Shown here: piece by piece, positions 1 to 64,000 of the stretch
Layout: each line of letters begins with the position of its first letter
Position numbering within the stretch: position 1 is the first letter of the stretch
From: an uncultured Ignavibacteria bacterium
GTDB lineage: Bacteria > Zixibacteria > MSB-5A5 > CAIYYT01
DNA length: 64,000 nucleotides
Direction of reading: 5' to 3'
Assembly (NCBI GenBank): GCA_964520555.1
Contig: CAZFNN010000004.1
Location: 128,134 to 192,133 of the forward strand
Notes under the pieces: model-generated
The model's input: the letters and a program-made list of their open reading frames with translations, nothing else
Databases searched by the model: none
Told to the model about the DNA's origin: nothing
Made by a program: the position numbers and the translations under genes

Positions 1-30
1 CAACCCTCTGCGTACTAATGTGAACATGAA

Positions 31-990
31 TTATCTCTGGCGATTCTCGTAGCGGTCAAACGCGCGGATGATCTGCTTCACCAGGCGGTGCCGCACGACG
101 TCCTTGTCCGAGAGATAGATGAACTTGATCTCGGGAATGTCCTTGAGAATCTTCTGAATGGCAATCAGTCCTGATATCCGCTTCCTGTCGAGATCGATCT
201 GCGTCACATCCCCCGTGACAACCGCTTTCGAGCCCTCACCAATACGCGTCAAGAACATTTTCATTTGTGCGACCGTCGTGTTCTGCGCTTCATCCAAAAT
301 CACAAAAGCGCTGTTGAGCGTGCGACCGCGCATGAAGGCCAATGGAACGATCTCGATCACGCCTAATTCCATCAGCTTCTTTATTTTATCGGCAGGAAGC
401 ATGTCGTGTAGAGCGTCATAAACCGGACGAAGATAGGGGTCGACCTTGGCGCGAATGTCCCCCGGCAAGAATCCCAGCGATTCACCGGCTTCGACGGCCG
501 GGCGAACCAGGATAATGCGACCAAAAGCTTTATTGCGCAAACCGGCAACCGCTTCAGCCACAGCAAGATAGGTCTTGCCAGTACCCGCCGGGCCGATGCC
601 GAACACGATATCGTGCTTCTCGATCGCTTCGAGGTACTCTTTTTGACCGATCGTCTTGGGCTTGATGTCAGCTTTGTAGATGCTCGTCAGCGCGGTGGCA
701 ATATCCAGTTCAGCGGCCGGTCCCTGCCCTGATTCCTTGATGAAGGTAATCGCGTAATTGAGATACTGCTCCGATATTTCCCCCTTACGCTGCAGGCGTT
801 CGAACAGATCGTAGAAGAGAATCTCGGCCAGATGAGCATCCGGCCCCATGATCGTGACTGTCTCGCCCCGAGCCACGATTTGCACATCAAATCCGGCCTC
901 GATCGTCTTGATCAGGTTGTTATTGCTCGCGAATAAGATTCGCGGATCGACGTTCTTAACCTCGATCTTTTTTCCGTTCGGGTCACTCAA
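31..990 (-). CDS. phoH: PhoH-like ATPase (phosphate starvation-inducible PhoH family)
   Basis: 319 aa. Walker A GPAGTGKT and a PhoH C-terminal ATPase domain run the whole length. Same strand, directly downstream of aspS. Confidence 0.85.
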   Translation of the reverse strand: MSDPNGKKIEVKNVDPRILFASNNNLIKTIEAGFDVQIVARGETVTIMGPDAHLAEILFYDLFERLQRKGEISEQYLNYAITFIKESGQGPAAELDIATALTSIYKADIKPKTIGQKEYLEAIEKHDIVFGIGPAGTGKTYLAVAEAVAGLRNKAFGRIILVRPAVEAGESLGFLPGDIRAKVDPYLRPVYDALHDMLPADKIKKLMELGVIEIVPLAFMRGRTLNSAFVILDEAQNTTVAQMKMFLTRIGEGSKAVVTGDVTQIDLDRKRISGLIAIQKILKDIPEIKFIYLSDKDVVRHRLVKQIIRAFDRYENRQR

Positions 991-1055
991 ACAGGTTTTC
1001 TTTACACCTCATTGTTCATCGTTGACTGTCTGAAGGAATTCTCCTTCCACGCACA

Positions 1056-1093
1056 GCACAACACAAAAAGAATTCCCCACCCGGGGGGTGGGG
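1056..1093 (-). terminator. Hairpin plus U-tract downstream of aspS
   Basis: Plus-strand 1075-1093 ccccaccc-ggg-gggtgggg forms an 8-bp GC stem. On the minus strand it is followed by GGAATTCTTTTTGT. It lies between the aspS stop and the phoH start. Confidence 0.45.
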
Positions 1094-1122
1094 TCCATTC
1101 CTTCCCCGACAAATGTACGGGA

Positions 1123-2949
1123 TTACTTCTTCTTGTCAATAGCTATCGACAGATGCAATTCAGCCAGCTGCTCCGGCTCAATTTCAGTTGGGGCACCGTC
1201 CATAAGTGATTGTGCCGCAGTGGTTTTCGGAAACGCAATTACGTCGCGGAGCGAGTCCGAGTCGGTCATGATCGCCGTCACGCGATCGAGTCCCAAGGCA
1301 ATCCCCCCGTGCGGCGGCGCGCCGTATTTCAACGCATTCAGCAGGAATCCAAACATCCGCTCTGCGCGGGCATCGTCCATCCCGAGAATGTTCAGCACCT
1401 TTTTCTGCATGTCGGAGCGATAATTGCGGATCCCCCCTGAAGCCAGCTCAAATCCGTTGCAGACCAGATCATACTGATTTGCCCGAATTCGCGCCCACGG
1501 GTGATTCGGATCGGCGAGCGCCAGCGAACTGGTGAAGCCCTCATCGAGTAGCGGAATATCCGGCTCCTTCGGCGACGTCACGATGTTGTGCATCGCGTCA
1601 AAGCGGCCGATCTCCTTGTTGTACTCGAACAGCGGAAAATCAGTCACCCACAGAAACACGTACTTCGACTTATCGATCAGCCCGAATTTCTTGCCGCAGT
1701 AGCTGCGCACGCGGCCAAGAATCATCTCGGTCGGCAGTTTGACACCGGCGGCGAGCAGGATCAAATCACCATCCTGCGCCTGCCCCAATTCTTTCAACTT
1801 CGCGACTGTCTGATCCGTGAGGAACTTCTTGATCGGCGATTTCACTCCCTCAGCCAGCGCGATCCACGCCAGCCCCTTCGCTCCGGCAAGCTTGGCTTCG
1901 GCCTCGATCTCCTCAAGCTGCTTACGCGAAAGACCGGCTTGCCCGTTGACAACCATCCCTTTGACCACACCGCCCGTAGCGAGGGCATCGGCGAACACTT
2001 TGAATTCGGTCCCGCCAAATGCCGGCCCGAAATCCACCAGCTTCATCTCATAGCGACAGTCCGGCTTGTCGGAGCCGTACTCGCTCATGATCTGGTCGTA
2101 CGGGAAGCGCGGGAAAGGCGCCGCGATGTCGACATTCATTACTTCCCGGAACGCATGCTTCATCATCCCTTCGACGACAGTGAAAATGTCGTCCTGCGTG
2201 ACAAAGGACATCTCAATGTCAATCTGAGTGTGTTCCGGCTGGCGGTCGGCGCGCAGGTCTTCGTCGCGCAGACAGCGCGCGAGCTGGAAATACCGGTCAA
2301 AGCCGGCAATCATCAGGATTTGCTTGAACAACTGCGGCGATTGCGGCAGCGCGTAGAACTTGCCCGGATGCACTCGCGACGGCACCACGTAGTCGCGCGC
2401 GCCCTCCGGCGTCGAGCGCATCATCAGCGGCGTCTCGATTTCGAGGAACTTTTGCTCGTGCATGTACTGCCGCACCGCAAACGCCAGCCGATGGCGCAAC
2501 TCGATCTTGTCCGCCAGAAAACGGCGGCGCAGATCGAGATAGCGGTAGGTCAGCCGCAAGTCTTCATTGGCCGTAGTCTCTTCCTCAATTTCAAACGGCG
2601 GCGTCTCGGACTCGGCCAGCACTTCGAAATCGCGCACGTCCACCTCGATTGCACCGGTCGCGAGGTTCGGATTGATCATCCCCTCCGGACGCAGCATCAC
2701 CGTGCCGACGACGGCAATGACGAATTCGCCGCGGAAATGCCCCGCCTCGTTCATCTGTTCCTCGGTGAAATTCTGCGGATGGAAAACCACCTGCGTGATG
2801 CCAAACCGGTCGCGCAGATCGATAAACAGGATTCCGCCGTGATTGCGATATTTCTTGACCCAGCCGTTGAGCCGGACCGTTTGCCCCGCGTGCGCTTTGG
2901 TCAGTTCGCCGCAGGTGTGCGTGCGTTGAAATTGCGAAAAAGGTCTCAT
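1123..2949 (-). CDS. aspS: Aspartyl-tRNA synthetase
   Basis: Class II aaRS motifs FRGEF and GAPPHGGIALGLDR, plus an anticodon-binding OB fold at the N-terminus. The true start is probably the internal ATG at 2949 (MRPFSQFQRT...), not the track start at 3066. Confidence 0.9.
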   Translation of the reverse strand: MRPFSQFQRTHTCGELTKAHAGQTVRLNGWVKKYRNHGGILFIDLRDRFGITQVVFHPQNFTEEQMNEAGHFRGEFVIAVVGTVMLRPEGMINPNLATGAIEVDVRDFEVLAESETPPFEIEEETTANEDLRLTYRYLDLRRRFLADKIELRHRLAFAVRQYMHEQKFLEIETPLMMRSTPEGARDYVVPSRVHPGKFYALPQSPQLFKQILMIAGFDRYFQLARCLRDEDLRADRQPEHTQIDIEMSFVTQDDIFTVVEGMMKHAFREVMNVDIAAPFPRFPYDQIMSEYGSDKPDCRYEMKLVDFGPAFGGTEFKVFADALATGGVVKGMVVNGQAGLSRKQLEEIEAEAKLAGAKGLAWIALAEGVKSPIKKFLTDQTVAKLKELGQAQDGDLILLAAGVKLPTEMILGRVRSYCGKKFGLIDKSKYVFLWVTDFPLFEYNKEIGRFDAMHNIVTSPKEPDIPLLDEGFTSSLALADPNHPWARIRANQYDLVCNGFELASGGIRNYRSDMQKKVLNILGMDDARAERMFGFLLNALKYGAPPHGGIALGLDRVTAIMTDSDSLRDVIAFPKTTAAQSLMDGAPTEIEPEQLAELHLSIAIDKKK

Positions 2950-3250
2950 TCTGCTTCCGTGATCATAGTTTCCCCACCCTTCGCTTCGCACGGGTGGGCG
3001 ACAGTTGGCACGAGATTGTGCGATTGGCCGCGAATTTAGCGGCGGATTAGCCGCGAAGATAATCAAATACAGCGATTTTCAAAGCGGAATGTTGGACACC
3101 AGAGAGTCTGGTAGAGTTCAACTTCGGGCCTGGAGCCGACTCGAACGTAGGGGACGTGAATGCAATCGAGCGTATTTTAGTGACCCATCACGATTTGTTG
3201 CCTGAAGGCGGGGCGTCAGAGTGGCTGCTGACCTTGATATTAATCGCATG

Positions 3251-3274
3251 AGGGCGGGGAAAACTCCCCGCCCT
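3251..3274. terminator. GC-rich hairpin downstream of the amidase gene (terminator candidate, no clear U-tract)
   Basis: agggcgggga-aaac-tccccgccct is a perfect 10-bp stem with a 4-nt loop. It sits in the gap between the amidase stop (3307) and the aspS upstream region. Confidence 0.35.
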
Positions 3275-3306
3275 TTGAACTTGCCCTCTTGGTCCCTTCG
3301 GAAATC

Positions 3307-4851
3307 CTAGCTGTAATCAGCGCAGTTGCACTCTTGCCCCGGCGGTGGTCCGCCGGCGAAAAAGTAATTGATCAGATAGACGGCGTCGGAAATCGAAAGA
3401 GAACCACTGCAATCAGCATCACCGGAACCAGGGTTGTGCGGAGTCGGTGGAGGACCGTTGGGACATCCTTCGCAGGGACCGAATATGTGGTCGATCAAAT
3501 AGACTGCATCGCTAATGTTGATTGCACCGCTACCGTCGGCATCGCCGACCTTCCAGGTGCAGATCGCGAACGTCTCCATATCCTGCGTGTATCCGGTGGC
3601 CTGATTGTCGGCGATGTCGTGCGCAACCACCTTGAGAATGCAGCTATCACAGGCCGGGCCGGTCACGACCCAGTCGAGGCAGTTCGTCATCTTCCTGGGA
3701 ACATTTTCAACAAGTGCTTCCGGGTACCCATCGCGACCATTGTGACGATCCAGATAGAGACTGACCATGGTGCTGGAATCGGCGCCCCAATCTCCGAGCC
3801 ACATGAATTGGACTGTGTCGCCACTGGAGTATCGCAGCGGCCACGGCAGATACCAGACGTCTGCCCAATACGGGCCTCCAGTAAAATACGCTCTGTAGAT
3901 ATGAGAGTCATTCTCGGGTGGCACTGTAATTGGCCAGGCATTCTCGAAATAATCAGGTCCCAAATACGTTCCGTCTGATCGAAGATGTGACCAATGATGA
4001 AAGTAGTACCAGTATCCGTTCAGGTAGAAACTATCATGAGCATACAAATCGTGCTGTTCGAAGATTGCCCATGTCCTGTATACTGGCGAGGGTAGCTCCA
4101 AGTCATCAACTTCGATTGTCCCGCCCTTTCCCTGAACATACTGGTTGCTGATTTCTGCAATACCCGCACCATCGCAATAACTTTTGAAGCCTCGATAAAT
4201 GGCTCCGGCTTCACTTCGCGCGTGAGTGTTGGCAGGATCCGCGAACAAATTCTCTTCGAGCGAGTCACTAAGAAACGATGCTTCAGTCAAGACGGCTATA
4301 CGCCTGTTACGAATGAGCACTGTCAGCCCACAGCTTTTTTTCAGCCCGCGTGCAATGTATGGATCGTCCGGCGCATCCCAATTCTCAAGAAGCCGCAGAT
4401 ATATTTTCTGCGCCATCAGTGAATCGACGTCACGCCATGAGCCGCCCAAGATTGTATCAGACATGCAATGCCATGCTTCTGTGCCCTGAGTGCTGTTGTG
4501 TGCGGTGTCGATGGAGTTGTGATGGGTTGAGATGAAGTACGCGTAGCCTTGCCCGTTGTTTCCCACGTTTGCCGAATCGGCTCTGTCGATGTTCTCAACA
4601 TATACGTCAGTAGACCGTGTCATGCCGACTTGAAACCACCCGCCATAGTCGAAATTAATCGTATCCTTGGCGGCAAGGGCGACCGTTAAGTTCACAGCCT
4701 TCTCATACAGCTTCCCATTAGCTCCCTTACAGCCTAAGGCACTGCCACCATGACCGGGATCTAATAGAATCGTGTTGTCTGCGAAAATTGAATTGGACAA
4801 TAGTAGGAGGATCAGTACAGACGCAATTATCAGTTCTGTTCGAGTTGACAT
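3307..4851 (-). CDS. Secreted N-acetylmuramoyl-L-alanine amidase (Amidase_3) with two C-terminal dockerin-type repeats
   Basis: Signal peptide, then the LLDPGHGG Amidase_3 zinc motif. The C-terminus has DADGSGAINISDAVYLIDHIF and DADCSGSLSISDAVYLINYFFAGG dockerin-I-like Ca-binding repeats. Confidence 0.75.
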   Translation of the reverse strand: MSTRTELIIASVLILLLLSNSIFADNTILLDPGHGGSALGCKGANGKLYEKAVNLTVALAAKDTINFDYGGWFQVGMTRSTDVYVENIDRADSANVGNNGQGYAYFISTHHNSIDTAHNSTQGTEAWHCMSDTILGGSWRDVDSLMAQKIYLRLLENWDAPDDPYIARGLKKSCGLTVLIRNRRIAVLTEASFLSDSLEENLFADPANTHARSEAGAIYRGFKSYCDGAGIAEISNQYVQGKGGTIEVDDLELPSPVYRTWAIFEQHDLYAHDSFYLNGYWYYFHHWSHLRSDGTYLGPDYFENAWPITVPPENDSHIYRAYFTGGPYWADVWYLPWPLRYSSGDTVQFMWLGDWGADSSTMVSLYLDRHNGRDGYPEALVENVPRKMTNCLDWVVTGPACDSCILKVVAHDIADNQATGYTQDMETFAICTWKVGDADGSGAINISDAVYLIDHIFGPCEGCPNGPPPTPHNPGSGDADCSGSLSISDAVYLINYFFAGGPPPGQECNCADYS

Positions 4852-5792
4852 AATACTAGCCTCCCGTCAGAACGATTTGAGTGGATCAGTCGATCCGCCG
4901 TCGGAGACCACTCCGATTCAATAGTTTCATTTCCGTCAACTTCAGCGAGTTCCTCTATGTCGCCTGTGGCCACATCAAAGACAAGAAGTGTAAACTTATA
5001 CTGGTAGTGACCGTCCTCGATGACTTGACGGAAGCTGACGTAGCGCCCTGACTGAGACCACGCAGGCTTGCCGGTAACTAAGTACTTGCCATCGGGAAGT
5101 ACCTGTGCTCGCGGCGCTACGCGAAACGTTCTCGCCCCGTCAGCATTCAGAACATCTACGAATTCATCTGAGGTGAACACTACTGCCAACGCGCAATTGT
5201 GTGCCGGATAATACGCGGTTACGCCAAAGGGGGCCTTGGCCCAACATTTCGCTTGCTCCGTGGTATCGGGCGCATGTTCAGTCAGCGAGCCTGCAAGGAG
5301 TGTGTAGAACTTCGTCCGTGTGCCGTTTTCTACGCGGAACACACCGACTTGACCATTAGGCAGCTTGCGCCAATGCGTCAAGCAGTTACGTGAATCAAGA
5401 ATTGTGTCACCTAATACCTGTTGATATTGACCACGCAGCGTCAAGATGGCTCTGGTGATTGTGGCGTATCTGTCTGTTGGCTTGACTCCCACAGTCTGCC
5501 CTTGATATGACAGCGCAATGGTATCTTCACTAATCCAGTAAAAGAACTTTGGTTGCGGCACCGCCAGCGTTTTGATCTCCTTCATAGCTGCAACATCGAA
5601 TATCGCAAGCGTGTCGTGCCGCCAAGCGCCGATCAGGCGTCCCGACGGCGACCATTGTGGATCAGTGCCATACCCCAAGAACGTGGGCTCAGCACTTACG
5701 GCAGAGTTTGTCAGAAGAGTCAGTGATGCTACAATGGCAAGAAACGTACGAACAACTACAGCAAGCATAAGTGCCTCCTTTCGCTTGCACAC
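4830..5792 (-). CDS. Secreted beta-propeller (TolB/WD40-like) hypothetical protein
   Basis: Signal peptide; repeated WSPSGR / WSPTADR motifs typical of TolB-like propeller blades. It overlaps the amidase start by 22 nt. An alternative start is the ATG at 5768. Confidence 0.55.
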   Translation of the reverse strand: MCKRKEALMLAVVVRTFLAIVASLTLLTNSAVSAEPTFLGYGTDPQWSPSGRLIGAWRHDTLAIFDVAAMKEIKTLAVPQPKFFYWISEDTIALSYQGQTVGVKPTDRYATITRAILTLRGQYQQVLGDTILDSRNCLTHWRKLPNGQVGVFRVENGTRTKFYTLLAGSLTEHAPDTTEQAKCWAKAPFGVTAYYPAHNCALAVVFTSDEFVDVLNADGARTFRVAPRAQVLPDGKYLVTGKPAWSQSGRYVSFRQVIEDGHYQYKFTLLVFDVATGDIEELAEVDGNETIESEWSPTADRLIHSNRSDGRLVLCQLEQN

Positions 5793-6019
5793 CCTTCCAT
5801 TGGCTCCTACGCCAGATTACAGATGTTATACAACTGAATATGGATTTCAGTGTCAATAGTATTTTGTGTTCTGGCGAACGGTAGTTGTAAAGTAGTACTT
5901 CTTGACCGATTGTTCCTGCGCGCCAAGGACAGTTTCTTCATTGATTTCCGCGACTCGATCGCTTCAATTAGCGGGATGTCGTTTCAGCTCTTCGGCCTTT
6001 TGGCTGTGGCAGGCCCAGC

Positions 6020-6583
6020 TTGAGTCTTCTGACCGTTCTCGCCATCGCTGTCGGTCTGGCGATGGATGCTTTCGCCGTCGCCGTCGCGGTCGGCACGCGC
6101 CTGCGCCCGCTTACCTTTCGCCACTACTTCCGCCTCTCGTTTCATTTCGGTCTCTTCCAAGCTTTGATGCCGGTCATCGGATGGTACCTCGGCACCAAGG
6201 TCGAACATCTGATCGGTTCCCTCGACCACTGGATCGCTTTTGCCTTGCTGGTTTGGATCGGCGGCAAGATGCTGTTTGATGCCTACCGCCACAAGGAGCA
6301 CATCGATGTCGCTCTCGCCGACCCGACGCGCAAATGGTCGCTGGTGCTGCTGTCGATCGCGACCAGCATCGATGCGCTGGCCGTCGGTCTCTCGGTGGCG
6401 CTGCTGCAGGTCAGCATCCTGATGCCGAGCGTCGTGATCGGCATCGTCGCGCTGACCTTCACCGCGATCGGCTTGCTCTGCGGTCACTGTCTCGGCGAGC
6501 GTATCGGCTGCCGCGCGGAGTTCGTCGGCGGCATCATCCTGATCGCGATCGGCGCGCGCATTCTGTTTACGCATTTGATCTGA
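6020..6583 (+). CDS. mntP: Manganese efflux pump MntP
   Basis: 187 aa, 6 TM helices, duplicated LAMDAFAVA...G / IDALAVG motifs of the MntP/DUF204 family. Confidence 0.8.
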   Translation: MSLLTVLAIAVGLAMDAFAVAVAVGTRLRPLTFRHYFRLSFHFGLFQALMPVIGWYLGTKVEHLIGSLDHWIAFALLVWIGGKMLFDAYRHKEHIDVALADPTRKWSLVLLSIATSIDALAVGLSVALLQVSILMPSVVIGIVALTFTAIGLLCGHCLGERIGCRAEFVGGIILIAIGARILFTHLI

Positions 6584-6701
6584 TCGCACCGCAACGCGCC
6601 GGTCCATATTTCGATTGCATTCTTTGCGCGGAACTCGTATACAAGCTTCTACGTAAACTGCAACTATCGAAACGAGTTGCAGCTGCCCTGAAGGAGAATT
6701 C

Positions 6702-8696
6702 ATGAAGAAGCGCAAAATCACCAAGGATGACTTGCTGAAAATGAAGTTCGTCGACGGCGTCGCACTGTCGCCCGACGAATCCGAAATCGCAATCAACGTC
6801 CGCACGATGGCGGCGGACAAAAAGAAATATCATTCGCATTTGTACATGATCAACGTCGACGGCTCCGACCTGCGCCAGTACACGCACGGCGAGGTCTCCG
6901 ATTCGGTGCCGGTGTTTTCACGCGACGGCAAGTGGCTGGCGTTTGTCTCGAAGCGCAACGACAAGAAGGGCATCTACGTCATGCCGCGCCACGGCGGTGA
7001 ACCGCGGCTGCTCAACGATATGGAAGGCGATTTCGGCGACCTGCAGTTTACGCCCGATTCGAAAAAGTTACTGTGCACCTTCCGCAAGCACGACGACGTG
7101 CCCAAGACCAAGGACGGCAAACGCGAAACGCCGGTCTTTCGCCACATCACCCGGTTGTTCCACAAGCTCGACAACTACGGCTTCATGCCGAAAGAAGAAG
7201 CGCAGATCTGGACGATCGACCTAGCGACGGGTAAAGGCACCCAGCTCACCAAGGGCGGCGTCGAGAAGTCCTCGGTGACCTGCTCGCCGGACGGCCGCTG
7301 GATTGCCTATGTCACCAACATCCAACGCAATTTCGATCTCTATCCCGACCTGCAGGATATCTTCGTCATGCCGGCCCACGGCGGCAAGGCACGACTGATC
7401 GCTACGCCCAAAGGTCCGCTCGGATTCGTCAAGTTCTCGCCCGACGGCAAATTCCTCGCCTATCTCGGCCACGACAACCCCGACGACTCCTGGGGCGTGA
7501 CCAACTGGAATGTCTGGAAAGTCCCGGTGCGCGGCGGCAAAGCGGTCAATCTCACCAAACGGCTCGATCGCTACTGCATGGACGAGACGATTTCCGATAC
7601 CGTCGAAGCCCACTCCGGCGGCCTGGTGCACTGGTCACCCGACGGCCGCTGGATCTATTTCGTCCTCAGTGATTCCGGCAGCACCAATCTTTATCGCGTC
7701 TCCGCCAGCGGCCGCGTTATCGAGCCGGTCGTGCGCGGCAAGCAGCATGTGATGGGCGCCTCGCTCAACGGCAAAACGACCAAAGTCGCGCTCGTGATTT
7801 CCAATCACACTATGCCGGCGGAAGTCCATGCGTTCGACCTCGTCAAGCGCAATGCCCGGGTCGAGAAATTGACCGCCTTCAACAAAGCGCTCATGGACGA
7901 AATCATGCTGGCCAAACCGGAGGAGATCATCTTCCGCGGCAAGGGTAACTATCCGGTCCACGGCTGGATCATGAAACCGCCCGACTTCTCGCCGCGCCGC
8001 AAGTATCCCTCGGTGCTGGAGATTCACGGCGGCCCGCGCGTGCAGTACGGCAACAGCTTCTTCCATGAATTCCAGGTGCTCGCCGCTGCCGGCTATGTCG
8101 TGTATTTCAGCAACATCCGCGGCGGTCAGGGTTATGGCGAGAAGCACGCTGACACCATTACCAACGCCTGGGGCACGGTCGATTTCGACGATTGTATGGC
8201 GTTCGCCGACTACATGGAAGCCAAGCCCTACATCAACAAGAAGCGCATGGGCGTGACCGGCGGCAGCTATGGCGGGTACATGACCAACTGGATTGTCGGC
8301 CACACCAACCGTTTTGCCGCAGCAATCACCCAGCGCTCGGTGGTCAACCTCGAGTCGATGTTCGGTTCTTCCGACATCGGCTACTTGATGACGAAAGAAA
8401 TCTTCGGCACACCCTACAACAATCTAGATAACTGGCGCAAGATGTCGCCGCTGACCTACGTCAAGAAGATCCGCACGCCGCTTCTGATTTCGCATTCGGA
8501 GCAGGACTTGCGCTGCCCGATCGAGCAGGGCGAGCAACTGTTCATTTCACTCAAGATGCTCGGCCGGACGGTCGAGATGATCCGTTTCCCGGAAGAACCG
8601 CACGGGCTGTCGCGCTGCGGCCGACCTGATCGGCGGCTGGTGCGGCTCGAGTGGTTCGTCAAGTGGTTTGACCGCTATCTGAAAGGCAAGAAATAG
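6702..8696 (+). CDS. S9-family serine peptidase (acylaminoacyl-peptidase / dipeptidyl-peptidase-like; N-terminal beta-propeller plus alpha/beta hydrolase)
   Basis: GGSYGGYM nucleophile elbow and C-terminal SHSEQDLRCP / EEPHG Asp/His motifs. The RBS AAGGAGAA lies 6 nt upstream of the ATG. Confidence 0.85.
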   Translation: MKKRKITKDDLLKMKFVDGVALSPDESEIAINVRTMAADKKKYHSHLYMINVDGSDLRQYTHGEVSDSVPVFSRDGKWLAFVSKRNDKKGIYVMPRHGGEPRLLNDMEGDFGDLQFTPDSKKLLCTFRKHDDVPKTKDGKRETPVFRHITRLFHKLDNYGFMPKEEAQIWTIDLATGKGTQLTKGGVEKSSVTCSPDGRWIAYVTNIQRNFDLYPDLQDIFVMPAHGGKARLIATPKGPLGFVKFSPDGKFLAYLGHDNPDDSWGVTNWNVWKVPVRGGKAVNLTKRLDRYCMDETISDTVEAHSGGLVHWSPDGRWIYFVLSDSGSTNLYRVSASGRVIEPVVRGKQHVMGASLNGKTTKVALVISNHTMPAEVHAFDLVKRNARVEKLTAFNKALMDEIMLAKPEEIIFRGKGNYPVHGWIMKPPDFSPRRKYPSVLEIHGGPRVQYGNSFFHEFQVLAAAGYVVYFSNIRGGQGYGEKHADTITNAWGTVDFDDCMAFADYMEAKPYINKKRMGVTGGSYGGYMTNWIVGHTNRFAAAITQRSVVNLESMFGSSDIGYLMTKEIFGTPYNNLDNWRKMSPLTYVKKIRTPLLISHSEQDLRCPIEQGEQLFISLKMLGRTVEMIRFPEEPHGLSRCGRPDRRLVRLEWFVKWFDRYLKGKK

Positions 8697-8794
8697 TGGC
8701 CGCAGGAGCTGCTGCCGGAAGCGGCGCCGCCGCGGCCGCCGCCAAAGCCGCGCGCGATCAATTTGAACTCAGGCTCAAATGGGAGATTGTGACG

Positions 8795-8998
8795 ATGTTC
8801 GAACCGATTGCCTGCCCTTCATGCGGTCGCGGCAAACTTCTGCCGCTGCTCATGACTAACGCCACCAACTGGGTGTGCAGCGAGCCTACCTGCACCTACA
8901 TCATCCATCAGCACGGCTCGGACAACACCAAGGTCTGGAAAGGGCTGGCGCACAAACCGAACCAGCAGCCCTCTGACGGCTGGCTCGAAACGCCGTAG
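8795..8998 (+). CDS. Small zinc-ribbon protein (two CxxC pairs), hypothetical
   Basis: 67 aa: MFEPIACPSCGRGK...WVCSEPTCTY. A GGGAG RBS lies 9 nt upstream of the ATG at 8795. The Ala-rich N-terminal extension in the track (from 8696) is probably not translated. Confidence 0.5.
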   Translation: MFEPIACPSCGRGKLLPLLMTNATNWVCSEPTCTYIIHQHGSDNTKVWKGLAHKPNQQPSDGWLETP

Positions 8999-9007
8999 CT
9001 TCAACGA

Positions 9008-9040
9008 GCAGAGAGGTTCGCCTGCGGCGCGCCTCTCTGC
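9008..9040. terminator. Bidirectional hairpin between convergent genes
   Basis: gcagagagg-N15-cctctctgc is a 9-bp stem between the zinc-ribbon gene (+) and the ompA-like gene (-). Confidence 0.35.
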
Positions 9041-9057
9041 CCGCTCGCGTATTCAAT

Positions 9058-10308
9058 TCACCAACGGAACTCGATTTCGACGCGCCGATTCTGTTCGCGG
9101 CCGGCGCGCGTGCGATTGGAGGCGATCGGGTTACTGGTGCCTCGCCCAATCGCCTCCAGGCGCTCGCGAGCGATTCCGCGCGTCACGAGATAATCGCGCA
9201 CCGAGAGCGCCCGCGTTTTGGACAATCTGAGATTCACGCCTTCTCCGCCCAGATTATCTGTATAGCAGACGATAGCCGCTCGCACTTCCGGAAACATCTG
9301 CAGTAACGTCGCCACTGAATCCACGGCAATTCCGCGCTCCGCTCGCAGCAGCGTGTCGCCGGGTGCGAACAGCGCATGCAGTACCTGCCGGCGCAGGTAG
9401 ACCTCGTAATCCGGACAGCCGTGCGCGTCGACAATGATTCCATCTGCCGTCCCGGGGCAAGTATCGAGCGAGTCGACGACGCCGTCATCGTCGGAGTCGA
9501 TTCTCGCGCTGGCTGAGTCGACCCGCGCCGGAAGCGGCACCATCAGCGTCGAATCGGTCGGCGATCGCTGCGGCTGCACTTCGTAGACGCGGCGATCGGA
9601 TTCTTTCTCTCGCCGTGGACGCAACTCGGCGCCGCCGCTGCGACTCGACGATCGCCCGCCAAAGCTGATCGCGACACCGGCGACGGCGCTGACAATTCCC
9701 CGTGAGCGAGAGTCATTGACCCAATCGGCGAAGTCGGTTCCCAGGCCGGTGAGATACGTCATGGTCGTCGTCAGATCGAACGCAATCCGGCTTGAAAGCT
9801 GATACTCCAGTCCCACCGCGGCGCTGACGGCGATTTCCGTTGCCGCCAAATCAGTCTTGCCGCCATCGCCCGATTGCACCACGAGTTTCGCGTCGTCCGC
9901 GCGCAAATGTGCGCTCCAGATCACCGCCGCCGCCTGCGCCTGCAAGAACGGCGCCAGTCCCCTTCGTTCTTTCAGATAAAGCCGCGGCCCGAGACTGAGT
10001 GACGTTACTTTCCAGCGGTGATTGGATCGGTCATTGTTGATATCGAGGAAAGCAGCAACGCAAGTGTCGTTGTCGATCTGGGCGTGCAAGAGCGATGCGG
10101 TCAGCGCCAGCCGTGGCGTCAACTGGATTTGTGCATCGACCCCGAAGGCGGGCGCCAGTAGCCAAATCTGCGCCGAGTCATTGAGTACCGGCTGCAGGAT
10201 GCCGCCGTGAAGCTGAATTGTGTAGACACGATCGCTGCCGCCAGCCGCCGTGGGAGCGAGACGAATCGCCAGGAGCAACAGGAGGATAATCCACATGCGC
10301 AGACGCAT
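9058..10308 (-). CDS. OmpA-family outer-membrane protein (N-terminal beta-barrel, thrombospondin-type-3-like Asp-rich repeats, C-terminal OmpA/MotB peptidoglycan-binding domain)
   Basis: The C-terminal LSKTRALSVRDYLVTRGI...NRRVEIEF is the canonical OmpA_C motif. DSDDDGVVDSLDTCP...DAHGCPD is TSP3-like. The start is ambiguous (TTG at 10326 or ATG at 10308). Confidence 0.75.
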   Translation of the reverse strand: MRLRMWIILLLLLAIRLAPTAAGGSDRVYTIQLHGGILQPVLNDSAQIWLLAPAFGVDAQIQLTPRLALTASLLHAQIDNDTCVAAFLDINNDRSNHRWKVTSLSLGPRLYLKERRGLAPFLQAQAAAVIWSAHLRADDAKLVVQSGDGGKTDLAATEIAVSAAVGLEYQLSSRIAFDLTTTMTYLTGLGTDFADWVNDSRSRGIVSAVAGVAISFGGRSSSRSGGAELRPRREKESDRRVYEVQPQRSPTDSTLMVPLPARVDSASARIDSDDDGVVDSLDTCPGTADGIIVDAHGCPDYEVYLRRQVLHALFAPGDTLLRAERGIAVDSVATLLQMFPEVRAAIVCYTDNLGGEGVNLRLSKTRALSVRDYLVTRGIARERLEAIGRGTSNPIASNRTRAGREQNRRVEIEFRW

Positions 10309-10339
10309 GATCCGAAGATTGATCAATTCAATCCGGCGC

Positions 10340-11587
10340 TCAATACATTTTTTGAATCAGCGCGCCGGTGTAATAGTGAGTCAAAATCTCCTGGTAGCTT
10401 TGCCCCGCGCGAGCACGGCCAATGGCGCCGCACTGGCACATTCCGATTCCGTGACCATAGCCGCGGCCGCTGACCTGCACCGCCGTCACCAGACCGGCTG
10501 AATCGTACACCATCTGAAAATCCACATCCGATGAACGCAGGATACCGCCGCCATTCGGCCGCGAAATCGCCCAGCGAATCTGGTCCTTGATCAAGTAGAC
10601 ATCGCCACGCTCGGTGGTGACGCGCAGCGTGATTGCGCGTCCGCCCGTTGCGCGCGACTGCACCGTCATCGCCATCAGTCGCGTGCCCAAAGTGCTGGCG
10701 TCCTTGCGTCCCGACTCAAGATACTTGCGAACCGATGCCAGCACCGAATCCGCCGCCAATGTTTCCTCCCAGGTGTAGTACTTCGACCAGTTGCAGAAGG
10801 TGTCATCTGGCACGCTCTGCAGATAGGAGCGTGGCTCTTTGTCCCAGACGTCGGCCACCGCCTCGGTATGACCGCCGCAGGTCGAATGATAGTACGTCTC
10901 GATCAGTTCACCGTCCGCAATCAGGACTTCGCCACGCGTTTCGCGCAGGGCCTGATCGGTCAGGCGCTGCTCGCCGTCGACACCGATATACACCTGATCG
11001 AGAATCTCGTTCACCATGTCATACTGCTTGTTGGGATATTTCCCGCGCGTCACCAGCGCATAGGTGCGCGCCGCAACCGCCTGAGCCTTGACCGCTTCAT
11101 ATTCATCCTGGTTGCGCCGGCCGATCTCCGGCGCTAGTACGCCGCGCAGATAGTCTTCGAGGTTGAGGACATTGACGATGTACAGGGTGTCGTGGCCATC
11201 AGGGTAGAATTCGAAGACACCGCGGAACTTGCGCTTGTCCAGCCACAGCCACGATTTCTTGTCCGCCGACACCGTTACCTTCTTGAGCTTTGTTTCCAAC
11301 CGGTTGCCGTCAAGATCGGTCAGAGTCAGATACGAGCCTTCCGCATCGATCTTCAAGTGCGCCGAGGAGTAATAGGCGGACTTCTCATTGTTCAGATCCC
11401 AGGTGCGCACCACGCAATCGCCGTTGGCGCCGAATTTGATCTGGTCGGCCGTATGGAGAATGCGCACGCGAATCAACGGCTTCTTGAGCGCGTCGTAGCC
11501 GTCTTGCTTGACCGCGTAGTTCATCCGCGCGCAGGCCAGCATCGACACGATGAACGTAATGATTGCAACGACAAATGTTCGTATCAT
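10340..11587 (-). CDS. SpoIID/LytB-domain protein (peptidoglycan remodelling / amidase activator)
   Basis: ARTYAL...YHSTCGGHTE SpoIID signature. N-terminal TM/signal. Overlaps the anmK stop by 4 nt. Confidence 0.8.
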   Translation of the reverse strand: MIRTFVVAIITFIVSMLACARMNYAVKQDGYDALKKPLIRVRILHTADQIKFGANGDCVVRTWDLNNEKSAYYSSAHLKIDAEGSYLTLTDLDGNRLETKLKKVTVSADKKSWLWLDKRKFRGVFEFYPDGHDTLYIVNVLNLEDYLRGVLAPEIGRRNQDEYEAVKAQAVAARTYALVTRGKYPNKQYDMVNEILDQVYIGVDGEQRLTDQALRETRGEVLIADGELIETYYHSTCGGHTEAVADVWDKEPRSYLQSVPDDTFCNWSKYYTWEETLAADSVLASVRKYLESGRKDASTLGTRLMAMTVQSRATGGRAITLRVTTERGDVYLIKDQIRWAISRPNGGGILRSSDVDFQMVYDSAGLVTAVQVSGRGYGHGIGMCQCGAIGRARAGQSYQEILTHYYTGALIQKMY

Positions 11588-12756
11588 GGCAATGATATCT
11601 TACCCAAGACCGCCCGACGCGCTGCGCCGGTAACCTGGGGCAGATTCCCTTCCTCGTCTTCGATCGCTAGATTGGCCAGATACGCAAACGTCTCCGCCTC
11701 GACGAAATCGACATTTGACCCGAATTCCGTAGTCAGACTCACCCGCGCCGGTGCGAGATGCTCCTGCAAGCGCCGCAGCAGAGTCCGATTGTGCGCGCCG
11801 CCGCCGCAGACCAGTACCAACGATGGCGACTCATCACGGCAAAGGCGTTGCGTCTGGCGCTGGATCGTTACTGCCGTGAATTCCGTCAGCGTCGCTGCCG
11901 TATCCTCAGGCTTCAGTTGTTCGATCAGGGTCCGGATCGGCTCAGCTTCAAGCAACTGCGCCATTTCCCGGCGGTCAAGACTCAACGGCAGTGTGCGGGT
12001 CATGAACTCGCTCTGCAACATGTTCGCCAGTAGTCCTTCATGAATGGAACCGCTCGCAGCCGCCGCGCCATCGGCATCAAAATCGCGATCGAACATGTTA
12101 CGCATCAACGTGTCGACCAGGCAATTCCCGGGACCGGTATCGGTAGCCAACACCTCGCCGTTGCGTTTGAGTACGGAAACATTGGCGATACCGCCGATAT
12201 TGACCACCGCCTTGGTCAGTCGCTTCTCGGAAAACCGCAACGCATGGTAGACCGGCGCCAGCGGCGCCCCGCTGCCCCCGACCGCCAGATCAGCACTGCG
12301 AAAGTCGCTGACCGTCACCACGCCCATTGCTTTCGCCAGATACTCTGCCTCGCCGATCTGAAGCGTGGCGCGCGTCTCGTATCCCGCAACGGTGCGCGGC
12401 TGCGACAGATGTCGTACCGTTTGCCCGTGCGATCCGATCAAATCGACCTGCTCCCGCGCGATCTGGTGTGCCCGGCAGAACTCGACTACCGCGCCGGCAT
12501 AGAAGCGACCCAGCACGTGACTCGCCGCGCTCAATTCCTCCAGCGACACGGCTGCGGCACTCGACAAGTCAAGCACCTTGTCGCGCAATGCGGAAGGGTA
12601 GGGCACTGTCGCCGCCGCCAGGTCGCGCAGCGAACGATCAAGCAAGTTGACTTCGCAATAGGCGATATCCAATCCGTCCGCCGACGTCCCCGACATCAAC
12701 CCGAGGGTGTGCCGCGGCATCTTGTTGGTAATCACTTTGATCAATGGGTGGATCAT
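11584..12756 (-). CDS. anmK: Anhydro-N-acetylmuramic acid kinase
   Basis: GLMSGTSADGLD N-terminal ATP-binding motif of AnmK. ATGA overlap with the nagZ stop. Confidence 0.85.
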   Translation of the reverse strand: MIHPLIKVITNKMPRHTLGLMSGTSADGLDIAYCEVNLLDRSLRDLAAATVPYPSALRDKVLDLSSAAAVSLEELSAASHVLGRFYAGAVVEFCRAHQIAREQVDLIGSHGQTVRHLSQPRTVAGYETRATLQIGEAEYLAKAMGVVTVSDFRSADLAVGGSGAPLAPVYHALRFSEKRLTKAVVNIGGIANVSVLKRNGEVLATDTGPGNCLVDTLMRNMFDRDFDADGAAAASGSIHEGLLANMLQSEFMTRTLPLSLDRREMAQLLEAEPIRTLIEQLKPEDTAATLTEFTAVTIQRQTQRLCRDESPSLVLVCGGGAHNRTLLRRLQEHLAPARVSLTTEFGSNVDFVEAETFAYLANLAIEDEEGNLPQVTGAARRAVLGKISLP

Positions 12757-13751
12757 GCACTCAGGAACTGCGCGTTTTCTTTCTTAAACCGGCTGACTCG
12801 ATGGTAGCTGGCTGCGATTCGCAATGCAAGTCTTTCGTCATTCTGCGCCTGCGCCGCAATCAGGCCAATCACTTCGTCCAACTGCTCCTGCAGATTGGCA
12901 TAGATCAACAAGTCGTTGCCCGCCAGCAACGCGCGCGCGCCGGCCTCGACCTGATCGATCTGCTCCAGTGCGCCCAACATCTGCAAATCATCAGAAATGA
13001 CCAGCCCGGAAAAACCGATTTCGCCGCGTAATTCTTCCTCGACAATGCGCTCCGAGAAAGTCGCGATTTGGCTCGAATCGAGTGAATCTGCTCGCACGTG
13101 AGTGGTCATCACGAAATTGGCGCCTGCCTGCGCCGCCGCGCGAAACGGCGCATAGTCCCTCTGCCGAAATTCCTCGCGGCTCTGCAGCGAGTGCGCGACC
13201 ACACGATGCGGGTCGCCGACAGAGCTCGCCAGGCCGGGAAAGTGCTTGGCGCACGCCAGCACACGTTCGCGATGAAATCGCTGGACTTGCGCCGCCGTCA
13301 CCGCCGCCACTGCTTCCGGATCAGAGGAATAGGCGCGCCCGTAAAGCACGTGGTCGTCTGTTGCGGGCGCCAAATCGCAGACCGGCGCCAGATTCAGATT
13401 GACGCCGTCTCTGCGCAGTTCCCGCGCCGTGACGGCAGCGGCAGCCAGCAAGCCGTCCGGATCGCCGGCTTCGGCATAATACAGCGGCGAGGGAAACGTG
13501 GGAAATTCTCCGTCGAAACGCACGACGCGCCCGCCCTCCTGATCCACGGCAATCAGCGCCTGTGCCCCCGCGGCTACTGTCGCCGTCGCGTTCAGACGCC
13601 GCAGTTGATCGCGGTCGCGGTAATTGCGGGCAAACAGGATAATGCCGCCGAGCGCACCGTCCTTTAATGCCGCTTCAAAGTTGTGAGGAAGCAATTGACC
13701 GTCGAATCCCGCTACCAGCAGTGATCCGACCATGCGCCGCAACTCGAGCAT
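12753..13751 (-). CDS. nagZ: Beta-N-acetylhexosaminidase NagZ (GH3)
   Basis: KHFPG...D motif and DDLQMLGA. Collinear with E. coli NagZ. The start overlaps the stop of the GGDEF gene. Confidence 0.85.
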   Translation of the reverse strand: MLELRRMVGSLLVAGFDGQLLPHNFEAALKDGALGGIILFARNYRDRDQLRRLNATATVAAGAQALIAVDQEGGRVVRFDGEFPTFPSPLYYAEAGDPDGLLAAAAVTARELRRDGVNLNLAPVCDLAPATDDHVLYGRAYSSDPEAVAAVTAAQVQRFHRERVLACAKHFPGLASSVGDPHRVVAHSLQSREEFRQRDYAPFRAAAQAGANFVMTTHVRADSLDSSQIATFSERIVEEELRGEIGFSGLVISDDLQMLGALEQIDQVEAGARALLAGNDLLIYANLQEQLDEVIGLIAAQAQNDERLALRIAASYHRVSRFKKENAQFLSA

Positions 13752-15310
13752 CAGATCATCACGACCGCGTTTTTGCCGCTGCCTTTGGCGAGGTACATCG
13801 CCTGATCGACCAGCTGCACCAACTCATCTTCGCTGCGCCCGTTGTCGGGATAGGTGGTGATGCCGACCGACACGGTGACTTTCAGGCGCGGATATTTGGC
13901 GCCGTCGCCGAAGGTTGAGCGCTCGATTTCGGCGCGAATCCGCTCGGCAATGATTCGGGCGTCGTCGTTATCCGTCTGCGGCAGGATGATAATGAACTCC
14001 TCGCCGCCATAGCGCGCGAGGACGTCGGTGTCACGAATGTTGGCCGCAATCACCCGCACCACGCCGCGCAATAGCATATTCCCCGCCTCATGTCCGTAAC
14101 TGTCATTGATCCGCTTGAACCAGTCGAGGTCGACCATGATCAGCGATAACGGCTGGTGGTAGCGGGTGGCACGTTTGATTTCATCGTTGAGGCGCTCGGA
14201 GAAGAAGCGGTAGTTGTAGACTCCGGTCAGCTCGTCAATAATCACCATCTTCTCCAATTCGGCGTGCAGGCGCGAATTTTCGTAGGCCATTGCCGCCGAC
14301 CCCGCCAGAATCGCCGCGACCTTTTGGTCCGTTTCGGAGAAACGATTGAGCCGGCTGGCCTCCGCCTGCAAGACGCCGATGACGCGTCCATGCGATATCA
14401 TCGGTACGATCAGCGCGCTCTGCGCGTCGCTGATGGTCGGAATATATTCGGGAAACTGCTGCAGATCAACGATTCTTCGCGCCCGGCCGGAACGCACGAC
14501 TTCGCCGACCAGTCCTTCCGTCGCGATGATTTCGCGCAAGCCGGTGGTCAGTCGCCGGCTCTCCTGCAGCCGTCCGCGCTCGTACAGGTAGGTTAAGTCG
14601 GGGGCGCAAAGCTGAATCGAACACATCTCGAAGCCCAGAATTGACTCCACGATGTTCAAGACGTCGCGGGTGATGCCCTGATCGTCATGCAGTTCGCCCA
14701 ACAACCGCGAGGTCTCGTAGATGTTCTCGATCCGTGCCTGTGAACGTTCCAGTTCGGTCGTGCTCTCGTTGAGCGAATCCAGCAGCTTCAGCAGCTTGCC
14801 CTCCGACTGCTTCATGTGCCGCGCGACATACCCGACCGCGTACGCGAAAAACCACGCAAACCCGACCCGCAACCCCAGTTCAATCGGCGAAGTGCTCGTG
14901 AGCAGTTCCGGGTTGGAGACGATGTAAAGAATCGTTACGGCGAACGAAACGCCCACGCAGAAGTTCAGGCTGAAGTAGTACGCCGAGAACATGATGTTCA
15001 GGTAGTACAGCAGGTAAAAACCGGAATCCGCGCCGCCGGTGAACTTGATCAAGTAGGTCACGAAGATCACGTCGAAGATTAAGGAATAGGTGAAGACCTC
15101 CGAGATCAGCTTCGGCTTGAATTTCCAAATGGAATAGAAGATCGCCAAGTGCAGCGCGAAGATCACCATGCCAAAGCTGATCTCGCGCTGGACGTTTTCG
15201 GCCCCGGCCGTGGAAAACATCCAACTCAGCACGGCTACCGCCGTGATGGCACGCGAAGCCATGTAGATGCTCTCTAACCGGGGGAAGAGTGATCGAATCG
15301 TGCTATTCAA
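13751..15310 (-). CDS. Membrane-anchored GAF-GGDEF diguanylate cyclase
   Basis: About 6 N-terminal TM helices, a GAF domain and a GGDEF domain with an intact RYGGEEF active site. First gene of the nagZ-anmK-spoIID-ompA string. Confidence 0.8.
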   Translation of the reverse strand: MNSTIRSLFPRLESIYMASRAITAVAVLSWMFSTAGAENVQREISFGMVIFALHLAIFYSIWKFKPKLISEVFTYSLIFDVIFVTYLIKFTGGADSGFYLLYYLNIMFSAYYFSLNFCVGVSFAVTILYIVSNPELLTSTSPIELGLRVGFAWFFAYAVGYVARHMKQSEGKLLKLLDSLNESTTELERSQARIENIYETSRLLGELHDDQGITRDVLNIVESILGFEMCSIQLCAPDLTYLYERGRLQESRRLTTGLREIIATEGLVGEVVRSGRARRIVDLQQFPEYIPTISDAQSALIVPMISHGRVIGVLQAEASRLNRFSETDQKVAAILAGSAAMAYENSRLHAELEKMVIIDELTGVYNYRFFSERLNDEIKRATRYHQPLSLIMVDLDWFKRINDSYGHEAGNMLLRGVVRVIAANIRDTDVLARYGGEEFIIILPQTDNDDARIIAERIRAEIERSTFGDGAKYPRLKVTVSVGITTYPDNGRSEDELVQLVDQAMYLAKGSGKNAVVMI

Positions 15311-15507
15311 AGTGCGCTCGCCCGGGTAAGTTTCCCATTAGTCGTATTATCGACTTCTCGAGCGAAAGCCTTAATCCATTATCGATCAGAAGGTTAGTTG
15401 CAAAGACGCTGTTGCGATGCGGTACTGCCGTTCGACACCGAAAACGACCATAGTCAATCAGCGAGTGACTCAATCATTGCAGCGAGAAGCGCTTACTGCT
15501 GTCAGAG

Positions 15508-15544
15508 GAGCCAAAACGAAAGCGAGAGTGCGGAGCACTCTCGC
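15508..15544 (-). terminator. Rho-independent terminator of ptrB-like gene
   Basis: gcgagagtgc-gga-gcactctcgc is a 10-bp stem. On the minus strand it is followed by TTTCGTTTTGG. Confidence 0.6.
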
Positions 15545-15576
15545 TTCATCTCGAAACACTTGGTCAAGCGCCGGTG

Positions 15577-17730
15577 TCAAGGCTGGAGCTTCAGCACCTT
15601 CAACAGAAACGCGAACTCAAATGCGATCTCCTTGTAAGCCTCATAACGCCCCGACGCCCCGCCGTGACCGGCATCCATGTTGGTCTTCAGCAACAGCAAA
15701 TTGCCGTCGGTCTTCATGGCGCGCAACTTGGCGCAGAATTTCGCCGGCTCCCAGTACGCCACGCGCGGATCGTTCAAGCCGGCGGTAATCAAGATCGGCG
15801 GATAGTTCGTGGCACGGACATTGTCGTACGGCGAATACGAGCGCATGTAGCTGTAATATTCCGGCTGAAGCGGATTGCCCCATTCCTCCCATTCGGTGAC
15901 CGTCAACGGAATCGTCGAGTCCGCCATGGTGTTGATCAAGTCAACAAACGGCACATCGGCAACGACCGCACCCCACAAATCGGGTCGCATCGTCAACACC
16001 GACCCGACCAGCAGACCGCCGGCGCTACCGCCATAAGCGATGACCTTGTCCTCGGCCGCGTACTTCTCGTTGATCAGGTGCTCGGCGCAGGCGATGAAGT
16101 CGGTGAAGGTGTTCTTCTTGTTCAGCAGCCGGCCGGCATAGTACCACGGCCGCCCCATCTCGCCGCCGCCGCGCACCTGCGCAATCGCAAACACAAAACC
16201 GCGGTCGAGCAGGCTGATCCGGGCCACCGAAAACCACGGGTCCTCCGGAATTCCATAAGCGCCGTAGCCGTCAAGATACACCGGGTTCGTTCCGTCCTTG
16301 CGAAACTTGTCCTTGCGGTAAACGAGCGCGATCGGCACCTGCACCCCGTCCGGCGCCGTCGCAAAAATGCGCTCGGCCTGATATTGCGTGGCATCATAAC
16401 CGCTGGGAATTTCGTCCTGCTTCAGAAGCTTGCGCTCGCGCGATTCCATGTCGTATTCAAACACCGATTTCTGTGTCGTCAGCGACATGTAGGTAAACCG
16501 CAGCATCCGGCTGTTGAAGTCGGGATTGCTGTTGAATAGTGCCGTGAACGTTGCTTCCGGAAATTCGATGTTGTGCCCCGCCTTGTCGCTCAAGCGCACG
16601 ATCTTGAGCTGAATCAATCCGTTCTGGCGTTCGCTGATAGCGACGTAATCCTTGAAGGTCTTCATCGACTCGACCCGGATCTCCTCGCGGTACGGCAGGA
16701 ACTCCTTCCAGTTCGCCTTGCCCGGATTGCTCGCCGGCGCCGTCATCACCTTGAAGTTGAGCGCGTTGTCGTTGGTGATAATGAAAAACTGGTCGTCGTG
16801 CGGGAACACGTAATACTCCAGGCCCGCCTGGCGCGGCTGCACCACCTTGAATTCGCCGAGCGGGTTGTTGGCGTCGAGGTAGAGTGCTTCCGAGGTCGTC
16901 TCGCTGCCCAGATCGATCATGATCCAGCGCTTGTTGCGCGACAGCGCCACGTCGACGAAGTAGTGATCGTCCGGCTCCTCAAAAATCAGCTTGTCCGCGC
17001 TTGCGGCGCTGCCGAGCACGTGACGATAGATGCGATACGGCCGGTAGGTTTCGTCGAGCACGTCGTAGAAAAGCGTGTGGTTGTCCGCAGCCCAGGCGAT
17101 GCTGTTGCCGACGTTGGGCACGTGGTCGCTCAGCAGTTCGCCGCTCTGCAGGTCCTTGACATACAGCGTGTAGACCTCGCCGCCCGTCGTATCGACCGAG
17201 TAAGCCAGCAACTGGTGATTCGGGCTGATGCCGTACGCGCCGACGTGCAGATATTCCTTCCCGACCGCCAGCTCGTTTTCGTCGAGCAGAATTTCTTCCG
17301 GCGCCTCCAGACTCCCCAACTTGCGGCAGTGGATCGCATATTCCTTCCCTTGCTCGGTGCGCGAGTAGTAGTAGTAGTTATCAACCTTTTCCGGCACGCT
17401 CAGGTCGGTCTCTTTGATGCGGCCGATGATTTCCTTGTAGATCTGCTCCTGCAGCGCCTCCGTGTCTTTCATCATCGCCTTGGTGTGTTCGTTCTCGGCT
17501 TCGAGATAGTCGAAAACATCCGGATCGGTGCGGTCGCGCAGCCAGAAGTAGTTGTCGATGCGCACATCGCCGAACAGCGTGTCCGCCTTGGGAATCACCG
17601 TCGCCACCGGCGGTGTCGGCGCCTGCGCCAGCGCGGCTGCGCTCAAGCCAAGGACAATCAAAACCCAGATTGCTGTGAGCTTACTGAGTTCAAATCTGTT
17701 GAACCGAAGAGTCATTCTTTTCCTCCGCAT
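15577..17730 (-). CDS. ptrB: Oligopeptidase B / prolyl oligopeptidase (S9A)
   Basis: 717 aa. Signal peptide, N-terminal 7-blade propeller, GGSAGGLLVG nucleophile motif and C-terminal Asp/His. Confidence 0.8.
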   Translation of the reverse strand: MRRKRMTLRFNRFELSKLTAIWVLIVLGLSAAALAQAPTPPVATVIPKADTLFGDVRIDNYFWLRDRTDPDVFDYLEAENEHTKAMMKDTEALQEQIYKEIIGRIKETDLSVPEKVDNYYYYSRTEQGKEYAIHCRKLGSLEAPEEILLDENELAVGKEYLHVGAYGISPNHQLLAYSVDTTGGEVYTLYVKDLQSGELLSDHVPNVGNSIAWAADNHTLFYDVLDETYRPYRIYRHVLGSAASADKLIFEEPDDHYFVDVALSRNKRWIMIDLGSETTSEALYLDANNPLGEFKVVQPRQAGLEYYVFPHDDQFFIITNDNALNFKVMTAPASNPGKANWKEFLPYREEIRVESMKTFKDYVAISERQNGLIQLKIVRLSDKAGHNIEFPEATFTALFNSNPDFNSRMLRFTYMSLTTQKSVFEYDMESRERKLLKQDEIPSGYDATQYQAERIFATAPDGVQVPIALVYRKDKFRKDGTNPVYLDGYGAYGIPEDPWFSVARISLLDRGFVFAIAQVRGGGEMGRPWYYAGRLLNKKNTFTDFIACAEHLINEKYAAEDKVIAYGGSAGGLLVGSVLTMRPDLWGAVVADVPFVDLINTMADSTIPLTVTEWEEWGNPLQPEYYSYMRSYSPYDNVRATNYPPILITAGLNDPRVAYWEPAKFCAKLRAMKTDGNLLLLKTNMDAGHGGASGRYEAYKEIAFEFAFLLKVLKLQP

Positions 17731-17944
17731 ATATAGCGGTTATACGATTATTGGGAGAAGAAGGTATGAAATTCCAGGGTGCTTTGGAAGCGCGAACCTT
17801 GCCGAAAAGTCGATCCGGAGCTCAACAAATCACCTTGACGCCCGTGAAATTGGAGATGTATACTGGAGTGCATTGGCTTTGCGCATGCGAGATTCCCCTG
17901 GTCGGATCCTGCATCGGGTCGATGATTTTGAAGGGAGTGCCTAC

Positions 17945-18856
17945 ATGACTACAAATTCAGCGGCGATTGCCCGATCGGTATTCGCCGCATCCTGTCTGAT
18001 AATCCTCTTGGCAAGCGGACTAACCGCAAACAAGCCAGTGAGCCGTCCCTACAACCTGGATGCCGATCTCGAATTGTTATTGCCTGACACGATCGTTGTT
18101 GGTGACACGTTTCGAGTGACCTTCAATGTCAAGATCAAGCAGCCGATCACGCATTACAACGATGTGCCAGACAAGGTCGTTATTCTCCTTCCCCCTTGCT
18201 GTGTTCTGGATTCAGGACAAACGGAGTGGCACGGACGCCTTGAAGAGGGCTCTGTTGTATCGCTGGTCTTAAGAGCCCGTGCTGTGCATGGCTGTTACGA
18301 GTTCTTCCAAGGGTTCGTCAGCGCCTCTTGCAGTGTCAGTCATTCAAATCTCTTCAAGACGCGAGGCAGGATAACTTCTCGCTACTATCGGATCTTGGGG
18401 CCGCCCGAGGCAATCTCTGGTCAACCGGAGAGTTTGAGTCTAAGGGTATCCGATTCGCATGCAGAGCACCCGCGGCTGAAGTTAGTACCAATGAGCGACT
18501 CGCTTAGACGGCTACTCGACTCGAATATCCATTGGCAGCCTCGCGAGGTTAAGCTGATGGCTCCTCGCAACAACCAAGTGCTATGGATGGACTCGCTTCG
18601 AACTCTTGCGGCAGCGATTTCCTATTTTGATAGCACTGAGAATTGGCTTTACATTGCGGACAATAGTCAGGGCGACGTTGTCAGGCGCGACTCCCGATTG
18701 CCCTATATCTGCAAATCCCTGACCCAAGGCCTAACTGTCGAGCGTGCCCGAGATCGAACCTGCAAGATCACGATGGAGGACGGCCTCGATGAAGGGGAGA
18801 TTGAGATACGTGTAGGTTCAGACGTCTTCACCGCAGTCGTGAAACGCCAGCAATGA
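17945..18856 (+). CDS. Hypothetical secreted/lipoprotein, no recognisable domain (low-GC islet)
   Basis: 303 aa from the ATG at 17945, with signal peptide SVFAASCLIILLASG. Local GC is about 50%, against about 63% in the flanks. Confidence 0.45.
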   Translation: MTTNSAAIARSVFAASCLIILLASGLTANKPVSRPYNLDADLELLLPDTIVVGDTFRVTFNVKIKQPITHYNDVPDKVVILLPPCCVLDSGQTEWHGRLEEGSVVSLVLRARAVHGCYEFFQGFVSASCSVSHSNLFKTRGRITSRYYRILGPPEAISGQPESLSLRVSDSHAEHPRLKLVPMSDSLRRLLDSNIHWQPREVKLMAPRNNQVLWMDSLRTLAAAISYFDSTENWLYIADNSQGDVVRRDSRLPYICKSLTQGLTVERARDRTCKITMEDGLDEGEIEIRVGSDVFTAVVKRQQ

Positions 18857-18873
18857 CAGGCTAAACACAAGAA

Positions 18874-18912
18874 AAGCGGCTAACCTCTCGATCAGCCGCT
18901 TGTATCTTATTC
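18874..18912 (+). terminator. Hairpin plus T-rich tract after the hypothetical lipoprotein gene
   Basis: aagcggct-N12-agccgctt followed by gtatcttattcc, between convergent genes. Confidence 0.35.
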
Positions 18913-18937
18913 CAAGACTCTGAATACTATCTGCGCC

Positions 18938-19795
18938 CTACCCCGTATACCCCAGCCGCATCTCTTCCAGACGCCGTACCCGCTCTTCCATCGGCGGATG
19001 CGTCGAAAACAGGCTCGTGAAACCGCCGCGCCCGAACAGCGGATTAACGATAAACATGTGCGCTGTCGCCGGACTGGCATTCATCGGCACCCGCTGGGAG
19101 GCCGTGTGCAGTTTGCGCAGCGCATTGGCCAGATCGCGCGGATTGCCGTGGAACTTGGCGCCACCGGCATCGGCCAGGTATTCGCGCGAACGCGAAATCG
19201 CCATCTGAATCATCATCGCCGCAATCGGCGCGACAATCGCCATCACCAACACCCCCAGACCGCCGCCGCCGCGTTCGTCATCCGAACGGCCGCCGCCGAA
19301 GATCGCCGCAAATTGCGCCATGTTCGCGATCATCGAAATCGCCCCGGCAAACACTGCCGCGATCGTCCCGATCAGAATATCGCGATGCTTGACGTGCGCC
19401 AGCTCGTGCCCGATCACACCGCGCAGCTCGTTCTCGTCGAGGATACGCATGATGCCGCTGGTCACCGCCACCGCCGCGTGCTGCGGATTGCGCCCGGTCG
19501 CGAATGCATTCGGCGTTTCGCTCGGAATGACGTACACCTTCGGCATCGGTAATTGTGCCCGCTGCGACAGTTCGCGCACCATGTTGTAAAGCCGCGGCTG
19601 ATCCGCCTCGGTCACCGGCTGCGCCTTGTACATCTTCAGGACCAGCTTATCCGAAAACCAGTAAGAGAAAACGTTCATCAACAGGGCGAACACGAAGGCG
19701 ATCATCATACCGCCTTTACCGCCGAACATGTATCCCAGCCCGACAGCCAGCACCATCAGCAGCGCCATCAGGAACGTGGTTTTCATGGTGTTCAT
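18938..19795 (-). CDS. htpX: Zinc metalloprotease HtpX (M48)
   Basis: [10 protein letters not shown] zinc motif, 4 TM helices, collinear with E. coli HtpX. The probable start is MNTMKTTF at 19795 (track start is 19813). Confidence 0.85.
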
Positions 19796-20002
19796 TCTAT
19801 TCTCAACCTCCACTCTGTCTTGTCTATTTGCAGCCCGTCAGAACTGCATTCACCGCTTTTAACAGAAGGCAGCTCGATCTTGTTCCACGGACGCAACTTA
19901 CCCCGTCCGTTTCACCTTATTATACGAACGGGGAGCCTGGACTCGCCACTCAAATCGGTTAAGTTATTGGATGGAAAACGATTATCGGTGCGGCAGGTGA
20001 GG

Positions 20003-20605
20003 CTAAAACTCCACCCGCCCCTCCAGCGCCTTCGCCAAAGTCTGGCTGTCGGCAAACTGCAGGTCGGTGCCCACCGGAAGACCCCGTGCGATGCGGGTCA
20101 CCTTGATCCCCAAGGGATGAATCAGCTTGGCAATGTAAATCGCGGTCGCCTCCCCTTCGGTATCGGGCGAGGTCGCCAAAATCACCTCGCTCACTTCCCC
20201 CTTCAGCCGCTCCAACAGCCGCCGAATCTTCAGATCGTCCGGTCCGACACCATCCAGCGGCGATAGCACCCCGCCCAGCACGTGGTACACCCCGCGATAG
20301 GCCTCCCCCTTCTCCAGCGCCATCAAGTCATGCGCTTCCTCAACCACGCAGATCTTGCCATGATCGCGCTGCGTGTCGGCGCAAATCCGGCACGGGTCGG
20401 AGTCGGTAAGGTTGCAGCAAACCGAGCACTCCTTGACCTTGACCTTGACGTCGGTGATCAATTCCGCCAGCTCATCTGACTGCTCTTTCGGTAATTTTAG
20501 GATATAGAACGCCAGCCGCTGTGCCGACTTGCGCCCCACCCCCGGCATCCGCGACAATCGGTTGATCAGCTTCTCCAGCGTATCTGATGTCGGCAATGGC
20601 TTCAT
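20003..20605 (-). CDS. recR: Recombination protein RecR
   Basis: 200 aa. HhH, the C4 zinc finger CSVCCNLTDSDPCRIC, and a Toprim domain. Confidence 0.9.
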   Translation of the reverse strand: MKPLPTSDTLEKLINRLSRMPGVGRKSAQRLAFYILKLPKEQSDELAELITDVKVKVKECSVCCNLTDSDPCRICADTQRDHGKICVVEEAHDLMALEKGEAYRGVYHVLGGVLSPLDGVGPDDLKIRRLLERLKGEVSEVILATSPDTEGEATAIYIAKLIHPLGIKVTRIARGLPVGTDLQFADSQTLAKALEGRVEF

Positions 20606-20696
20606 CTTACAACTTGAATCATAATCATTCGGATTCCGGTGGGCGTTCTCGATTCCCCCATAACAAAGGGGTTAAGGAGGTGTTGGATTGCACCGC

Positions 20697-21026
20697 TTAC
20701 AATCCCAAATTCCCCAGTCCCGGAATATTCAACCCGCCGGTCAACGAACTCATTGTGTCCGCCTGCATCTGCTGCGCCTGCTCCTGCGCTTTGGTCACGG
20801 CCGAGACGATCATCTCTTCCAGCATCTCGACATCGCTCTCCTTGAGCACCTCCGGGTCGATCTTGACTTCCTTGAGATCGCCCTTGCCGGTAACCACCGC
20901 TTTGACCATGCCGCCGCCCGCGGTTGCCTCCACACGCTTATTGTTCAGTTCCTCCTGCAGTTCCGCCAGCTTGGCCTGCATTTTCTGAACCTGCTTCATC
21001 ATGTCGCCAAAACCTTTGGCCATCAA
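20697..21026 (-). CDS. ybaB: Nucleoid-associated protein YbaB/EbfC
   Basis: 109 aa. MMKQVQKMQAKLAELQEEL..GGMVKAVVTGKGDL matches the YbaB family. Conserved dnaX-ybaB-recR synteny. Confidence 0.9.
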   Translation of the reverse strand: MMAKGFGDMMKQVQKMQAKLAELQEELNNKRVEATAGGGMVKAVVTGKGDLKEVKIDPEVLKESDVEMLEEMIVSAVTKAQEQAQQMQADTMSSLTGGLNIPGLGNLGL

Positions 21027-21047
21027 CTCTCCTTGCGTCTGCTGCTA

Positions 21048-22733
21048 CTATTTCTCGTTTAGGTCCCGCCGAGCCGTGACCTCGGCCTCGAAAATCTCGA
21101 TCGCCTTCGCCACCAGCGGATGTTCGGCCTTTTCCGCCTCCGCAAACATTACGCTCCCCCCGCGCCCGCCGTTGCCGCCATTTTCACCCTTGCCGCTCCA
21201 AGCCGGATCAACGAAGAAGTGAAAGCGTAAGTCGCATCCACTCACCTGTTTGGCCACCTGCTCCAGCGTCTGCTGCAGGCTGCGATCCTGGAAGTAGCGT
21301 ACGTGCACCTCCCCCATGCGGTCAAACGCCACCGTCACCTTGTTCCCCTCGACCGCACGCGGCTGCGCCAGCGACAGTTTGATTTGCAGATTGCGATGCA
21401 CCGGCTTCAGCGCGGCCAGCAAGTCTTGCCACATCGTGCTGAGATCAAACTCCGTCGGCGCCGGGGCGGTGGTCATGGCGGCCGGCGGAGCGATCACCGG
21501 AGCCTCGGCTGGCTTGTTGATGATGAGCGTCGGCGCGGAGCTTACCGATTTTTTTTTCGCCTCGGCCGATGCCGCGGCCGCAGGTTTCGCAATGCTCGCT
21601 GTCCCGCCGGCTAACTGCCTCAGCACTTCCTCGATGCTGACGCTCACCTCCATCTGCATCAATTTCAACAGCGTGAGTTCGAGGTTGATCACGGGATCGA
21701 ACCCGTCGCGGATTTTCTCCTCCAGCGCCACCAGCAGATTCTGAATTCGCAGCAGATCATTGAGCGAATATTCAGTCGCCTGTGCGCGATACTCGCCCGC
21801 TTCATCCGCGGTCATACCGTAGTCCGCCCCCAAATCCGGGGCCGCTTTGAAGACCAGAAGCAAGCGCACTTCTTCCTGAAACCCGCGCACGAATTCCGCC
21901 GCGCCGACACCGGCCTTCAGGACGTCGTCGATCTTGCCGATGATCCCCGCCGCGTCTTTCCCGCGAATCAGCCCCAACAGCGCCCGGAACTCGCTACGCG
22001 GCAGAATTCCCAACGCTTCGGTCAACAGCTTCATGTCGATCTGCTCGTGCTGCCACGATGCCACCTGGTCCAGGATCGACAGCGCATCCCGAAGCGAGCC
22101 GTCGCCGCGCCGGGCCAGTTCCGCCAGCGCGTCGTCGGTAACTCGAAGTTTCTCCTTCTCGGCAATATTGCGCAGCGCTGCGCGCAGTTCCGACTCCGGG
22201 ATCCGCCGGAAATCATAGCGCTGACAGCGCGACAAAATCGTCTGCGGGACCTTGTGCGCCTCGGTCGTCGCGAACACGAACACCGCATGCGCCGGCGGCT
22301 CCTCCAGCGTCTTAAGCAAGGCGTCAAACGCCGAACCGCTCAAGCGATGGACTTCATCGATGATGTACACCTTGTGTTTGCCGCTGACCGGCGCGTATTT
22401 GATCGACTCGCGCAGCTCGCGCACGTCGTCGACCGACGTGTGTGAGGCCGCGTCGATTTCCAACACGTCCAGCGACCGCCCTTTGATGATCCCCACGCAC
22501 GAATCACACTGGTCGCACGGCTCGCTCCCCTGCGGATTGGCGCAATTCAGGCGCTTGGCCAGAATGCGCGCCACCGTTGTCTTGCCCGTCCCCCGGACAC
22601 CGCAAAACAAGTAAGCCTGCGCGATCCGACCGTGCTCGATCGCACGCGTCAGCGTCTCCGAGACGTGATCCTGCGCGAGCACTTCGGCGAACTTCTGCGG
22701 ACGATACTTGCGCGAGAATACGTAATAGCTCAT
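21048..22733 (-). CDS. dnaX: DNA polymerase III subunit gamma/tau
   Basis: AAA+ Walker A GVRGTGKTT, the zinc module CxxC...CxxC and sensor motifs. The real start is MSYYVFSRKYRPQKF at 22733. The track start at 22805 would overlap the SRP RNA. Confidence 0.85.
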   Translation of the reverse strand: MSYYVFSRKYRPQKFAEVLAQDHVSETLTRAIEHGRIAQAYLFCGVRGTGKTTVARILAKRLNCANPQGSEPCDQCDSCVGIIKGRSLDVLEIDAASHTSVDDVRELRESIKYAPVSGKHKVYIIDEVHRLSGSAFDALLKTLEEPPAHAVFVFATTEAHKVPQTILSRCQRYDFRRIPESELRAALRNIAEKEKLRVTDDALAELARRGDGSLRDALSILDQVASWQHEQIDMKLLTEALGILPRSEFRALLGLIRGKDAAGIIGKIDDVLKAGVGAAEFVRGFQEEVRLLLVFKAAPDLGADYGMTADEAGEYRAQATEYSLNDLLRIQNLLVALEEKIRDGFDPVINLELTLLKLMQMEVSVSIEEVLRQLAGGTASIAKPAAAASAEAKKKSVSSAPTLIINKPAEAPVIAPPAAMTTAPAPTEFDLSTMWQDLLAALKPVHRNLQIKLSLAQPRAVEGNKVTVAFDRMGEVHVRYFQDRSLQQTLEQVAKQVSGCDLRFHFFVDPAWSGKGENGGNGGRGGSVMFAEAEKAEHPLVAKAIEIFEAEVTARRDLNEK

Positions 22734-22770
22734 CTGCGTGTCGTTGAGTTCTTCAGCCGTCCCGCTTGGC

Positions 22771-22892
<122 letters not shown>

Positions 22893-23094
22893 GTGACCAG
22901 CAACAAATCACGCCGGCAATCCAGCCGCCGCGACTCGCCGATCGATAATACGCCCATTCCGGCAGGCCGTCAATCGCTATTTTCGTCGCCGCGTCGCGCC
23001 CGTCGCGTTTACGCTTTCTTCTTGCTCTTCGTAATTACGGTCGTTATTGTCAGATCGCAACGCCGCATCGCGTTGCCGTTTAGAGGAGAGATCA

Positions 23095-24612
23095 ATGACC
23101 GTTCCCAAACCGCGTTTGCCGCGCTTAGCTTACAATTGGATTAGTTCGCTCGGAGCGTTTATTGCGCTCGCCGTCGCGCTGGTGATCATCGTGATGCTGA
23201 TCATCAACTTCACGATGGAGCAAACCAGCGCCTACTTCGGCATCTTCCTCTACATGGTCCTGCCGGCCATTCTCATCTTCGGCCTCATCCTGATCCCGAT
23301 CGGCATGTTCCGCGAATGGCGCCGCTGGAAACGTGGCGAATCCTCCGAGTTGCCCAAGTGGCCGCTCGTCGATCTCAATAATCGGCGCCACCGCAATGCC
23401 ACCGCGATCTTTATCGTTGGCACGGTGCTGTTCTTCGCTATCTCCGCCGTGGGCAGCTACCAGGCTTACCACTATTCCGAGTCGGTCAAGTTCTGCGGCA
23501 CGACCTGCCATACCGTGATGGAACCGCAGTACACGGCTTACCAGGCGTCGCCCCACGCACGCGTCGCCTGCGTGGAATGCCATGTCGGCACCGGCGCCTC
23601 CTGGTACGCCAAATCCAAGCTCTCCGGCGCCTATCAGGTCTACGCCGTCATGGCCGATGTCTACCCGCGCCCCATTGCCACTCCGATTCGCGATCTGCGT
23701 CCGGCGCGCGAGACCTGCGAAGAGTGCCATTGGCCGGAGAAAACCTACGGTCAGGAACTGCGCACTTTCACGCACTACATGTACGACGATGACAACCCCA
23801 GATGGACGACCGACATGCGCATCATCACCGACACCGGTGAGCCGCACGCGGGGCAGAAAGCCGGCATCCATTGGCATATCAACCCTGACATCGCCATCGA
23901 ATACATCGCCCGCGACTACGGCCGCCAGGATATCCCCTGGGTCCGCGTGACCGAGAAATCGACCGGCACCGTCGCCGTCTACGAGGACGAATCGAATCCG
24001 CTGGATCAAGCGGCGCGCGACACGCTGGCCGTGCGCGTAATGGACTGCATCGACTGCCACAACCGCCCCAGCCACATTTATCGCTCGCCCGATTACGCCG
24101 TTGACCGCGCGCTTCAGTCCGGTTTCATCGATCCGACCTTGCCCGGGATCAAGGCACTGTCGGTCGAAACCATGGCGGCCGAATACGAAACCAAAGACGC
24201 TGCGCTGTCCGCCATCTCGACACGGATCAACGACCACTACGAAGACGTCGGACTCCTGGACGATCCGGCGCGGCGCGGCGCGGTCGACTCGGCGATCGTC
24301 GCAGTTCAACGGGCCTTTACCCAGAATATCTTCCCCTATATGAAGGCCCGCTGGGACGTCTATCCGAACAACATCGGCCACTTCAACGACATCGGCTGCA
24401 TGCGCTGCCATGCCGGTAACCACAAAGCCTCCGACGGCGCGGCAATTACGCACGATTGCTCCGCCTGCCATACGATTGTGGCGCAGGGTCTGGCCGGCGC
24501 CATGGAACGCGATTCCACCGGTCTCGGTCTCGAGTTCAAGCATCCCGTCGACATCGACGATGCCTGGAAGGAAACCGGCTGCTACGAATGTCATGCCGGC
24601 GTCCAGCCATAG
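23095..24612 (+). CDS. Inner-membrane multiheme (7 CxxCH) cytochrome c with N-terminal NapC/NirT-type quinol-dehydrogenase module (ImcH/CymA-like)
   Basis: Two N-terminal TM helices, then CGTTCH, CVECH, CEECH, CIDCH, CMRCH, CSACH, CYECH. RBS AGGAGAG lies 7 nt upstream of the ATG at 23095. Confidence 0.75.
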   Translation: MTVPKPRLPRLAYNWISSLGAFIALAVALVIIVMLIINFTMEQTSAYFGIFLYMVLPAILIFGLILIPIGMFREWRRWKRGESSELPKWPLVDLNNRRHRNATAIFIVGTVLFFAISAVGSYQAYHYSESVKFCGTTCHTVMEPQYTAYQASPHARVACVECHVGTGASWYAKSKLSGAYQVYAVMADVYPRPIATPIRDLRPARETCEECHWPEKTYGQELRTFTHYMYDDDNPRWTTDMRIITDTGEPHAGQKAGIHWHINPDIAIEYIARDYGRQDIPWVRVTEKSTGTVAVYEDESNPLDQAARDTLAVRVMDCIDCHNRPSHIYRSPDYAVDRALQSGFIDPTLPGIKALSVETMAAEYETKDAALSAISTRINDHYEDVGLLDDPARRGAVDSAIVAVQRAFTQNIFPYMKARWDVYPNNIGHFNDIGCMRCHAGNHKASDGAAITHDCSACHTIVAQGLAGAMERDSTGLGLEFKHPVDIDDAWKETGCYECHAGVQP

Positions 24613-24673
24613 CACCGCCGCCGCGACTCCCCGCCAGGCTCTGAGCACTCCTCCAACTCAGTAGTCATCTACC

Positions 24674-24701
24674 ATTGACATAATCGTCTAAATCGATATA
24701 T
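24674..24701 (+). promoter_or_regulatory. Sigma70-like promoter (TTGACA-N16-TATATT)
   Basis: Perfect -35 at 24674-24679, 16-nt spacer, -10 TATATT at 24696-24701, upstream of the dockerin beta-propeller gene. Confidence 0.4.
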
Positions 24702-24763
24702 TTAGGCGATTATTGGATGCCACATACCATTGCTGCCGAGCTGAACCTACGATTGGAGGAGAC

Positions 24764-26236
24764 GTGAATCGCACCGTCATCGGGATACTCATCATTGCGT
24801 TGTTCATCTGCTTGCCGCTTGCCGTTCAAGCGAGTGACTTTGTCTTGGACAGCATTGCCACCTTCACCTATCCGAGTGCCGGCAACCTCGGCGGCTCCGA
24901 CTGCTGGGGTTGGAAAGCTCCGGACGGCACGCTCTACGGCTTGATGGGCGTACGCAGCGGAATCGCGGTTGTCAACGTCTCGGCCCGTCTGCCGGTGCAG
25001 GTTGTACCCGGTCCTCAGAACAGCTGTTCCGCCTACTGGCGCGACATCAAGACCTACCAGCACTACGCATACTGCACCTCCGAGTGCCTCGGCACCAATC
25101 AGGGCCTTATGATTATCGACCTGCAGTACCTGCCCGACAGTGTCCATTTTATGAAGTCGATCCCGGTGCATCCTTCCGGCGATGTGACCTCGCATAACCT
25201 CTCGATCGATACCCTCAACGGCTTCGCCTATCTCGAGGGTCGCAATCAGGCCGCCATGTCGATTCACGTCTTCAGTCTGGCCGACCCGGAAAACCCGGTC
25301 CACGTGCACAGCTTTGGCGATGCCATCGGCATTCACGACGTCCTTGCGACCGACGACACGATCTACGTCGCCGACGGCAATGCGCCCACCATCTCGATCT
25401 ACAACATGACTGTCAAGACCGCCCCGGCGCTGATCTCGCGCGTCACGATTCCCAGCGCCGGCTACGTGCACAATGTCTGGCCGACTGATGATCGTCAGCA
25501 CATGGTCACCACCGAAGAGACTACCGGCAAGACAATCAAGGTCTGGGACATATCCAACCTCAGCAACGTGCAGCTCGCGGGCAGCTTCCTCGGCAATTCC
25601 AACGTTGCCCACAACGTGCATTGCTGGGGCAATTTCGTCTACATCTCGCATTACGCCGCCGGTGTCGAGGTCTGGGACATTGCCACTCCGTCGACGCCGA
25701 CTGTCGTCGCCCGTTTCGACACCTGGTCGACCGCTTCCGGTTTCGATGGCTGCTGGGGCGCGTTCCCCTTTGCCGATTCCGGTTACGTTTACGGCTCAAA
25801 TATGAACGGCAAGTTCTTCATCCTGCAGTTGCGTGATACGACCGTGGTGGCTGACGACGATTCCGACGGTGTCGGCAACCCGACCGACAACTGCCCGCTC
25901 CTGGCCAATCCGCTCCAGGAGGACGCCGACCACGACGACATCGGTGATCTCTGCGATAACTGTCCCAACAACGCCAACCCCGGGCAGCAGGATTCCGACA
26001 ACGACGGTATCGGTGATGCCTGCGACGCGCTTTGCGGCGACTCCGACGGCTCTGCCAGTCTTTCAATCGCCGACGCTGTCTTTGTGATCAATTTCATCTT
26101 TGCCGGCGGTCCGGCGCCGAATCCGACGGATGCCGCCGACGTCAATTGCGACGGCAACGTCAACATTTCCGACGCCGTCTACTTGATCAATTTCATTTTT
26201 GTCGGTGGTATGAATCCCTGCGCCAACTGCTTGTAG
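24764..26236 (+). CDS. Secreted beta-propeller protein (LVIVD / choice-of-anchor-B-like) with thrombospondin-type-3 Asp-rich repeats and C-terminal dockerin-type repeats
   Basis: Signal peptide. Repeated VWDIS / VEVWDI propeller motifs. DSDGVGNPTDNCP..DADHDDIGDLCDNCPNNANPGQQDSDNDGIGDACD are TSP3 repeats. Two dockerin repeats (LSIADAVFVINFIFAGG, VNISDAVYLINFIFVGG). Start taken as GTG 24764 after GGAGGA; ATG 24713 is the alternative. Confidence 0.65.
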   Translation: MNRTVIGILIIALFICLPLAVQASDFVLDSIATFTYPSAGNLGGSDCWGWKAPDGTLYGLMGVRSGIAVVNVSARLPVQVVPGPQNSCSAYWRDIKTYQHYAYCTSECLGTNQGLMIIDLQYLPDSVHFMKSIPVHPSGDVTSHNLSIDTLNGFAYLEGRNQAAMSIHVFSLADPENPVHVHSFGDAIGIHDVLATDDTIYVADGNAPTISIYNMTVKTAPALISRVTIPSAGYVHNVWPTDDRQHMVTTEETTGKTIKVWDISNLSNVQLAGSFLGNSNVAHNVHCWGNFVYISHYAAGVEVWDIATPSTPTVVARFDTWSTASGFDGCWGAFPFADSGYVYGSNMNGKFFILQLRDTTVVADDDSDGVGNPTDNCPLLANPLQEDADHDDIGDLCDNCPNNANPGQQDSDNDGIGDACDALCGDSDGSASLSIADAVFVINFIFAGGPAPNPTDAADVNCDGNVNISDAVYLINFIFVGGMNPCANCL

Positions 26237-26263
26237 CTTGCGCCGGTCGCTTCTGTGCAAGGG

Positions 26264-26617
26264 CTATGGAGCCGTGATTCGAGTGAGGTGGATGTCGTGG
26301 ATTGTCCGCGACGTCACGGTTACTCTCGCGGCGTAGTCTTCATATCCACCCTTGGTCGCCGTGATCGTCTGTTCACCGAGCGGCACCTCAGGAATCTCGA
26401 AGCGCCCGTTCGTGACCGTCTTGAAGCTACGGCCGGCAACCGTGATGACCACCTTGGGAATCGTGCCGCCGGTGTTTTCCAGGAATACTGTCCCGGAGAC
26501 AACGCCCGCCACCGGGACATCAACGCTCTTATCCGAGCAGGAATTCGCCGCCAGCAAGAGCGTGATGGCGATACCCGCGAACCGCAACCGCTTCAATTTC
26601 TTAAGTCTATGATCCAT
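26264..26617 (-). CDS. Small lipoprotein with carboxypeptidase-regulatory-like (CarbopepD_reg) beta-sandwich domain
   Basis: 117 aa. Lipobox LLAANSC and a GTVFLENTGGTIPKVVITVAGRSFKTVTNGRFEIPEVPLGEQTITATKGGYE transthyretin-like fold. GGAGA RBS upstream of the ATG at 26617. Confidence 0.5.
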   Translation of the reverse strand: MDHRLKKLKRLRFAGIAITLLLAANSCSDKSVDVPVAGVVSGTVFLENTGGTIPKVVITVAGRSFKTVTNGRFEIPEVPLGEQTITATKGGYEDYAARVTVTSRTIHDIHLTRITAP

Positions 26618-26741
26618 TTTCGTATCTCCAACTGATCTACGCGGCAATCCATCACGTGCGTAGCGACAATCGGCTTTCGCCTCGCGCCAATTCTCAGCTT
26701 GACTTAGCCCACCCCTGCCCCTACCATGCTTGCCAATCACT

Positions 26742-27896
26742 ATGGCGCTGACTTCTGACCTGCGTTACGATTTCTGGGATATCCTCAAAGCGCCGCGGCT
26801 GGCGATCTCGGGCAAAAACCTTATCGCCCAGGCGCGGCCGCTTTGGTACGGCTATCTCGCCTACCTCGTTCTGACCTACTTGGCACTGATGCTCGAGAGC
26901 CAATCCTTTGCTGAAGTCTGGTCGCACTCAACACTTTTCCCCACTCTCGGCTGTGACTATTCGCATTGGTACGCTTTCGCCTTATGGATTGCCGGCATCC
27001 TCGTCGTGATCGGCTTCTACGACTACGGCAACCTCAAGGTCGCTAAACTCGCCTTCGAGGAGGTTCGCGGCAACTACTTCTATCCGCCTGCCGCGGCTGC
27101 AGCCGATGCCCGTGCCAATCTGTTGCCGCTCTGGGTTGCCGGTGGACTGGTCCTGTTGCTGATCGTGGTGCTCGCGGCGATTCAAGGCGTGCTCAGTCTG
27201 ATCGCCCTGATTCCCGGCGTCGGCGAGGTCTTGTACGCGCTATTGTACGCGGTCCCGTTCTTTCTCTGGTCGCTTTTTCTGGTCTTCCTCGCCTTCGGCC
27301 TGATCACCGGCATTCTCACTTTGCCCGCCATCATTGTCGCCCGTGAGAAAGAGACGTTCGGCGCCACCTTCTACATCTATAACATTGTCTGGAGCCAGCC
27401 GCTGCGCTGGCTTGGCACAACCATCGTCGGCATCGCCTTGGCCAAAATTGGAATCTGGGTGCTCGGCTACTTTTTCATGCGCGCCCTCCAGCTCACCAAT
27501 TTCCTTTCGACGCTCTTTGCCGGCGAGAAGGTGACCAACATCCTGATGTCCGCCTACAACCTGCTTGAACCGGCGCGGCCCATTCTGAGCTTTTTCACGA
27601 CCCTTTATCCCGGCTCGTCAGCCAGCTACGACTGGATCAGTTTCGGCGGGCAGTATCAGCCGGTCGGCGCCGAGTATATCGCGGCCATCATCATCGCGCT
27701 GGCGCTGCTCGCGCTCTGGATTGTGATCATTTCTTACGGAATCAACATTGTTACCTGTTCGCAGCTGCTCGGCTTCCTGCTCGTGCACTACAAGGAGGAC
27801 AAGGTCAAGCTGACCGAGGATATCGCCAACCGCACGCCGGAACCGAATGAGATAATCCCGGATAAGCCGCTATCGGACGACCGGCTACCTTCATAA
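26742..27896 (+). CDS. Polytopic membrane protein, hypothetical
   Basis: About 385 aa with 8-10 predicted TM helices and no recognisable motif. The first ATG is at 26742; the track starts at an upstream TTG at 26730. Confidence 0.5.
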
Positions 27897-27927
27897 CCGC
27901 CGCCGACGCCGCGTAATCACTACGAAT

Positions 27928-29733
<1,806 letters not shown>

Positions 29734-29970
29734 CTCCTGCCAATCTGTAGTCCACCCGCAGCGTCAGCGAAGGGTGGGATCCTCAATAACCGCCTCGTCA
29801 GCTCACTCTCCCCACCGACAGCCACTGCGGACGGAATTGAACCCGACACGCCCCCTCCCGCAGGTTCGGGTCTGCCTACCCGCGATGATTGCCATTGTGC
29901 CAGCCACCTCCCGCTGTAGCCAATCTTCCACCGCGCTTCCATATGTGGCCATCTTCGATCCATATTTTAC

Positions 29971-29998
29971 TTGACAACCAGGTTAGTGATTCTAAACT
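29971..29998 (+). promoter_or_regulatory. Sigma70-like promoter TTGACA-N16-TAAACT for cytochrome c copy 1
   Basis: -35 at 29971-29976, -10 at 29993-29998. RBS AAGGAGTG sits at 30018-30025 before the ATG at 30029. Confidence 0.5.
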
Positions 29999-30028
29999 TG
30001 CGCCTTCAACCCTCGCAAGGAGTGAATC

Positions 30029-30619
30029 ATGAAACCCGCAACCGCCAAAATCCTGATCCTGCTTTCGCTGTCCGGCGCCGCCTTCTTACTGATCACTTGC
30101 GCCCAAAGCGGGAGCAAACCGCTCACCGAGGCCGAACTCGTCCAACGTGGCGCCTATCTCGTCTCGTCCGGCCTCTGCAACGACTGCCACTCGCCCAAGA
30201 AATTCACCGCCGCCGGCCCGGTCCCGGACGAGTCGATTCTCCTCTCCGGCCACCCAGCTTCGTTGTCGGCGCTCGATTTCCCCGCCGACAAGCTCGACCC
30301 CAACGGCTGGGCTGTCATGACCAATGGCCACTTCACCGCTTGGGCCGGTCCCTGGGGCATCTCCTTCGCCGCGAATCTCACGCCGGACGAAAAAACCGGT
30401 CTCGGGACGTGGAAAGAAGAAGACTTCATCAAGGCCGTACGCTCCGGCAAGCACATGGGCACCGGCCGCGATATTCTACCGCCGATGCCGTGGCCGCTGA
30501 TCGGCAAGATGTCGGATGATGATCTCAAGGCGATCTTCGCCTATCTTCAATCATTGCCGGCCGTGCCGAATCTCGTTCCCGGCCCGATTCCGCCGCCGAC
30601 ACCCCCGGCGCAGAATTAG
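30029..30619 (+). CDS. Monoheme c-type cytochrome lipoprotein (copy 1)
   Basis: Lipobox LLITCAQSG, single CNDCH heme site, distal PPMPW region. 196 aa. Confidence 0.75.
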   Translation: MKPATAKILILLSLSGAAFLLITCAQSGSKPLTEAELVQRGAYLVSSGLCNDCHSPKKFTAAGPVPDESILLSGHPASLSALDFPADKLDPNGWAVMTNGHFTAWAGPWGISFAANLTPDEKTGLGTWKEEDFIKAVRSGKHMGTGRDILPPMPWPLIGKMSDDDLKAIFAYLQSLPAVPNLVPGPIPPPTPPAQN

Positions 30620-30727
30620 CGCGCTTCACCGCCGAACACCATAGGCTCAGTCCCCGCTCCGGCAACCGAGTGGGGACTGCTCCAGGCCCCGCCCCGCTAT
30701 TCTCGTGAATATAGCTCCACATTTTCC

Positions 30728-30755
30728 TTGACACCCCCGGCAAGCGCGCTAAACT
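30728..30755 (+). promoter_or_regulatory. Sigma70-like promoter TTGACA-N16-TAAACT for cytochrome c copy 2
   Basis: Identical -35 and -10 hexamers and spacing to the copy-1 promoter. RBS AAGGAGTG precedes the ATG at 30786. Confidence 0.5.
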
Positions 30756-30785
30756 ACCGGCGGAAACTAACGCAAGGAGTGTCTC

Positions 30786-31388
30786 ATGCAGCCAACCACT
30801 GCCAAGATCGTACTTTTCCTGTCGCTGATCGGTGCTGCGTTGCTCTTGATTACCTGTGCCCAAAGCGGCAGTGGCGACCAACCCTTAACCCAGGAACAAC
30901 TCGTCCAGCGCGGCGAGTATCTCGTCACCATTGGCGGATGCAACGACTGCCATTCGCCGAAGAAGTTCGGCCCGAAAGGCCCCGAGCCCGATCCGTCGAT
31001 CCTGCTCTCGGGTCATCCCGCCAACGCCGGCGTGCCGGAGATGGTCCCCGGCCTACCGAATCCCGCCGGCTGGATGGCCGCGTGCAATGCGCACATGACC
31101 GCCTGGGTCGGCCCGTGGGGTGTTTCTTTCGCCGCCAATCTCACGCCCGATTCCCAGACCGGCATCGGCGACTGGGAGGAGGCCGATTTCATCAAGGCGA
31201 TGCGCACCGGCCAGCATCTCGGCATGGGTCGCGACATCCTGCCGCCGATGCCGTGGCAGACGATCGGCAAAGCAACCGACGCGGACCTCAAAGCGATGTT
31301 TGCGTATTTGAAGTCGCTGCCGGCCGTGCCGAATCTCGTGCCGGGCCCGGTTCCGCCGCCGCAGACGGAAGCGCCCGCACACAACTGA
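30786..31388 (+). CDS. Monoheme c-type cytochrome lipoprotein (copy 2, tandem paralog)
   Basis: Lipobox LLITCAQSG and CNDCH. 200 aa. Highly similar to the 30029-30619 product. Confidence 0.75.
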   Translation: MQPTTAKIVLFLSLIGAALLLITCAQSGSGDQPLTQEQLVQRGEYLVTIGGCNDCHSPKKFGPKGPEPDPSILLSGHPANAGVPEMVPGLPNPAGWMAACNAHMTAWVGPWGVSFAANLTPDSQTGIGDWEEADFIKAMRTGQHLGMGRDILPPMPWQTIGKATDADLKAMFAYLKSLPAVPNLVPGPVPPPQTEAPAHN

Positions 31389-31415
31389 TCATTAGCTGCT
31401 GAAATGTATTCACAG

Positions 31416-31451
31416 CAAGAACGGCAGGAGCCAACGCTCCTGCCGTTCTTG
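31416..31451. terminator. Strong hairpin between convergent genes (16-bp stem)
   Basis: caagaacggcaggagc-caac-gctcctgccgttcttg, perfect. It lies between the cytochrome c copy 2 stop and the stop of the dockerin protein on the minus strand. Confidence 0.5.
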
Positions 31452-31472
31452 TCTACAAGGGTAAATTCCAAC

Positions 31473-32966
31473 TTACTGGTAGGCCGAGCACGGCTCATTG
31501 CCGCCCAAAAATACATAGTCGATCAGGTACACGCAGTCGGAGAGATTCAGCTTCAGATTGCAGTCGACATCGGCCATCCAAAACGTCGGCGGTGTCAGCT
31601 CGTCGCCAAAGACATAATTCAACAACATCAGCACGTCAAAAATCCCGACCACGCCGTTCATCTCCATGTCGCCGCAGAGCGGGCCGTGCGTCTTCTGAAC
31701 TGCGGCATTGACGGCGCGCAGCGCGGTGATTGAACTGACCGCATCGTCGCCCTGCCCCACCATTACTGCCGCAACCACCTCCTGCGTGTCGCCCGACGCC
31801 ATCGTGAACGGCCCCGAGGATAACAGCATGCGTCGGTCGCCCGCCGCAGTATCGACCCAGCCGCTTGACGTCACCGGATCACCGCTCAACGCAAAGGTTG
31901 TTACCTGCCCCGTCACCGGGTTGACCATCGGCACGGAGGCAAACGTCAGCGAATCTCGAATGAGCCCCCGCATGTAGGCATAGGTTTCATTAGCGTTCAT
32001 CGGATCGGCGCCGGATGCAAACCCGATAAAAGAGGTCATGCCCAGATTGCGAAACCCGCGGCGCCGCTCGCCGGAAACATACGCGATGTCCAGCGGCGTC
32101 GCCGGCACGATCGGCCCCTGCAGCAAATCCATTCCGACCGCCGGCGGTTTGGCACCATAGTCGCTGTCATCTCCGTCATTATAGCAGTATCCCATTGCCC
32201 GAATTGTATCGCATCCGACCAGATCATCGGATGCACTACCCAAGTCCGGATCGACCCAAATCGCGATGTAGGTATCTTCAAGCAGATTCGCTCCCTTGTT
32301 GATGATTGTGTACTTGAGAAAGTACGCATTCCCCAAGGCGTCGCCTCGGGCGAAGCCGTATGCCGCATGTTGCACTTCAATCCCGAGCGGTGGTGTGCTG
32401 CCGGAGTGGTTGACATGCGCATTCGGGTCGGCATCCGTAAACACCGACCAGGTCACTTGATCGCCCAGCAGCAACGGCGCGCCCTCATCATCAACCGGTG
32501 CACCCTGCCATGTGGGCCAGTTGGCGTAGTCGGGATTGGACTGCGGCGAATCCCCGCGCTGAATCTTGTACACTTTGAACTGCGCATTGTCCGGCATAAA
32601 CGTACCACCAGCCATCACCCCCGGCACATACTCCGACGAGTATTCCGCCACCGCCACCCGCGGCTCCCCCGCCACCTTGGCTCCGACCCAGAACCCCGCC
32701 GCGTAGATTACGGTCTTCTTTGTACCGCGCGGGAAGTAGAGCCCGTCGGTCTTGCCCAGATAATTCGCGTTGTCATAGGCAAAATTGCCGTCGTTGTAAA
32801 CGAACATCTCGAGCTGGTTGACATCGAGTCGTGTGTCGGTATCCTTGAACAAACTTGTTGGGTGAGTCCCGATCGGCTTGCCCGGCGGCGCTGCCGTACC
32901 AGATTCATTGCTGCCAATGACTGTCAATCCCAGCAACAAACTGGTCGCCACTACCTTTCTAAACAT
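31473..32966 (-). CDS. Secreted hypothetical protein with C-terminal dockerin-type repeats
   Basis: Signal peptide. A ~430-aa domain of unknown function rich in G/D/Y. C-terminal GVVGIFDVLMLLNYVFG and LNLSDCVYLIDYVFLGG dockerin-like repeats. Confidence 0.6.
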   Translation of the reverse strand: MFRKVVATSLLLGLTVIGSNESGTAAPPGKPIGTHPTSLFKDTDTRLDVNQLEMFVYNDGNFAYDNANYLGKTDGLYFPRGTKKTVIYAAGFWVGAKVAGEPRVAVAEYSSEYVPGVMAGGTFMPDNAQFKVYKIQRGDSPQSNPDYANWPTWQGAPVDDEGAPLLLGDQVTWSVFTDADPNAHVNHSGSTPPLGIEVQHAAYGFARGDALGNAYFLKYTIINKGANLLEDTYIAIWVDPDLGSASDDLVGCDTIRAMGYCYNDGDDSDYGAKPPAVGMDLLQGPIVPATPLDIAYVSGERRRGFRNLGMTSFIGFASGADPMNANETYAYMRGLIRDSLTFASVPMVNPVTGQVTTFALSGDPVTSSGWVDTAAGDRRMLLSSGPFTMASGDTQEVVAAVMVGQGDDAVSSITALRAVNAAVQKTHGPLCGDMEMNGVVGIFDVLMLLNYVFGDELTPPTFWMADVDCNLKLNLSDCVYLIDYVFLGGNEPCSAYQ

Positions 32967-33089
32967 TGGGAACCTCCTGTCGAAATTCCGCTAATCTGGA
33001 GTCTTCAACTGCTCATCAAATTCAGCTCCACCGGTGTCCTTGTCAATACCTAATCTCGTGCCGCTCCGTTGATCGCAGCAGCCGGGCCG

Positions 33090-33443
33090 TTAGCTTGGCA
33101 CAATCATTCCCCGGAACATGAAGTACGCCGCACCGATCAAACACAGCCCCGCCCACAGGAAGTCCAGCTTCAGGTCCTCCTTCATGTAAACGACGCTGAA
33201 GAGCGCAAACACGCACATCGTGATAATCTCCTGCATCACCTTCAATTGACTGAGGTTGAAATGCTGATAGCCGATGCGATTGGCCGGCACCTGCAAGCAG
33301 TACTCAAAGAAGGCCACACCCCAGCTGATTAGAATGACCAAAACCAGCGGCTTCGCCTTGAAATCGCGCAAGTGCCCATACCAGGCGTAGGTCATGAAGA
33401 AGTTTGATGCAATTAGCAGCAGCACCGTCGACAAACGTCCCAT
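33090..33443 (-). CDS. DMT-superfamily small membrane protein (DUF486)
   Basis: 117 aa, 4 TM helices. The FMTYAWYGHL motif is characteristic of DUF486. Confidence 0.6.
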   Translation of the reverse strand: MGRLSTVLLLIASNFFMTYAWYGHLRDFKAKPLVLVILISWGVAFFEYCLQVPANRIGYQHFNLSQLKVMQEIITMCVFALFSVVYMKEDLKLDFLWAGLCLIGAAYFMFRGMIVPS

Positions 33444-33662
33444 AAATATCCTCTATCTCCAGGCAAAAATTCCTCGCTCCTGCCAGACTGGTCGCGCCGC
33501 CGGCTTGGCTGCTAATCAGCGCGTTCGCCGCGGTCAAAACAACCCCAAAATTATGCCCCGGAGCAAGGGGCACGAGTGTCAGTCGTTCCACTCCGAAACG
33601 CTGCTGAAACTGCAATTGGCTGCTCAAAAAACCGGGACGAAAAGCCGATATACTTGGTGTAC

Positions 33663-34355
33663 ATGGCAACAGAGATTACCACCATTGGCGCCGCGCGCGC
33701 TCTGCGCCGCAAGCGGCAGTCTCACATTAAAGAATATGTCGAAGCGATCCTGATCGCGGTGGTGATTGCCGTTATCCTGCGCATGTTTGTCGTGCAGGCC
33801 TACCGCGTCTCTTCCGGTTCGATGGAATACACGCTGCTTGAAGGCGACTTCCTTTTCGTGAACAAGTTTGCCTACCGCTTTGCGGAACCACAGCTTAACG
33901 ACGTAATCGTCTTCGAATTTCCGATGAATCCCACCAAGGACTATATCAAGCGTATCGTCGCCGGTCCAGGCCAGATGGTTGAGATCAAGGACAAGCAACT
34001 TCTGGTCGACGGCCAACCGGTGCCGCTCATGGCCGGCATGCACCACAGCGACCCGGATACCTTGCCCGATCTCTATTCCTCGCGCGATCAATTCGGACCG
34101 ATGCAGGTTCCGGCCGACCACTATTTCGTCCTTGGCGACAATCGCGACGACAGTCAGGACTCGCGCTTCTGGGGTTTCCTCGACAAGAGCCACATCAAGG
34201 GTAAAGCGCTCTTCATCTATTTCAGTTGGGCGCCTGATCCGAATGCCCCGAACGTCGAGCCGCCCTACATTATTGATTTCTTCTCGGCGTTTTTCTACAA
34301 CCTGGGGCATTTCTTCGAGCGCGCCCGTTTCGACCGCATGTTCAGCATGCTCTAA
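33663..34355 (+). CDS. lepB: Signal peptidase I
   Basis: SGSMEYTL (catalytic Ser), KRIVAGPGQ (catalytic Lys region), VLGDNRDDSQDSRFWG box E. Start at the ATG 33663 (MATEITT). Confidence 0.85.
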   Translation: MATEITTIGAARALRRKRQSHIKEYVEAILIAVVIAVILRMFVVQAYRVSSGSMEYTLLEGDFLFVNKFAYRFAEPQLNDVIVFEFPMNPTKDYIKRIVAGPGQMVEIKDKQLLVDGQPVPLMAGMHHSDPDTLPDLYSSRDQFGPMQVPADHYFVLGDNRDDSQDSRFWGFLDKSHIKGKALFIYFSWAPDPNAPNVEPPYIIDFFSAFFYNLGHFFERARFDRMFSML

Positions 34356-34478
34356 ACTCGCCCCCAGCCTTTTTCGCTCCCCCACTTGCGCTTCCTATCC
34401 TGAGTCCTTATAATCTCTGAAGCATGAGCGACCTTCCGGTATCACGCCTGGTCCATTCGGTTCGGCCGGAGTTCCGCC

Positions 34479-35768
34479 GTGGATAACGCCGGCCTCGAAA
34501 TTCTCGCCATCGCCATCCTGATCCTGCTGAACGGCTTCTTCGCCGGTTCCGAAATCTCGATTCTCGCCGTCCGCAAGAGCCAGATTCGCAACCTGATCGC
34601 GCAAGGCGACAAATCCGCCAAGAAGATTTCCGACTTGCTGGCCCAACCCGAAGACTTCATCGCCACCATCCAGGTCGGCGTCACCGTCGCCGGCACCCTC
34701 GGTTCCGTGCTCGGCGGCCGCTCACTCGTGCCGATTCTCCAGCCCTATTTTGAGTCCTTTAAGGTATCGCCCGAAGCCGCCGAGAATCTGGCGATTACCG
34801 CCGTCGTGATTATACTCTCTGCCTTGTTTCTGATCCTCGGCGAACTCGTCCCCAAGTATCTCGCCGTCAGTTTTCCCGAGAAGCTCGCCCTCGGCGTCGC
34901 CCCGTCCGTCTCGGTCTTCTCGAAATTTGCCTATCTGCCGTCCAAGTTGCTCAGTTCCATCGCGCGCCTGATCCTCCGGCCGTTCGGGTTGGTCGATCGC
35001 AAAGTCGAATCGGCACATACCGATGAAGAGATCAACCTCATCTTGAGCGAAGGCCACGATCGCGGCGACTTCGATCAGGCCGAGCGCGACCTGATCCGCG
35101 GCGTCTTCGAATTCGCCGACACCACCGTTCGCCAGGCCATGACCCCACGTACCCGGATCGTCGGCCTCGACCTCACCAGTCGCCACGACGACATCTTGCG
35201 CAAAATCTCCGAAGAGGGCTATTCGCGCTATCCGGTCTACGAGGAGTCGCTCGACAACATCAAGGGCGTCGTCCACACCAAGGACGTCATCAATGTCCTC
35301 GTCCACGCCCAGTTGGTGATCCTGCAGGATCTGATCCGCCCGGTCGCTTTCGTCCCTGACTCCAAGCTCATCTCCACTCAACTGCACGAATTCCAGCGCA
35401 CCCAGCAGCACATGGCGATCGTCCTCGACGAATTCGGCGGTACCGCCGGCCTGATTACGCTGGAGGACATCGTCGAAGAAATCGTCGGCGAAATCCGCGA
35501 CGAGCACGACACCGAACTGGAACCCTTTATCCTGATCAACGACCGCCTGTGCCAGGTGCAGGCGTCATTTCCCCTCGAAGACTTCAACCGGCTGTTCGAT
35601 GTCGAACTCGATAAGGAAGCGGCCGACACCGTCGGCGGCTTTGTCTTTGACCATCTGGGCAAGATTCCCCGCCAGGGCGAGCGTGTCGCGATCGATAACC
35701 TGCAGTTCGAAATCCTGCTGGTCAAAGGTCCGCGTATTGAACGCATGCGCGTCAAGAAGCTCGAATAG
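34479..35768 (+). CDS. HlyC/CorC (CNNM/TlyC) family transporter-associated protein: DUF21 + 2xCBS + CorC_HlyC
   Basis: LLNGFFAGSEISI DUF21 N-terminus, CBS pair, C-terminal transporter-associated domain. GTG start; the upstream ATG is out of frame. Confidence 0.8.
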   Translation: MDNAGLEILAIAILILLNGFFAGSEISILAVRKSQIRNLIAQGDKSAKKISDLLAQPEDFIATIQVGVTVAGTLGSVLGGRSLVPILQPYFESFKVSPEAAENLAITAVVIILSALFLILGELVPKYLAVSFPEKLALGVAPSVSVFSKFAYLPSKLLSSIARLILRPFGLVDRKVESAHTDEEINLILSEGHDRGDFDQAERDLIRGVFEFADTTVRQAMTPRTRIVGLDLTSRHDDILRKISEEGYSRYPVYEESLDNIKGVVHTKDVINVLVHAQLVILQDLIRPVAFVPDSKLISTQLHEFQRTQQHMAIVLDEFGGTAGLITLEDIVEEIVGEIRDEHDTELEPFILINDRLCQVQASFPLEDFNRLFDVELDKEAADTVGGFVFDHLGKIPRQGERVAIDNLQFEILLVKGPRIERMRVKKLE

Positions 35769-35791
35769 ACCGCCCTCAGCACCTGAAATCA

Positions 35792-35821
35792 AACGCGGCG
35801 GATGAAAAAACCCGCCGCGTT
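35792..35821. terminator. Hairpin between convergent tlyC-like and M16B genes
   Basis: aacgcggcgg-N10-ccgccgcgtt is a 10-bp stem. Confidence 0.4.
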
Positions 35822-35852
35822 ATTGCTCGAACAGTCTCGCTCTCCAGCGCTA

Positions 35853-37235
35853 TTACAGATCCGAAAGCTCCAGCTCCGTGATCTGCCCAAACTGTTTCAG
35901 CTTGTCGCGCAAAGCCTCAGCCTTGCCGACCACGACGATCAACAGATTGTTCGGATCGAGATACTTCTGCGCCACCGCACGCACCTGCTGGGGCGTGACC
36001 GCATTGAGATAGTCGATATACTTCGCCAGGTAATCCTTCTCCAGCCCGTACAATTCGACAATCGAGAGCTGGTCGGCTACCTGCTCCGGCGTCTCGAACT
36101 GCCGCGGGAAAAATCCGGCGTAGAACGATTTCGCCTCGCTCAGCTCCTGCGCCGTAACATCGGTATCACGCATGCGGTTGAGATGCTCGATCGTCGCGGC
36201 AATCGCCGGCGCGCACGAATCGGTGCGCGTCGCCACGGTGACCGCGAATTCCCCCGGGTAGCGATTGAACGCGTACATCGACGAAATCCCGTACGTCAAC
36301 CCGCGCTTGTCGCGCACGTCAATCAATAGCCGCGAACGGAAGCCGCCGCCGCCGAGGATGTAGTTCATCAGCCGCACGGCATAGATATCAGGATTCAGCC
36401 GGTCGATTCCCAAATGCCCCATCTTCACGTTGGCATTGGTCGCATCCGGCTTGTTCACGAGAATCACCGTGGTTCCGCGCACCGGGTTGGCCGGCGGGAA
36501 ATCGGCTTTCGCCAGTTCGCCCTTCAACCAGCCGGCTAGTTTCGCCTCGATCTTCGGCAGCACCTCCGCCGCCGTCACCGCGCCAGCCACGTAGAGCACA
36601 GAGTTGTTCGGCACGAAGTAAGTCTTCCAGAAATTCACGATGTCGTCGCGCGTGATCGTCTCGACTGACTCGATCGTCCCCGATCCCGGCTGCCCGTACG
36701 GATGTTCGCCGAAGAGGTACAATCCGAACTGAATGTCCGCCACGGTCCCCGGTTCGTCCTTCTGCGACATCAGCCCGGCGATCGCCTGCTTGCGGAGACG
36801 CTCGACCTCGTCCGCCGGAAACGTCGGATTCAGCACCACGTCCGCCAGCAGGTCAATCCCCACATCCAGATGTTTCGTCAACACTTCGCAGGTGACATTC
36901 ATCGCATCTTCGCGCGCGTTGGCGCCCAGACTGCCACCGACGAAATCGATTTCCTGCGACACCTTGGTAGCGTCCCGGGTCGTCGTTCCCTTGCGCAGCA
37001 ACTCGGCGGTCATATTGGCCAAACCGGCTTTGCCGCGCGGATCCATCGCCGCCCCCGACTTGATCAGAAGCCGCATCGACACCACCGGTTGCTCGTCATT
37101 CTGCACCACTACGACTCTCAGGCCGTTGTCGAGCACCTTCTCCGTCATCGGCGGCATCGCGATCGCGCCCATCACCTGCGTCGCCGCCAGCGCGAACACC
37201 ATCAGACTTGTCACTATCATCAAACGTTTTCGCAT
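35853..37235 (-). CDS. M16-family peptidase, non-catalytic (M16B-type) subunit
   Basis: Signal peptide. Insulinase fold that lacks the HxxEH motif. Immediately downstream of the catalytic partner. Confidence 0.75.
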   Translation of the reverse strand: MRKRLMIVTSLMVFALAATQVMGAIAMPPMTEKVLDNGLRVVVVQNDEQPVVSMRLLIKSGAAMDPRGKAGLANMTAELLRKGTTTRDATKVSQEIDFVGGSLGANAREDAMNVTCEVLTKHLDVGIDLLADVVLNPTFPADEVERLRKQAIAGLMSQKDEPGTVADIQFGLYLFGEHPYGQPGSGTIESVETITRDDIVNFWKTYFVPNNSVLYVAGAVTAAEVLPKIEAKLAGWLKGELAKADFPPANPVRGTTVILVNKPDATNANVKMGHLGIDRLNPDIYAVRLMNYILGGGGFRSRLLIDVRDKRGLTYGISSMYAFNRYPGEFAVTVATRTDSCAPAIAATIEHLNRMRDTDVTAQELSEAKSFYAGFFPRQFETPEQVADQLSIVELYGLEKDYLAKYIDYLNAVTPQQVRAVAQKYLDPNNLLIVVVGKAEALRDKLKQFGQITELELSDL

Positions 37236-37250
37236 GATTCTGCTTCCTCC

Positions 37251-38591
37251 CTAAAATCCCATCATTCCGCTGCCGCCCTGCTGTTCCTGGATCACGGTCA
37301 CCACCGTGCGCTTGCGGTCGGTCAGATAATCCTTGGCAACGCGCATGATGTCTTCGGCCGTCACGGCATTGTACTTCTCCGCCTCGGTAAACATCTGCTT
37401 GTAGTCGCCCAACACCGTCTGATAGTAGCCGAGCTGGTTGGCCTTGGCATCGTTCGACTGGTTGCCCATGTAGAACCGCGCCTCGATCTGGTTCTTGGCC
37501 TTCTGCAGCTCTTCCGCACTCACCGGCTCGGTCTTCAGCTTCTCGATCTCTTCGTACAGCGCTTTCTCGCCGTCGGCCGTGGTCTTGCCCGGCTGCATGA
37601 AGCCGTAGGCGAAGAACACGCCCGCCTGCTCCATCGACTGGTACTGCCCCCCCGCCGCCAGCGCCATCTGCTCCTTGTAGACTAACCGCTGATAGGCGCG
37701 CGACGACTCGCCACCCGACAATATCGCCGCCAACACGTCGAGCGGATAGCTGTCGGGATGGCCCGCCGCCGGTGACTGGTAACCGGCAATGAAAATCGGT
37801 AATTGCGAAATCTTGTGGTAATTCACCCGCCGCTCGCCGCGCTGTTCCGGCTCGTTGTACACCGGCCGCGGCATCTTTGGATTCCCCGGGATCTTGCCGA
37901 AATGCTTCTCGACGACCTTGATCGCCTCCGGCGTGTTGACGTCACCGACGATCACCACCGTCGCATTAGCCGGGTTGTAATACGTGCGATAGTAGTTCAG
38001 GCAGTCTTCCAGTGTAATACTCTCAACGTCCTTGCGCCACCCGATCGTCATCCAGCCGTAAGAGTGCGCCAGGAACACGTTCGCCATCAATTGCTCCAGT
38101 ACGTCGCCGAAGGGCGAATTGTCGATCCGCTCGTTCCGCTCTTCCAGTACCACCTGCCGTTCCGAAGCCAACTGCGTCTCGGTCAGCGTCAGGTACTGCA
38201 TCCGGTCGGCCTCCAGTCGCGCCACCAGATCCAACTGGTCCTTGCCGACCTGCTGGTGATAGGCCGTCATGTCGTTCGCGGTGAAGGCGTTGATCAGCCC
38301 GCCGTTCATCTGCATCAACCGGTCGTGCTCGCCATCCGCGAAGTTCTTGCTGCCTTTGAACATCAGATGCTCGAACAGGTGCGAAATCCCGGTAATCCCC
38401 GGACGCTCGTTCTTCGACCCGACGTGATACCAGACGTGAAAACTGAAGGCCGGCGTCGAGTGATCCTCCAACGTCAGCACCGTCAGTCCGTTCTTCAGCA
38501 CATGTTTCTGCACCGGCCACTCCGATACTGTCGCCGACGCCAGCGCCGGCAGGAGCACCAGCAACATGGCCACTACCAAGAGTCTCTTCAT
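37251..38591 (-). CDS. M16-family zinc peptidase (pitrilysin-like), catalytic subunit
   Basis: HLFEHLMFKGS inverted zincin motif. The real start is MKRLLVV at 38591, with GGAGGA 5 nt upstream. The track start at 38816 adds 75 aa of Ala/Gly-rich read-through. Confidence 0.8.
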   Translation of the reverse strand: MKRLLVVAMLLVLLPALASATVSEWPVQKHVLKNGLTVLTLEDHSTPAFSFHVWYHVGSKNERPGITGISHLFEHLMFKGSKNFADGEHDRLMQMNGGLINAFTANDMTAYHQQVGKDQLDLVARLEADRMQYLTLTETQLASERQVVLEERNERIDNSPFGDVLEQLMANVFLAHSYGWMTIGWRKDVESITLEDCLNYYRTYYNPANATVVIVGDVNTPEAIKVVEKHFGKIPGNPKMPRPVYNEPEQRGERRVNYHKISQLPIFIAGYQSPAAGHPDSYPLDVLAAILSGGESSRAYQRLVYKEQMALAAGGQYQSMEQAGVFFAYGFMQPGKTTADGEKALYEEIEKLKTEPVSAEELQKAKNQIEARFYMGNQSNDAKANQLGYYQTVLGDYKQMFTEAEKYNAVTAEDIMRVAKDYLTDRKRTVVTVIQEQQGGSGMMGF

Positions 38592-38650
38592 TTGTCCTCC
38601 ATCGGGATATGTGATTTTTGACAGATATTCCCAGCACATTGCGTGTCGCT

Positions 38651-41074
38651 CTACTGAATCGTCAAGCTGTAGGGCAGCCGCATCTGCAATCTGGCATCGG
38701 TGGCCGTCAACGGGCCCAGCAACGCCGACAGCGTCTGACGCTCGCTCCCCGTCAGCGCATTCACCACTCCATAGGCCAGGCTCGACAACCGCATCGCCAG
38801 TCGGCGCTGCGGCCACTCGACCACCTCATAATAATCATCACGGACTCCCGCGCGCTCGCGAGCCAGGTTGATGGCGTCGATCAAGCTTCCGACGGTATCC
38901 GCCAGTCCCAGCTCGACTGCTCTCCGACCGCTCCAGGCGCGCCCCTGCGCTATCGCGTGAATTGAATCCGCCGGCAGTCCGCGTCCGTCGGCCACTACAT
39001 CGAGGAACCGAACATACATGTCGTTCACCTGCCGCCGCAGAATCGAACGCTCGTCGGGCGAATATGGTTCCGTCATCGAATGGAAGTTCGCGTGCTCGCC
39101 CCGCTTGATCGTCTCCGTGCGCAAACCCAGCTTGTCATACAGCCCGTTCAAAGTCGGCTTCCCGGCAAACACCCCGATCGACCCCGTTATCGTCTGCGGC
39201 TCCGTGATGATCCGGTCGGAGGCCGACGCGATGTAGTACCCCCCCGAGGCGCACACATCCGACATCGAAATAATCACCGGCTTGGCCTTGCGCGCTTCCG
39301 CCAACTCGCCCCAGATCAGATCCGAGGCAATCGCATCTCCGCCCGGCGTGTTCATCCGCATCACGATCGCTGCGATCGCTGGATTCGTCCGGGCCGCCCG
39401 AATCGCGCCCGCAATCGTCCCGGCGCCCGCGGTGTTGCCCTCAACGTAATCATACCCGGAACTACCCTTGACGATGCCCCCCTCCACCGCGATCAGGGCG
39501 ATCTGCGGTGGTTCGCCGAACCTCTCCCGAAACTGCGGCCGGTTGCGATACTTTCCCGCCGGCATCACGCCGTAATGGGCGCCGTAGAATTCGGCAATTT
39601 TGTTCTCCAGCTCGTGCGGGTAGAAGCGTCCATCCACCAGGCGCAACGATTCCGCCTGCGTCGATGTGAACGGCCCCTCGTCGATGATCGCGCGCAGGTG
39701 CTCCGTGGTGATCCCCCGCTCCTGCGCGATGTCCGCCAGCATCTGCTCGTACAGATCATCGAGCAACGTTTCCAGTGTCTCGCGATAGTACGGACTCAAC
39801 GTCGTATCAGTAAACACGTCGGGGGCGTTCTTGTACTTCCCTGACTTCTCAACCTCCGCGCCAATCCCCAGTTTCTCCATTAGTCCGGTGTAAAATGTCA
39901 CTTCCGCGCGCAAGCCGGTCAAATTCAGTGCATCAACCGGCAGCATGTAGATCTTGTCCGCCGCCGAAGCCAGATAATAACCACCGTTGCCGACGCCCGT
40001 CCCGAGATAGGCAATCACCGGCTTGCCGGTCTTGCGAAAATCGTGCAGCGCTGCGCGGAAATCGGCGATCCGTCCCCAGCCGATTCGCGGACTGCGAATC
40101 GTCACCAGCAAGCCCCGCACCTGTGGATCCGCCGCCGCCTGCCGGATCTTCTCCAGCCGCTGGTACATCGTCGCCGGCCCGCGTCCGAACAAGAACGGCT
40201 TGACCACCTCTTCCGGCATCTCACCGCTGACGTCGATCTGCAGCACCGAATGTGTATGCTTGATCACCTGCTCGCGCTGCGCGCCAGAGATTCCGGCGTA
40301 AACCGTCGAACGCCTGTAGTCGGCTTCGTCATTAAAGAAGCTTTCGCCTCCGACCAGCACGCTCCCGAACGTGAACTCCAGCCCCGTGCCGAAAAATCCT
40401 TCGTCATCAATGCCGCCATAAAGCGACAACCCCGGCCGCCACTTGAAGCGCGCGCTCAAGTGCCAGGTCGCTTCATCGAGACGTTGACTGCCGTGCAGCG
40501 TCACGTCCGCCCCCAGGGTCAGCGTCTCGCCGAACGGTCGCATCGCCGCTCCCAGCAGATACGCGATCGAACTCTCCCGACCGTCGAATTTCTGCTTGTT
40601 GAAATTGCGCGCCTGCAGCGACAGTGCGACCTGCCGGTTGGCGTGATAGAGCAGCGAAGCATTCCAGGCGTGCGCCCTGTTGATCGGCGCCCAATCGCTC
40701 TTGTAGTAAGTGTAACTCAATCCGCTGTAGAGATTCTCTACGACGCGGCTCGATACGGCGAAATCGTAGCGCGACACCTCGTCGGGCAGATCGAGTTTCA
40801 GCCTCTGATAACCAAAGCCAAATCCGTAACCCGCAACCAGTATGGCATTATCTCCATCAAAATCGTCCTCGCCGAAACCCCGATAGTAATTCAGCGCCAA
40901 CGCCCGATTGATGTATAGCGCCGCCGGATTGAGAATCACCGATTCCACCCCCAGCGTCGCCGCTTGCGGCACGTCGGGAAGCGGTAGGCTCAGGGTCAGG
41001 GGCAGATTGGCAGCCTCGGCGCCGGCAGCAAGACTGAGCGCGAGGAGTACACAGAAAATTACGCGGATAAACAA
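38651..41074 (-). CDS. sppA: Signal peptide peptidase SppA (S49, two-domain 67K type) with ~270-aa N-terminal beta-rich extension
   Basis: Tandem ClpP/crotonase-like S49 domains with MSDVCASGGYYIASA (Ser) and a Lys in the first domain. The N-terminal 270 aa are rich in alternating aromatics (outer-membrane beta-barrel-like). Confidence 0.75.
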   Translation of the reverse strand: MFIRVIFCVLLALSLAAGAEAANLPLTLSLPLPDVPQAATLGVESVILNPAALYINRALALNYYRGFGEDDFDGDNAILVAGYGFGFGYQRLKLDLPDEVSRYDFAVSSRVVENLYSGLSYTYYKSDWAPINRAHAWNASLLYHANRQVALSLQARNFNKQKFDGRESSIAYLLGAAMRPFGETLTLGADVTLHGSQRLDEATWHLSARFKWRPGLSLYGGIDDEGFFGTGLEFTFGSVLVGGESFFNDEADYRRSTVYAGISGAQREQVIKHTHSVLQIDVSGEMPEEVVKPFLFGRGPATMYQRLEKIRQAAADPQVRGLLVTIRSPRIGWGRIADFRAALHDFRKTGKPVIAYLGTGVGNGGYYLASAADKIYMLPVDALNLTGLRAEVTFYTGLMEKLGIGAEVEKSGKYKNAPDVFTDTTLSPYYRETLETLLDDLYEQMLADIAQERGITTEHLRAIIDEGPFTSTQAESLRLVDGRFYPHELENKIAEFYGAHYGVMPAGKYRNRPQFRERFGEPPQIALIAVEGGIVKGSSGYDYVEGNTAGAGTIAGAIRAARTNPAIAAIVMRMNTPGGDAIASDLIWGELAEARKAKPVIISMSDVCASGGYYIASASDRIITEPQTITGSIGVFAGKPTLNGLYDKLGLRTETIKRGEHANFHSMTEPYSPDERSILRRQVNDMYVRFLDVVADGRGLPADSIHAIAQGRAWSGRRAVELGLADTVGSLIDAINLARERAGVRDDYYEVVEWPQRRLAMRLSSLAYGVVNALTGSERQTLSALLGPLTATDARLQMRLPYSLTIQ

Positions 41075-41107
41075 GGTGGGCCTTTCCCGGTTGCGATAGC
41101 GGCAGGC

Positions 41108-42184
41108 TTACCGGTTGGAGAGTCGGTTTGAGTCCATTCCTTCCAAAGTTATCGTGCCAACTCCCGCCATGTCAATCTCGATTTTGTTCTGCCCCGATCC
41201 GACTTCGCCCTCGAGCACCGTCCGATTCACACGATTGACCCGGACCGGCAGGTCGCGCGTGTAGATTCGCCCGCCCTCTTCGGCGTGCAGGAACAGCCCC
41301 GCTGAGACCGTCGTCGGCAGCGTCATGTCGATCTTGCCGTTCTCGTTGCGCACAATCAGATCGCCGTTCAGCGACGCCAGGTCGAGCCGAATATTCGAAT
41401 TATCGGTAGCCAGCGTCGAGCGCCCCGACTCCAGCCGGATGTTGGCCGCCTGGATCTGCGCGAATTCGGTGCGCGCATCAACCTCGCCCCGGATCGAATC
41501 CATCTCGATCCGGCCGTTTTCGTTGCGCAGCCGAATCGTTCCCAGTTGCGCGTCGATGTTGCGCAAAACAAGCGGCCGGTTGGTTGTCGTTACTTTCGTC
41601 GGCCCGGTGCAATCGACCACGGTCACGGCGCCGTTGTCGCAGGTCACGTTGACTTTGTTGGAGATCTCCCGCAGGCGAACATCGCCGAAATTGTTGCTGA
41701 TATCGACAGTCGCAAACGGTCCGTCGATGTCGATGCCGAAGTTTGACGTCCGCGCGAAGATCTTCAGATTCGCTGCGGCCGGAGCCTCAATTTCGACCGT
41801 CACTCCCGCCGAGGAGTTCGAACCGCGCCACGGCGGCGACGAACGCGTCTCGGCCGATATCGCAAACTCATTCTCCAGGTCCTCGAACGCGATGTTCAGG
41901 TAGTCGGCAAACTGCTCCGCTTCCTCACGCGAATCCGCCTTGAATTGCTGCCGGATCACCACGCGCACATCACTGCGATTCGTCGCCTCCACTTTCAAGG
42001 AGCCGATCAAGTACGATGAGGCCGTGAACGACAGATTCTCCGTGCCGGCGACTCCGAAGGTCTTGACAATCGGGGCACTCTCGAACTTCTCGTTGCTGAC
42101 TTGTGTCAGGCGTTGCGCTGCCAGAGGAATCGTAAGTCCGACCACCAGCACCGCCATTACCGATCCGATCACCGATTTTGTCAT
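41108..42184 (-). CDS. DUF4097-family putative adhesin (beta-helix repeats)
   Basis: Repeated ...NGxIxV/I... beta-helix rungs (NENGRIEM, NENGKIDM, DNGAVTV). N-terminal TM/signal. Start at the ATG 42184. Confidence 0.6.
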   Translation of the reverse strand: MTKSVIGSVMAVLVVGLTIPLAAQRLTQVSNEKFESAPIVKTFGVAGTENLSFTASSYLIGSLKVEATNRSDVRVVIRQQFKADSREEAEQFADYLNIAFEDLENEFAISAETRSSPPWRGSNSSAGVTVEIEAPAAANLKIFARTSNFGIDIDGPFATVDISNNFGDVRLREISNKVNVTCDNGAVTVVDCTGPTKVTTTNRPLVLRNIDAQLGTIRLRNENGRIEMDSIRGEVDARTEFAQIQAANIRLESGRSTLATDNSNIRLDLASLNGDLIVRNENGKIDMTLPTTVSAGLFLHAEEGGRIYTRDLPVRVNRVNRTVLEGEVGSGQNKIEIDMAGVGTITLEGMDSNRLSNR

Positions 42185-42218
42185 CGCTATTCGATACGAG
42201 TTCCTAACTGATTCCGTT

Positions 42219-43073
42219 TCAAACAGTTTTGAGCGCGGAGGCAAGTTGGCTCATGGCGATCGCTGCCGCCACCGCCGCATTCAGCGACTCGATCCGACTC
42301 GAAGTCCGAATCGCAAAAACTTTGTCACAAGCCTTTCGCAGTGAGTCGCTTAGCCCGGTCGCTTCCGAACCGATCGCCAGGCAGACCTTCCCGCTCGGCG
42401 CCAGATCTTCCAGCCTTGCTGGAGCATCAGCAGCCGCACCGTACAATGCTATACTATTGGACTTCAATTTGCCAAACAAAGTTTCCGGCGATATCCCGCG
42501 AATCGTCGGCTGCAAAAACACCGCACCGGCTGAGGCCCGCAGCACCTTTGGGCTGCAGACATCCGCCGACCCGGGCGACAACGCCACCAGATCGACATTA
42601 AACGCCGCCGCCGTTCGCAAGATTGTCCCCAAATTCCCCGGATCGGCAAGTCCGTCCAGGTAGAGTACGAACTTCGCCCGCGGCCAGAACGGCTCGCCCG
42701 CCGGCAGTGCCTCCCGATCCGCTACCGCCAGAATCCCCTGCGAGTGCTCTGTCTCGCTGAAGGTTGCAAAGCGCCGGGCCCCGCATTCGTAAACCATCGC
42801 TCCTGGATGTTCCGCCAGAAACTTCTTTCCCGCTGTCGTCAGAAGAGTCGGACAACAAATAACATAATCGGGCATGATCCCCGTCGCCAGCATCGTCGCC
42901 ACTGCCCGGGTTCCCTCGATCAAAAGCTTCGAGCTCTTTTTGCGGGAATGCGGCGACAATAACGCCCGCACCTCCTTCTCACGCGCTGCCGTAAGTTCCA
43001 ACACAACGGCATGATAGAACTCCGTCGCTGACAGGTCAAACGAAATGCGCTTGCTCTGACGATTCCGGTTCAA
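42219..43073 (-). CDS. TrmH/SpoU-family RNA 2'-O-methyltransferase (RlmB-like)
   Basis: SPOUT motifs: LVLDGLADPGNLGTILRTAAAF, GSEATGLS, IPM-like SLNAAVAAAI. Confidence 0.8.
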   Translation of the reverse strand: MNRNRQSKRISFDLSATEFYHAVVLELTAAREKEVRALLSPHSRKKSSKLLIEGTRAVATMLATGIMPDYVICCPTLLTTAGKKFLAEHPGAMVYECGARRFATFSETEHSQGILAVADREALPAGEPFWPRAKFVLYLDGLADPGNLGTILRTAAAFNVDLVALSPGSADVCSPKVLRASAGAVFLQPTIRGISPETLFGKLKSNSIALYGAAADAPARLEDLAPSGKVCLAIGSEATGLSDSLRKACDKVFAIRTSSRIESLNAAVAAAIAMSQLASALKTV

Positions 43074-43082
43074 TTACTTCCG

Positions 43083-45698
43083 TTGATGCGTCGTCTCGGG
43101 CTCTTCTTGATAATCGCTGTCTCATTGCTGGCGACCAACGCTCTCCTGGCGGGTAGTCTTCGCCTCCACCTAGATGATCTGACCCCCAAAGCGATCCGCC
43201 AGTCACTCAACCAAAACGTCCGTGGATTCCGCATCGGCGTTGCCCTCTCCGGCGGCGGAGCACGCGGCTTTGCCCATATCGGAGTGCTCAAGGCCCTCGA
43301 AGAAATGGGCATCGATGTCGATATTGTCGCCGGCACTTCCATGGGCGGCATTATCGGCGGTCTCTATGCGGCCGGCATGTCGCCGCAGGAAATCGAGCAC
43401 GAGGCTCTCCAGATCGACTGGAGCAGCTTCTTCTCCGATCGACCACGCCGCACTTCGCTGCTCTTTACCCGCCGCGCCGAGACGGAGGGCGCCCTGCTCT
43501 CGATTCGCTTTGACCGCTGGAATCCGCAGATCCCGACTGCGCTTAGTACCGGCCAAAAACTTGTCAATGTCCTGAGCGACCTGACCCAGACCTCCGGCTA
43601 TTTCTCCGGCGGCAATTTCGCCAACCTCGAACGCCGCCTCGCCATCGTCGCCGTCGACCTCGTCGCCGGCGAACGCATCGTCTTTACCGATGGCTCGCTC
43701 GTCGAGGCTCTCCGCGCCACCATGGGCGTCCCGCTCGCGTTCACTCCCCTCGAACGCGGCAACCAACTGCTGATGGACGGTGGTCTTCTCGAGCCGATCC
43801 CAACCGCGGCTGCCCGCCAAATCGGCGCCGATTTCGTCATCGCGGTCAACACGACCTCCGACTTGCTCCCCAAGGAGAAGATTCTTGATCCGGTCGACAT
43901 CGCCAATCAAACCACGACCATCCTCTCCGCCGCCACCCGCGAACAACTGTTGGCGCAAGCGGACTTTGTCGTCGCGCCGGATTTGCATGACATCAGCGCT
44001 ACCGACTTTCGCCACAGTTCTGAAGCGATCGCCCAGGGTTACGACGCTGCGCTGGCGGCCTGCGATTCGCTCACGCACAAACTCGCGCAACACGACAAGG
44101 GCTCGATCCCCGTCCGCATCGCGCGCGTGGAGGCGATTGACCGCGCTACCGGTGCACTCAACCCGGACATCTCCGGTCTCCTGGCTCGGCTCACTGACGC
44201 TCCTCTGACTGGCGGTGATATCGCCGAGGCGTTACACCAGTTGTTCAGGACCGGAGCTTTTGCCTCGCTCGACTGGCAAGTCACGGCCTCTCCCGACACC
44301 GTCTTGCGTGTCGAGTTCACTCGCTTTCCCGTTATCGCGCACGTCAACTTTGAAGGCAATCGCGTCTTTCCCGACTCGACATTGCGGCGCATCGGCAGAC
44401 TTGACGATCGTAAGATCGAGACCTTGGCGCAGGTTACCGAACTCTACGGCCTCCTGTTCTCCCACTACCGCGCTGGCGGCTACGACCTGGCCCAGGTTAA
44501 GGGTGCCTGGCTCGATACCGCCCGTGCGGAACTGACCATTATTCTCGACGAAGGCCAGATCGTTGCACTTGCCGTCGAAGGCAACTCCGCCACGCGCTCC
44601 TGGGTCGCCGCCAGCTACTTCCCGCTTCAGATCGGCGATTTCTACAGCAAACCCAGGGCCCTCCGCGGCGTGCAGGAAATCTACAACTCCGGCCTCTACG
44701 ACAACGTCAATCTCCGTCTGGAGGACCAATCGGGCGGCGTCAAAGTCACGATCATCGTCAAGGAGAACAAATTCACCTTCGCCCGCCTCGGCGCCCGCTA
44801 CCACGAGGACTTCCACCCCGAGGCCTTTGTCAAGTTGGGTTATGCCAACCTTTTCGGCACCGGCCAGGAAATCACCGCTTACGCCCGCTTCTCGGAACGC
44901 CGCAAGCTGTATCAACTGCAATTGCGCGCCGATCGCATCTTTCGCACATTCCTCACCTATCGCATTCAAGGCTTCTACGCGAATAACAAAATCGGGCAGT
45001 TCATCGGTGATGATCGCATCTCCCACCGGACCGACAAACGTTGGGGGGCGCAGGTCGGCGTCGGCCAGCAGCTTCTGAAACTCGGATTAGTGGAGGCAAT
45101 TGCCCGGTACGAGCAGATTCGCTTCACTAATCCCCCCGCTGGCCCGGTCTCGGAACGCCGCGTCGCCTCGCTGATTGCCAGCATCCACTACGACACCAAG
45201 GATCGTTTCACCTTCCCGACGCGCGGCCAGGCAGTCGAGGCCGCCGCCGAGATCGCCAGCGACGTCCTGGGCGCGGACGAGGTCTTCACCCGGCTCGAGG
45301 CAACTGCCGAAACCTTTCAACGCTTCGGCCGCAAACTCGTGCTCCATCCGCGCGTCGCCATCGGTCTCTCGCAGGATATCCTCCCGGTTTACGATCGCTT
45401 TTACCTCGGCGGCACCCGCACCTTCTACGGTTACGAGACCGACCAACTCGCCGGCGACAAGTACTTCCTTCACAATCTCGAACTCCGCCTCGGTCCGGTC
45501 TATAGCTTCTATCTCTCCGGCCGCTACGATGTGGGCGATGTCTTCTCCAGCCTGGAGAACGTGCGCTTCAACCAGTTGCGCCACGGCTTTGGCGCCACTC
45601 TTTCCCTAGACACCCCGGTCGGTCCGCTCTCCGTCTCTTATGGCGGTGCCGACGGGACCGACCCGAATCTCTATCTCAATCTCGGCTTTGACTTTTAG
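43083..45698 (+). CDS. Type Vd autotransporter: patatin-like phospholipase fused to POTRA + Omp85/BamA-type beta-barrel (PlpD-like)
   Basis: Signal peptide. GVALSGGGARGFAHIGVLKAL oxyanion/Gly-rich loop and GTSMGG lipase serine. The C-terminal 450 aa carry a POTRA and a beta-barrel ending ...YLNLGFDF. Confidence 0.8.
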   Translation: MMRRLGLFLIIAVSLLATNALLAGSLRLHLDDLTPKAIRQSLNQNVRGFRIGVALSGGGARGFAHIGVLKALEEMGIDVDIVAGTSMGGIIGGLYAAGMSPQEIEHEALQIDWSSFFSDRPRRTSLLFTRRAETEGALLSIRFDRWNPQIPTALSTGQKLVNVLSDLTQTSGYFSGGNFANLERRLAIVAVDLVAGERIVFTDGSLVEALRATMGVPLAFTPLERGNQLLMDGGLLEPIPTAAARQIGADFVIAVNTTSDLLPKEKILDPVDIANQTTTILSAATREQLLAQADFVVAPDLHDISATDFRHSSEAIAQGYDAALAACDSLTHKLAQHDKGSIPVRIARVEAIDRATGALNPDISGLLARLTDAPLTGGDIAEALHQLFRTGAFASLDWQVTASPDTVLRVEFTRFPVIAHVNFEGNRVFPDSTLRRIGRLDDRKIETLAQVTELYGLLFSHYRAGGYDLAQVKGAWLDTARAELTIILDEGQIVALAVEGNSATRSWVAASYFPLQIGDFYSKPRALRGVQEIYNSGLYDNVNLRLEDQSGGVKVTIIVKENKFTFARLGARYHEDFHPEAFVKLGYANLFGTGQEITAYARFSERRKLYQLQLRADRIFRTFLTYRIQGFYANNKIGQFIGDDRISHRTDKRWGAQVGVGQQLLKLGLVEAIARYEQIRFTNPPAGPVSERRVASLIASIHYDTKDRFTFPTRGQAVEAAAEIASDVLGADEVFTRLEATAETFQRFGRKLVLHPRVAIGLSQDILPVYDRFYLGGTRTFYGYETDQLAGDKYFLHNLELRLGPVYSFYLSGRYDVGDVFSSLENVRFNQLRHGFGATLSLDTPVGPLSVSYGGADGTDPNLYLNLGFDF

Positions 45699-45888
45699 GC
45701 CGCTGCTGTTCACCGAAAACCCTTCGCGTCGTATCGACCGTAGCGCCCTGCCGGCGAAGAAAGTTCGTCGCTCAAGCGTTACCACTGTGATCTGCCAAAA
45801 ACTCGTCAACGCGGAGTTATTTTTACGATTTTATGAATCTCCATTTCGCCCGTCAAATACGTATACAACACTTTCTGGGCAGGCACAA

Positions 45889-46230
45889 ATGGCGGTTAGT
45901 AACAGTTATTTGGAGTATATCCTCGAACGGCTGGCGACCGTCGGCTCGGTGACGGCGCGCCGCATGTTCGGAGGCGTCGGCATCTACTCCGGCGCTACGT
46001 TCTTCGCGTTAATCGACGATGACACGTTGTTTTTCAAAGTCGACAATCGCAATCGACCGGAGTTTGAGGCCGAAGGAATGCTGCCGTTTCGTCCTTTCGG
46101 CGAGGATTCCTATGCCATGAAGTACTACTCCGTTCCCGAGCACGTGATCGAAGATGACCAACTGCTGCGCGACTGGACGGCCCGCGCGCTCGCGGCCGCG
46201 ACCAAACGCAAAGCCGGAAAGAAAAAATAA
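45889..46230 (+). CDS. TfoX/Sxy N-terminal-domain protein
   Basis: 113 aa. RRMFGGVGIYSGATFFALIDDDTLFFK matches the TfoX_N domain. The track start at 45640 is a read-through artefact. Confidence 0.65.
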   Translation: MAVSNSYLEYILERLATVGSVTARRMFGGVGIYSGATFFALIDDDTLFFKVDNRNRPEFEAEGMLPFRPFGEDSYAMKYYSVPEHVIEDDQLLRDWTARALAAATKRKAGKKK

Positions 46231-46251
46231 CCCGATCAGGAGAACGATCCG

Positions 46252-46731
46252 ATGGTAACCCTTACCGATCGCCGCCAGATGATTGACCAAATCCGCCGCT
46301 TGCCGGCACAGGCCCATGCTGCCGTCAAAGGCCTCAATGACGACCAACTCAACACCGCCTATGGTGAAGGCAAGTGGACCGTCCGCCAGGTGATTCACCA
46401 CCTCGCCGATTCCCACATGAATGCCTTTGTCCGCATGAAACTCATCATGACCGAGAATCACCCCACTTTGAAACCCTACAATCAGGACGACTGGGCGCGC
46501 ACCCGCGAGGCCAACGCCTACCCGGTCGAATCCTCGCTCAATATCCTCTTCGGCCTGCACGAGCGCTGGGCTAATCTGCTCGAAACCGTGCCCGAAACCG
46601 GCTGGAGCCGGACGGCTTATCATCCTGAAAACGGTGAGGTATCTTTGCAGCGACTTCTGGAAATCTACGCCGCGCACGGCGAAAAGCACGTCAAGTCGAT
46701 CACCGACTTGCGGCAACGAATGGGCTGGTAA
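46252..46731 (+). CDS. DinB/YfiT-like metal-dependent hydrolase (DinB_2)
   Basis: 159 aa. A His triad spread across a four-helix bundle (HHLADSH...H...H). Confidence 0.7.
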   Translation: MVTLTDRRQMIDQIRRLPAQAHAAVKGLNDDQLNTAYGEGKWTVRQVIHHLADSHMNAFVRMKLIMTENHPTLKPYNQDDWARTREANAYPVESSLNILFGLHERWANLLETVPETGWSRTAYHPENGEVSLQRLLEIYAAHGEKHVKSITDLRQRMGW

Positions 46732-46794
46732 CGAACCGACATGGGCGGCGGAGCAAGTCCACCGCCCGCTCCCGTCCGCCGGAACGAAAGCGCG

Positions 46795-47502
46795 TTAGCT
46801 CTTTCGGTGGATTACAATCGCCGTGCCGCGCAGGGACATCTTTACCTCGTCGCCGACCATCTCGTTGCGCAATGTCCAGCTTTCACCGCGATAGACAGTC
46901 TTGTTTTTGAGGTTCCACTTCGCCCCTTCGATCGACAGCCGCACCTTGTTACTCAACGGAATCACCGAAAACTGTTCGCCCGACTTGCCCGCAAACTGAA
47001 TCGTCCCCTCCGACCGGAGCCAGATTCGCTGTCGATGGTCGAGCAATTCGCCAGACGGCGGCGGCTTCAGTGAACTGCCGGCGCGCAGGATCAAGTCGAG
47101 CAAGAAGATATTCGCCAGCATTTGATCGGTCTCAAAGCTTGTGTCAATCGCGCCGTAAATCTCAATCTGACGGCAGTCGTGTTCCAGCGCATAGCGCACC
47201 GCTAACTCGCCGTCGGTCGCGTCCTTGTTGCGCGGATACTCCACCCGCTCGCAGTCGTCGAATTGCGCCAGCACCGCCGGATCAACCGAGTCGAAGTCCC
47301 CAAGAACCACCTGCGGCCGCAAATCCAGCTTGGCAAACAGCGCCAGCGCGCCGTCCACCGCAATTACGATCCGCTCCTCTTCCGCCCGGCTGACCGCCTG
47401 GCGGTAGAAATCCAGATGCTCGGTCGGGTACGCTCCGTTCAGGAAGATCGCCGCCGTCCTGTGCCCGCGTCGTTTCTTTCGTTTCTCCATTGCTGCCGTC
47501 AC
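46795..47502 (-). CDS. thiN: Thiamine pyrophosphokinase
   Basis: FLNGAYP...AVDGGA...LGDFDS catalytic motifs plus a C-terminal thiamine-binding domain. Confidence 0.75.
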   Translation of the reverse strand: MTAAMEKRKKRRGHRTAAIFLNGAYPTEHLDFYRQAVSRAEEERIVIAVDGALALFAKLDLRPQVVLGDFDSVDPAVLAQFDDCERVEYPRNKDATDGELAVRYALEHDCRQIEIYGAIDTSFETDQMLANIFLLDLILRAGSSLKPPPSGELLDHRQRIWLRSEGTIQFAGKSGEQFSVIPLSNKVRLSIEGAKWNLKNKTVYRGESWTLRNEMVGDEVKMSLRGTAIVIHRKS

Positions 47503-47550
47503 TTCATCCGATTATTTTTCGAGCACACAATCTATCGTGGAGACGTCCTC

Positions 47551-49317
47551 ATGTACAGGAGTTTGATTCTCTCTCTTTTCTGGATCGCCACCCTTGCCGG
47601 CGTCGCCGCCGCGCAGGAGTGGCTCACCGACTACGAAAAGTCCGGTTACGTTGAAACCCCCCGCTATCAGCAGACCGTCGACTTCTGCCGGAAGCTGGAT
47701 GACTACTCCCCGTATGCGCTCTTCACCGATTTCGGTACCTCGCCGCAGGGCCGCAAACTCCCGCTGCTGATCATTGACAAGGACCGTGAATTCGATCCCG
47801 CCGGCCCGCGGACTCAGGCCAAGGCAATCATCCTGATCCAGGGCGGTATCCACTCCGGTGAAATTGAAGGCAAAGATGCCGGCCTCACGTTGCTCCGCGA
47901 TTTTCTGATCTATAACAAGTTCTCCGATGCCTACGACAGCGTCGTGATCCTCTTCATCCCGATCTTCTCCGTCGATGCCCACGAGCGGTTCGGTCCCTCC
48001 AACCGCATCAACCAGAACGGCCCGCGCGAAATGGGTTGGCGCACTACCGCCACCAATCTCAACCTCAACCGCGATTTCATGAAAGCTGATGCCCCCGAGA
48101 TGCAGGCCTGGCTCGCCCTCTTCAACAAATGGCGCCCCGATTTCCTCACCGACATTCACACGACCGACGGCGCCGATTACCAGTACACTATCAGCTATGC
48201 GATCGAAACTCATCCCGGCGTTGCTCCGCCGCTTTCGCGCTGGATCGATAGACAATTCCTCCCGTTTATCAAGCAAAAGATGACCGAGTCGCAGTTTCCG
48301 CTGATCCCCTATGTCCAGCCGCTCCACGGTCACGACTACGCGCGCGGCATCGGCACCTACGCCTTCCCGCCGCGCTTTTCCAACGGCTACGGCGCTATCC
48401 AGAACCGCCCGTTCATGCTGATCGAAACTCACATGCTCAAACCGTATCGCGACCGCGTCCGCTCAACTTACGAGTTTCTGCGTCATCTGATCCGCTATTG
48501 CAGCGACAACGCCACCGCCCTCAAGCGCGCTGTCACCGAAAGCGATCGTCTATCCGCTGAAACGCTTGTCGGCAGCTATCTCCCGATCGACTTCAGGCGC
48601 ACCAAGGACAGCACGATGATCGATTTCTTCGGCGTCGAATATCGCTACGAGGATTCCCCCATCTCCGGCAGCAAGAAAGTCGTCTGGGGGCAGCGGCGCC
48701 GGACCTACAAACTGCCATTGTTCGACCAACAGGCCACACGCGACTCGGTGCTGATTCCGTATGCCTACCTGATTCCACAAGAGTGGTCGGATGTTATCGC
48801 CCGCTTGCAATGGCACGGTATCGCCGTCAATCGCCTCCGCGAGGCAATCGAATTGCCGGTCGAACTCTACCGCCTGACCGATCGCAATTACGATTCTGTG
48901 TCCTTCGAAGGCCGCTTGCGCGTCGGCTGTCACACGCAGCTCTTCCGGCAGACTCAGACCTTCCCCGCCGGTACAGCGGTGGTGGTGATGAATCAGCGCA
49001 CCAGTCGCGTCGCCGCGCACCTGTTGGAACCGAAAGCCCCCGATTCTTTCTTGAGCTGGGGATTCTTCAGCGCCGTATTTGAGCAGAAAGAATACGCCGA
49101 GGGCTACATTATCGAGCAGATCGCCCCGCAGATGTTGGAGGCCGATACGCTGCTTCGCCTCGAGTTTGAAACGCGGCTGGCCTCCGACTCTGCCTTCGCA
49201 GCCAGTCCTGAGCAGCGACTCGATTTCTTTTACCAACGTTCCCCTTACTGGGACGAGCGCCTGAACCTCTATCCGGTCGCGCGCCTGGTCGAGAAGCGTG
49301 CTCTGCCGCTGGAGTGA
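47551..49317 (+). CDS. M14-family zinc carboxypeptidase (secreted)
   Basis: Signal peptide. IQGGIHSGEIEG (HxxE zinc ligands) and a downstream His. 588 aa. GGAGA RBS upstream of the ATG at 47551. Confidence 0.7.
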   Translation: MYRSLILSLFWIATLAGVAAAQEWLTDYEKSGYVETPRYQQTVDFCRKLDDYSPYALFTDFGTSPQGRKLPLLIIDKDREFDPAGPRTQAKAIILIQGGIHSGEIEGKDAGLTLLRDFLIYNKFSDAYDSVVILFIPIFSVDAHERFGPSNRINQNGPREMGWRTTATNLNLNRDFMKADAPEMQAWLALFNKWRPDFLTDIHTTDGADYQYTISYAIETHPGVAPPLSRWIDRQFLPFIKQKMTESQFPLIPYVQPLHGHDYARGIGTYAFPPRFSNGYGAIQNRPFMLIETHMLKPYRDRVRSTYEFLRHLIRYCSDNATALKRAVTESDRLSAETLVGSYLPIDFRRTKDSTMIDFFGVEYRYEDSPISGSKKVVWGQRRRTYKLPLFDQQATRDSVLIPYAYLIPQEWSDVIARLQWHGIAVNRLREAIELPVELYRLTDRNYDSVSFEGRLRVGCHTQLFRQTQTFPAGTAVVVMNQRTSRVAAHLLEPKAPDSFLSWGFFSAVFEQKEYAEGYIIEQIAPQMLEADTLLRLEFETRLASDSAFAASPEQRLDFFYQRSPYWDERLNLYPVARLVEKRALPLE

Positions 49318-49335
49318 CTCCAGCGCGTTTTCTCC

Positions 49336-49380
49336 CCCTCTCCCTGTTAGGGAGGCGGGTCGGGGGAGAGGGTGAATTTT
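49336..49380 (+). terminator. Hairpin plus TTTT after the M14 gene
   Basis: ccctctccc-N19-gggagaggg followed by tgaattttcg. Confidence 0.35.
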
Positions 49381-49440
49381 CGTCCCGCCGTAACTCCGCC
49401 GCGCGGGGTGTGACCCGACGGTCAGCTCAACCACTCCAGA

Positions 49441-49482
49441 ACCACCGACAACAAATAACCTCCGGGTCGGTTGACCCGGAGG
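49441..49482 (-). terminator. Rho-independent terminator of the porin-cytochrome operon
   Basis: cctccgggtc-ggtt-gacccggagg is a perfect 10-bp stem. On the minus strand it is followed by TTATTTGTTGTCGG. Confidence 0.6.
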
Positions 49483-49514
49483 CTATTGATGATTGCCCTA
49501 AGACGTCGGCTAAA

Positions 49515-50660
49515 TCAGTTGTCCAACTCCGCCAGTCCGTTCTTGCTGACGGCCCCGGGCGGGTTGTCGTTCAAGTACTCGATCGAACGGTTTAGCATCG
49601 CTTCAAAGAACTTCGCGTTGTGCATGCCCCGCGAACGATCCTCTTTGTAGATTACCCAGTTGTATAGCGCGCCGGCAACGGCTACTGGAAGCGTGGCCGT
49701 TATTTGGGCGAAGTCTTCACGTAATGCACCCTGAGCCACCAAAAGGGTTCCCAGCGAGTCGTGCAGCAGGTCAAACTCGGTTTGAATGCCCTCGGTAATG
49801 CCATCGCCGTTAAGATCCCGCAATTCCCAGTCGTCGAAATCGGTAATGGCCGGCTGACCTTGCGGTTGTGGACCATACTCGTCAGCCTCGTTGTGACAGC
49901 CTTGAGTCGCGCAAGTTCCAACCAGAGTGTATTCAGTCCCGTCATGAGCCTCAAAGCGCATGTTGAAACTGTGCCCGCCGACATTGTAGCCGTCATGTTG
50001 CGAGGGATTGCCCATGTGGCAGCCGACACAAGCATCGCGAACAATACTTGCGTGCTCAGTGCTTGGATAGGCAGCGCCCCCAAAGGTGTACGCGTGAGTT
50101 CCTTGAACCATATCGCCTTGCGGCCCGTGGTGCGGGCCAAAACGATTATTGACACCCTTGGTCGGACCAGCGCCAAGGTCAGCCGTCATCGAAGTGCGGG
50201 TGTGGTGACACTGCACGCACAAATTCGCCTGGCCATGATCAAACACAACTCCGTTCTTCAACGTGTACGGCTCATCGATACGCAGCGTCAGATCGCCTCG
50301 TTCATGCGGAGCATGGCACGTGAAACAATGAATCGAACTCACGGTCGATTGGGCCAGCGAGTCTTCTTCACCAGTGCCGATCCAATCCAGGAAGCCCTGG
50401 TGGTTATGGCACTGCTGGCAATCGGAGCCGGGGCGATTGGTGTAGTCAATGCTCGTGCCCGAAGCATGCAGCGAATTTTCCCACTCGCCGCGCGCTTGCA
50501 GCAACGCGCCGTCAAAGCTGGTCTCGCCGTGGCAGGCAAAACAACCGTTCAGGCTCTGGTCGTTGCTGGCAATTTCGTTAACGATTTTGCGCTCGCATCC
50601 TGCGATCAACGCCATCGCCAGAACGAGGGCGACAATGATTAGTGCTTTCAGGATCCTCAT
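49515..50660 (-). CDS. Outer-membrane lipoprotein multiheme cytochrome c (5 CxxCH + 1 CX4CH), MtrC/OmcB-role candidate
   Basis: Lipobox LIAGC. CFACH, CQQCH, CFTCH, CVQCH, CVGCH and C-terminal CATQGCH. AGGAGG RBS 5 nt upstream. Last gene of the three-gene operon. Confidence 0.75.
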   Translation of the reverse strand: MRILKALIIVALVLAMALIAGCERKIVNEIASNDQSLNGCFACHGETSFDGALLQARGEWENSLHASGTSIDYTNRPGSDCQQCHNHQGFLDWIGTGEEDSLAQSTVSSIHCFTCHAPHERGDLTLRIDEPYTLKNGVVFDHGQANLCVQCHHTRTSMTADLGAGPTKGVNNRFGPHHGPQGDMVQGTHAYTFGGAAYPSTEHASIVRDACVGCHMGNPSQHDGYNVGGHSFNMRFEAHDGTEYTLVGTCATQGCHNEADEYGPQPQGQPAITDFDDWELRDLNGDGITEGIQTEFDLLHDSLGTLLVAQGALREDFAQITATLPVAVAGALYNWVIYKEDRSRGMHNAKFFEAMLNRSIEYLNDNPPGAVSKNGLAELDN

Positions 50661-50669
50661 ACTAACCTC

Positions 50670-52220
50670 CTAAAAGGATAATCCTTTAATCAAACTAACT
50701 TCTACCACATTGCCGGTGTAGTAATCCTCGTACACCGACAGATCATCGAAATTGTAAGCATTATATTCGACTTCGCAGCGGTAGTCCTGATAGAACCGCA
50801 GCGCCGCCGCAATCCGAATATTGAAGTGCTCGACGTTGAGATCGCGCTTGCTCTTGTAATAGAGCGCGCCGAAGCTCACCGTCCCGCCCTTGTACTCCTG
50901 GCTGGTGATATCGCCGGAGACCAGATGATCCTGGAACTCGAAGTTCCGGGTCAGGTTTTCGTAGGTCCCCGCCGAGTGCACGTACGCCGCGTTCAGCGTG
51001 GCATACTCCGTCGCGGTAATCACCGCATCAACGGCATAGCGGTACATGTCGGCCTTGGTGCCGAGCTGGTCGTTCTTGCGAATCACGCTCGTCATCTTGT
51101 AGCCGAATGTGCCGATCTTCTCGGGACGATACTTCACCGAAAACGCGTGCCGGTTGCGTTCCTCGTCCCCCAGCAGCCGCACGCCGTCTTCCACTTCTTC
51201 CTTGCGATTACCAAACTGGTAACGGACTTCCACCTCCGGCACCGGCTTGCCCCAGCCGCTGAAGAACAGCGAATTGCCACGCACTTCGTCCTCGAAATCG
51301 TCGTTGACGTCGTACTGATATCCGACCGTCAGGCCGAACCGGCGCAGGTAGTCATACGAGGCATACCCCGCGTGCGTCATGTTGTCGGTCGCGACGAAAT
51401 CGGAATCCGATGACGTGCGGTCGAGGATGCCGATATACTTCAGGCTGATATTCTGCGGCAGATTCAGCACGCCGCCGCCGTAGCCGCGGTTGTTGCTGAT
51501 CGTGAAATCACTCTGGTCAAACTTCGTCTCGAAGTGCCGGAAGCCGCCGATCAACTTGAAGAAATCATACTTCGGGCAGGCAAGAATGCCGCTGAACCGG
51601 TATTCTGCCCGCTTCTGGTCGCGCTGAACATCGTTGTTGTCGGTGTACTGATCGCCGCGGTACTCACCCAGCACCATCGAACCCTTATAATTGAACTGCG
51701 CGCCGAAGTTGTAGTAGGTGCGCTTGTAGTCGACATTGACCTCGGTCGGATCCGGCTTCGGATTGAACAGGTCGGTCGTCGTGCCGGTTCGTTCCATCAT
51801 CAAAAGTCCGCCGAATAGCGTCACATACTCCACCGGCGTCACGCGCAAGTTGGCATGTTCCTGATGCCGCCGCGTGAAGCTGGTACCGTTGAAATTGTAG
51901 ATCCGCCGGAACTGATCATGACCCACCCGCAAATCGAACTGCCCCGGCTTGGCCAGCGACGCGCTCAGATTGCGATTGTTCATGATGATGTTCTTCAGAT
52001 CCGCCCGCACCTGCATGCCATTGTCAAAGCGATAACGGAAGCCGTCGAGCGAAATCGTCGGACCTTCGTACAGATTGAATGTCGGATGGTGAACCGACTG
52101 GTTGCCCTCTTCATCCAGATAGACGTAGCCGACGCGCACCTCGCCGGAGCCGGTAGCCGCAACGGCCACTGCCGCCAGCATCAGGAGGGCGCCCAACAGA
52201 AACGATAACTTCAGTTTCAT
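50670..52220 (-). CDS. Outer-membrane beta-barrel protein (MtrB/OmbB-role porin of a porin-cytochrome complex)
   Basis: Signal peptide MKLKLSFLLGALLMLAAVAVA. Alternating aromatic/hydrophilic strands throughout and a C-terminal ...LIKGLSF. No heme sites. AAGGAGGGAG RBS. Sits between the two cytochrome genes with 9-12-nt gaps. Confidence 0.7.
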   Translation of the reverse strand: MKLKLSFLLGALLMLAAVAVAATGSGEVRVGYVYLDEEGNQSVHHPTFNLYEGPTISLDGFRYRFDNGMQVRADLKNIIMNNRNLSASLAKPGQFDLRVGHDQFRRIYNFNGTSFTRRHQEHANLRVTPVEYVTLFGGLLMMERTGTTTDLFNPKPDPTEVNVDYKRTYYNFGAQFNYKGSMVLGEYRGDQYTDNNDVQRDQKRAEYRFSGILACPKYDFFKLIGGFRHFETKFDQSDFTISNNRGYGGGVLNLPQNISLKYIGILDRTSSDSDFVATDNMTHAGYASYDYLRRFGLTVGYQYDVNDDFEDEVRGNSLFFSGWGKPVPEVEVRYQFGNRKEEVEDGVRLLGDEERNRHAFSVKYRPEKIGTFGYKMTSVIRKNDQLGTKADMYRYAVDAVITATEYATLNAAYVHSAGTYENLTRNFEFQDHLVSGDITSQEYKGGTVSFGALYYKSKRDLNVEHFNIRIAAALRFYQDYRCEVEYNAYNFDDLSVYEDYYTGNVVEVSLIKGLSF

Positions 52221-52231
52221 TCTCTCCCTCC

Positions 52232-53185
52232 TTAGTGCTTCAGGTTGTCGTGACAACCGGAGGCGTAGCAGTTGGCGTAAAGGGTGGTCGTCAGCATCGG
52301 GTCAAGAAACAGCTTGTTGTCGTTCGAACCGTGGAATTGCGTGTGGCAATTCACGCAGTCGATCTTGACCGCCATGCCGGAATGGGCAACGCGATGGCCG
52401 GGCGGCACACCGTGGCACTGAATGCAGACACCGTTGCCGGGCTGCAACAGGAGGCGCTCATTCGGCGAACCGTGCGGACTGTGGCACTCCACGCAGCCGC
52501 CGCCGTCGACCAGGTGGTTGTAGTTGACCGGATGCTCGTAGACGTGCGGCCCCGCCACATCCGAGTGGCAGTTCTGGCACGTCCAGTCGAACCCCTTGAC
52601 CAACTGCATATCCTGGCGGCTATTCATCGGGTGGCAGTCGGCACACGCCACGCTGCCTTCGTGCAGCGGATGCGCCGAGCGCGCGCTGAACTGGGCGCCG
52701 ACCGTTTGATGGCAGCCGAGACAGTAATTTTCGCTGTCATCCTTCACCAGCGCCGCATTCTCATTCCCGTGAATCGAATGGCAACTTGCACAATCCAGCC
52801 CGGCGCGGCCGTGCGGATCGGTCGTCACCATCAGAGCCTGATGCTCGTTCTGGTGGCACGAGGCGCAGGCATTCGCCTGCTCGGCAAACGGCAGCTTGCT
52901 TGGCACCACCGGCTTGTTGGCTTCCGGATCATCCAAGTGCGTCTCATAGCCGCCGTGACACCCGACACAGGAAACCGTGATGCCGCGAGCACCCGCTGCG
53001 GGAAGCGCGTGTCTTGATCCGAGAAGATTGTCCGCCATGTCCTGATGACACTCGAGGCAAGCCTCATTCGACGCACTCGTGGTTCCCTCCGCGGTCAGCG
53101 GAACGGTTGCCAGGAGCGCACCGAACAAGCCCAGCAGCGATATGACGATCAGGATGGGGGCGGGTTTCTTCAGTCTTCTATTCAT
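52232..53185 (-). CDS. Periplasmic multiheme cytochrome c (10 CxxCH + 1 CX4CH), MtrA/DmsE/OmaB-like
   Basis: 317 aa with signal peptide. CLECH, CVGCH, CASCH, CASCH, CLGCH, CADCH, CQNCH, CVECH, CIQCH, CVNCH and CYASGCH. Spacing of about 25-30 aa per heme is typical of MtrA. Confidence 0.8.
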   Translation of the reverse strand: MNRRLKKPAPILIVISLLGLFGALLATVPLTAEGTTSASNEACLECHQDMADNLLGSRHALPAAGARGITVSCVGCHGGYETHLDDPEANKPVVPSKLPFAEQANACASCHQNEHQALMVTTDPHGRAGLDCASCHSIHGNENAALVKDDSENYCLGCHQTVGAQFSARSAHPLHEGSVACADCHPMNSRQDMQLVKGFDWTCQNCHSDVAGPHVYEHPVNYNHLVDGGGCVECHSPHGSPNERLLLQPGNGVCIQCHGVPPGHRVAHSGMAVKIDCVNCHTQFHGSNDNKLFLDPMLTTTLYANCYASGCHDNLKH

Positions 53186-53247
53186 ATTAACCCCGTTGGT
53201 AAGTAAAAAAGTCCATTTTCATGAAACAGATTCGCGAACGTCCTGTA

Positions 53248-53263
53248 TGTGAAATCTGTCACA
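53248..53263. promoter_or_regulatory. CRP/FNR-family (CRP-type) binding site, perfect TGTGA-N6-TCACA
   Basis: TGTGAAATCTGTCACA. Centred about 70 nt upstream of the operon ATG (53185), so about -41 if the TSS is about 30 nt upstream (class II position). Confidence 0.55.
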
Positions 53264-53366
53264 AAGTTCTCTTGTTTATGATCTGCAATAAAGTCGGTGC
53301 GACGAGATCGTGTCAATAAAAAAGTATTATGAAATTGTCGGCTTTATCCATCTTGTTGTATTTTAT

Positions 53367-53382
53367 CGTGAAAACTATCACA
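53367..53382. promoter_or_regulatory. Second CRP-type site (CGTGA-N6-TCACA)
   Basis: CGTGAAAACTATCACA, 119 bp upstream of site 1, same half-site spacing. The flanks of the two sites are similar (…GTGAAAnCTnTCACAAAnTT…). Confidence 0.45.
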
Positions 53383-53557
53383 AACTTTAGAAATAAGACC
53401 TCAATAATTCGACATATTCATCGAGATTTCTGCTAATTCCGCTCGGAATTTACGATCGAATTAGTTGGAATTATTGGTTATTCCGCAAATGCCCCGCGCA
53501 ATTGCCCCGCTTTGGTGCAAGTTCATCTCGTCACAAGCTACATATCGGGAGACTTAA

Positions 53558-54325
53558 CTATATCGAGGTAATCTCGCCGACGTTGGCGTAAGTGTAGTTC
53601 GGACGATATGGATAACCGTCTATGTCGTCAGCAGTTGTAACACCCGACAACACCAATATCGTGTCCAGTCCCGACTGGATGCCGGCGATGATGTCGGTCT
53701 CCATATTATCTCCGATCATGATCGTCGTCTCCGAATGTGCTCCCAACTGGCGTAGCGCCGCACGCATCATGTATGGATTCGGCTTGCCGATGTAGAACGG
53801 TTTACGATGAGTTACCCTCTCAATCGGGGCAGCCAGAGCCCCGCAACTCGGGAAGCCGGAGGGTCCGGAAACGTCGGGATTAGTCGCAATAAACCGGGCA
53901 CCATGACGTATTAGTCTGATCGCCTTCTCAATCATCTCAAAGTTGTAAGACCGGGTCTCTCCCAGAACGACGAAATCCGGATCCTGCTCCGTCATCTTGA
54001 ATCCGTGTTCGTACAGGGCGTGCGTCAGCGCCCCTTCGCCGATCACAAAAACTTTGTCACCGGCACCCTGACTTTCCAGGAATGCCGCCGTCGCCATCGC
54101 CGATGTGTAAAAATGCTCTGCCGGAACATCTAATCCGGCCTTGCGAACCCGGTGACTCAAGTCGGACGGCGTCAAGGATGGGTAATTCGTAATGAAGAGA
54201 AACGGAATCTCCTGCTCAATCAGCGATTCGACGAATCCCTTGGCCCCTTCGATCAGGTTGTTATCCCAGATGATCACGCCGTCCATATCGCACAGGACGG
54301 CTCGATTCTTTTCGCACTTGATCAT
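53558..54325 (-). CDS. HAD-superfamily hydrolase, subfamily IIA (NagD/UmpH-like phosphatase)
   Basis: DMDGVI motif I, the ITN motif II and GDNMETDIIAG motif IV. GC is about 55%. Confidence 0.8.
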   Translation of the reverse strand: MIKCEKNRAVLCDMDGVIIWDNNLIEGAKGFVESLIEQEIPFLFITNYPSLTPSDLSHRVRKAGLDVPAEHFYTSAMATAAFLESQGAGDKVFVIGEGALTHALYEHGFKMTEQDPDFVVLGETRSYNFEMIEKAIRLIRHGARFIATNPDVSGPSGFPSCGALAAPIERVTHRKPFYIGKPNPYMMRAALRQLGAHSETTIMIGDNMETDIIAGIQSGLDTILVLSGVTTADDIDGYPYRPNYTYANVGEITSI

Positions 54326-54568
54326 GACTCTCCCGTTTCCCTGTCCTACGTCAAAACACCCGGTATAATAGGGCCTTCGCAGCGACAGTCAACTATTAGA
54401 TCGGCATCGGATTTATTAGCCTAAGTTACAGCGCGCGAAGTTCTTTGGTTAAGATCAACTACCTTTGCTCCGAAGCTACAAAAAGACGCCAAAAAGATTT
54501 TGCATTTAGCCAACTGCCGCGTCAAATTGGTGCGGTCACGACGGGCCGTACCGGTGTGGAGTTAACTC

Positions 54569-57500
54569 TTGGTCGTAAAGTCACTTAGAAACGTCCTCTT
54601 CCTCCTGATGCTGTCCGCGTTTGCGCCGACAGTCGTCGGGCAAGCGCTCTACCTGCGCCAGCCTGCGCCGTCGCCTGATGGCCGCTCTGTCTGCTTTGGG
54701 TTTCAAGGTGACCTGTGGATCGTCAGCTCGCAAGGCGGCCGCGCTGGACGCCTCACCGTTCACGTCGGCTATGACGGCCACCCCTCGTGGTCACCTGACG
54801 GCCGGTTCATCGCCTTCTCTTCCGACCGCAACGGCAACTTCGATGTCTTCGTCATTCCCGCTGCCGGCGGCCCCGAATTGCAGTTGACCTCTCATACTGC
54901 CGATGACATCGTCACCGGCTGGAGCAGCGATTCGCGGCGTGTGCTCTTTCACGGCAGCCGCGACTATGATTTTGACCAAGTCTGGGAGATTCCCGCCTCC
55001 GGCGGCCGCGAGAAGCCGCTGACTACGATCGAAGCGAGTTACGGACGCCGCAGCGACCACGATACCAAACTCCTCTTTACGCGCGGCTGGACTCCTTGGT
55101 GGCAGAAGGGCTATCGCGGCAGTGCCGGTTGCGACCTCTTCCTCAAGGACATGCAGTCGGGTTCCATCGAGCGGCTCACCAGCTTCAGCGGCAATGACCT
55201 CAACGGCTTCCTCGTTCCCTCCGGCGCCGAGTTGATTTACCTGTCCGATTCCACCGGCAACTACAATCTCTTCCGAAAGAATCTGGTCGGCGGCACTGTG
55301 GTGCAGTTGACCAATCATCGGCTCGATGTTTTTCAACCGTGTCTGTCCGCCGACGGCACGCTGATTGCCTATGAAATGGGCGGCGAGATCTATCTCTACG
55401 ATCTGCGCACGAATCAAGGGCGCAAATTGCAGATCGACTTGCCTAGCACCGCAAAGATCAACGACGAGCTTCGCGCCGAGTTGGATTCCGGCATCACCGA
55501 GCTGGCCGTCGCCTCCGACGGCCGGCAATTGGCCGCTGCCATCGCCGGCGAGGTCTATTGCCTTGATCTCATGTCCGGCCAACAGCGACGTCTGACCAGG
55601 TCCGCCATCACCGAGCACGGCCTCGACTGGAGCGCGGATGCGGCCCAATTGGCGCTGATTACACGGGAGCAGGATGCAAGCATACTGACGATTATCAGCT
55701 CCAACGAGCCCGCCGAGCCGTATTTGGCGCTCGCCCACGACTTCCACGTCAAACAACTGCTCAAATCGGAACGCCTGCTGGCGCAACCGACGATTTCTCC
55801 CGATCAAACCCGCGTCGCTTTCGTGCGCGGTGGCACGCAGCTTGTCGTCGCCGACATTAAGAAACTGACCGAGCGCATTCTCGCCGACAAATCGCCGATC
55901 GGCGAATATGCCTGGTCACCCGACGGCCGCTATCTCATCTTCACGCAACTTAACGGCGACTGGCTCAACGAGCTTTTTATCGGCGACAGCGAGAGCGGCT
56001 CCGTCGAGCACGTCAGCCCGATGCCGGGACACTACTTCGCACCGCGCTTCTCCGCCGACGGCCGCCTGGTCTATTTCATTGCCGACGGCGATCTGCACTA
56101 TGCCTATCTCGACCGCGCCCTGGCGGAACAGCCGTCGTATCGCCGTCGCGAACTCATCTTGAGCCAGCCCAGCCAAAACGGCCATGCGGCGCCGCTCAAA
56201 ATCGACTTCGAAGGCATCACCCATCGGATCATTCGGGCGACGGTCTCCGCTGATATTCACGAAGTCTGGCTCGCGCCGGCCTCCGACTACTTCGTAATCC
56301 TCAGCCAGGATGGCGCGATCGATCTGCTCGGCATCGAGACGACGACGCCCCATCATTTGGCGACGTTGCCGCAGCGCGCCGAGATGCTACGCCTGGCCCC
56401 CAGCGTTCACCTTGCTTATGTCGTCGATCCAGCGGGCCGACTGGTCTCGGTCGATCTGGCCACCGGCGACCTCGAGTCGATCCCCTTTTCCGTCGAGCTG
56501 ACCGCGCGCCGCTCCGAGCAACTGCGTCAGATGTTCGACGATTGTTGGCTGGTGGTGAAGGAGCGGTTTTACGATGCCGGCCTGCACAACGTGAATTGGA
56601 ATACAGCACGCGAAGGTTTCGCCCCGCGATTGCCGCACCTCACCGAAATCCGCGATCTGCACGATCTGATCCGCGAGATGTTCGGTCAATTGAAATCCTC
56701 GCACCTCGATCTCTGGCTGCCGGAATCCGATCATGCCGAGACCGGCATGCTCGGCCTGCTTCCCGACTATCAGGACAATTCCGCCGGACTGATCGCGCTC
56801 GAAATCCCCGCCGACTCCCCCGCCGCAAGCACGCTCTCGCAGATTCGTCAATACGATAAGATCACCGCCGTCGAAAACCAGAAACTCGCCGGTGAATTCG
56901 ATCCGTTCCGACCCTTCCTGGGGACGGTCGGCCGCGAAGTGCGCATCGACCTGATCAATCGCACCGGCATCACCCGCAGCGTCAACCTGGTGCCGCTGTC
57001 GGTGGAAGCGCATCGGCGGATCGTGGCGCGTTATCAGGGTGCGCTGGCTCGCGCAAACGTCGAAGGAGCTTCCAAGGGCCATATCGGCTATGTCCGCGTC
57101 GCGCAGATGACCGCGGCCGCCCTCGAGTTATTCCAGGAAGACCTTCGTCGCTATGCGGTCGGCAAGGAAGCCTTGATTGTCGACCTGCGCGGCAACAGCG
57201 GCGGCTCCGAGCACGACCGCTTCCTCCAGTTGCTCGCGCGCAAAAAGTACATCACCCACAAACCGCGCGTTGGCACGGCCGGTGAGGATGCTCCCCTTGC
57301 CATTGCCGGATCGGTAGTTCTGCTCGTCGACGAGCGCACCAGTTCCGACGCGGAGATTCTCGCCCAGGGATTCCGCGAACTGGGAGTCGGCGAGATCATC
57401 GGCGTCACCACCCACGGCGCCGTGATCGGCACGGAGAAGCAGCGCTTGCTCGACGGTTCAACCCTCAGCATCCCAACCGTCGGCTGGTTCACCTTGGCCG

Positions 57501-57628
57501 GACAAAATCTGGAGAATCACGGCGTCTCGCCCGATGTCGCTGTGCCGCTCGATCTCACTCGCGCTGACAGGGGTGAAGACAACCAACTCCAGCAAGCCAT
57601 CGAACGCCTCTTACAGAAATTGCAGTAG
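54569..57628 (+). CDS. Tricorn protease homolog (S41): beta-propellers + PDZ + C-terminal S41 peptidase
   Basis: 1019 aa. WSPDGR propeller repeats, and a C-terminal LIVDLRGNSGGSE...DERTSSDAE (Ser/His/Ser/Glu tricorn catalytic region). Probably uses the TTG start at 54569, which gives a proper signal peptide. GGAG lies 8 nt upstream. Confidence 0.75.
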   Translation: MVVKSLRNVLFLLMLSAFAPTVVGQALYLRQPAPSPDGRSVCFGFQGDLWIVSSQGGRAGRLTVHVGYDGHPSWSPDGRFIAFSSDRNGNFDVFVIPAAGGPELQLTSHTADDIVTGWSSDSRRVLFHGSRDYDFDQVWEIPASGGREKPLTTIEASYGRRSDHDTKLLFTRGWTPWWQKGYRGSAGCDLFLKDMQSGSIERLTSFSGNDLNGFLVPSGAELIYLSDSTGNYNLFRKNLVGGTVVQLTNHRLDVFQPCLSADGTLIAYEMGGEIYLYDLRTNQGRKLQIDLPSTAKINDELRAELDSGITELAVASDGRQLAAAIAGEVYCLDLMSGQQRRLTRSAITEHGLDWSADAAQLALITREQDASILTIISSNEPAEPYLALAHDFHVKQLLKSERLLAQPTISPDQTRVAFVRGGTQLVVADIKKLTERILADKSPIGEYAWSPDGRYLIFTQLNGDWLNELFIGDSESGSVEHVSPMPGHYFAPRFSADGRLVYFIADGDLHYAYLDRALAEQPSYRRRELILSQPSQNGHAAPLKIDFEGITHRIIRATVSADIHEVWLAPASDYFVILSQDGAIDLLGIETTTPHHLATLPQRAEMLRLAPSVHLAYVVDPAGRLVSVDLATGDLESIPFSVELTARRSEQLRQMFDDCWLVVKERFYDAGLHNVNWNTAREGFAPRLPHLTEIRDLHDLIREMFGQLKSSHLDLWLPESDHAETGMLGLLPDYQDNSAGLIALEIPADSPAASTLSQIRQYDKITAVENQKLAGEFDPFRPFLGTVGREVRIDLINRTGITRSVNLVPLSVEAHRRIVARYQGALARANVEGASKGHIGYVRVAQMTAAALELFQEDLRRYAVGKEALIVDLRGNSGGSEHDRFLQLLARKKYITHKPRVGTAGEDAPLAIAGSVVLLVDERTSSDAEILAQGFRELGVGEIIGVTTHGAVIGTEKQRLLDGSTLSIPTVGWFTLAGQNLENHGVSPDVAVPLDLTRADRGEDNQLQQAIERLLQKLQ

Positions 57629-57700
57629 GGCGCTTCTCCCTTTTGCGCATCCCCAAACCCCGCAGCATTGTTGGTGATTTGACCCCCTTGCCTCTCCCCG

Positions 57701-58843
57701 CTACGGTTGGTAGGTAATCCGGTAAATCTTCCCCCCGTAATCGTCCGACAGCAGCAGCGAGCCGTCCGGCATTTGCTCGAGGTCAACCGGCCGCCCCGTC
57801 GGTCCGTCCGCTTGCAGCCAACCTTCGGCGAACGCCTCGTAACTCACCGATTTGTCTCCTTGTAGGCGCACTAATGTCACCCGATAGCCGATCGGCTTGC
57901 TGCGATTCCATGAGCCGTGTTCGGCGATGAAGATCTGATTGCGATAGGCGGCCGGAAACATCGCGCCGGTATAAAAGCGCATCCCCAGTGCCGCGACGTG
58001 CGGTCCTAATTGTTGCGCTGGCGGCGTGTACATCAGGCAGTTTTTCCCCGCGCCCAGGTCGGGATCGATGATCGTACCGCCATGGCAGTACGGGAAACCA
58101 AAATGCATCCCCGCCTGCGGCGCACGATTCAACTCATCTGGTGGAATGTCGTCACCCAGCATATCACGGCCGTTGTCGGTAAACCACAACTCCTTGGTCG
58201 TCGGGTGCCAGTCGAAACCGACGGTGTTGCGTACGCCGCGCGCGAATACCTCCAGACCGGTGCCGTCGGGATTCATCCGCATAATCGTCGCGTAGCGCTG
58301 ATCCTCCCGCTCGCAGACATTGCACGGTGCGCCCACCGGCACATACAGCTTCCCGTCCGGGCCAAAACGAATGAACTTCCAGCCATGCGCAGCGTCCGAA
58401 GGCAACGAGCCGTTGACAACCACCGGTTCCGGCGGGTCGGCCAGGTGCGCCTCGATATCATCGAACCGGATCACCCGGTTGACTTCCGCGACATACAAAT
58501 TGCCGTCGCCCCAGGCGATCCCATTCGGCATGAACAAATCCTCGGCCAGCGTGTACACCTTGTCGGCCCGAAAATCACGATTGGTGTCGACCACCGCATA
58601 TATCGCGCCGCGATCGCGGGTTGAGACAAACAGCGTTCCGGACGGCGACAGCGCCAATGAGCGCGCACCGGGCACGTTGTCGGCGAAAACACTGATGCGG
58701 AATCCGGGCGGCAGCTTGATTCCCGCTACCGTGCCGGGAGTGGACTGGGAGGATTGCGAGCACGCCAGAGCGGCCCAGGCCAAATTTGCGACGAGGACCA
58801 AGCCGACCGCACGAAAGCGAAACCGGCGAAAACTAATCATCAT
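57701..58843 (-). CDS. PQQ-dependent soluble sugar (glucose/sorbosone) dehydrogenase
   Basis: Signal peptide and a six-bladed GSDH propeller (PNGIAWGDGNLYVAE, HGGASLxx-like motifs, FGFPYC). Confidence 0.75.
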   Translation of the reverse strand: MMISFRRFRFRAVGLVLVANLAWAALACSQSSQSTPGTVAGIKLPPGFRISVFADNVPGARSLALSPSGTLFVSTRDRGAIYAVVDTNRDFRADKVYTLAEDLFMPNGIAWGDGNLYVAEVNRVIRFDDIEAHLADPPEPVVVNGSLPSDAAHGWKFIRFGPDGKLYVPVGAPCNVCEREDQRYATIMRMNPDGTGLEVFARGVRNTVGFDWHPTTKELWFTDNGRDMLGDDIPPDELNRAPQAGMHFGFPYCHGGTIIDPDLGAGKNCLMYTPPAQQLGPHVAALGMRFYTGAMFPAAYRNQIFIAEHGSWNRSKPIGYRVTLVRLQGDKSVSYEAFAEGWLQADGPTGRPVDLEQMPDGSLLLSDDYGGKIYRITYQP

Positions 58844-58869
58844 GAAAATGATACGCGTGGCGCGCCAAC

Positions 58870-59655
58870 TCAGCGATGAATCAGCGCGAGTATTTCGTCG
58901 TGGACCAAGCCGTTGCTCGCGAGAATACCGTCCGTCGCGATGGTAATCGGCTTGCCGTCCAAGTCGGTGCAGCGTCCGCCGGCGGCTTCGATGATTGCCG
59001 CCAGCGCGCCAATATCCCAGATCTTGATCTGCGGCTGAATCACCGCCTCCAGCCGGCCGCTGGCGACAAGGTGAAACGGATAGCAGTCGCCGAAACCGCG
59101 TACCCGTTCGACGGCGTCAAACAGCGCAATCAGATTCTCGGGACGAATCGGCCCGCGCCGGCGGTTCAGTCCGGCAAACGAAACCGCCGATTCCGCCAGC
59201 CGATCGATCGCACTCACCCGCACCGGCGCACCGTTGAGATACGCTACCCCACCACCGCCGTACAACAGCTCGTTCATTGCCGGCATGTTCGAGACGCCGA
59301 GCACCAGGCGCGAATCCTGCATCAACGCAATCTGGGTGCCGAACAGCGGTATACCCCGGACGAAGTTGCGGGTACCGTCGATCGGGTCGATGATCCACAC
59401 GTATCCGCCGTCGCCCCCGCCGGCACCGAACTCCTCGCCCAGAAAACCGTGATCCGGAAACCGGGCGGCGATCGCCGCTTTGACGATCAGTTCCGCTTCC
59501 CGGTCGGCGATCGTCACCGGGCTGTCGTCCGCCTTGCGCTCGACGGCCGCGCCGCTGCGGAAATGTTGCATGATTACCGGCGCCGCCGCGCCGGCCGCGG
59601 CCAGGGCGGTGTCCAGCAACCCGGTCAAATGCGGTGTGGTTGACATCGGCGGCAT
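58870..59655 (-). CDS. Inositol monophosphatase family protein (SuhB/HisN-like)
   Basis: WIIDPIDGTRNF metal-binding motif and a C-terminal WDIGALAAI. 261 aa. Confidence 0.8.
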   Translation of the reverse strand: MPPMSTTPHLTGLLDTALAAAGAAAPVIMQHFRSGAAVERKADDSPVTIADREAELIVKAAIAARFPDHGFLGEEFGAGGGDGGYVWIIDPIDGTRNFVRGIPLFGTQIALMQDSRLVLGVSNMPAMNELLYGGGGVAYLNGAPVRVSAIDRLAESAVSFAGLNRRRGPIRPENLIALFDAVERVRGFGDCYPFHLVASGRLEAVIQPQIKIWDIGALAAIIEAAGGRCTDLDGKPITIATDGILASNGLVHDEILALIHR

Positions 59656-60051
59656 GATAGGTTATTCCTCGGTCGTGCACATAGCGGTTTTCACCGATCT
59701 TCAGATCGACGATCCCCTGATTCATTTTCTCTCCCCGTGTCGACAAAAACAACTTGACAAGGATTATCCATGATATTTACATCCGCCTACAATCACGCAA
59801 AAACACAACCCGGTCTCGGGTCCATTCGAACACCAAACGTCAAGGCGAGCGAAAGGTCGATGAGCCTATTGTCGTTTAGTCGCGTCCGCGGCCAACTGCA
59901 TACGGTCGCGCCGATGAACGCATGGCACGGCGCATAAGGAGGTGGTGACGGCACGTAGGGGCGGCAGGCAGACATCTGGACATTCTCGGAACATTGATGA
60001 CATTGTCTTTAATCGATGGCACGATTCTCACAGTGGAGGAGAGGAATCTCA

Positions 60052-62658
60052 ATGAGGAAGTCATTCATTATCGCGCTCGGAATTCTTCTGGCGCTGACCG
60101 CTCTGGCGCTGGCAGACGTCAAAGTTGCCAACATTGTGCGGCCGGATGTTCCCGATTTCGTCGGCTACGTGCCGAATGAATTTGTCGTGCAATTTAAGGC
60201 CGACCTCGGCAAGATCACGCAGGCCCGGACTGCACTCGGGCTGGTGGCGATCGGCAACGCCGCGCTCGACGAGTTGGGTCGCAAATACGAAGTCGCCGAA
60301 CTGCGCACGCAGTTCCCCGGCGCGCAACCCACCATGGTCAAAGGCCAGATACTCGACCTGTCCCGCTACTATGTCGTGAAATTCGAAAGCGGCCACGATC
60401 TGGAGCAGGTGATGGCCGAATACCGCGCCAATCCCGATGTCGAGTCGGTCGAGCCAATCGGCATTCACACGCTCTATGCCACCCCGAACGACGGCTTCTA
60501 CGATCCGGAACAGTGGCATCTCAACCAAACCAGCGACAAGGACGTTGATGCCCCGGAAGCTTGGGACGTCGAGACCGGTAACCCATCGATCATTGTCGCG
60601 GTGATGGACTCGGGCGTGCGCTACTATCACAAGGATTTGGGCGGCTCGAATGCCTCCTCGACCAATCCGGGCGGCACCGACGGCAATATCTGGATCAATC
60701 TGGCCGAAAAGAACGGCACGGCCGGCGTCGATGATGACGGCAACGGCTACGTCGATGACTGGGTCGGCTATGACTTTGTCACCGGCTTGACCGGCTGCTG
60801 GAGCGGCGAGGACTGCTCCACCGCCGACAACGATCCGCGCGACTTCAACGGCCACGGTACCCATTGCGCCGGCAACGTCGGCGCGATCAATAACAACGGC
60901 TACGCCAGCTGCGCGGTCGCCGGCGGCTGGGGCAATGGCACCCTGCAGCCAACCGGAAACGGCGTCAAGGTTATGCCGCTGCGCATCGGCTGGTCCCAGT
61001 CGTATCTGGGACAGGAAGCCGGCTATGTCCGCATGGATTTTGCCGCCTCGGCGTTCTACTATGCCGCCAACAATGGCGCGAAGATCGCCTCTTGCTCGTG
61101 GGGCGCTTCGAACTCCGGCGGGATTGATGCTGCCATTACATATTTCTTGAATGCCGGGGGGATGATCTTCAAGGCCGCGGGCAACGCCAACAATCAGACC
61201 TCCGACTATATGACCGCCCGCACCGACATTATCGCAGTGGCGGCCACCGATCAGAATGACTGCCGCGCCAGTTTCTCCAGCTACGGCACCTGGGTCGAAA
61301 TCTCGGCGCCGGGCGTGGCGATTCTCAGCTCCTATCACGATCATGCTGATGCAGCGAACGATTACGTTGCCACGATGGACGGCACTTCGATGGCCACGCC
61401 GATTGCTGCCAGCGTTGCAGCCTTGATCTGGTCGGCCAATCCGACCTGGACAGCGGTGCAAGTCCGTGACCGGCTGTATGCCACCGCTGACAACATTTAC
61501 GGGCTCTCCTGCAACAGCTCCTATGTCGGCAAGCTCGGCGCCGGACGCGTCAACGCCTACAATGCTGTCTTCTCCGGCGGCTGCACGGCTCCGACCGCGC
61601 AGTTCTCGGGCACGCCGTTGTCCGGCTCCGCACCGCTCACCGTGACGTTCACGAATTCGTCCAGCGGCACTACGCCGTTGAGCTATTCCTGGGCCTTCGG
61701 TGACGGCGGCACCTCGACGGCCACCAGCCCGGTGTACACCTACAACACGCCGGGAACCTACACGGTGACCCTGACCGCGACCAACTCCTGCGGCAGCGAC
61801 CAGGAAGTGAAGACCGGTTACGTTACGGTAACCGCGCCGCCGGCCTATACCGTCATTACCTTTGACAACTTTGAGACCGGCCTGGGCAGCTACACCGACG
61901 GCGGCTCCGATATGTCGCGCGCCCGCAGCACGACTTACTCGCATCAAGGCAGCTATTCGGCCGACATTCAGGACAACAGCGGCACCGCTTCGTCATTCTA
62001 TCACACGCTCGGCTATAACGTCACCGCCTACAACACGCTGACGGTTACCTTCTGGTTCCGCGCCAATAGCATGGAATCGGGCGAAGATTTCTGGGTGCAG
62101 TATTACAACGGTACGACCTGGCAGACGGTGGCGACCTACGCCTCCGGTACCGGTTTCAGTAACGGCGTGTTCTATCAGAAAACCGTCACGATTCCGCGAA
62201 CCAGCTACACCTTCCCGACCAATGCCAAGTTGCGGTTCATGTGTGACGCCTCCAATGATCAAGACGACGTCTACATTGATGAAGTCGAGTGGCGCGGATA
62301 CGTCACCGCTCCGATCATCGTAAATGAGGACACCGAATGGATCGGCGACGGCGAGTTGGCACGCGAATCGGTACTACCCGAGAGCTTCGAACTGAGCCAG
62401 AACTATCCGAATCCGTTCAACCCGACCACGACGATTAAGTACTTCCTGCCGGAGGTTGCCAATGTCGAATTGGTGATCGTCAACGTCATGGGCCAGACAG
62501 TGCGGACTCTGGTCAACGCCATGCAGGCGCCCGGCGAACATTCCGTCGTGTGGGATGGTCGCGATCAGTCCGGCGTGGCAGTTGCCTCGGGCATCTATCT
62601 CTACAAGATGCGGGCCGGCGACTTCACCGAGACCCGCAAGATGGTCCTAATGAAGTAA
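60052..62658 (+). CDS. Subtilisin-like serine protease (S8) with T9SS C-terminal sorting domain
   Basis: Catalytic triad VAVMDSGV / HGTHCAG / GTSMATP, a PKD-like middle region and a C-terminal NYPNPFNPTTTIKYFLPE...KMVLMK Por-secretion tail. GGAGGAGAGG RBS before the ATG at 60052. Confidence 0.85.
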   Translation: MRKSFIIALGILLALTALALADVKVANIVRPDVPDFVGYVPNEFVVQFKADLGKITQARTALGLVAIGNAALDELGRKYEVAELRTQFPGAQPTMVKGQILDLSRYYVVKFESGHDLEQVMAEYRANPDVESVEPIGIHTLYATPNDGFYDPEQWHLNQTSDKDVDAPEAWDVETGNPSIIVAVMDSGVRYYHKDLGGSNASSTNPGGTDGNIWINLAEKNGTAGVDDDGNGYVDDWVGYDFVTGLTGCWSGEDCSTADNDPRDFNGHGTHCAGNVGAINNNGYASCAVAGGWGNGTLQPTGNGVKVMPLRIGWSQSYLGQEAGYVRMDFAASAFYYAANNGAKIASCSWGASNSGGIDAAITYFLNAGGMIFKAAGNANNQTSDYMTARTDIIAVAATDQNDCRASFSSYGTWVEISAPGVAILSSYHDHADAANDYVATMDGTSMATPIAASVAALIWSANPTWTAVQVRDRLYATADNIYGLSCNSSYVGKLGAGRVNAYNAVFSGGCTAPTAQFSGTPLSGSAPLTVTFTNSSSGTTPLSYSWAFGDGGTSTATSPVYTYNTPGTYTVTLTATNSCGSDQEVKTGYVTVTAPPAYTVITFDNFETGLGSYTDGGSDMSRARSTTYSHQGSYSADIQDNSGTASSFYHTLGYNVTAYNTLTVTFWFRANSMESGEDFWVQYYNGTTWQTVATYASGTGFSNGVFYQKTVTIPRTSYTFPTNAKLRFMCDASNDQDDVYIDEVEWRGYVTAPIIVNEDTEWIGDGELARESVLPESFELSQNYPNPFNPTTTIKYFLPEVANVELVIVNVMGQTVRTLVNAMQAPGEHSVVWDGRDQSGVAVASGIYLYKMRAGDFTETRKMVLMK

Positions 62659-62683
62659 CTGCCTGACTCATTGCAGGCTGTCC

Positions 62684-62722
62684 GACGGGGTCGATGCCAA
62701 TCGACCCCGTCTTGTTTGTGCG
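62684..62722 (+). terminator. Rho-independent terminator of the subtilase gene
   Basis: gacggggtcgat-gcca-atcgaccccgtc is a perfect 12-bp stem followed by TTGTTTGTG. Confidence 0.7.
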
Positions 62723-62791
62723 CACTAATCGCTGCCCGGGCGTGCTCGTGTACCTCTCAGCTTGATCCGATACTAAAATGTCAACATTGGC

Positions 62792-62819
62792 TTGCCAAGT
62801 TGCGGCCATCCGCTAAATT
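62792..62819 (+). promoter_or_regulatory. Candidate promoter TTGCCA-N16-TAAATT
   Basis: Located about 50 nt upstream of the abfD-like ATG. The AGGAG RBS is at 62857-62861. Confidence 0.3.
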
Positions 62820-62867
62820 GTAGCAAACGATCGATATTGCGCTCAATTCAGCGCGCAGGAGTCAGCC

Positions 62868-64000
62868 ATGGCGATCAGCACCTACGACGAATACCTCGCA
62901 TCGCTCAAGCGGATGCGACCCAACATCTACAAATTCGATGAGTTGATTGAGGATGTCACCACCCATCCCGCGACCCGCCGCACCGTCGAAGGACATGGGC
63001 AAATCTACAAGCTCTCGGGCGATCCGGCCAATCACGACATCTTCCTCACGGCATCCCATCTGACCGGCGAACCGGTCTCGCGCTACCTGTCGCTGATTCA
63101 GTCCCCGGAAGACATGTGGGCCAACAGCCGGCTGAAACGGACGATGTTCCAGAAGACCGGCACCTGCACCGGCGGCCGCTGCGTCGGCTGGACGGCGATG
63201 AACGCGATGTACGCCGTCACCTACGACGTTGATCAGGCGCACGGGACCGACTACCACCGCCGTCTGAAGGAATGGCTCCTGGATGCGCAGAAGCGCGATA
63301 TCACGATCTCCGGCGCCCTCACCGATCCCAAGGGCGACCGCGCCAAAGCGCCCTCCGAGCAGGATGACCCCGACATGTTCCTGCGCATCGTCGAGCGTCG
63401 TCCCGACGGCATCGTTGTACGCGGTGCCAAAGTCATGATCTGCGGTATCGCTGCCGCCAATGAGATCTTTGTGCTGCCCGGCTCCGGTTACAAAGAGGAA
63501 GACAAAGACTACGCCGTCTCCTTCGTGATCCCGCGCGACAATCCGAATCTCACCATCGTCGAGACGCGCCATCCCAGCGATGACCGCGAATATCAGGAAG
63601 GCTTCGACGCGCCGGTCGATGAAGGCGGTATCACGCAGGCGTACTTGTTTTTCGAAGACGTCTTCATTCCTAACGAGCGCGTGTTTATGGCGGGCGAGTG
63701 CAAATTCGCACAGAGCGCGGTGCTCAATTTCATCTGCAACTATCGCGCCGCGATCGGCGGCTGCGTCGCCGGTCAGGGCGATGTCAAGATCGGCGCGGCG
63801 TTGTTGACCGCGCGCGCCAACGGGCTCAATTCCAAGGTCTTCAAGGACAAAGTCATTCAGATGCAGATCAACAACGAGACCACTTTCGGCATGGGTATCG
63901 CCGCTGCGGCGATGGGCAAACGCCATCCCTCCGGCGCGTGGTTCTCGGACCAACTGCTGTCGAACGTCAACAAAGTCCTTGTGGCGACGCTCCCCTACGA
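62868..64000 (+). CDS. abfD: 4-hydroxybutyryl-CoA dehydratase / vinylacetyl-CoA isomerase family (HpaB-fold flavoenzyme), 3'-truncated by window end
   Basis: I translated it by hand: [23 protein letters not shown]...[38 protein letters not shown].... This is near-collinear with Clostridium AbfD ([38 protein letters not shown]). It is absent from the ORF track because there is no stop before the window end. Confidence 0.8.
   Translation, partial: [377 protein letters not shown]

Follow-up and report, generated by a model that had tools for sequence, protein, structure and literature searches.

The imcH-family gene at positions 23095-24612 of the 64,000-nucleotide stretch of DNA analysed here (the window) encodes a 505-residue protein that, judged by its sequence, belongs to the known ImcH family as an ordinary and complete representative. 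Geobacter employs its seven-heme inner-membrane ImcH to send electrons of the quinone pool to extracellular minerals. It is likely that this Zixibacteria ortholog oxidises menaquinol at a periplasmic pocket and passes the electrons over seven hemes to periplasmic cytochromes. To our knowledge, extracellular electron transfer is started by quinol oxidases of just three families, ImcH among them. A first-pass annotation had proposed an inner-membrane heptaheme quinol dehydrogenase of the ImcH type at the entry to such a pathway, a reading that is upheld by a full-length match to Geobacter-type ImcH, by the features of the family, by linkage to a conduit operon in related genomes and by the failure of the alternatives. 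The gene and the signals around it are listed below.

23095..24612, + strand: imcH-family gene (ORF and translation), encoding a 505-aa inner-membrane heptaheme c-type cytochrome
23083..23088, + strand: Shine-Dalgarno sequence GAGGAG, with the ATG 6 nt downstream
23057..23076, + strand: hairpin with a 7-bp stem and 6-nt loop (GCAACGC-N6-GCGTTGC) in the presumed 5' UTR, of doubtful significance
24675..24702, + strand: promoter-like site TTGACA-16-TATATT (11/12), downstream of the imcH stop and ahead of the next gene, a consensus match only

The frame opens with the ATG at 23095, its stop codon ends at 24612, and homologs 503-505 aa long begin at the same Met; together with a GC3 of 0.78 this bears out the ORF as real. 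A 507-aa antisense ORF (23125-24648) was discarded as a GC-driven shadow because its GC3 is lower (0.59), as was an alternative TTG start at 23047, which has no ribosome-binding site and is not where homologs begin. The consensus ribosome-binding site of the first-pass annotation was confirmed, and a GGAG-type purine-rich motif also lies upstream of imcH in relatives. The hairpin described there is present too. Its folding energy is no better than chance (z = -1.6 to -1.7; equalled by 11-18 of 200 shuffles), and the 7-bp stem occurs at the same position only in the closest relatives (L008 and L013), being absent from L012, L014, L016 and L018. We rejected it as a regulatory element for want of statistical support and of conservation beyond those relatives. 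The promoter-like site after the imcH stop suggests that the gene is monocistronic here.

As Geobacter reference we used a metagenome locus (L005) carrying a G. sulfurreducens-type imcH, found with the coding-region primer 3259KHis1. Seven Levar 2014 primers match this locus in the correct order with 0-2 substitutions each, and its 507-aa product has E127, H137, K173, Q179 and Y188 at the published positions. The other matches to 3259KHis1 in the metagenome collection were six-heme ImcH relatives (L003, L007) or contigs without an ImcH-like ORF, while the genomic part of primer 3259K3 gave one chance match only in the genome collection, in a Lachnospiraceae MAG (L001). BLASTP aligned the 505-aa protein with the reference over 488 aa at 42% identity (E 1e-142, 7 gap positions), inside the range of 31.5-49% published for Geobacter ImcHs against those of other phyla (PMC6295460). 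Each of the seven heme sites lines up with its counterpart in the Geobacter-type protein (C132-GEL-C136-H137, and CXXCH at 157, 206, 312, 429, 449 and 487). The membrane helices and heme sites of the protein are as follows.

23134..23208, + strand: TM helix 1, ~residues 14-38 (hydropathy; AlphaFold helix 15-40)
23230..23304, + strand: TM helix 2, ~residues 46-70 (hydropathy; AlphaFold helix 46-79)
23398..23466, + strand: TM helix 3, ~residues 102-124 (hydropathy), the NrfH/NapC-homologous anchor into the periplasmic heme domain
23494..23511, + strand: heme 1 site C134-G-T-T-C138-H139, an atypical CX3CH and ImcH hallmark
23569..23583, + strand: heme 2 site CVECH, residues 159-163 (motif; aligned with Geobacter-type ImcH)
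23716..23730, + strand: heme 3 site CEECH, residues 208-212 (motif; aligned likewise)
24046..24060, + strand: heme 4 site CIDCH, residues 318-322 (motif; aligned likewise)
24397..24411, + strand: heme 5 site CMRCH, residues 435-439 (motif; aligned likewise)
24457..24471, + strand: heme 6 site CSACH, residues 455-459 (motif; aligned likewise)
24580..24594, + strand: heme 7 site CYECH, residues 496-500 (motif), the likely exit heme

Two transmembrane helices had been claimed at first; hydropathy and the AlphaFold model both give three, the third hydrophobic segment (~102-124) corresponding to AlphaFold helix 97-135. Likewise, the total of seven heme sites held, but not their description as CXXCH throughout, the first being CGTTCH and the other six CXXCH. 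A CX3CH first site is the hallmark of ImcH (PMC4251993, PMC6295460), and the helices of GSU3259 lie at residues 13-35, 45-67 and 100-122 (Table S3, PMC6295460). The supposed NapC/NirT-type tetraheme module had to be reduced: the matches to Pfam PF03264 (residues 102-188) and TIGR03153 (108-213) both start at TM helix 3, and homology at the sequence level spans only this helix and hemes 1-3. As criteria for ImcH we took three N-terminal helices, a CX3CH right after the third, six further CXXCH and, for the seven-heme form, a length of 495-519 aa. The 505-aa protein shows all of these features, and its NapC/NirT homology is, as in ImcH, confined to TM3 and the first hemes. With three helices and a CX3CH site, the match to ImcH is therefore stronger than the first-pass annotation assumed. 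Because K5, R7 and R10 are present, the N-terminus is probably cytoplasmic, and the basic loop after TM helix 2 (9 Arg/Lys within residues 72-101) probably lies on the same side.

The family comprises 730 clusters at 50% identity (E<=1e-30). The closest relatives of the protein are from Zixibacteria, the best at 93% identity, and Geobacter ImcH ranks 22 of 133 by identity to it. Counted over 134 family sequences, the CX3CH motif is present in 133, the heme 7 site in 75 (~56%), and the residues of the putative quinol pocket are conserved to differing degrees.

23479..23481, + strand: Glu129, equivalent to Geobacter E127 of the proposed quinol site (BLASTP alignment); E or D in 120/134
23518..23520, + strand: Met142 of CX3CH-xx-M, invariant (134/134), aligning with the Met that ligates heme 1 in NrfH (HMMER, 2j7a_C)
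23617..23664, + strand: K175 (133/134), Q181 (118/134) and Y190 (Tyr in 107/134, Phe in a further 19) in the proposed quinol pocket (K173, Q179 and Y188 in Geobacter)

The pairing of E129, K175, Q181 and Y190 with E127, K173, Q179 and Y188 comes from the BLASTP alignment to L005, and roles in the quinol pocket have been proposed for all four in Geobacter ImcH, as has an exit role for heme 7 (bioRxiv 10.1101/2023.05.03.539133). The AlphaFold model of the present protein has a pLDDT of 45-57 across residues 129-220, and Foldseek against the PDB gave no match; for Geobacter ImcH, TM3 and hemes 1-4 of an AlphaFold model have been reported to overlay NrfH. Geobacter ImcH oxidises menaquinol electroneutrally and reduces PpcA (bioRxiv 10.1101/2023.05.03.539133), and GSU3259, an inner-membrane protein, is needed for acceptors above ~-0.1 V (PMC4251993, bioRxiv 10.1101/2023.05.03.539133). 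By analogy, we infer the following course for the Zixibacteria protein. Held in the inner membrane by its three helices, with its N-terminus in the cytoplasm and its heme domain in the periplasm, it would bind menaquinol beside heme 1 (the CX3CH site) at the periplasmic face, in a pocket formed by E129, K175, Q181, Y190 and the invariant M142. On oxidation of the quinol, protons would be released to the periplasm in an electroneutral reaction, and the electrons would run through the c-type hemes, seven in all, as far as heme 7, which would be exposed to solvent and would reduce periplasmic cytochromes.

Placement in the family was judged from family-model cut-offs and pairwise statistics. One rival possibility is that the protein is a dehydrogenase of the NrfH, NapC, CymA or TorC type, serving a soluble periplasmic nitrite, nitrate, TMAO or DMSO reductase and not extracellular electron transfer. 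PF03264, the model of the NapC/NirT N-terminal region, does pass its cut-off (33.1 versus 24.1 bits), NrfH is the best match in both NCBIfam and the PDB, databases label relatives 'NapC/NirT family cytochrome c', and L021 carries a molybdopterin oxidoreductase on the opposite strand, 1.8 kb from imcH. However, the NrfH equivalog TIGR03153 reached only 48.9 of the 134.2 bits required, the TorC models 17 and 14.8 of 455 and 478, and the PDB match to NrfH covers 79 residues at E 0.0017, compared with the full-length E of 1e-142 for ImcH. Three helices, seven hemes and 505 aa also depart from the one-helix tetraheme and pentaheme families. Elsewhere in the window heme motifs occur only in the conduit and two monoheme cytochromes; the window holds no molybdopterin enzyme, no nrfA or nap partner and no pentaheme NrfA-like ORF, and nrfA or napA was beside imcH in none of the 13 related contexts. 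The first-pass annotation had named an NrfH/NapC affiliation next to nrfA or nap genes as the finding that would overturn it; what we found instead were NrfH scores below cut-off and no such genes nearby. Of its label 'ImcH/CymA-like', the first half is borne out by the 488-aa alignment and the second half falls on architecture and family models; CymA homologs are, moreover, confined to Proteobacteria (PMC6295460). From these comparisons an NrfH/NapC/CymA/TorC identity appears largely refuted, and service to a soluble reductase is very improbable. A Pfam scan of the protein likewise detected no Ni_hydr_CYTB or other b-type domain; CbcL, MtrH or MtoC should carry a C-terminal one fused to a multiheme c domain.

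A possible route from ImcH to the cell surface is encoded by three genes on the other strand of the window.

52232..53185, - strand: MtrA/DmsE-like periplasmic decaheme cytochrome, 317 aa with 10 CXXCH, the first conduit gene (Pfam Paired_CXXCH_1, NrfB-like)
50670..52256, - strand: putative outer-membrane porin, 528 aa as an ORF, with weak MtrB/PioB matches below cut-off
49515..50660, - strand: pentaheme lipoprotein cytochrome, 381 aa with 5 CXXCH and an LIAGC lipobox, a putative outer-face component

The decaheme protein scored 163 bits against TIGR03508, below its cut-off of 192, the porin ORF likely starts at the internal Met of MKLKLSF, and the pentaheme protein gave a weak Pfam match to MtrC/MtrF domain II/IV. 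This operon (49515-53185) is 25 kb from imcH, whose immediate neighbours, dnaX and an LVIVD/TSP3/dockerin protein, are unrelated to respiration, and the window contains no PpcA-like periplasmic shuttle. The two relatives nearest to this genome (93% and 85%) likewise have imcH next to dnaX, at a distance from the conduit.

The first-pass annotation had suggested a search for co-occurrence in related genomes, and conduit orthologs were indeed found within ~3.3 kb of imcH in three of them. In L012 all three follow imcH directly on the same strand (71%, 62% and 66% identity), in L016 they are 3.3 kb away and convergent, and in L018 they adjoin imcH convergently; the porin orthologs are 62%, 51% and 46% identical in L012, L016 and L018, where orthologs of the decaheme and pentaheme lipoprotein are also beside or near imcH. 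In L020, L019, L023 and L014, imcH is bordered by CbcL-like cytochromes and by an MtrA-like/outer-membrane pair of another kind. The sample consists of 13 phylogenetically related contexts, and neighbour counts leave out the upstream genes predicted for L021 and L022, whose coordinates gave no clean translation. In the 2018 survey, mtrAB was next to imcH in 0 of 71 homologs (PMC6295460). One could regard ImcH as a hub that serves periplasmic electron transfer in general and has no particular functional bond with the 49515-53185 conduit, the linkage reflecting islands of cytochrome genes. The dnaX neighbourhood here and in the two closest relatives would fit this, as would imcH neighbours that vary widely among genomes (hydrogenase, CbcL-like, TonB) and a Geobacter imcH that is monocistronic and constitutively expressed (PMC4251993). 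Yet the same three-gene conduit recurs close to imcH in three genomes, arranged differently in each, whereas chance would bring the two within 10 kb in ~0.6% of cases per ~3.5 Mb genome, which leaves such a hub with hardly any probability. The adjacency in three relatives therefore supports a functional chain from quinol to the surface. Of the complete path originally envisaged, the part made of ImcH and the conduit is retained and the duplicated monoheme cytochromes are dropped, no link to them having been found: as partners of ImcH we rejected the two in the window, which are not homologous to the monohemes adjoining imcH in L020 and L023.

The direction of electron flow can also be questioned, since ImcH might work in reverse or both ways, with electrons from Fe(II) or another extracellular donor entering through an MtrA/MtoA-like conduit to the quinone pool or a Rieske/cytochrome b complex. 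In L018 imcH ends a Rieske/cytochrome b/multiheme operon, in L023 it is linked to a Rieske/cytochrome b operon with multiheme cytochromes, and in L020 and L023 Class I monoheme cytochromes c are encoded directly upstream of it, all of which could suit such a flow. Class I monoheme cytochromes c are often high-potential proteins. Conduits of the MtrA/MtoA/PioA type run both ways in different organisms (PMC6295460), and Zixibacteria MAGs with mtrAB have been read both as iron reducers and as iron oxidisers (PMC9769843). On the other hand, quinol oxidation is the one role so far ascribed to ImcH, whose homologs were seen only in Fe(III) reducers (PMC6295460), and for the hemes of the Geobacter protein titration gave -350 to -150 mV (bioRxiv 10.1101/2023.05.03.539133), a range that fits menaquinol oxidation coupled to a sink of higher potential. 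Uphill transfer from Fe(II) to quinone also needs an energy input that an electroneutral ImcH does not supply. We consider reverse or bidirectional operation unlikely and retain outward flow from menaquinol.

Beyond this, we advance three points as one joint proposal, on which we are evenly divided between acceptance and doubt. In Zixibacteria and some Thermoanaerobaculia-type relatives, ImcH may be the dedicated inner-membrane partner of a conduit made of an MtrA/DmsE-like decaheme cytochrome, a compact porin of ~520 aa and a small lipoprotein cytochrome; in some lineages imcH may be transcribed at the end of a Rieske/cytochrome b/multiheme operon; and family-wide heme 1 may, like that of NrfH, have an axial Met ligand, namely the invariant one of CX3CH-xx-M and not the Gln, which is less well conserved. 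If true, the first two points would describe a hybrid chain, absent from the 2018 survey, that is 'Geobacter-type' at its entry, 'Mtr-type' at its exit and possibly branched through a bc complex.

Zixibacteria are a widespread sediment phylum, and ImcH serves as a genomic marker for high-potential metal respiration. That an uncultured member encodes both a complete seven-heme ImcH and an Mtr-like conduit lends weight to the predicted respiration of Fe(III)/Mn(IV) minerals in the phylum. The database label 'NapC/NirT family cytochrome c' invites mis-assignment to nitrogen cycling, from which the signature of CX3CH and three helices separates ImcH. The recurring adjacency of imcH and conduit supplies a candidate, testable partner for ImcH outside Geobacter, where downstream partners are debated. 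These practical gains, a label problem resolved and a candidate partner, are modest but real.

Among known systems, CbcL, MtrH and MtoC resemble the protein as proposed inner-membrane quinol:cytochrome oxidoreductases feeding extracellular electron transfer. However, CbcL combines nine c hemes with a di-heme b domain of the HydC/FdnI type that has six helices (PMC6295460), whereas the three helices here are all N-terminal, and the proteins are not homologous beyond generic heme motifs. With NrfH of Desulfovibrio vulgaris (PDB 2j7a/2vr0) and the NapC/NirT/CymA family, homology extends over the anchor helix and first hemes: residues 108-213 align with NrfH model positions 5-110, the conserved K175 corresponds to NrfH K82, and a Met follows the first heme motif in both. 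Electroneutral quinol oxidation on the periplasmic side is presumed for NrfH, NapC and CymA as it is here, but those proteins have one helix, four hemes and ~140-190 aa, with a first site of CXXCH(X)M in place of CX3CH-xx-M. The nearest characterised counterpart is ImcH (GSU3259) of Geobacter sulfurreducens, similar in length (505 versus 507 aa), in its three N-terminal helices with CX3CH beside TM3, in six CXXCH at almost identical spacing, in the conserved pocket E/K/Q/Y and CH-xx-M Met, and in a gene apparently monocistronic in both. The two differ by 4 residues in the spacing of hemes 3-4 and by 3 in that of hemes 6-7, in phylum, in the adjoining MtrA-like/porin conduit of the relatives' imcH, and in that no PpcA-type triheme partner is visible in this window. 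Within Zixibacteria, the RBG-1 homolog EQB63199.1, listed already in 2018 (Table S3, PMC6295460), shares the three-helix and CX3CH layout, and a comparison of coordinates only places its hemes 1-6 at 134/158/207/316/433/453 against 134/159/208/318/435/455 here; it is, however, 478 aa long with six sites, without the seventh heme. The seven-heme form is instead one that the present protein has in common with Geobacter, Omnitrophica and Rokubacteria (Table S3, PMC6295460).

The imcH gene is an open reading frame on the plus strand that starts with an ATG at 23095, has a stop codon ending at 24612 and encodes a protein of 505 residues; a ribosome-binding site (GAGGAG) ends 6 nt 5′ of the ATG, as a first-pass annotation had described. 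The same methionine is the start in homologs of 503–505 residues, which rules out the TTG at 23047 as the start of imcH. An antisense frame of 507 residues (23125–24648, minus strand) spans nearly all of the gene. With a GC3 of only 0.59, compared with 0.78 for imcH, it was rejected as a shadow ORF of the kind typical of GC-rich coding DNA.

The annotation's two N-terminal transmembrane helices had to be revised, the protein having three hydrophobic helices (residues ∼14–38, 46–70 and 102–124). Its seven heme-attachment sites held up but not their description as seven CXXCH motifs, since the first is CGTTCH, that is CX3CH, and only the other six are CXXCH. Positive charges are found at the N terminus (K5, R7 and R10) and in the loop 72–101 (nine Arg/Lys), and because of this distribution the positive-inside rule would make both cytoplasmic and the heme domain periplasmic. 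In a structure model the central domain, flanked by hemes 3 and 5 (residues ∼220–420; 23755–24360), is a β-sheet plus helical bundle with pLDDT 85–97, for which Foldseek returned no structural neighbour in the PDB. To our knowledge, no member of the ImcH family has a solved structure.

Domain libraries placed the protein only loosely. Pfam matched just a partial NapC/NirT N-terminal region (residues 102–188, 33.1 bits), with generic c3/c7 motifs in the C-terminal part; the top NCBIfam model was NrfH, which reached 48.9 of the 134.2 bits required, with TorC, DmsE and the remaining models far below it; and the sole solved relative found by sequence was Desulfovibrio vulgaris NrfH, over 79 residues (E 0.0017). 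Its third helix and first hemes thus relate the protein to the NapC/NirT superfamily, which is as much of the proposed NapC/NirT-type first module as can be upheld, and it belongs to no curated Pfam or NCBIfam family. A role as NrfH or NapC alongside nrfA or nap genes, the alternative named by the first-pass annotation, has no counterpart in the 64-kb window, where a scan of ORFs detected no nrfA, nap or molybdopterin gene.

Geobacter-type ImcH proteins have 495–519 residues, three transmembrane helices, an atypical CX3CH beside the transmembrane domain and six CX2CH sites (PMC6295460); the corrected features predicted for our protein are exactly these. In Geobacter ImcH the heme-1 ligands are H137 and Q179, with E127, K173 and Y188 conserved, and the enzyme oxidises menaquinol, passes the protons to the periplasm and reduces PpcA directly (Pimenta et al., bioRxiv 10.1101/2023.05.03.539133). 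For pairwise comparison we used L005, one of six metagenome contigs matched by the imcH coding-region primer 3259KHis1. This contig (2070 bp, GC 0.61) is matched by seven locus-specific primers of Levar et al. 2014 with 0–2 substitutions and in the correct order and orientation, and its 507-residue protein has CX3CH at residue 132 and E127, H137, K173, Q179 and Y188 at the published positions; L005 therefore carries imcH from a very close relative of strain PCA. BLASTP aligned our protein with this authentic Geobacter-type ImcH at 42% identity over 488 residues (13–500 against 11–491; E 1e-142; 7 gap positions), with all seven heme sites in register and E129, K175, Q181 and Y190 paired with Geobacter E127, K173, Q179 and Y188. 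The match surpasses that to NrfH by about 140 orders of magnitude in E and, with heme sites and quinol-site residues paired, argues decisively for the ImcH identity first proposed. Identities between Geobacter-group ImcH and homologs of other phyla are 31.5–49% (PMC6295460).

The family is large: a word-indexed search gave at least ∼8,000 matches, the best among those listed being Zixibacteria proteins of 93, 85 and 78% identity labelled 'NapC/NirT family cytochrome c' by their sources, and an exhaustive representative search gave 3409, 1939 and 730 clusters (50% identity) at E ≤ 1e-3, 1e-10 and 1e-30. An alignment of 134 sequences joined our protein to Geobacter ImcH, one 6-heme relative and 131 representatives of nearly full length. 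By identity to ours Geobacter ImcH ranks 22 of 133, so our protein sits well inside the family. CX3CH and K175 are each kept in 133 members and hemes 2–6 in 132–134; position 129 is E or D in 120, position 190 is Y or F in 126, and the seventh heme is found in just 75, our protein being the complete 7-heme form. Q181, the proposed distal ligand, is kept in 118 and is less well conserved than Met142 (23518–23520), three residues past the heme-1 histidine (CX3CH-xx-M), which is invariant (134/134). HMMER pairs Met142 with the methionine of the NrfH CXXCHXM motif, a heme-1 ligand in NrfH; the paper on ImcH biochemistry says nothing of an equivalent methionine (both bioRxiv 10.1101/2023.05.03.539133).

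Neighbours of imcH and heme-motif ORFs of the window
5′ of imcH, divergent: dnaX–ybaB–recR cluster
24675–24702, between imcH and the next gene: promoter-like TTGACA-16-TATATT
24713–26236, plus, directly 3′ of imcH: secreted protein combining LVIVD and thrombospondin type 3 repeats with a dockerin domain
30029–30619 and 30786–31388, plus: tandem pair of class I monoheme cytochrome c lipoproteins, paralogs of 196 and 200 residues with an LLITC lipobox
49515–50660, minus: 5-heme lipoprotein, weak MtrC/MtrF domain similarity
50670–52256, minus: putative porin, 528 residues, weak MtrB/PioB similarity
52232–53185, minus: 10-heme MtrA/DmsE-like protein (TIGR03508 163 bits, under the 192 cut-off)

With a divergent 5′ neighbour and a promoter-like site before the 3′ gene, imcH looks monocistronic, as is Geobacter imcH (Levar et al. 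2014, PMC4251993). The LVIVD gene keeps its place in relatives at 85–93% identity; further out, other genes replace it. A hairpin claimed for the 5′ UTR (GCAACGC-N6-GCGTTGC, 23057–23076) is present, but its folding energy does not stand out (z −1.6 to −1.7) and a 7-bp stem recurs at this position only in the two closest relatives, L008 (one compensatory pair) and L013 (different sequence), being absent from four more distant ones; it would be at most a lineage-restricted UTR stem.

Among the ORFs of the 64 kb, heme motifs otherwise occur only in the monoheme lipoproteins, retained as a pair (30029–31388) in L008 and L013, and in the three-gene minus-strand conduit operon. Peptidases and housekeeping genes account for most of the other large ORFs. 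The peptidases, large and mostly secreted (15577–17730, 35853–41074, 47263–49317, 54569–57628 and 60016–62658), comprise S9 prolyl oligopeptidase, two M16, S49, M14, tricorn/S41-type and S8 subtilase (PKD domains, Por secretion tail) types, an unusual wealth that suggests a protein-degrading lifestyle. An 871-residue fusion of patatin-like phospholipase, POTRA and Omp85 outer-membrane domains is encoded at 43083–45698 (plus).

Thirteen distinct imcH contexts were examined, with orthology assigned by BLASTP. The divergent dnaX/imcH junction is retained in close Zixibacteria relatives (78–93% identity), and the 3′ gene varies.

Surroundings of imcH in related loci (ImcH identity to ours)
L012 (L012:10001–15518), 78%: conduit genes (71, 62 and 66% to the window's) directly 3′ on the same strand, 341-bp gap
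L016 (L016:10001–18418), 65%: convergent conduit 3.3 kb downstream
L018 (complete genome LS998015.1; L018:5562–15933), 56%: imcH is the final gene of an 8-heme/Rieske/cytochrome b/9-heme cluster, facing a convergent tetraheme and conduit module
L020, 57%: a more remote MtrA-like decaheme (33% identity), transcribed divergently, and a 639-residue gene; apparent cytochrome c–imcH–CbcL-like operon, the CbcL-like gene (L020:11476–13356) overlapping the imcH stop codon
L019, L023 and L014, 55, 55 and 78%: CbcL-like cytochromes close by (L019:11529–16617; L023:11643–13598; L014:1–3211)
L017, 58%: hydrogenase operon alone
L021 (CP070824.1), 57%: tetraheme cytochrome; molybdopterin oxidoreductase, 892 residues (L021:13348–16026, minus), 1.8 kb off on the opposite strand

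Three related Zixibacteria genomes thus have conduit orthologs no more than ∼3.3 kb from imcH, in three different arrangements, far more than expected by chance (about 0.6% for any one genome, with a radius of 10 kb and a genome size of 3.5 Mb), which supports a functional link between imcH and the window's conduit 25 kb away. The 2018 survey reported no mtrAB or mtoAB genes adjacent to any imcH (PMC6295460), so the linkage is a modest addition to knowledge. CbcL-like proteins, in which 11–23 heme motifs are joined to a b-type domain (Ni_hydr_CYTB), adjoin imcH or lie <10 kb off in four relatives; co-location of the two Geobacter-type quinol oxidases is therefore common in these phyla. The molybdopterin oxidoreductase of L021 is the sole hint among the 13 contexts of a soluble-reductase partner for ImcH. 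The quinol-to-surface path first proposed gains from the conduit linkage but not in its monoheme component: in L020 and L023 the monoheme cytochromes directly 5′ of imcH share homology with one another and not with the window's paralogs (BLASTP), whose place in the path is therefore unsupported.

By homology, menaquinol would bind on the periplasmic side beside heme 1, and electrons would pass through the seven hemes to heme 7 and then to periplasmic cytochromes; protons would go to the periplasm, making the quinol-oxidation step electroneutral. The most probable electron sink here is the MtrA-like conduit. ImcH could instead run in reverse for electron uptake, but low heme potentials and what is known of ImcH biology make that less likely.

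The ImcH family itself is already known, as are porin–cytochrome and mtrAB genes of Zixibacteria (mtrAB: PMC9769843), and only the imcH–conduit adjacency and the invariant methionine go slightly beyond the literature consulted. The 2018 list, which gives motif coordinates for 71 ImcH homologs, already includes a Zixibacteria protein, that of RBG-1 (Table S3, PMC6295460). That homolog has 478 residues and six sites, whereas ours has 505 and seven; the Rokubacteria and Omnitrophica homologs in the same table, with seven hemes and 504–505 residues, have motif coordinates near-identical to those of our protein.

Follow-up and report, generated by a model that had tools for sequence, protein, structure and literature searches.

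A probable Mtr-type electron conduit with a compact barrel and an NrfA/OcwA-fold lipoprotein cytochrome in a Zixibacteria-related genome

Operon organization and flanking regions

Three minus-strand open reading frames were confirmed at positions 49515-53185 of the window (the whole stretch of 64,000 nucleotides analyzed): g1 (52232..53185, 317 aa), encoding an MtrA/DmsE-type cytochrome predicted to be periplasmic or barrel-inserted; g2 (50670..52220, 516 aa), encoding a compact MtrB-type outer membrane barrel of 26 predicted strands; and g3 (49515..50660, 381 aa), encoding a hexaheme lipoprotein with an NrfA/OcwA-like fold. As read from the sequence, 11 nt separate g1 from g2 and 9 nt separate g2 from g3, within the 9-12 nt given by the first-pass annotation, and this spacing argues for co-transcription of the three genes. 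Shine-Dalgarno sequences precede g2 (AAGGAGGGAG) and g3 (TAGGAGGT), but the AGGAGG-type site claimed for every gene does not extend to g1, which has only a weak, GGGG-type one. Upstream of g1, an AT-rich leader of 372 nt (53186..53557, minus strand), with a GC content of 38% compared with 58% for the window, is the probable promoter region; a promoter scan upstream of g1 returned no match to the sigma-70 consensus. The composition of the operon is shared with Mtr and Pcc loci, but the order of MtrA-like cytochrome, barrel and lipoprotein, first equated with theirs, differs from that of Shewanella, where the genes run mtrC-mtrA-mtrB. It also differs from the ombB-omaB-omcB order of Geobacter (PMC4245776).

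Downstream, an intrinsic-terminator-like hairpin with a U-rich tail (49449..49487, minus strand) lies 28 nt past the g3 stop codon, consistent with the operon having its own terminator, as first proposed. Its G+C-rich stem is perfectly paired over 10 bp (15 bp with an A-U extension), the loop is AACC and the tail UUAUUUGUUG, and the surrounding 75 nt (49440-49514) fold at -36.8 kcal/mol (z -5.39), with 0/200 shuffles folding as well. The hairpin is absent from the list of a simple terminator scan, presumably because the G-U/A-U stem extension consumes the T-tract.

The MtrA-like cytochrome

Judged by its sequence, g1 is a bona fide MtrA/DmsE homologue. It matched TIGR03508 (MtrA/DmsE) over profile positions 3-257 of 258 (E 7.3e-48), with a score of 163.3 bits that lies below the curated cut-off of 192.2, and its best NCBIfam match was the DmsE family. 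Moreover, residues 32-289 aligned with residues 55-325 of the solved MtrA (6r2q_A, E 9e-28), a stretch that takes in all ten heme motifs. A Sec-type signal peptide with cleavage at about LTA/EG was read from the sequence, and ten CXXCH motifs (residues 43-277) plus one CX4CH motif bring the total to 11, in keeping with the periplasmic cytochrome of about 11 hemes that had been described.

The additional motif (C306-YASG-C311-H312, CYASGCH, residues 306-312; 52250..52270, minus strand) sits in a C-terminal tail of ~28 residues that is absent from Shewanella MtrA, the alignment to the solved protein stopping at residue 289. A C-terminal Cys-Xn-Cys-His motif was found in 41/41 MtrA-like partners of related loci, as CX4CH in 35, CXCH in five and CXXCH in one. 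To our knowledge, CXCH is not recognized as a site for heme c attachment, and its presence in five relatives counts against the reading proposed below, in which an 11th heme of g1 is putative.

The compact outer membrane barrel

The start of g2 was placed at ATG 52220, giving 516 aa; the 528-aa reading previously assigned begins at a TTG and would overlap g1 by 25 nt, and the shorter length is supported by gene calls on identical contigs, by homologues of 514-533 aa and by a near-invariant Met1. As had been described, the barrel has no heme motifs; it carries a signal peptide (AVA/AT) and ends in a C-terminal Phe. The AF2 model (pLDDT 89.7) comprises 26 strands with every inter-strand loop of at most 13 residues, and its closest structural neighbor is MtrB, likewise built of 26 antiparallel strands (PMC7198977), and not a TonB receptor or a substrate porin. 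As modeled, g2 has the MtrB fold, and it is smaller than MtrB because all of its loops are short while the strand number is the same; the long loops and ~650-800 aa length of the MtrB/PioB sheaths are missing from it.

In sequence searches, MtrB_PioB was the only family-level signal for g2, which scored 21.9 bits against Pfam PF11854 (below the cut-off of 23, and over the N-terminal 120 residues only) and 22.5 bits against NCBIfam TIGR03509 (below the cut-off of 240), and 16 of 56 relatives matched MtrB_PioB at E<0.01 (best 6.9e-7). The g2 family profile retrieved no MtrB in the PDB. When 1.84 billion representatives were searched, the best 150 of 178 g2-family matches included no barrel of ~700 aa, the full-length proteins among them measuring 504-557 aa. 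Because the profile searches miss both the cut-offs and MtrB, the homology of g2 to MtrB rests on fold and context.

The first-pass annotation had taken the small barrel as a sign of a distinct Pcc family, which proved wrong. A Geobacter-type Pcc complex (OmaB-OmbB-OmcB) or a separate new Pcc family would accord with the 516-aa length, closer to Pcc porins than to MtrB, and with the Geobacter-like porin-cytochrome operons that FeGenie reported in Zixibacteria. However, Pcc porins have 18-22 predicted trans-outer-membrane strands, and Pcc and Mtr proteins are unrelated (PMC4245776); the 26 strands of the g2 model, its best structural match to MtrB and the MtrA homology of g1 already contradict such a complex, and the MtrB_PioB signal also speaks against it, leaving it extremely improbable.

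The hexaheme lipoprotein

The third gene, g3, carries the lipobox L18-I-A-G-C22 (LIAGC; 50595..50609, minus strand), in which G21 and C22 do not vary across the 56 family members aligned, and residues 21-36 have a low pLDDT, consistent with a flexible tether. Export signals were thus read in all three proteins. Five CXXCH motifs and one CX4CH motif account for six hemes, so that the earlier description as a lipobox-anchored hexaheme protein stands. The model of g3, with a moderate pLDDT of 74, is mostly helical, with a C-terminal three-helix bundle and no beta-barrel domain; its closest structural relatives include OcwA and OmhA (6qvm), the Foldseek matches of the model being non-significant. 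Profile similarity was found to ONR (8rv0, E 1.4e-5), NrfA (2j7a, E 1.5e-4) and OcwA (6i5b, E 0.07), mainly over residues ~186-343. NrfA, ONR and OcwA form one homologous group of multiheme cytochromes (PMC9250108), and g3 shares the fold with the C-terminal three-helix bundle of this group and belongs to the NrfA/OcwA fold class. Membership of the MtrC/OmcA/MtrF/UndA cytochromes was considered and rejected: g3 has a lipoprotein signal as they do, but it has six hemes, no beta-barrel domain and no HMM or structural match to the family. Contrary to what was first suggested, g3 is not an outer cytochrome of the MtrC/OmcB type.

This fold class also bears on another possibility, namely that g1 and g2, following the logic of DmsEFAB, feed a surface-exposed catalytic g3, an NrfA-family enzyme with an open-coordination heme that reduces or oxidizes not minerals but an N- or S-compound, soluble or with low permeability (such as nitrite, hydroxylamine or polysulfide). 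g3 is colinear with NrfA/ONR, its motifs 3-6 aligning with NrfA hemes 2-5 and its second motif weakly with the catalytic CXXCK of ONR, and a conserved pair, His177-His178, recalls the paired distal histidines of OcwA, which itself reduces nitrite and hydroxylamine. In addition, Pfam Cytochrom_C552 matched 20/56 relatives, some of them annotated as nitrite reductase, and there are MtrB homologues known to work for catalytic subunits outside the cell (e.g., DmsF with DmsAB). Nevertheless, we regard such an enzyme system as improbable: g3 contains no CXXCK motif, its N-terminal alignments are individually non-significant, and the invariant histidines of the family suffice for six bis-His hemes. 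Furthermore, the NrfA/OcwA fold does not imply enzyme function, because the nitrite turnover of OcwA is very slow (1 per min).

Synteny and neighboring genes

The survey of related MAGs revealed tight synteny. The g1-g2-g3 arrangement is far beyond chance, recurring in 7/7 species-representative genome loci and in nearly all informative metagenome loci, with a g2-type barrel immediately upstream of g3 in 36/39 informative related loci and the barrel itself immediately preceded by an MtrA-like gene in 30/30. Some variant loci have a second lipoprotein cytochrome added at the g3 position. The relatives are mostly Zixibacteria (FCB group), labeled as Zixibacteria or 'Ignavibacteria' MAGs, which fits the FCB-group origin originally given for this DNA. 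In public records, the g2 and g3 families are labeled 'hypothetical protein' or mislabeled 'nitrite reductase'.

Within the window, the triad stands alone, with no quinol-oxidizing gene adjacent to it. The candidate inner-membrane partner is a membrane-anchored 7-heme NrfH/NapC-like cytochrome (23047..24612, plus strand; likely start near ATG 23095; TIGR03153, E 6.5e-13) encoded 25 kb from the triad. It is 57% identical to the product of the gene that immediately follows the triad in one related locus (L013) and 77% identical to that of the gene that immediately precedes it in another (L005), and in at least 10 related loci such a gene adjoins the triad. Rieske/cytochrome b genes also recur beside the triad in relatives; in L013, the triad is followed by NapC/NirT-type cytochrome, multiheme, cytochrome b and Rieske genes.

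Proposed electron conduit

The core of the initial reading, namely a porin-cytochrome conduit in which a heme-free barrel is combined with two multiheme cytochromes, one periplasmic and one a lipoprotein, is supported by homology, fold, export signals and synteny. An Mtr-type electron conduit through the outer membrane, with g3 in place of MtrC, is most likely what the operon encodes. The 10(+1)-heme g1 would thread through the 26-strand barrel of g2, the two together acting as an insulated wire of hemes from one side of the outer membrane to the other. This wire would be paired with the lipid-anchored six-heme g3, a cytochrome of the NrfA/OcwA fold taking the place of MtrC. Most likely at the cell surface, on the short-looped outer rim of g2, g3 could pass electrons to and from the exposed C-terminus of g1, the site of the extra Cys-Xn-Cys-His motif, and its acceptors or donors outside may be Fe(III)/Mn(IV) minerals, shuttles or, perhaps, Fe(II). 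The quinol pool may supply electrons on the inner side via the NrfH/NapC-like membrane cytochrome (23047..24612) and, in relatives, via a Rieske/cytochrome b complex.

The position of g3 is the point at which a two-component conduit like MtoAB/PioAB would differ. In that case, g1 and g2 alone would span the outer membrane, and g3 would be a periplasm-facing lipoprotein (outer membrane inner leaflet or inner membrane) shuttling electrons between g1 and the inner membrane, for Fe(II) oxidation or soluble iron reduction, in line with the proposal of Castelle et al. for Zixibacteria RBG-1. MtrB of metal-reducing Gammaproteobacteria carries an N-terminal CXXC motif that is absent from g2 (Cys at 215 and 482 only), and the post-Cys sequence of g3 (C-E-R-K) contains no recognizable surface-export signal, both of which favor this arrangement, and the frequent Rieske/cytochrome b neighbors fit the uphill or downhill electron flow of iron oxidizers. 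Moreover, MtrAB alone can transfer electrons (PMC4245776), and Castelle et al. favored iron oxidation for Zixibacteria RBG-1, having found no known extracellular cytochrome and predicted the multihemes of the cluster to be periplasmic or inner-membrane (PMC3903129). However, OcwA and OmhA are described as cell-surface cytochromes, the fixed place of g3 just downstream of the barrel, in some variants together with a second lipoprotein cytochrome, is the pattern of the extracellular partners MtrC and DmsAB, and the conserved extra motif of g1 lies at what is the outward-facing end in MtrA. As such, we infer a surface location for g3 and consider the two-component arrangement rather unlikely.

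Building on the Mtr-type conduit with a surface g3, it is conceivable, if somewhat doubtful, that a Gram-negative FCB lineage independently joined the MtrAB wire to an NrfA/OcwA-fold surface cytochrome, with an 11th, outward heme lengthening g1 to reach g3 across the near-loopless barrel. If g3 has also kept the putative heme with open coordination, no earlier NrfA-family reductase would be coupled to a porin and work outside the cell, here on both minerals and N-oxyanions.

Implications

Of the routes by which electrons cross the bacterial outer membrane, Mtr-type conduits are the best understood; metagenomic work uses them as markers of iron cycling, and bioelectronic engineering uses them as parts. 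Zixibacteria were reported to have MtrA/MtrB homologues as early as 2013 (PMC3903129), with further reports since (PMC9769843, PMC7005843), and calling such conduits poorly characterized in the FCB group was therefore an overstatement for the MtrAB part; in the literature searched, no description was found of the compact barrel, of the additional heme motif or of a partner with the OcwA/NrfA fold. A survey requiring an MtrC homologue placed MtrCAB in only three phyla (PMC8805035). Surveys can misclassify the triad, and should the partner prove to be a surface cytochrome other than MtrC, both this count and the 2013 inference of iron oxidation would have to change. MtrAB also looks more modular than assumed, as it would pair with MtrC, DmsAB and now an OcwA/NrfA-fold cytochrome, and, as this fold is used by Gram-positive surface iron reductases, the pairing would link Gram-positive and Gram-negative solutions to extracellular electron transfer. 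Furthermore, the 516-aa loop-free 26-strand barrel and 317-aa wire offer a natural minimal chassis, attractive for structural work and synthetic transmembrane wires.

Comparison with known systems

Compared with Shewanella MtrCAB (PDB 6R2Q), g2 is ~130 residues shorter than the 649-residue 6r2q_B and scores below the MtrB_PioB HMM cut-offs, g1 has the extra C-terminal motif, and g3 is a six-heme protein of the NrfA/OcwA fold, whereas MtrC is a decaheme cytochrome with two beta-barrel domains. With the Geobacter Pcc system (OmbB-OmaB-OmcB), the triad shares a design in three parts (a porin and two cytochromes, one periplasmic and one a lipoprotein), but the proteins are unrelated, Pcc combining 18-22-strand porins with 8- and 12-heme cytochromes. 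Like MtoAB/PioAB of Fe(II) oxidizers, it has an MtrA-type decaheme and an MtrB-type barrel and no MtrC homologue; those clusters, however, have large barrels and no lipoprotein cytochrome locked to the barrel gene. In DmsEFAB of Shewanella, an MtrA-like/MtrB-like module likewise serves a non-MtrC lipoprotein partner outside the cell, but that partner is the molybdoenzyme DmsAB and not a multiheme cytochrome.

Among the relatives of g3, OcwA of Thermincola potens (6I5B) has nine hemes and OmhA of C. ferrireducens (6QVM) eleven, compared with six in g3, and both belong to Gram-positive cell walls or S-layers and work with no porin, whereas g3 is lipid-anchored and tied to an MtrAB module, and an open-coordination heme is putative in it. 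From NrfA and octaheme nitrite reductase, g3 differs in lacking CXXCK and in having one additional N-terminal heme, a lipid anchor and a place in a porin-cytochrome operon. A precedent is the MtrAB cluster of Zixibacteria RBG-1, which is probably the same system, the L013 cluster matching its published description (PMC3903129). That study found no extracellular cytochrome homologue and favored Fe(II) oxidation, whereas the third gene here encodes an OcwA/NrfA-fold lipoprotein, and the triad stands by itself with the NrfH-like gene at a distance.

Operon structure and sequence signals

Three co-directional open reading frames fill positions 53185..49515 on the minus strand, as read from the sequence: g1, an MtrA/DmsE-type multiheme cytochrome gene (53185..52232, 317 aa); g2, an MtrB-type barrel gene (52220..50670, 516 aa); and g3, a hexaheme lipoprotein gene (50660..49515, 381 aa), together termed the triad. 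The g1 stop codon (TAA at 52232, minus strand) is followed by an 11-nt spacer that includes AAGGAGGGAG and extends up to the g2 ATG at 52220, and the g2 stop codon (TAG at 50670, minus strand) is followed by a 9-nt spacer that includes TAGGAGGT and extends up to the g3 ATG at 50660. The 528-aa barrel claimed in the first-pass annotation was found to be a TTG-initiated maximal reading frame overlapping g1; g2 was instead taken as 516 aa, since gene calls on contigs with identical genes, homologue lengths and a near-invariant Met1 agree. The AGGAGG-type ribosome-binding site earlier assigned to every gene did not hold for g1, the Shine-Dalgarno sequence of which is weak (GGGG only). The leader 5' of g1 comprises 372 nt with 38% GC, and a promoter scan revealed no match to the sigma-70 consensus upstream of g1.

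At the other end, a hairpin of 10-15 bp begins 28 nt past the g3 stop and is followed by UUAUUUGUUG. RNA folding of this region (-36.8 kcal/mol, z -5.4) confirmed the hairpin, in agreement with the proposal that the operon has its own terminator; a consensus terminator scan did not pick it up. The convergent M14 peptidase gene (~47548..49317, plus strand) has a terminator-like hairpin of its own at 49307..49325 (plus strand), and thus the two convergent units are parted by back-to-back terminators within 197 nt.

Conservation of the triad

A survey of related genomes recovered the proposed triad widely. In all seven species-representative genome loci with the barrel, the triad was complete and its gene order unchanged (46-84% identity). 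The g3 family alignment also served to collect 80 metagenome loci (33-69% identity to g3). Among the metagenome loci, the barrel gene lay directly upstream of g3 in 36 of the 39 with enough flank, and the MtrA-like gene directly upstream of the barrel in 30/30. In two of the three exceptions, L093 and L073, the barrel is farther upstream of g3, with a gap between; L093 encodes an extra lipoprotein multiheme cytochrome of ~370 aa (3643-4845, lipobox LLTGC) between the barrel and the g3 homologue, which makes it a four-gene variant of the conduit. On the third, the high-GC contig L070, the g3 homologue (3278-4399) has an ordinary signal peptide without a lipobox and adjoins genes for a V-type ATPase and for a UbiA-like/cytochrome c fusion, with no barrel or MtrA gene adjoining it, indicating that the g3 fold also occurs in soluble form, apart from the conduit.

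Taxonomy was taken from the labels of relatives: the named ones belong to candidate division Zixibacteria (FCB group), and the closest MAGs carry the label 'uncultured Ignavibacteria'. A protein identical to g3 was present on four Logan contigs (L008-L011; SRR14787580, SRR14787579, SRR6928283 and SRR31809896), in which g2 was also identical over the compared residues 26-516. Identical proteins in several independent runs suggest that the same organism or a near-clone occurs in multiple public datasets, which could provide expression data.

The MtrA-like cytochrome

Motif counting detected 10 CXXCH motifs and one C-terminal CX4CH in g1. The DmsE/MtrA decaheme model matched g1 over the whole profile (E 7.3e-48, with a score under the curated cut-off), and chain A of the solved Shewanella MtrCAB complex (6R2Q) matched with all ten heme sites covered (E 9e-28), identifying g1 as an MtrA homologue. 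About 28 residues of g1 extend past the last position shared with MtrA, and this tail holds C-YASG-C-H (window 52250..52270, minus strand). A Cys-Xn-Cys-His occurs at the tail site in all 41 MtrA-like partners from related loci, with CX4CH spacing in 35, CXCH in five (L012, L022, L043, L044 and L059) and CXXCH in one (L023). CXCH is not known as an established site of heme c attachment, and hence heme binding at the tail site may not be universal. Within MtrCAB, MtrA is surface-exposed only at its C-terminal heme A10, which touches MtrC (PMC7198977); by analogy, the extra C-terminal motif of g1 would sit at the end of the wire that faces outward, with a putative 11th heme there.

The compact barrel

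The g2 product has no heme motifs. Its sole family match was MtrB_PioB, just below threshold and confined to the N-terminal 120 residues; the same family was found at E < 0.01 in 16 of the 56 g2 relatives, with no competing family. Searches of the PDB with either the single g2 sequence or the 56-member profile returned nothing at E <= 10, and an exhaustive search of 1.84 billion representatives with the barrel profile yielded only 178 relatives. Among the best 150 of these 178, full-length members measured 504-557 aa and no barrel of canonical MtrB size appeared, and thus no sequence bridge to MtrB/PioB was available within that set. Sequence alone cannot place g2, so its placement relies on fold.

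Structure prediction was decisive here. The AF2 model of g2 (heme-free, as was that of g3; pLDDT 89.7) has 26 predicted strands, with a three-residue helix in the strand 1-2 loop and short strands 2-4, features that have been reported for MtrB (PMC7198977). Every inter-strand loop in the model is <= 13 residues, suggesting that the small size of g2 reflects the missing long surface loops of MtrB rather than fewer strands. In Pcc porins, which share no relationship with Mtr proteins, the strand number is 18-22 (PMC4245776). The distinct Pcc family previously deduced from the small barrel is therefore contradicted by the strand number, the shortness being due to loops.

The hexaheme lipoprotein

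The earlier description of g3 as a lipobox-anchored hexaheme cytochrome was upheld: five CXXCH and one CX4CH motifs were counted, and lipobox residues G21 and C22 and all six heme motifs were invariant in 56 relatives, in most of which the sixth site is CXXCH. The single g3 sequence had no significant match in the PDB. The g3 family profile matched the octaheme nitrite reductase ONR (E 1.4e-5), NrfA (E 1.5e-4) and also TvNiR over residues ~186-343, a stretch that takes in the final two hemes along with the helices bearing an 'EDRSxGxHN' signature, and OcwA was matched at E 0.07. The AF2 model of g3 (pLDDT 74, moderate confidence) showed a heme domain of globular shape together with a three-helix bundle, and its Foldseek matches were non-significant. 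A sub-threshold match of the Pfam MtrC/MtrF domain II/IV model in the N-terminal half was read as generic pentaheme packing similarity. Membership of the MtrC family was therefore ruled out, and g3 is placed in the homologous group of NrfA and OcwA (PMC9250108). In weak colinear alignments, motif 2 of g3 pairs with ONR's catalytic CXXCK, and its motifs 3-6 pair with hemes 2-5 of NrfA; a motif search found no CXXCK in g3. A profile of the N-terminal part only, aimed at an OcwA alignment and at testing the His-His pair described below, gave only non-significant colinear matches along with spurious HLA matches.

Residues 177-178 of g3 form a conserved His-His (GPHHGPQ; H177 invariant, H178 at least 90%), which may recall the paired distal histidines that lie beside open-coordination hemes in OcwA and OmhA. 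Both of these are members of the same homologous group and have been described as cytochromes at the cell surface that serve extracellular electron transfer in Gram-positive bacteria, OcwA also as a terminal reductase (PMC6703420).

Candidate inner-membrane partners and proposed electron flow

At locus L013, the triad is followed by genes for a NapC/NirT-type cytochrome, a multiheme, cytochrome b and Rieske proteins, a layout that agrees with the RBG-1 cluster of Castelle et al. (PMC3903129). The window encodes an NrfH/NapC-like seven-heme membrane-anchored cytochrome of 521 aa at 23047..24612 (plus strand; likely start near ATG 23095), with 57% identity to the NapC/NrfH-like gene of L013 and 77% to that of L005; it is the orthologue of the triad-adjoining gene. 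At least 10 related loci have this gene beside the triad, and in the window it lies 25 kb off. Rieske/cytochrome b genes adjoin the triad in at least nine related loci (L013 at 8639-11441; L034, L044, L063, L071, L082, L086, L088 and L090), usually with a ~422-aa multiheme cytochrome, and the window has none. A 507-aa reading frame at 23125..24648 (minus strand) overlaps the NrfH-like gene and looks like a shadow ORF. Just downstream of the NrfH-like gene, 24713..26236 (plus strand) encodes a secreted 507-aa protein that reads as repeat-rich in its N-terminal region, with Asp-rich repeats of calcium-binding type and a C-terminus resembling a dockerin.

The analysis documents homology and fold, the signals for export, the structure of the operon and its synteny. 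The best-supported interpretation is a four-step electron conduit, for which we infer the assembly, g3 topology, inner-membrane link and flow direction. At the inner membrane, quinol would be oxidised by a Rieske/cytochrome b complex and/or the NrfH-like cytochrome, and electrons would traverse the periplasm as far as the N-terminal hemes of g1, pass along its ten-heme wire sheathed by g2, and leave from the exposed C-terminus, possibly via an 11th heme, to surface-tethered g3, which would hand them to extracellular acceptors or gather them from donors. In the main rival explanation, g3 is periplasmic and g1-g2 act as a conduit of two components, similar to MtoAB/PioAB, that serves Fe(II) oxidation, a role that was proposed for Zixibacteria RBG-1 in 2013 (PMC3903129). 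A further variant makes g3 a surface NrfA-family enzyme on the pattern of DmsEFAB.

Comparison with known systems

In the open-access literature searched, no description was found of a 26-strand loop-less compact barrel family, of an additional conserved motif at the C-terminal end of the MtrA partner, or of an OcwA/NrfA-fold lipoprotein as the third gene tightly coupled to the barrel. The main value of these results lies in a corrected reading of such clusters in metagenomes and in the triad as a minimal natural conduit. MtrA/MtrB homologues of Zixibacteria have already been published (PMC3903129, PMC9769843, PMC7005843), and a survey requiring MtrC placed MtrCAB in only three phyla, the FCB group not among them (PMC8805035).

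Follow-up and report, generated by a model that had tools for sequence, protein, structure and literature searches.

Two like inverted repeats bracket a predicted promoter in the intergenic DNA ahead of a porin-cytochrome operon from an uncultured bacterium of the phylum Zixibacteria, and both are very probably transcription-factor operators. The repeat nearer the operon, a perfect TGTGA-N6-TCACA palindrome, probably acts in repression, and the protein that binds the pair may well be Rex, to judge from the motif and its targets in related loci. Elements of this kind are well known; the instance is new.

The window, as the term is used here, is the whole stretch of DNA that was analysed (64,000 nucleotides). 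The operon is read from its minus strand, as are the genes on both sides of the intergenic block, and the features that the argument needs are, in order of position:

49515-50660, minus strand: mtrC-like gene for a lipoprotein multihaem cytochrome of 381 aa, with 5 CXXCH motifs, one CX3-4CH motif and a LIAGC lipobox
50670-52220, minus strand: porin gene for a predicted outer-membrane beta-barrel, MtrB/PioB-like, 516 aa; ATG at 52220 after AAGGAGG
52232-53185, minus strand: mtrA-like gene, first of the operon, for an MtrA/DmsE-family periplasmic decaheme cytochrome c of 317 aa with 10 CXXCH motifs
53191-53196, minus strand: ribosome-binding region ACGGGG, followed by the ATG start codon at 53183-53185; both invariant
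53200-53220, minus strand: leader block GAAAATGGACTTTTTTACTTA, of the pattern AAnATGGAC-N5/6-T[A/G]CTCA, 15-35 nt 5' of the start codon
53248-53263, minus strand: putative proximal operator, TGTGAAATCTGTCACA in plus-strand letters and cTTTGTGACAGATTTCACAtac on the operon strand; perfect TGTGA-N6-TCACA
53287-53293, minus strand: predicted -10 region, weak here; read as CTTTAT with a 17-bp spacer or as TTTATT with one of 18 bp
53311-53316, minus strand: predicted -35 element TTGACA, preceded by a T-tract at 53317-53324; its function is suggested by conservation
53367-53382, minus strand: putative distal operator, CGTGAAAACTATCACA in plus-strand letters and aaGTTTGTGATAGTTTTCACGATAaaa on the operon strand; one mismatch (TCACG)
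53558-54325, minus strand: gene for a HAD-family hydrolase, upstream of the intergenic block, with its own TTGACT-16-TATTAT promoter

The mtrA-like product matches Pfam Paired_CXXCH_1 (1.4e-27), its ten CXXCH motifs are invariant, and its homologs carry the name DmsE-family decaheme cytochrome. The porin has a sub-threshold match to MtrB_PioB (21.8 bits against a cut-off of 23), the mtrC-like outer component has a weak Pfam match to Mtrc-MtrF_II-IV_dom, and the gene order mtrA-porin-cytochrome is kept in all homologous loci. By their predicted products, the three genes make up an Mtr-type porin-cytochrome conduit, with a decaheme cytochrome of the MtrA/DmsE type, a beta-barrel porin and an outer lipoprotein cytochrome. 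MtrAB clusters in Zixibacteria have been reported previously (PMC3903129). The homologs are labelled Zixibacteria, Krumholzibacteria or Ignavibacteria, and a neighbouring gene bears a type IX secretion tail, which places the organism in the FCB group, with Zixibacteria as its closest likeness. The leader block is conserved in the window and in five related loci (L082, L087, L088, L097 and L102), and an ATG within it has misled gene callers into a 329-aa MtrA. It was considered as an upstream ORF and rejected, as a 1-nt indel between the window and L082 shifts the frame; a sigma54 promoter made of its ATGGAC...TGCT was likewise rejected, with the GG-GC spacing 3 nt short.

The proximal palindrome is centred 70.5 nt 5' of the A of the ATG at 53185, and the centre of the distal one lies 119 bp from it. 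The flanks of the two sites are alike (TAT..GTGAAA / TCACAAAsTT). An initial annotation of this DNA had described the perfect palindrome about 70 nt ahead of the start codon, the near-copy 119 bp further up and the similarity of the flanks, and it was right in all three, including sequence and coordinates. At up to one mismatch, TGTGA-N6-TCACA has two matches in the 64-kb window, which are these two sites only, and a weight matrix built from all collected sites gives no further window position scoring 11 or more. The annotation had also called a chance match very unlikely, and shuffling bears this out: with the 372-bp intergenic sequence shuffled 200,000 times, the frequency of a perfect site was 4.4e-4, and that of a perfect site with a second near-site 1e-5. 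The intergenic block is the sole 200-nt stretch below 42% GC in the window. It has 38.2% GC over its 372 bp and 34.5% in its core, against about 35% as given previously; and where the genome had been put at about 63% GC, the window measures 58.4%.

Homologous loci were gathered by collection scans and by exact-protein look-ups, the latter supplying the closest relatives, which were absent from the matches listed by the genome-collection scan; a metagenome scan with the MtrA protein returned 8 loci, few of them useful. All ten core bases of the proximal site are invariant in L082/L089, L087, L088, L097, L102 and L101, whose MtrA proteins are 97%, 74%, 71%, 60%, 58% and 53% identical to that of the window, respectively, and the 6-nt spacer varies. 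The distal site is conserved with its flanks in L082, L089, L087 and L088, where both sites keep their invariant half-sites and the other intergenic DNA diverges, while L097, L102 and L101 have only a degenerate remnant of it. Four lineages space the operators by 119 bp, and L088 by 118 bp. In the alignment of seven lineages, the sole invariant columns are TTTTT-TTGAC and TTGTGA...TTCACA. Among the homologous loci compared, the palindrome is absent from L099/L100 (MtrA 57%) and from L091-L093. Given that the half-sites are fixed and the 6-nt spacer is free, contact by a dimeric DNA-binding protein is indicated, rather than an RNA stem. The conduit operon is thus almost certainly controlled by a dimeric transcription factor that binds these palindromes. 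Some other matches to the motif were set aside. A perfect match in L015 lies in coding sequence, another in L016 lies less certainly so, probably inside a minus-strand ORF, and those inside mtrA genes come from CXXCH codons, such as TGT GTC GGG TGT CAC.

Between the positions of the two sites, all seven lineages have TTTTT-R-TTGAC and, at 17 bp, a -10-like hexamer, which together are predicted to be the sigma70-type promoter of the conduit operon. This promoter was called from cross-locus conservation, and the predicted transcription start falls at about 53279-53281 on the operon strand. The -35 element is a perfect TTGACA with an upstream T-tract, and TTGAC is invariant across lineages. The aligned -10 hexamers are CATAAT, TAGTAT, TAAAAT, TAAACT, TATTCT, CATCCT and TTACAT, with CTTTAT in the window; position 6 is T in 8/8 loci and position 2 is A in 6/8. 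A scan of the leader for consensus sigma70 promoters and terminators called nothing, and it missed this promoter because the window's -10 lacks the A at position 2. TTGAC-N16-18-TAnnnT also lies directly upstream of several other window genes, and hence the organism appears to use standard sigma70 promoters, not Bacteroidetes-type ones. A Bacteroidetes-type -33/-7 promoter, with TAnnTTTG overlapping a half-site, was considered and rejected as inconsistent between the sites, ordinary TTGACA/TAnnnT promoters being seen.

Three observations support the promoter call: such promoters are used elsewhere in the window, both operators hold a constant distance from it, and it recurs in homologous loci without the palindrome. 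The proximal centre lies at about +25 of the predicted start in the window and at +22 to +27 across the lineages, and the distal centre lies at about -94 (or -93.5). Since the promoter lies between the sites, the perfect site would be inside the transcript. The initial annotation had held that sites within the transcript would speak against its reading; on the predicted start this is so for the perfect site. What it had called a 370-bp leader comprises about 95 nt of predicted transcribed leader, out of 372, the remainder being promoter and upstream DNA. TTTTT-R-TTGAC is present also in L099, L091 and L093, which have no palindrome; L099 has the same promoter and a leader about 45 nt shorter. 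Two distant Zixibacteria-like loci, L013 and L021, have a similar palindrome upstream of the -35, at about -60 and about -52.

The consensus operator of Rex, the repressor that senses NADH/NAD+, is TTGTGAAW4TTCACAA (PMC2883068) or TTGTGAANNNNTTCACAA (PMC5317091), taken here as TTGTGAA-N4-TTCACAA. TTGTGA is invariant in all 15 collected sites, which have 0-2 mismatches at the 14 specified Rex positions and mostly end in TCACAA. The proximal TTGTGACAGATTTCACAT and the distal TTGTGATAGTTTTCACGA have 2 mismatches each at those positions and thus conform to the Rex operator (ROP) motif. Their flanks, TTGTGA...TCACAA, are those of the Rex consensus and the reverse of the CRP flanks, AAATGTGA...TCACATTT. 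The base after TTGTGA at the mtr sites is T or C, where Rex prefers A. It should be noted that the TGTGA-N6-TCACA motif by itself cannot separate Rex from proteins of the Crp/Fnr family.

The same motif has a second target. NAD(P)-linked hydrogenases are classic Rex targets. Among NAD(H)-linked redox and energy genes, the motif is found ahead of a group 3b hydrogenase in five Zixibacteria loci (L005 and L103-L106), as the operator TTGTGAAA-N4-wTCACAa just downstream of a consensus promoter. In 5/5 of these loci, TTGACA-17-TAtcTT is followed 8-11 nt later by TTGTGAAAnnwwTCACAa, which has a perfect Rex left half and spans about +2 to +20 of the predicted start. The operon encodes HydB, HydG and the NiFe small and large subunits of an NAD(P)-linked hydrogenase of group 3b. 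On the Zixibacteria contig L005, the mtr operon is divergent from a hydrogenase operon, with a perfect site between the two. This hydrogenase operon encodes a Fer4_22 protein, a 155-aa cNMP-binding protein, an NAD-binding FeS protein and the NiFe small and large subunits, and is a group 3b 'sulfhydrogenase'. With a matrix built from the mtr sites only, the hydrogenase operator was the top match in each of the 4 newly fetched loci (L103-L106) and the sole match scoring at least 15 in L104-L106; L103 has one weaker second match at 3497, with a score of 19.5. A weaker match to the motif also lies ahead of a gene for a cytochrome b / multihaem c fusion in L011. A phmmer search with two Rex queries, over the window and about 1.5 Mb of fetched loci, returned no rex gene. 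In Caldithrix abyssi, of the related phylum Calditrichaeota, rex adjoins a hydrogenase operon that is preceded by a cTGTGAATCAATTCACAt site (PMC5317091). In Calderihabitans maritimus, hyd-3b and three multihaem cytochrome genes are preceded by Rex-like TTGTGA-N6-TCACAA motifs, and these cytochromes are implicated in extracellular electron transfer (PMC7306483).

Hence the position of the operators, their flanks and the second target at the hydrogenase together favour Rex, or at least a repressor. Repression is the most likely mode because a strong-looking promoter, with its T-tract and TTGACA, has operators at about +25 and about -94. In the mechanism that we propose, one dimeric helix-turn-helix regulator would bind both inverted repeats around the sigma70-type promoter. 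At the +25 operator it would block initiation or early elongation from a constitutively strong promoter, and the -94 operator, in this sub-lineage, may help through cooperative binding or a 119-bp loop. The sole hint of such cooperation or looping is the conserved 119-bp spacing, which amounts to 11.3 turns of 10.5 bp and is non-integral. With Rex as the regulator, the conduit operon would be kept off at low NADH; when reductant builds up, e.g. when acceptors run short, NADH would release Rex and the conduit would be expressed. The group 3b hydrogenase, which has the same operator in related Zixibacteria, would be induced alongside, and conduit and hydrogenase could both serve as sinks for excess electrons. 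The sites, their conservation, the conserved -35 block between them and the occurrence of the motif downstream of hydrogenase promoters are observed; where transcription starts, which way the regulator acts, which protein it is and any looping are inferred. Rex-type repression via operators that bracket the conduit promoter is our best explanation as a whole, and we regard it as evenly poised between right and wrong. The wider proposal, in which Rex gates both the Mtr conduit and the NAD(P)-linked hydrogenase in Zixibacteria through two bracketing operators and possibly a loop, is tentative and stands somewhat on the doubtful side. Two observations count against a repression model: the poor -10 of the window (CTTTAT) could mean an activator-dependent promoter, and the upstream palindromes in L013 and L021 look more activator-like.

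A serious rival to Rex, which broadens the reading of the initial annotation, is a regulator of the Crp/Fnr family that would bind both sites and sense cAMP or another cyclic nucleotide, oxygen, redox state or a small molecule; we consider it less likely than Rex. Such a protein could activate from the distal site, at about -93.5 on a class I helical face, and repress or fine-tune from the proximal one. TGTGA-N6-TCACA is the canonical CRP core, matched perfectly at 53248-53263 and with one mismatch at 53367-53382; the left halves of the mtr sites, TGTGAT/C, fit CRP, and an activator would be in keeping with the weak -10 of the window and with the upstream sites in L013 and L021. CRP activator sites lie at -41.5 (class II) or at -61.5, -71.5, -82.5 and -92.5 (class I). 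The perfect and most widely conserved site, at about +25 and downstream of the predicted start, has neither position, and the distal site, a potential far class I site by its position near -94, is missing in 3/7 lineages. A second promoter that would place the proximal site in class II was considered and rejected: a -10-like hexamer 21-23 nt downstream is found only in the window, L082 and L087, and none lies at class II distance from the site in L088, L097, L102 or L101, so that this arrangement is not conserved. CRP-dependent promoters have a weak or absent -35, unlike the perfect TTGACA seen here; the TT...AA flanks are the reverse of the CRP consensus; and the hydrogenase operator lies at about +2 to +20, where repression alone makes sense. 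Crp/Fnr genes, searched for in the window and in all loci, were found in Acidobacteria only. None was seen in the window or, for the Zixibacteria-like loci, less than 10 kb from the operon, and the cNMP-binding proteins of the Zixibacteria loci are without a helix-turn-helix domain. In Shewanella oneidensis, CRP activates PomcA and PmtrC from degenerate class I sites at -61.5 and -60.5, at promoters without a -35 element, with binding shown by EMSA (PMC4417206). The operator pair has in common with this cAMP-CRP control of omcA/mtrC an Mtr conduit operon as target and the TGTGA-N6-TCACA core family (PMC4417206), but the activation mechanism does not fit, as the promoter here has a perfect -35 and the perfect site lies at about +25. 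The initial annotation had proposed control by CRP/FNR and activation as in Shewanella. Its sites are real, conserved and of the CRP/Rex motif class; their geometry, however, suits repression, probably by a different family, and activation of the Shewanella kind is at odds with a promoter between the sites, its perfect -35, the perfect site at about +25 and the TT/AA flanks. Among the remaining readings, it is improbable that the sites serve a regulator outside both families, be it the TetR whose gene lies between two mtr clusters of some relatives or a protein of an unrecognised family. L103 and L104 hold a TetR_N gene between the mtrC-like and second mtrA-like genes, the L103 match scoring 19.5 lies about 170 nt upstream of the TetR gene, and inverted repeats are common to many helix-turn-helix families. 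But the match is absent upstream of the TetR gene in L104, and this TetR was rejected as the regulator since the site is not conserved; nor is there a TetR gene near the operon in the window, L082, L087 or L088. The 5-6-5 layout, GTGA/TCAC core and TT/AA flanks are characteristic of Rex and CRP, and the consensus layouts of LacI, GalR, ArgR, TyrR and NtcA have other spacing or another core. Least probable is an action of the proximal palindrome at the mRNA level, where it would form a 5-6 bp hairpin of the 5' leader with a role in stability, translation or termination. The site does lie within the predicted 5' UTR, and the leader has a further conserved block. Nevertheless, the stem bases are invariant, with no covariation, and the loop varies; an Rfam scan of the leader gave no match; the predicted leader gains no folding stability over shuffled sequences (z = +0.46), and its minimum-energy structure omits the palindrome hairpin; there is no terminator-like T-run; and an identical motif is found on the upstream side of the promoter, while at the hydrogenase promoters the motif overlaps the start.

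Activation by a Crp-type protein appears better placed in Acidobacteria, where mtrA homologs adjoin a Crp-type regulator gene with similar sites, a point that speaks for the Crp/Fnr reading. In about 30 acidobacterial loci among the matches listed, a gene with cNMP_binding and HTH_Crp_2 domains is divergent to the mtrA homolog, and the recognition helix of its product, RETVTR, resembles the RETVGR of CRP. Two TGTGAT-N4-nTCAC sites lie in the shared intergenic region, and 22 nt separate the proximal one from a conserved TAnTCT downstream. The predicted geometry is evidently that of class II, with an mtr-type operon under a Crp-type activator. Our literature searches found no description of such a regulator divergent to mtrA homologs. 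What the acidobacterial loci share with the window is a decaheme homolog, 33-38% identical, and an upstream pair of TGTGAy-N4-nTCAC sites, of which the distal ends in TCACG. They differ in that the regulator is encoded next door, there is no -35, and the proximal site is in the class II position; the site centres are GC-rich and without TT/AA flanks, and the two sites, about 129-131 bp apart, serve divergent promoters.

The closest known elements are Rex operators, the best case being the predicted Rex regulon of Calderihabitans maritimus (PMC7306483), and the Caldithrix abyssi Rex site ahead of a hydrogenase operon is likewise close (PMC5317091). Common to these and the present pair are the 18-bp inverted repeat TTGTGA-N6-TCACAA with an A/T-rich centre, a location at or just downstream of a sigma70 promoter (predicted here), more than one operator per promoter, and targets that dispose of reducing equivalents, namely group 3b hydrogenase and cytochromes of extracellular electron transfer. 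Unlike the known cases, the pair has a putative regulator with no rex gene linked to the sites; its target is a Gram-negative Mtr-type porin-cytochrome conduit in an uncultured phylum, Zixibacteria; left-half position 7 of the mtr operators is T or C, not A; and two operators 119 bp apart bracket the promoter. GalR represses by looping between OE and OI, a promoter-bracketing pair about 113 bp apart. The present pair resembles those of the GalR type in that like operators lie on either side of the core promoter and their distance, about 119 bp, is conserved; in contrast, looping here is conjectural, 119 bp is not an integral number of turns, and the distal site is missing in several lineages.

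Switching of Mtr conduits is known mainly from Shewanella, via cAMP-CRP. Zixibacteria have repeatedly been implicated in sediment iron cycling. Our literature searches found nothing that links Rex or CRP to Zixibacteria or to the mtr genes of Acidobacteria. The regulatory element is real but fairly ordinary, a useful hypothesis and no surprise. Its practical value is modest, as a motif for regulon prediction in metagenome-assembled genomes, and it carries a warning that TGTGA-N6-TCACA alone does not equal CRP. The operator pair yields a testable hypothesis: it supplies a specific DNA probe, offers NADH/NAD+ sensing as a candidate input and points to the group 3b hydrogenase as a predicted co-regulated partner.

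Taken together, the comparison suggests that homologous conduits are wired differently by phylum, Acidobacteria relying on a Crp-type activator in class II position and the present lineage on a repressor-type operator downstream of the promoter. If the Rex reading is true, surplus reductant would have two co-regulated overflow outlets, extracellular electron transfer and H2 production, and this would be the first link of Rex to a Gram-negative porin-cytochrome conduit. It would also give a concrete handle on when an uncultured phylum respires minerals.

In roughly 30 of the Acidobacteria loci compared here (among L023-L081), a Crp/Fnr-family gene lies divergent to the mtrA homolog, an arrangement for which literature searches returned no published description. 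Examples are as follows:

L034:9350-10060, Crp/Fnr-family gene and mtrA homolog
L052:9300-10060, the same arrangement
L059 and L027, the same arrangement

The encoded neighbour has the domains cNMP_binding and HTH_Crp_2, with the recognition helix RETVTR. Its intergenic region with mtrA carries two sites, TGTGATGGGCCTCACG and TGTGATGGACATCACC, commonly separated by ~127-131 bp, and a conserved TAnTCT is found 22 nt downstream of the proximal one, an arrangement with class II geometry. FNR-type TTGAT-N4-ATCAA boxes are absent from these crp/fnr-mtrA intergenic regions.

Caution is needed when such motifs are counted in cytochrome-rich genomes. The codons for the haem-binding CXXCH (TGT nnn nnn TGT CAC A) create near-perfect TGTGA-N6-TCACA matches inside cytochrome genes, and coding matches therefore need to be masked in genome-wide scans:

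L082:9506-9521, and the equivalent position in mtrA genes
L015:11940
L021:13075-14107

Around the conduit promoter of the window, two further blocks are conserved:

53200-53220, minus strand, leader block AAnATGGAC-N5/6-T(A/G)CTCA, conserved in the homologous loci L082, L087, L088, L097 and L102
53317-53339, block GACAATTTCATAATAC, directly upstream of the T-tract and -35

The leader block precedes the start of mtrA by 15-35 nt and matches neither sigma54 nor sigma70 elements. It is non-coding, since its reading frame is not kept from the window to L082. Its ATG has misled gene callers, which make MtrA ~10-13 residues too long in L082, L088 and L097. As for GACAATTTCATAATAC, its GACAAnTTT pattern also occurs in L097, L102 and L101, and the block could be an UP-like element or a site for another factor.

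In one Zixibacteria lineage (L103:1-7182, L104:1-7001, and L005), the mtr-like operon is present in two copies, which are separated by a TetR-family gene; the group 3b hydrogenase operon adjoins it in back-to-back orientation. In this lineage the first mtrA promoter lacks the palindrome, which is instead found at the promoter of the hydrogenase operon. All of the Zixibacteria group 3b hydrogenase operons that were examined (L005, L103-L106) include, between their HydB-like and HydG-like genes, a gene for a 155-aa stand-alone cyclic-nucleotide-binding-domain protein that lacks a DNA-binding domain:

L005:3250-3717, minus strand
L103:9180-9647
L104:9148-9615
L105:9158-9625
L106:9170-9637

Upstream of the operon in the Zixibacteria bin25 chromosome, a masked intergenic run of 100 N (L105:7567-7666) renders part of the hydrogenase regulatory region unreadable.

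Further features linked to electron transfer are as follows:

L088:8142-9659, NapC/NirT-family (Cytochrom_NNT) multihaem cytochrome gene, ~505 aa
L099:14907-16418, minus strand, the same type of gene
L011:4138-4159, related palindrome cTTGTGGAAAATTTCACGAAa

In the relatives L088 and L099, no palindrome was found upstream of the NapC/NirT-family gene, which adjoins the mtr-like operon; its product may serve the conduit as an inner-membrane quinol dehydrogenase. cTTGTGGAAAATTTCACGAAa lies ~100 nt upstream of a gene encoding a 650-aa multihaem cytochrome c/cytochrome b561 fusion, in a genome that also possesses an mtrA-like cluster. The fusion protein may belong to the same electron-transfer chain, as an inner-membrane quinol oxidoreductase.
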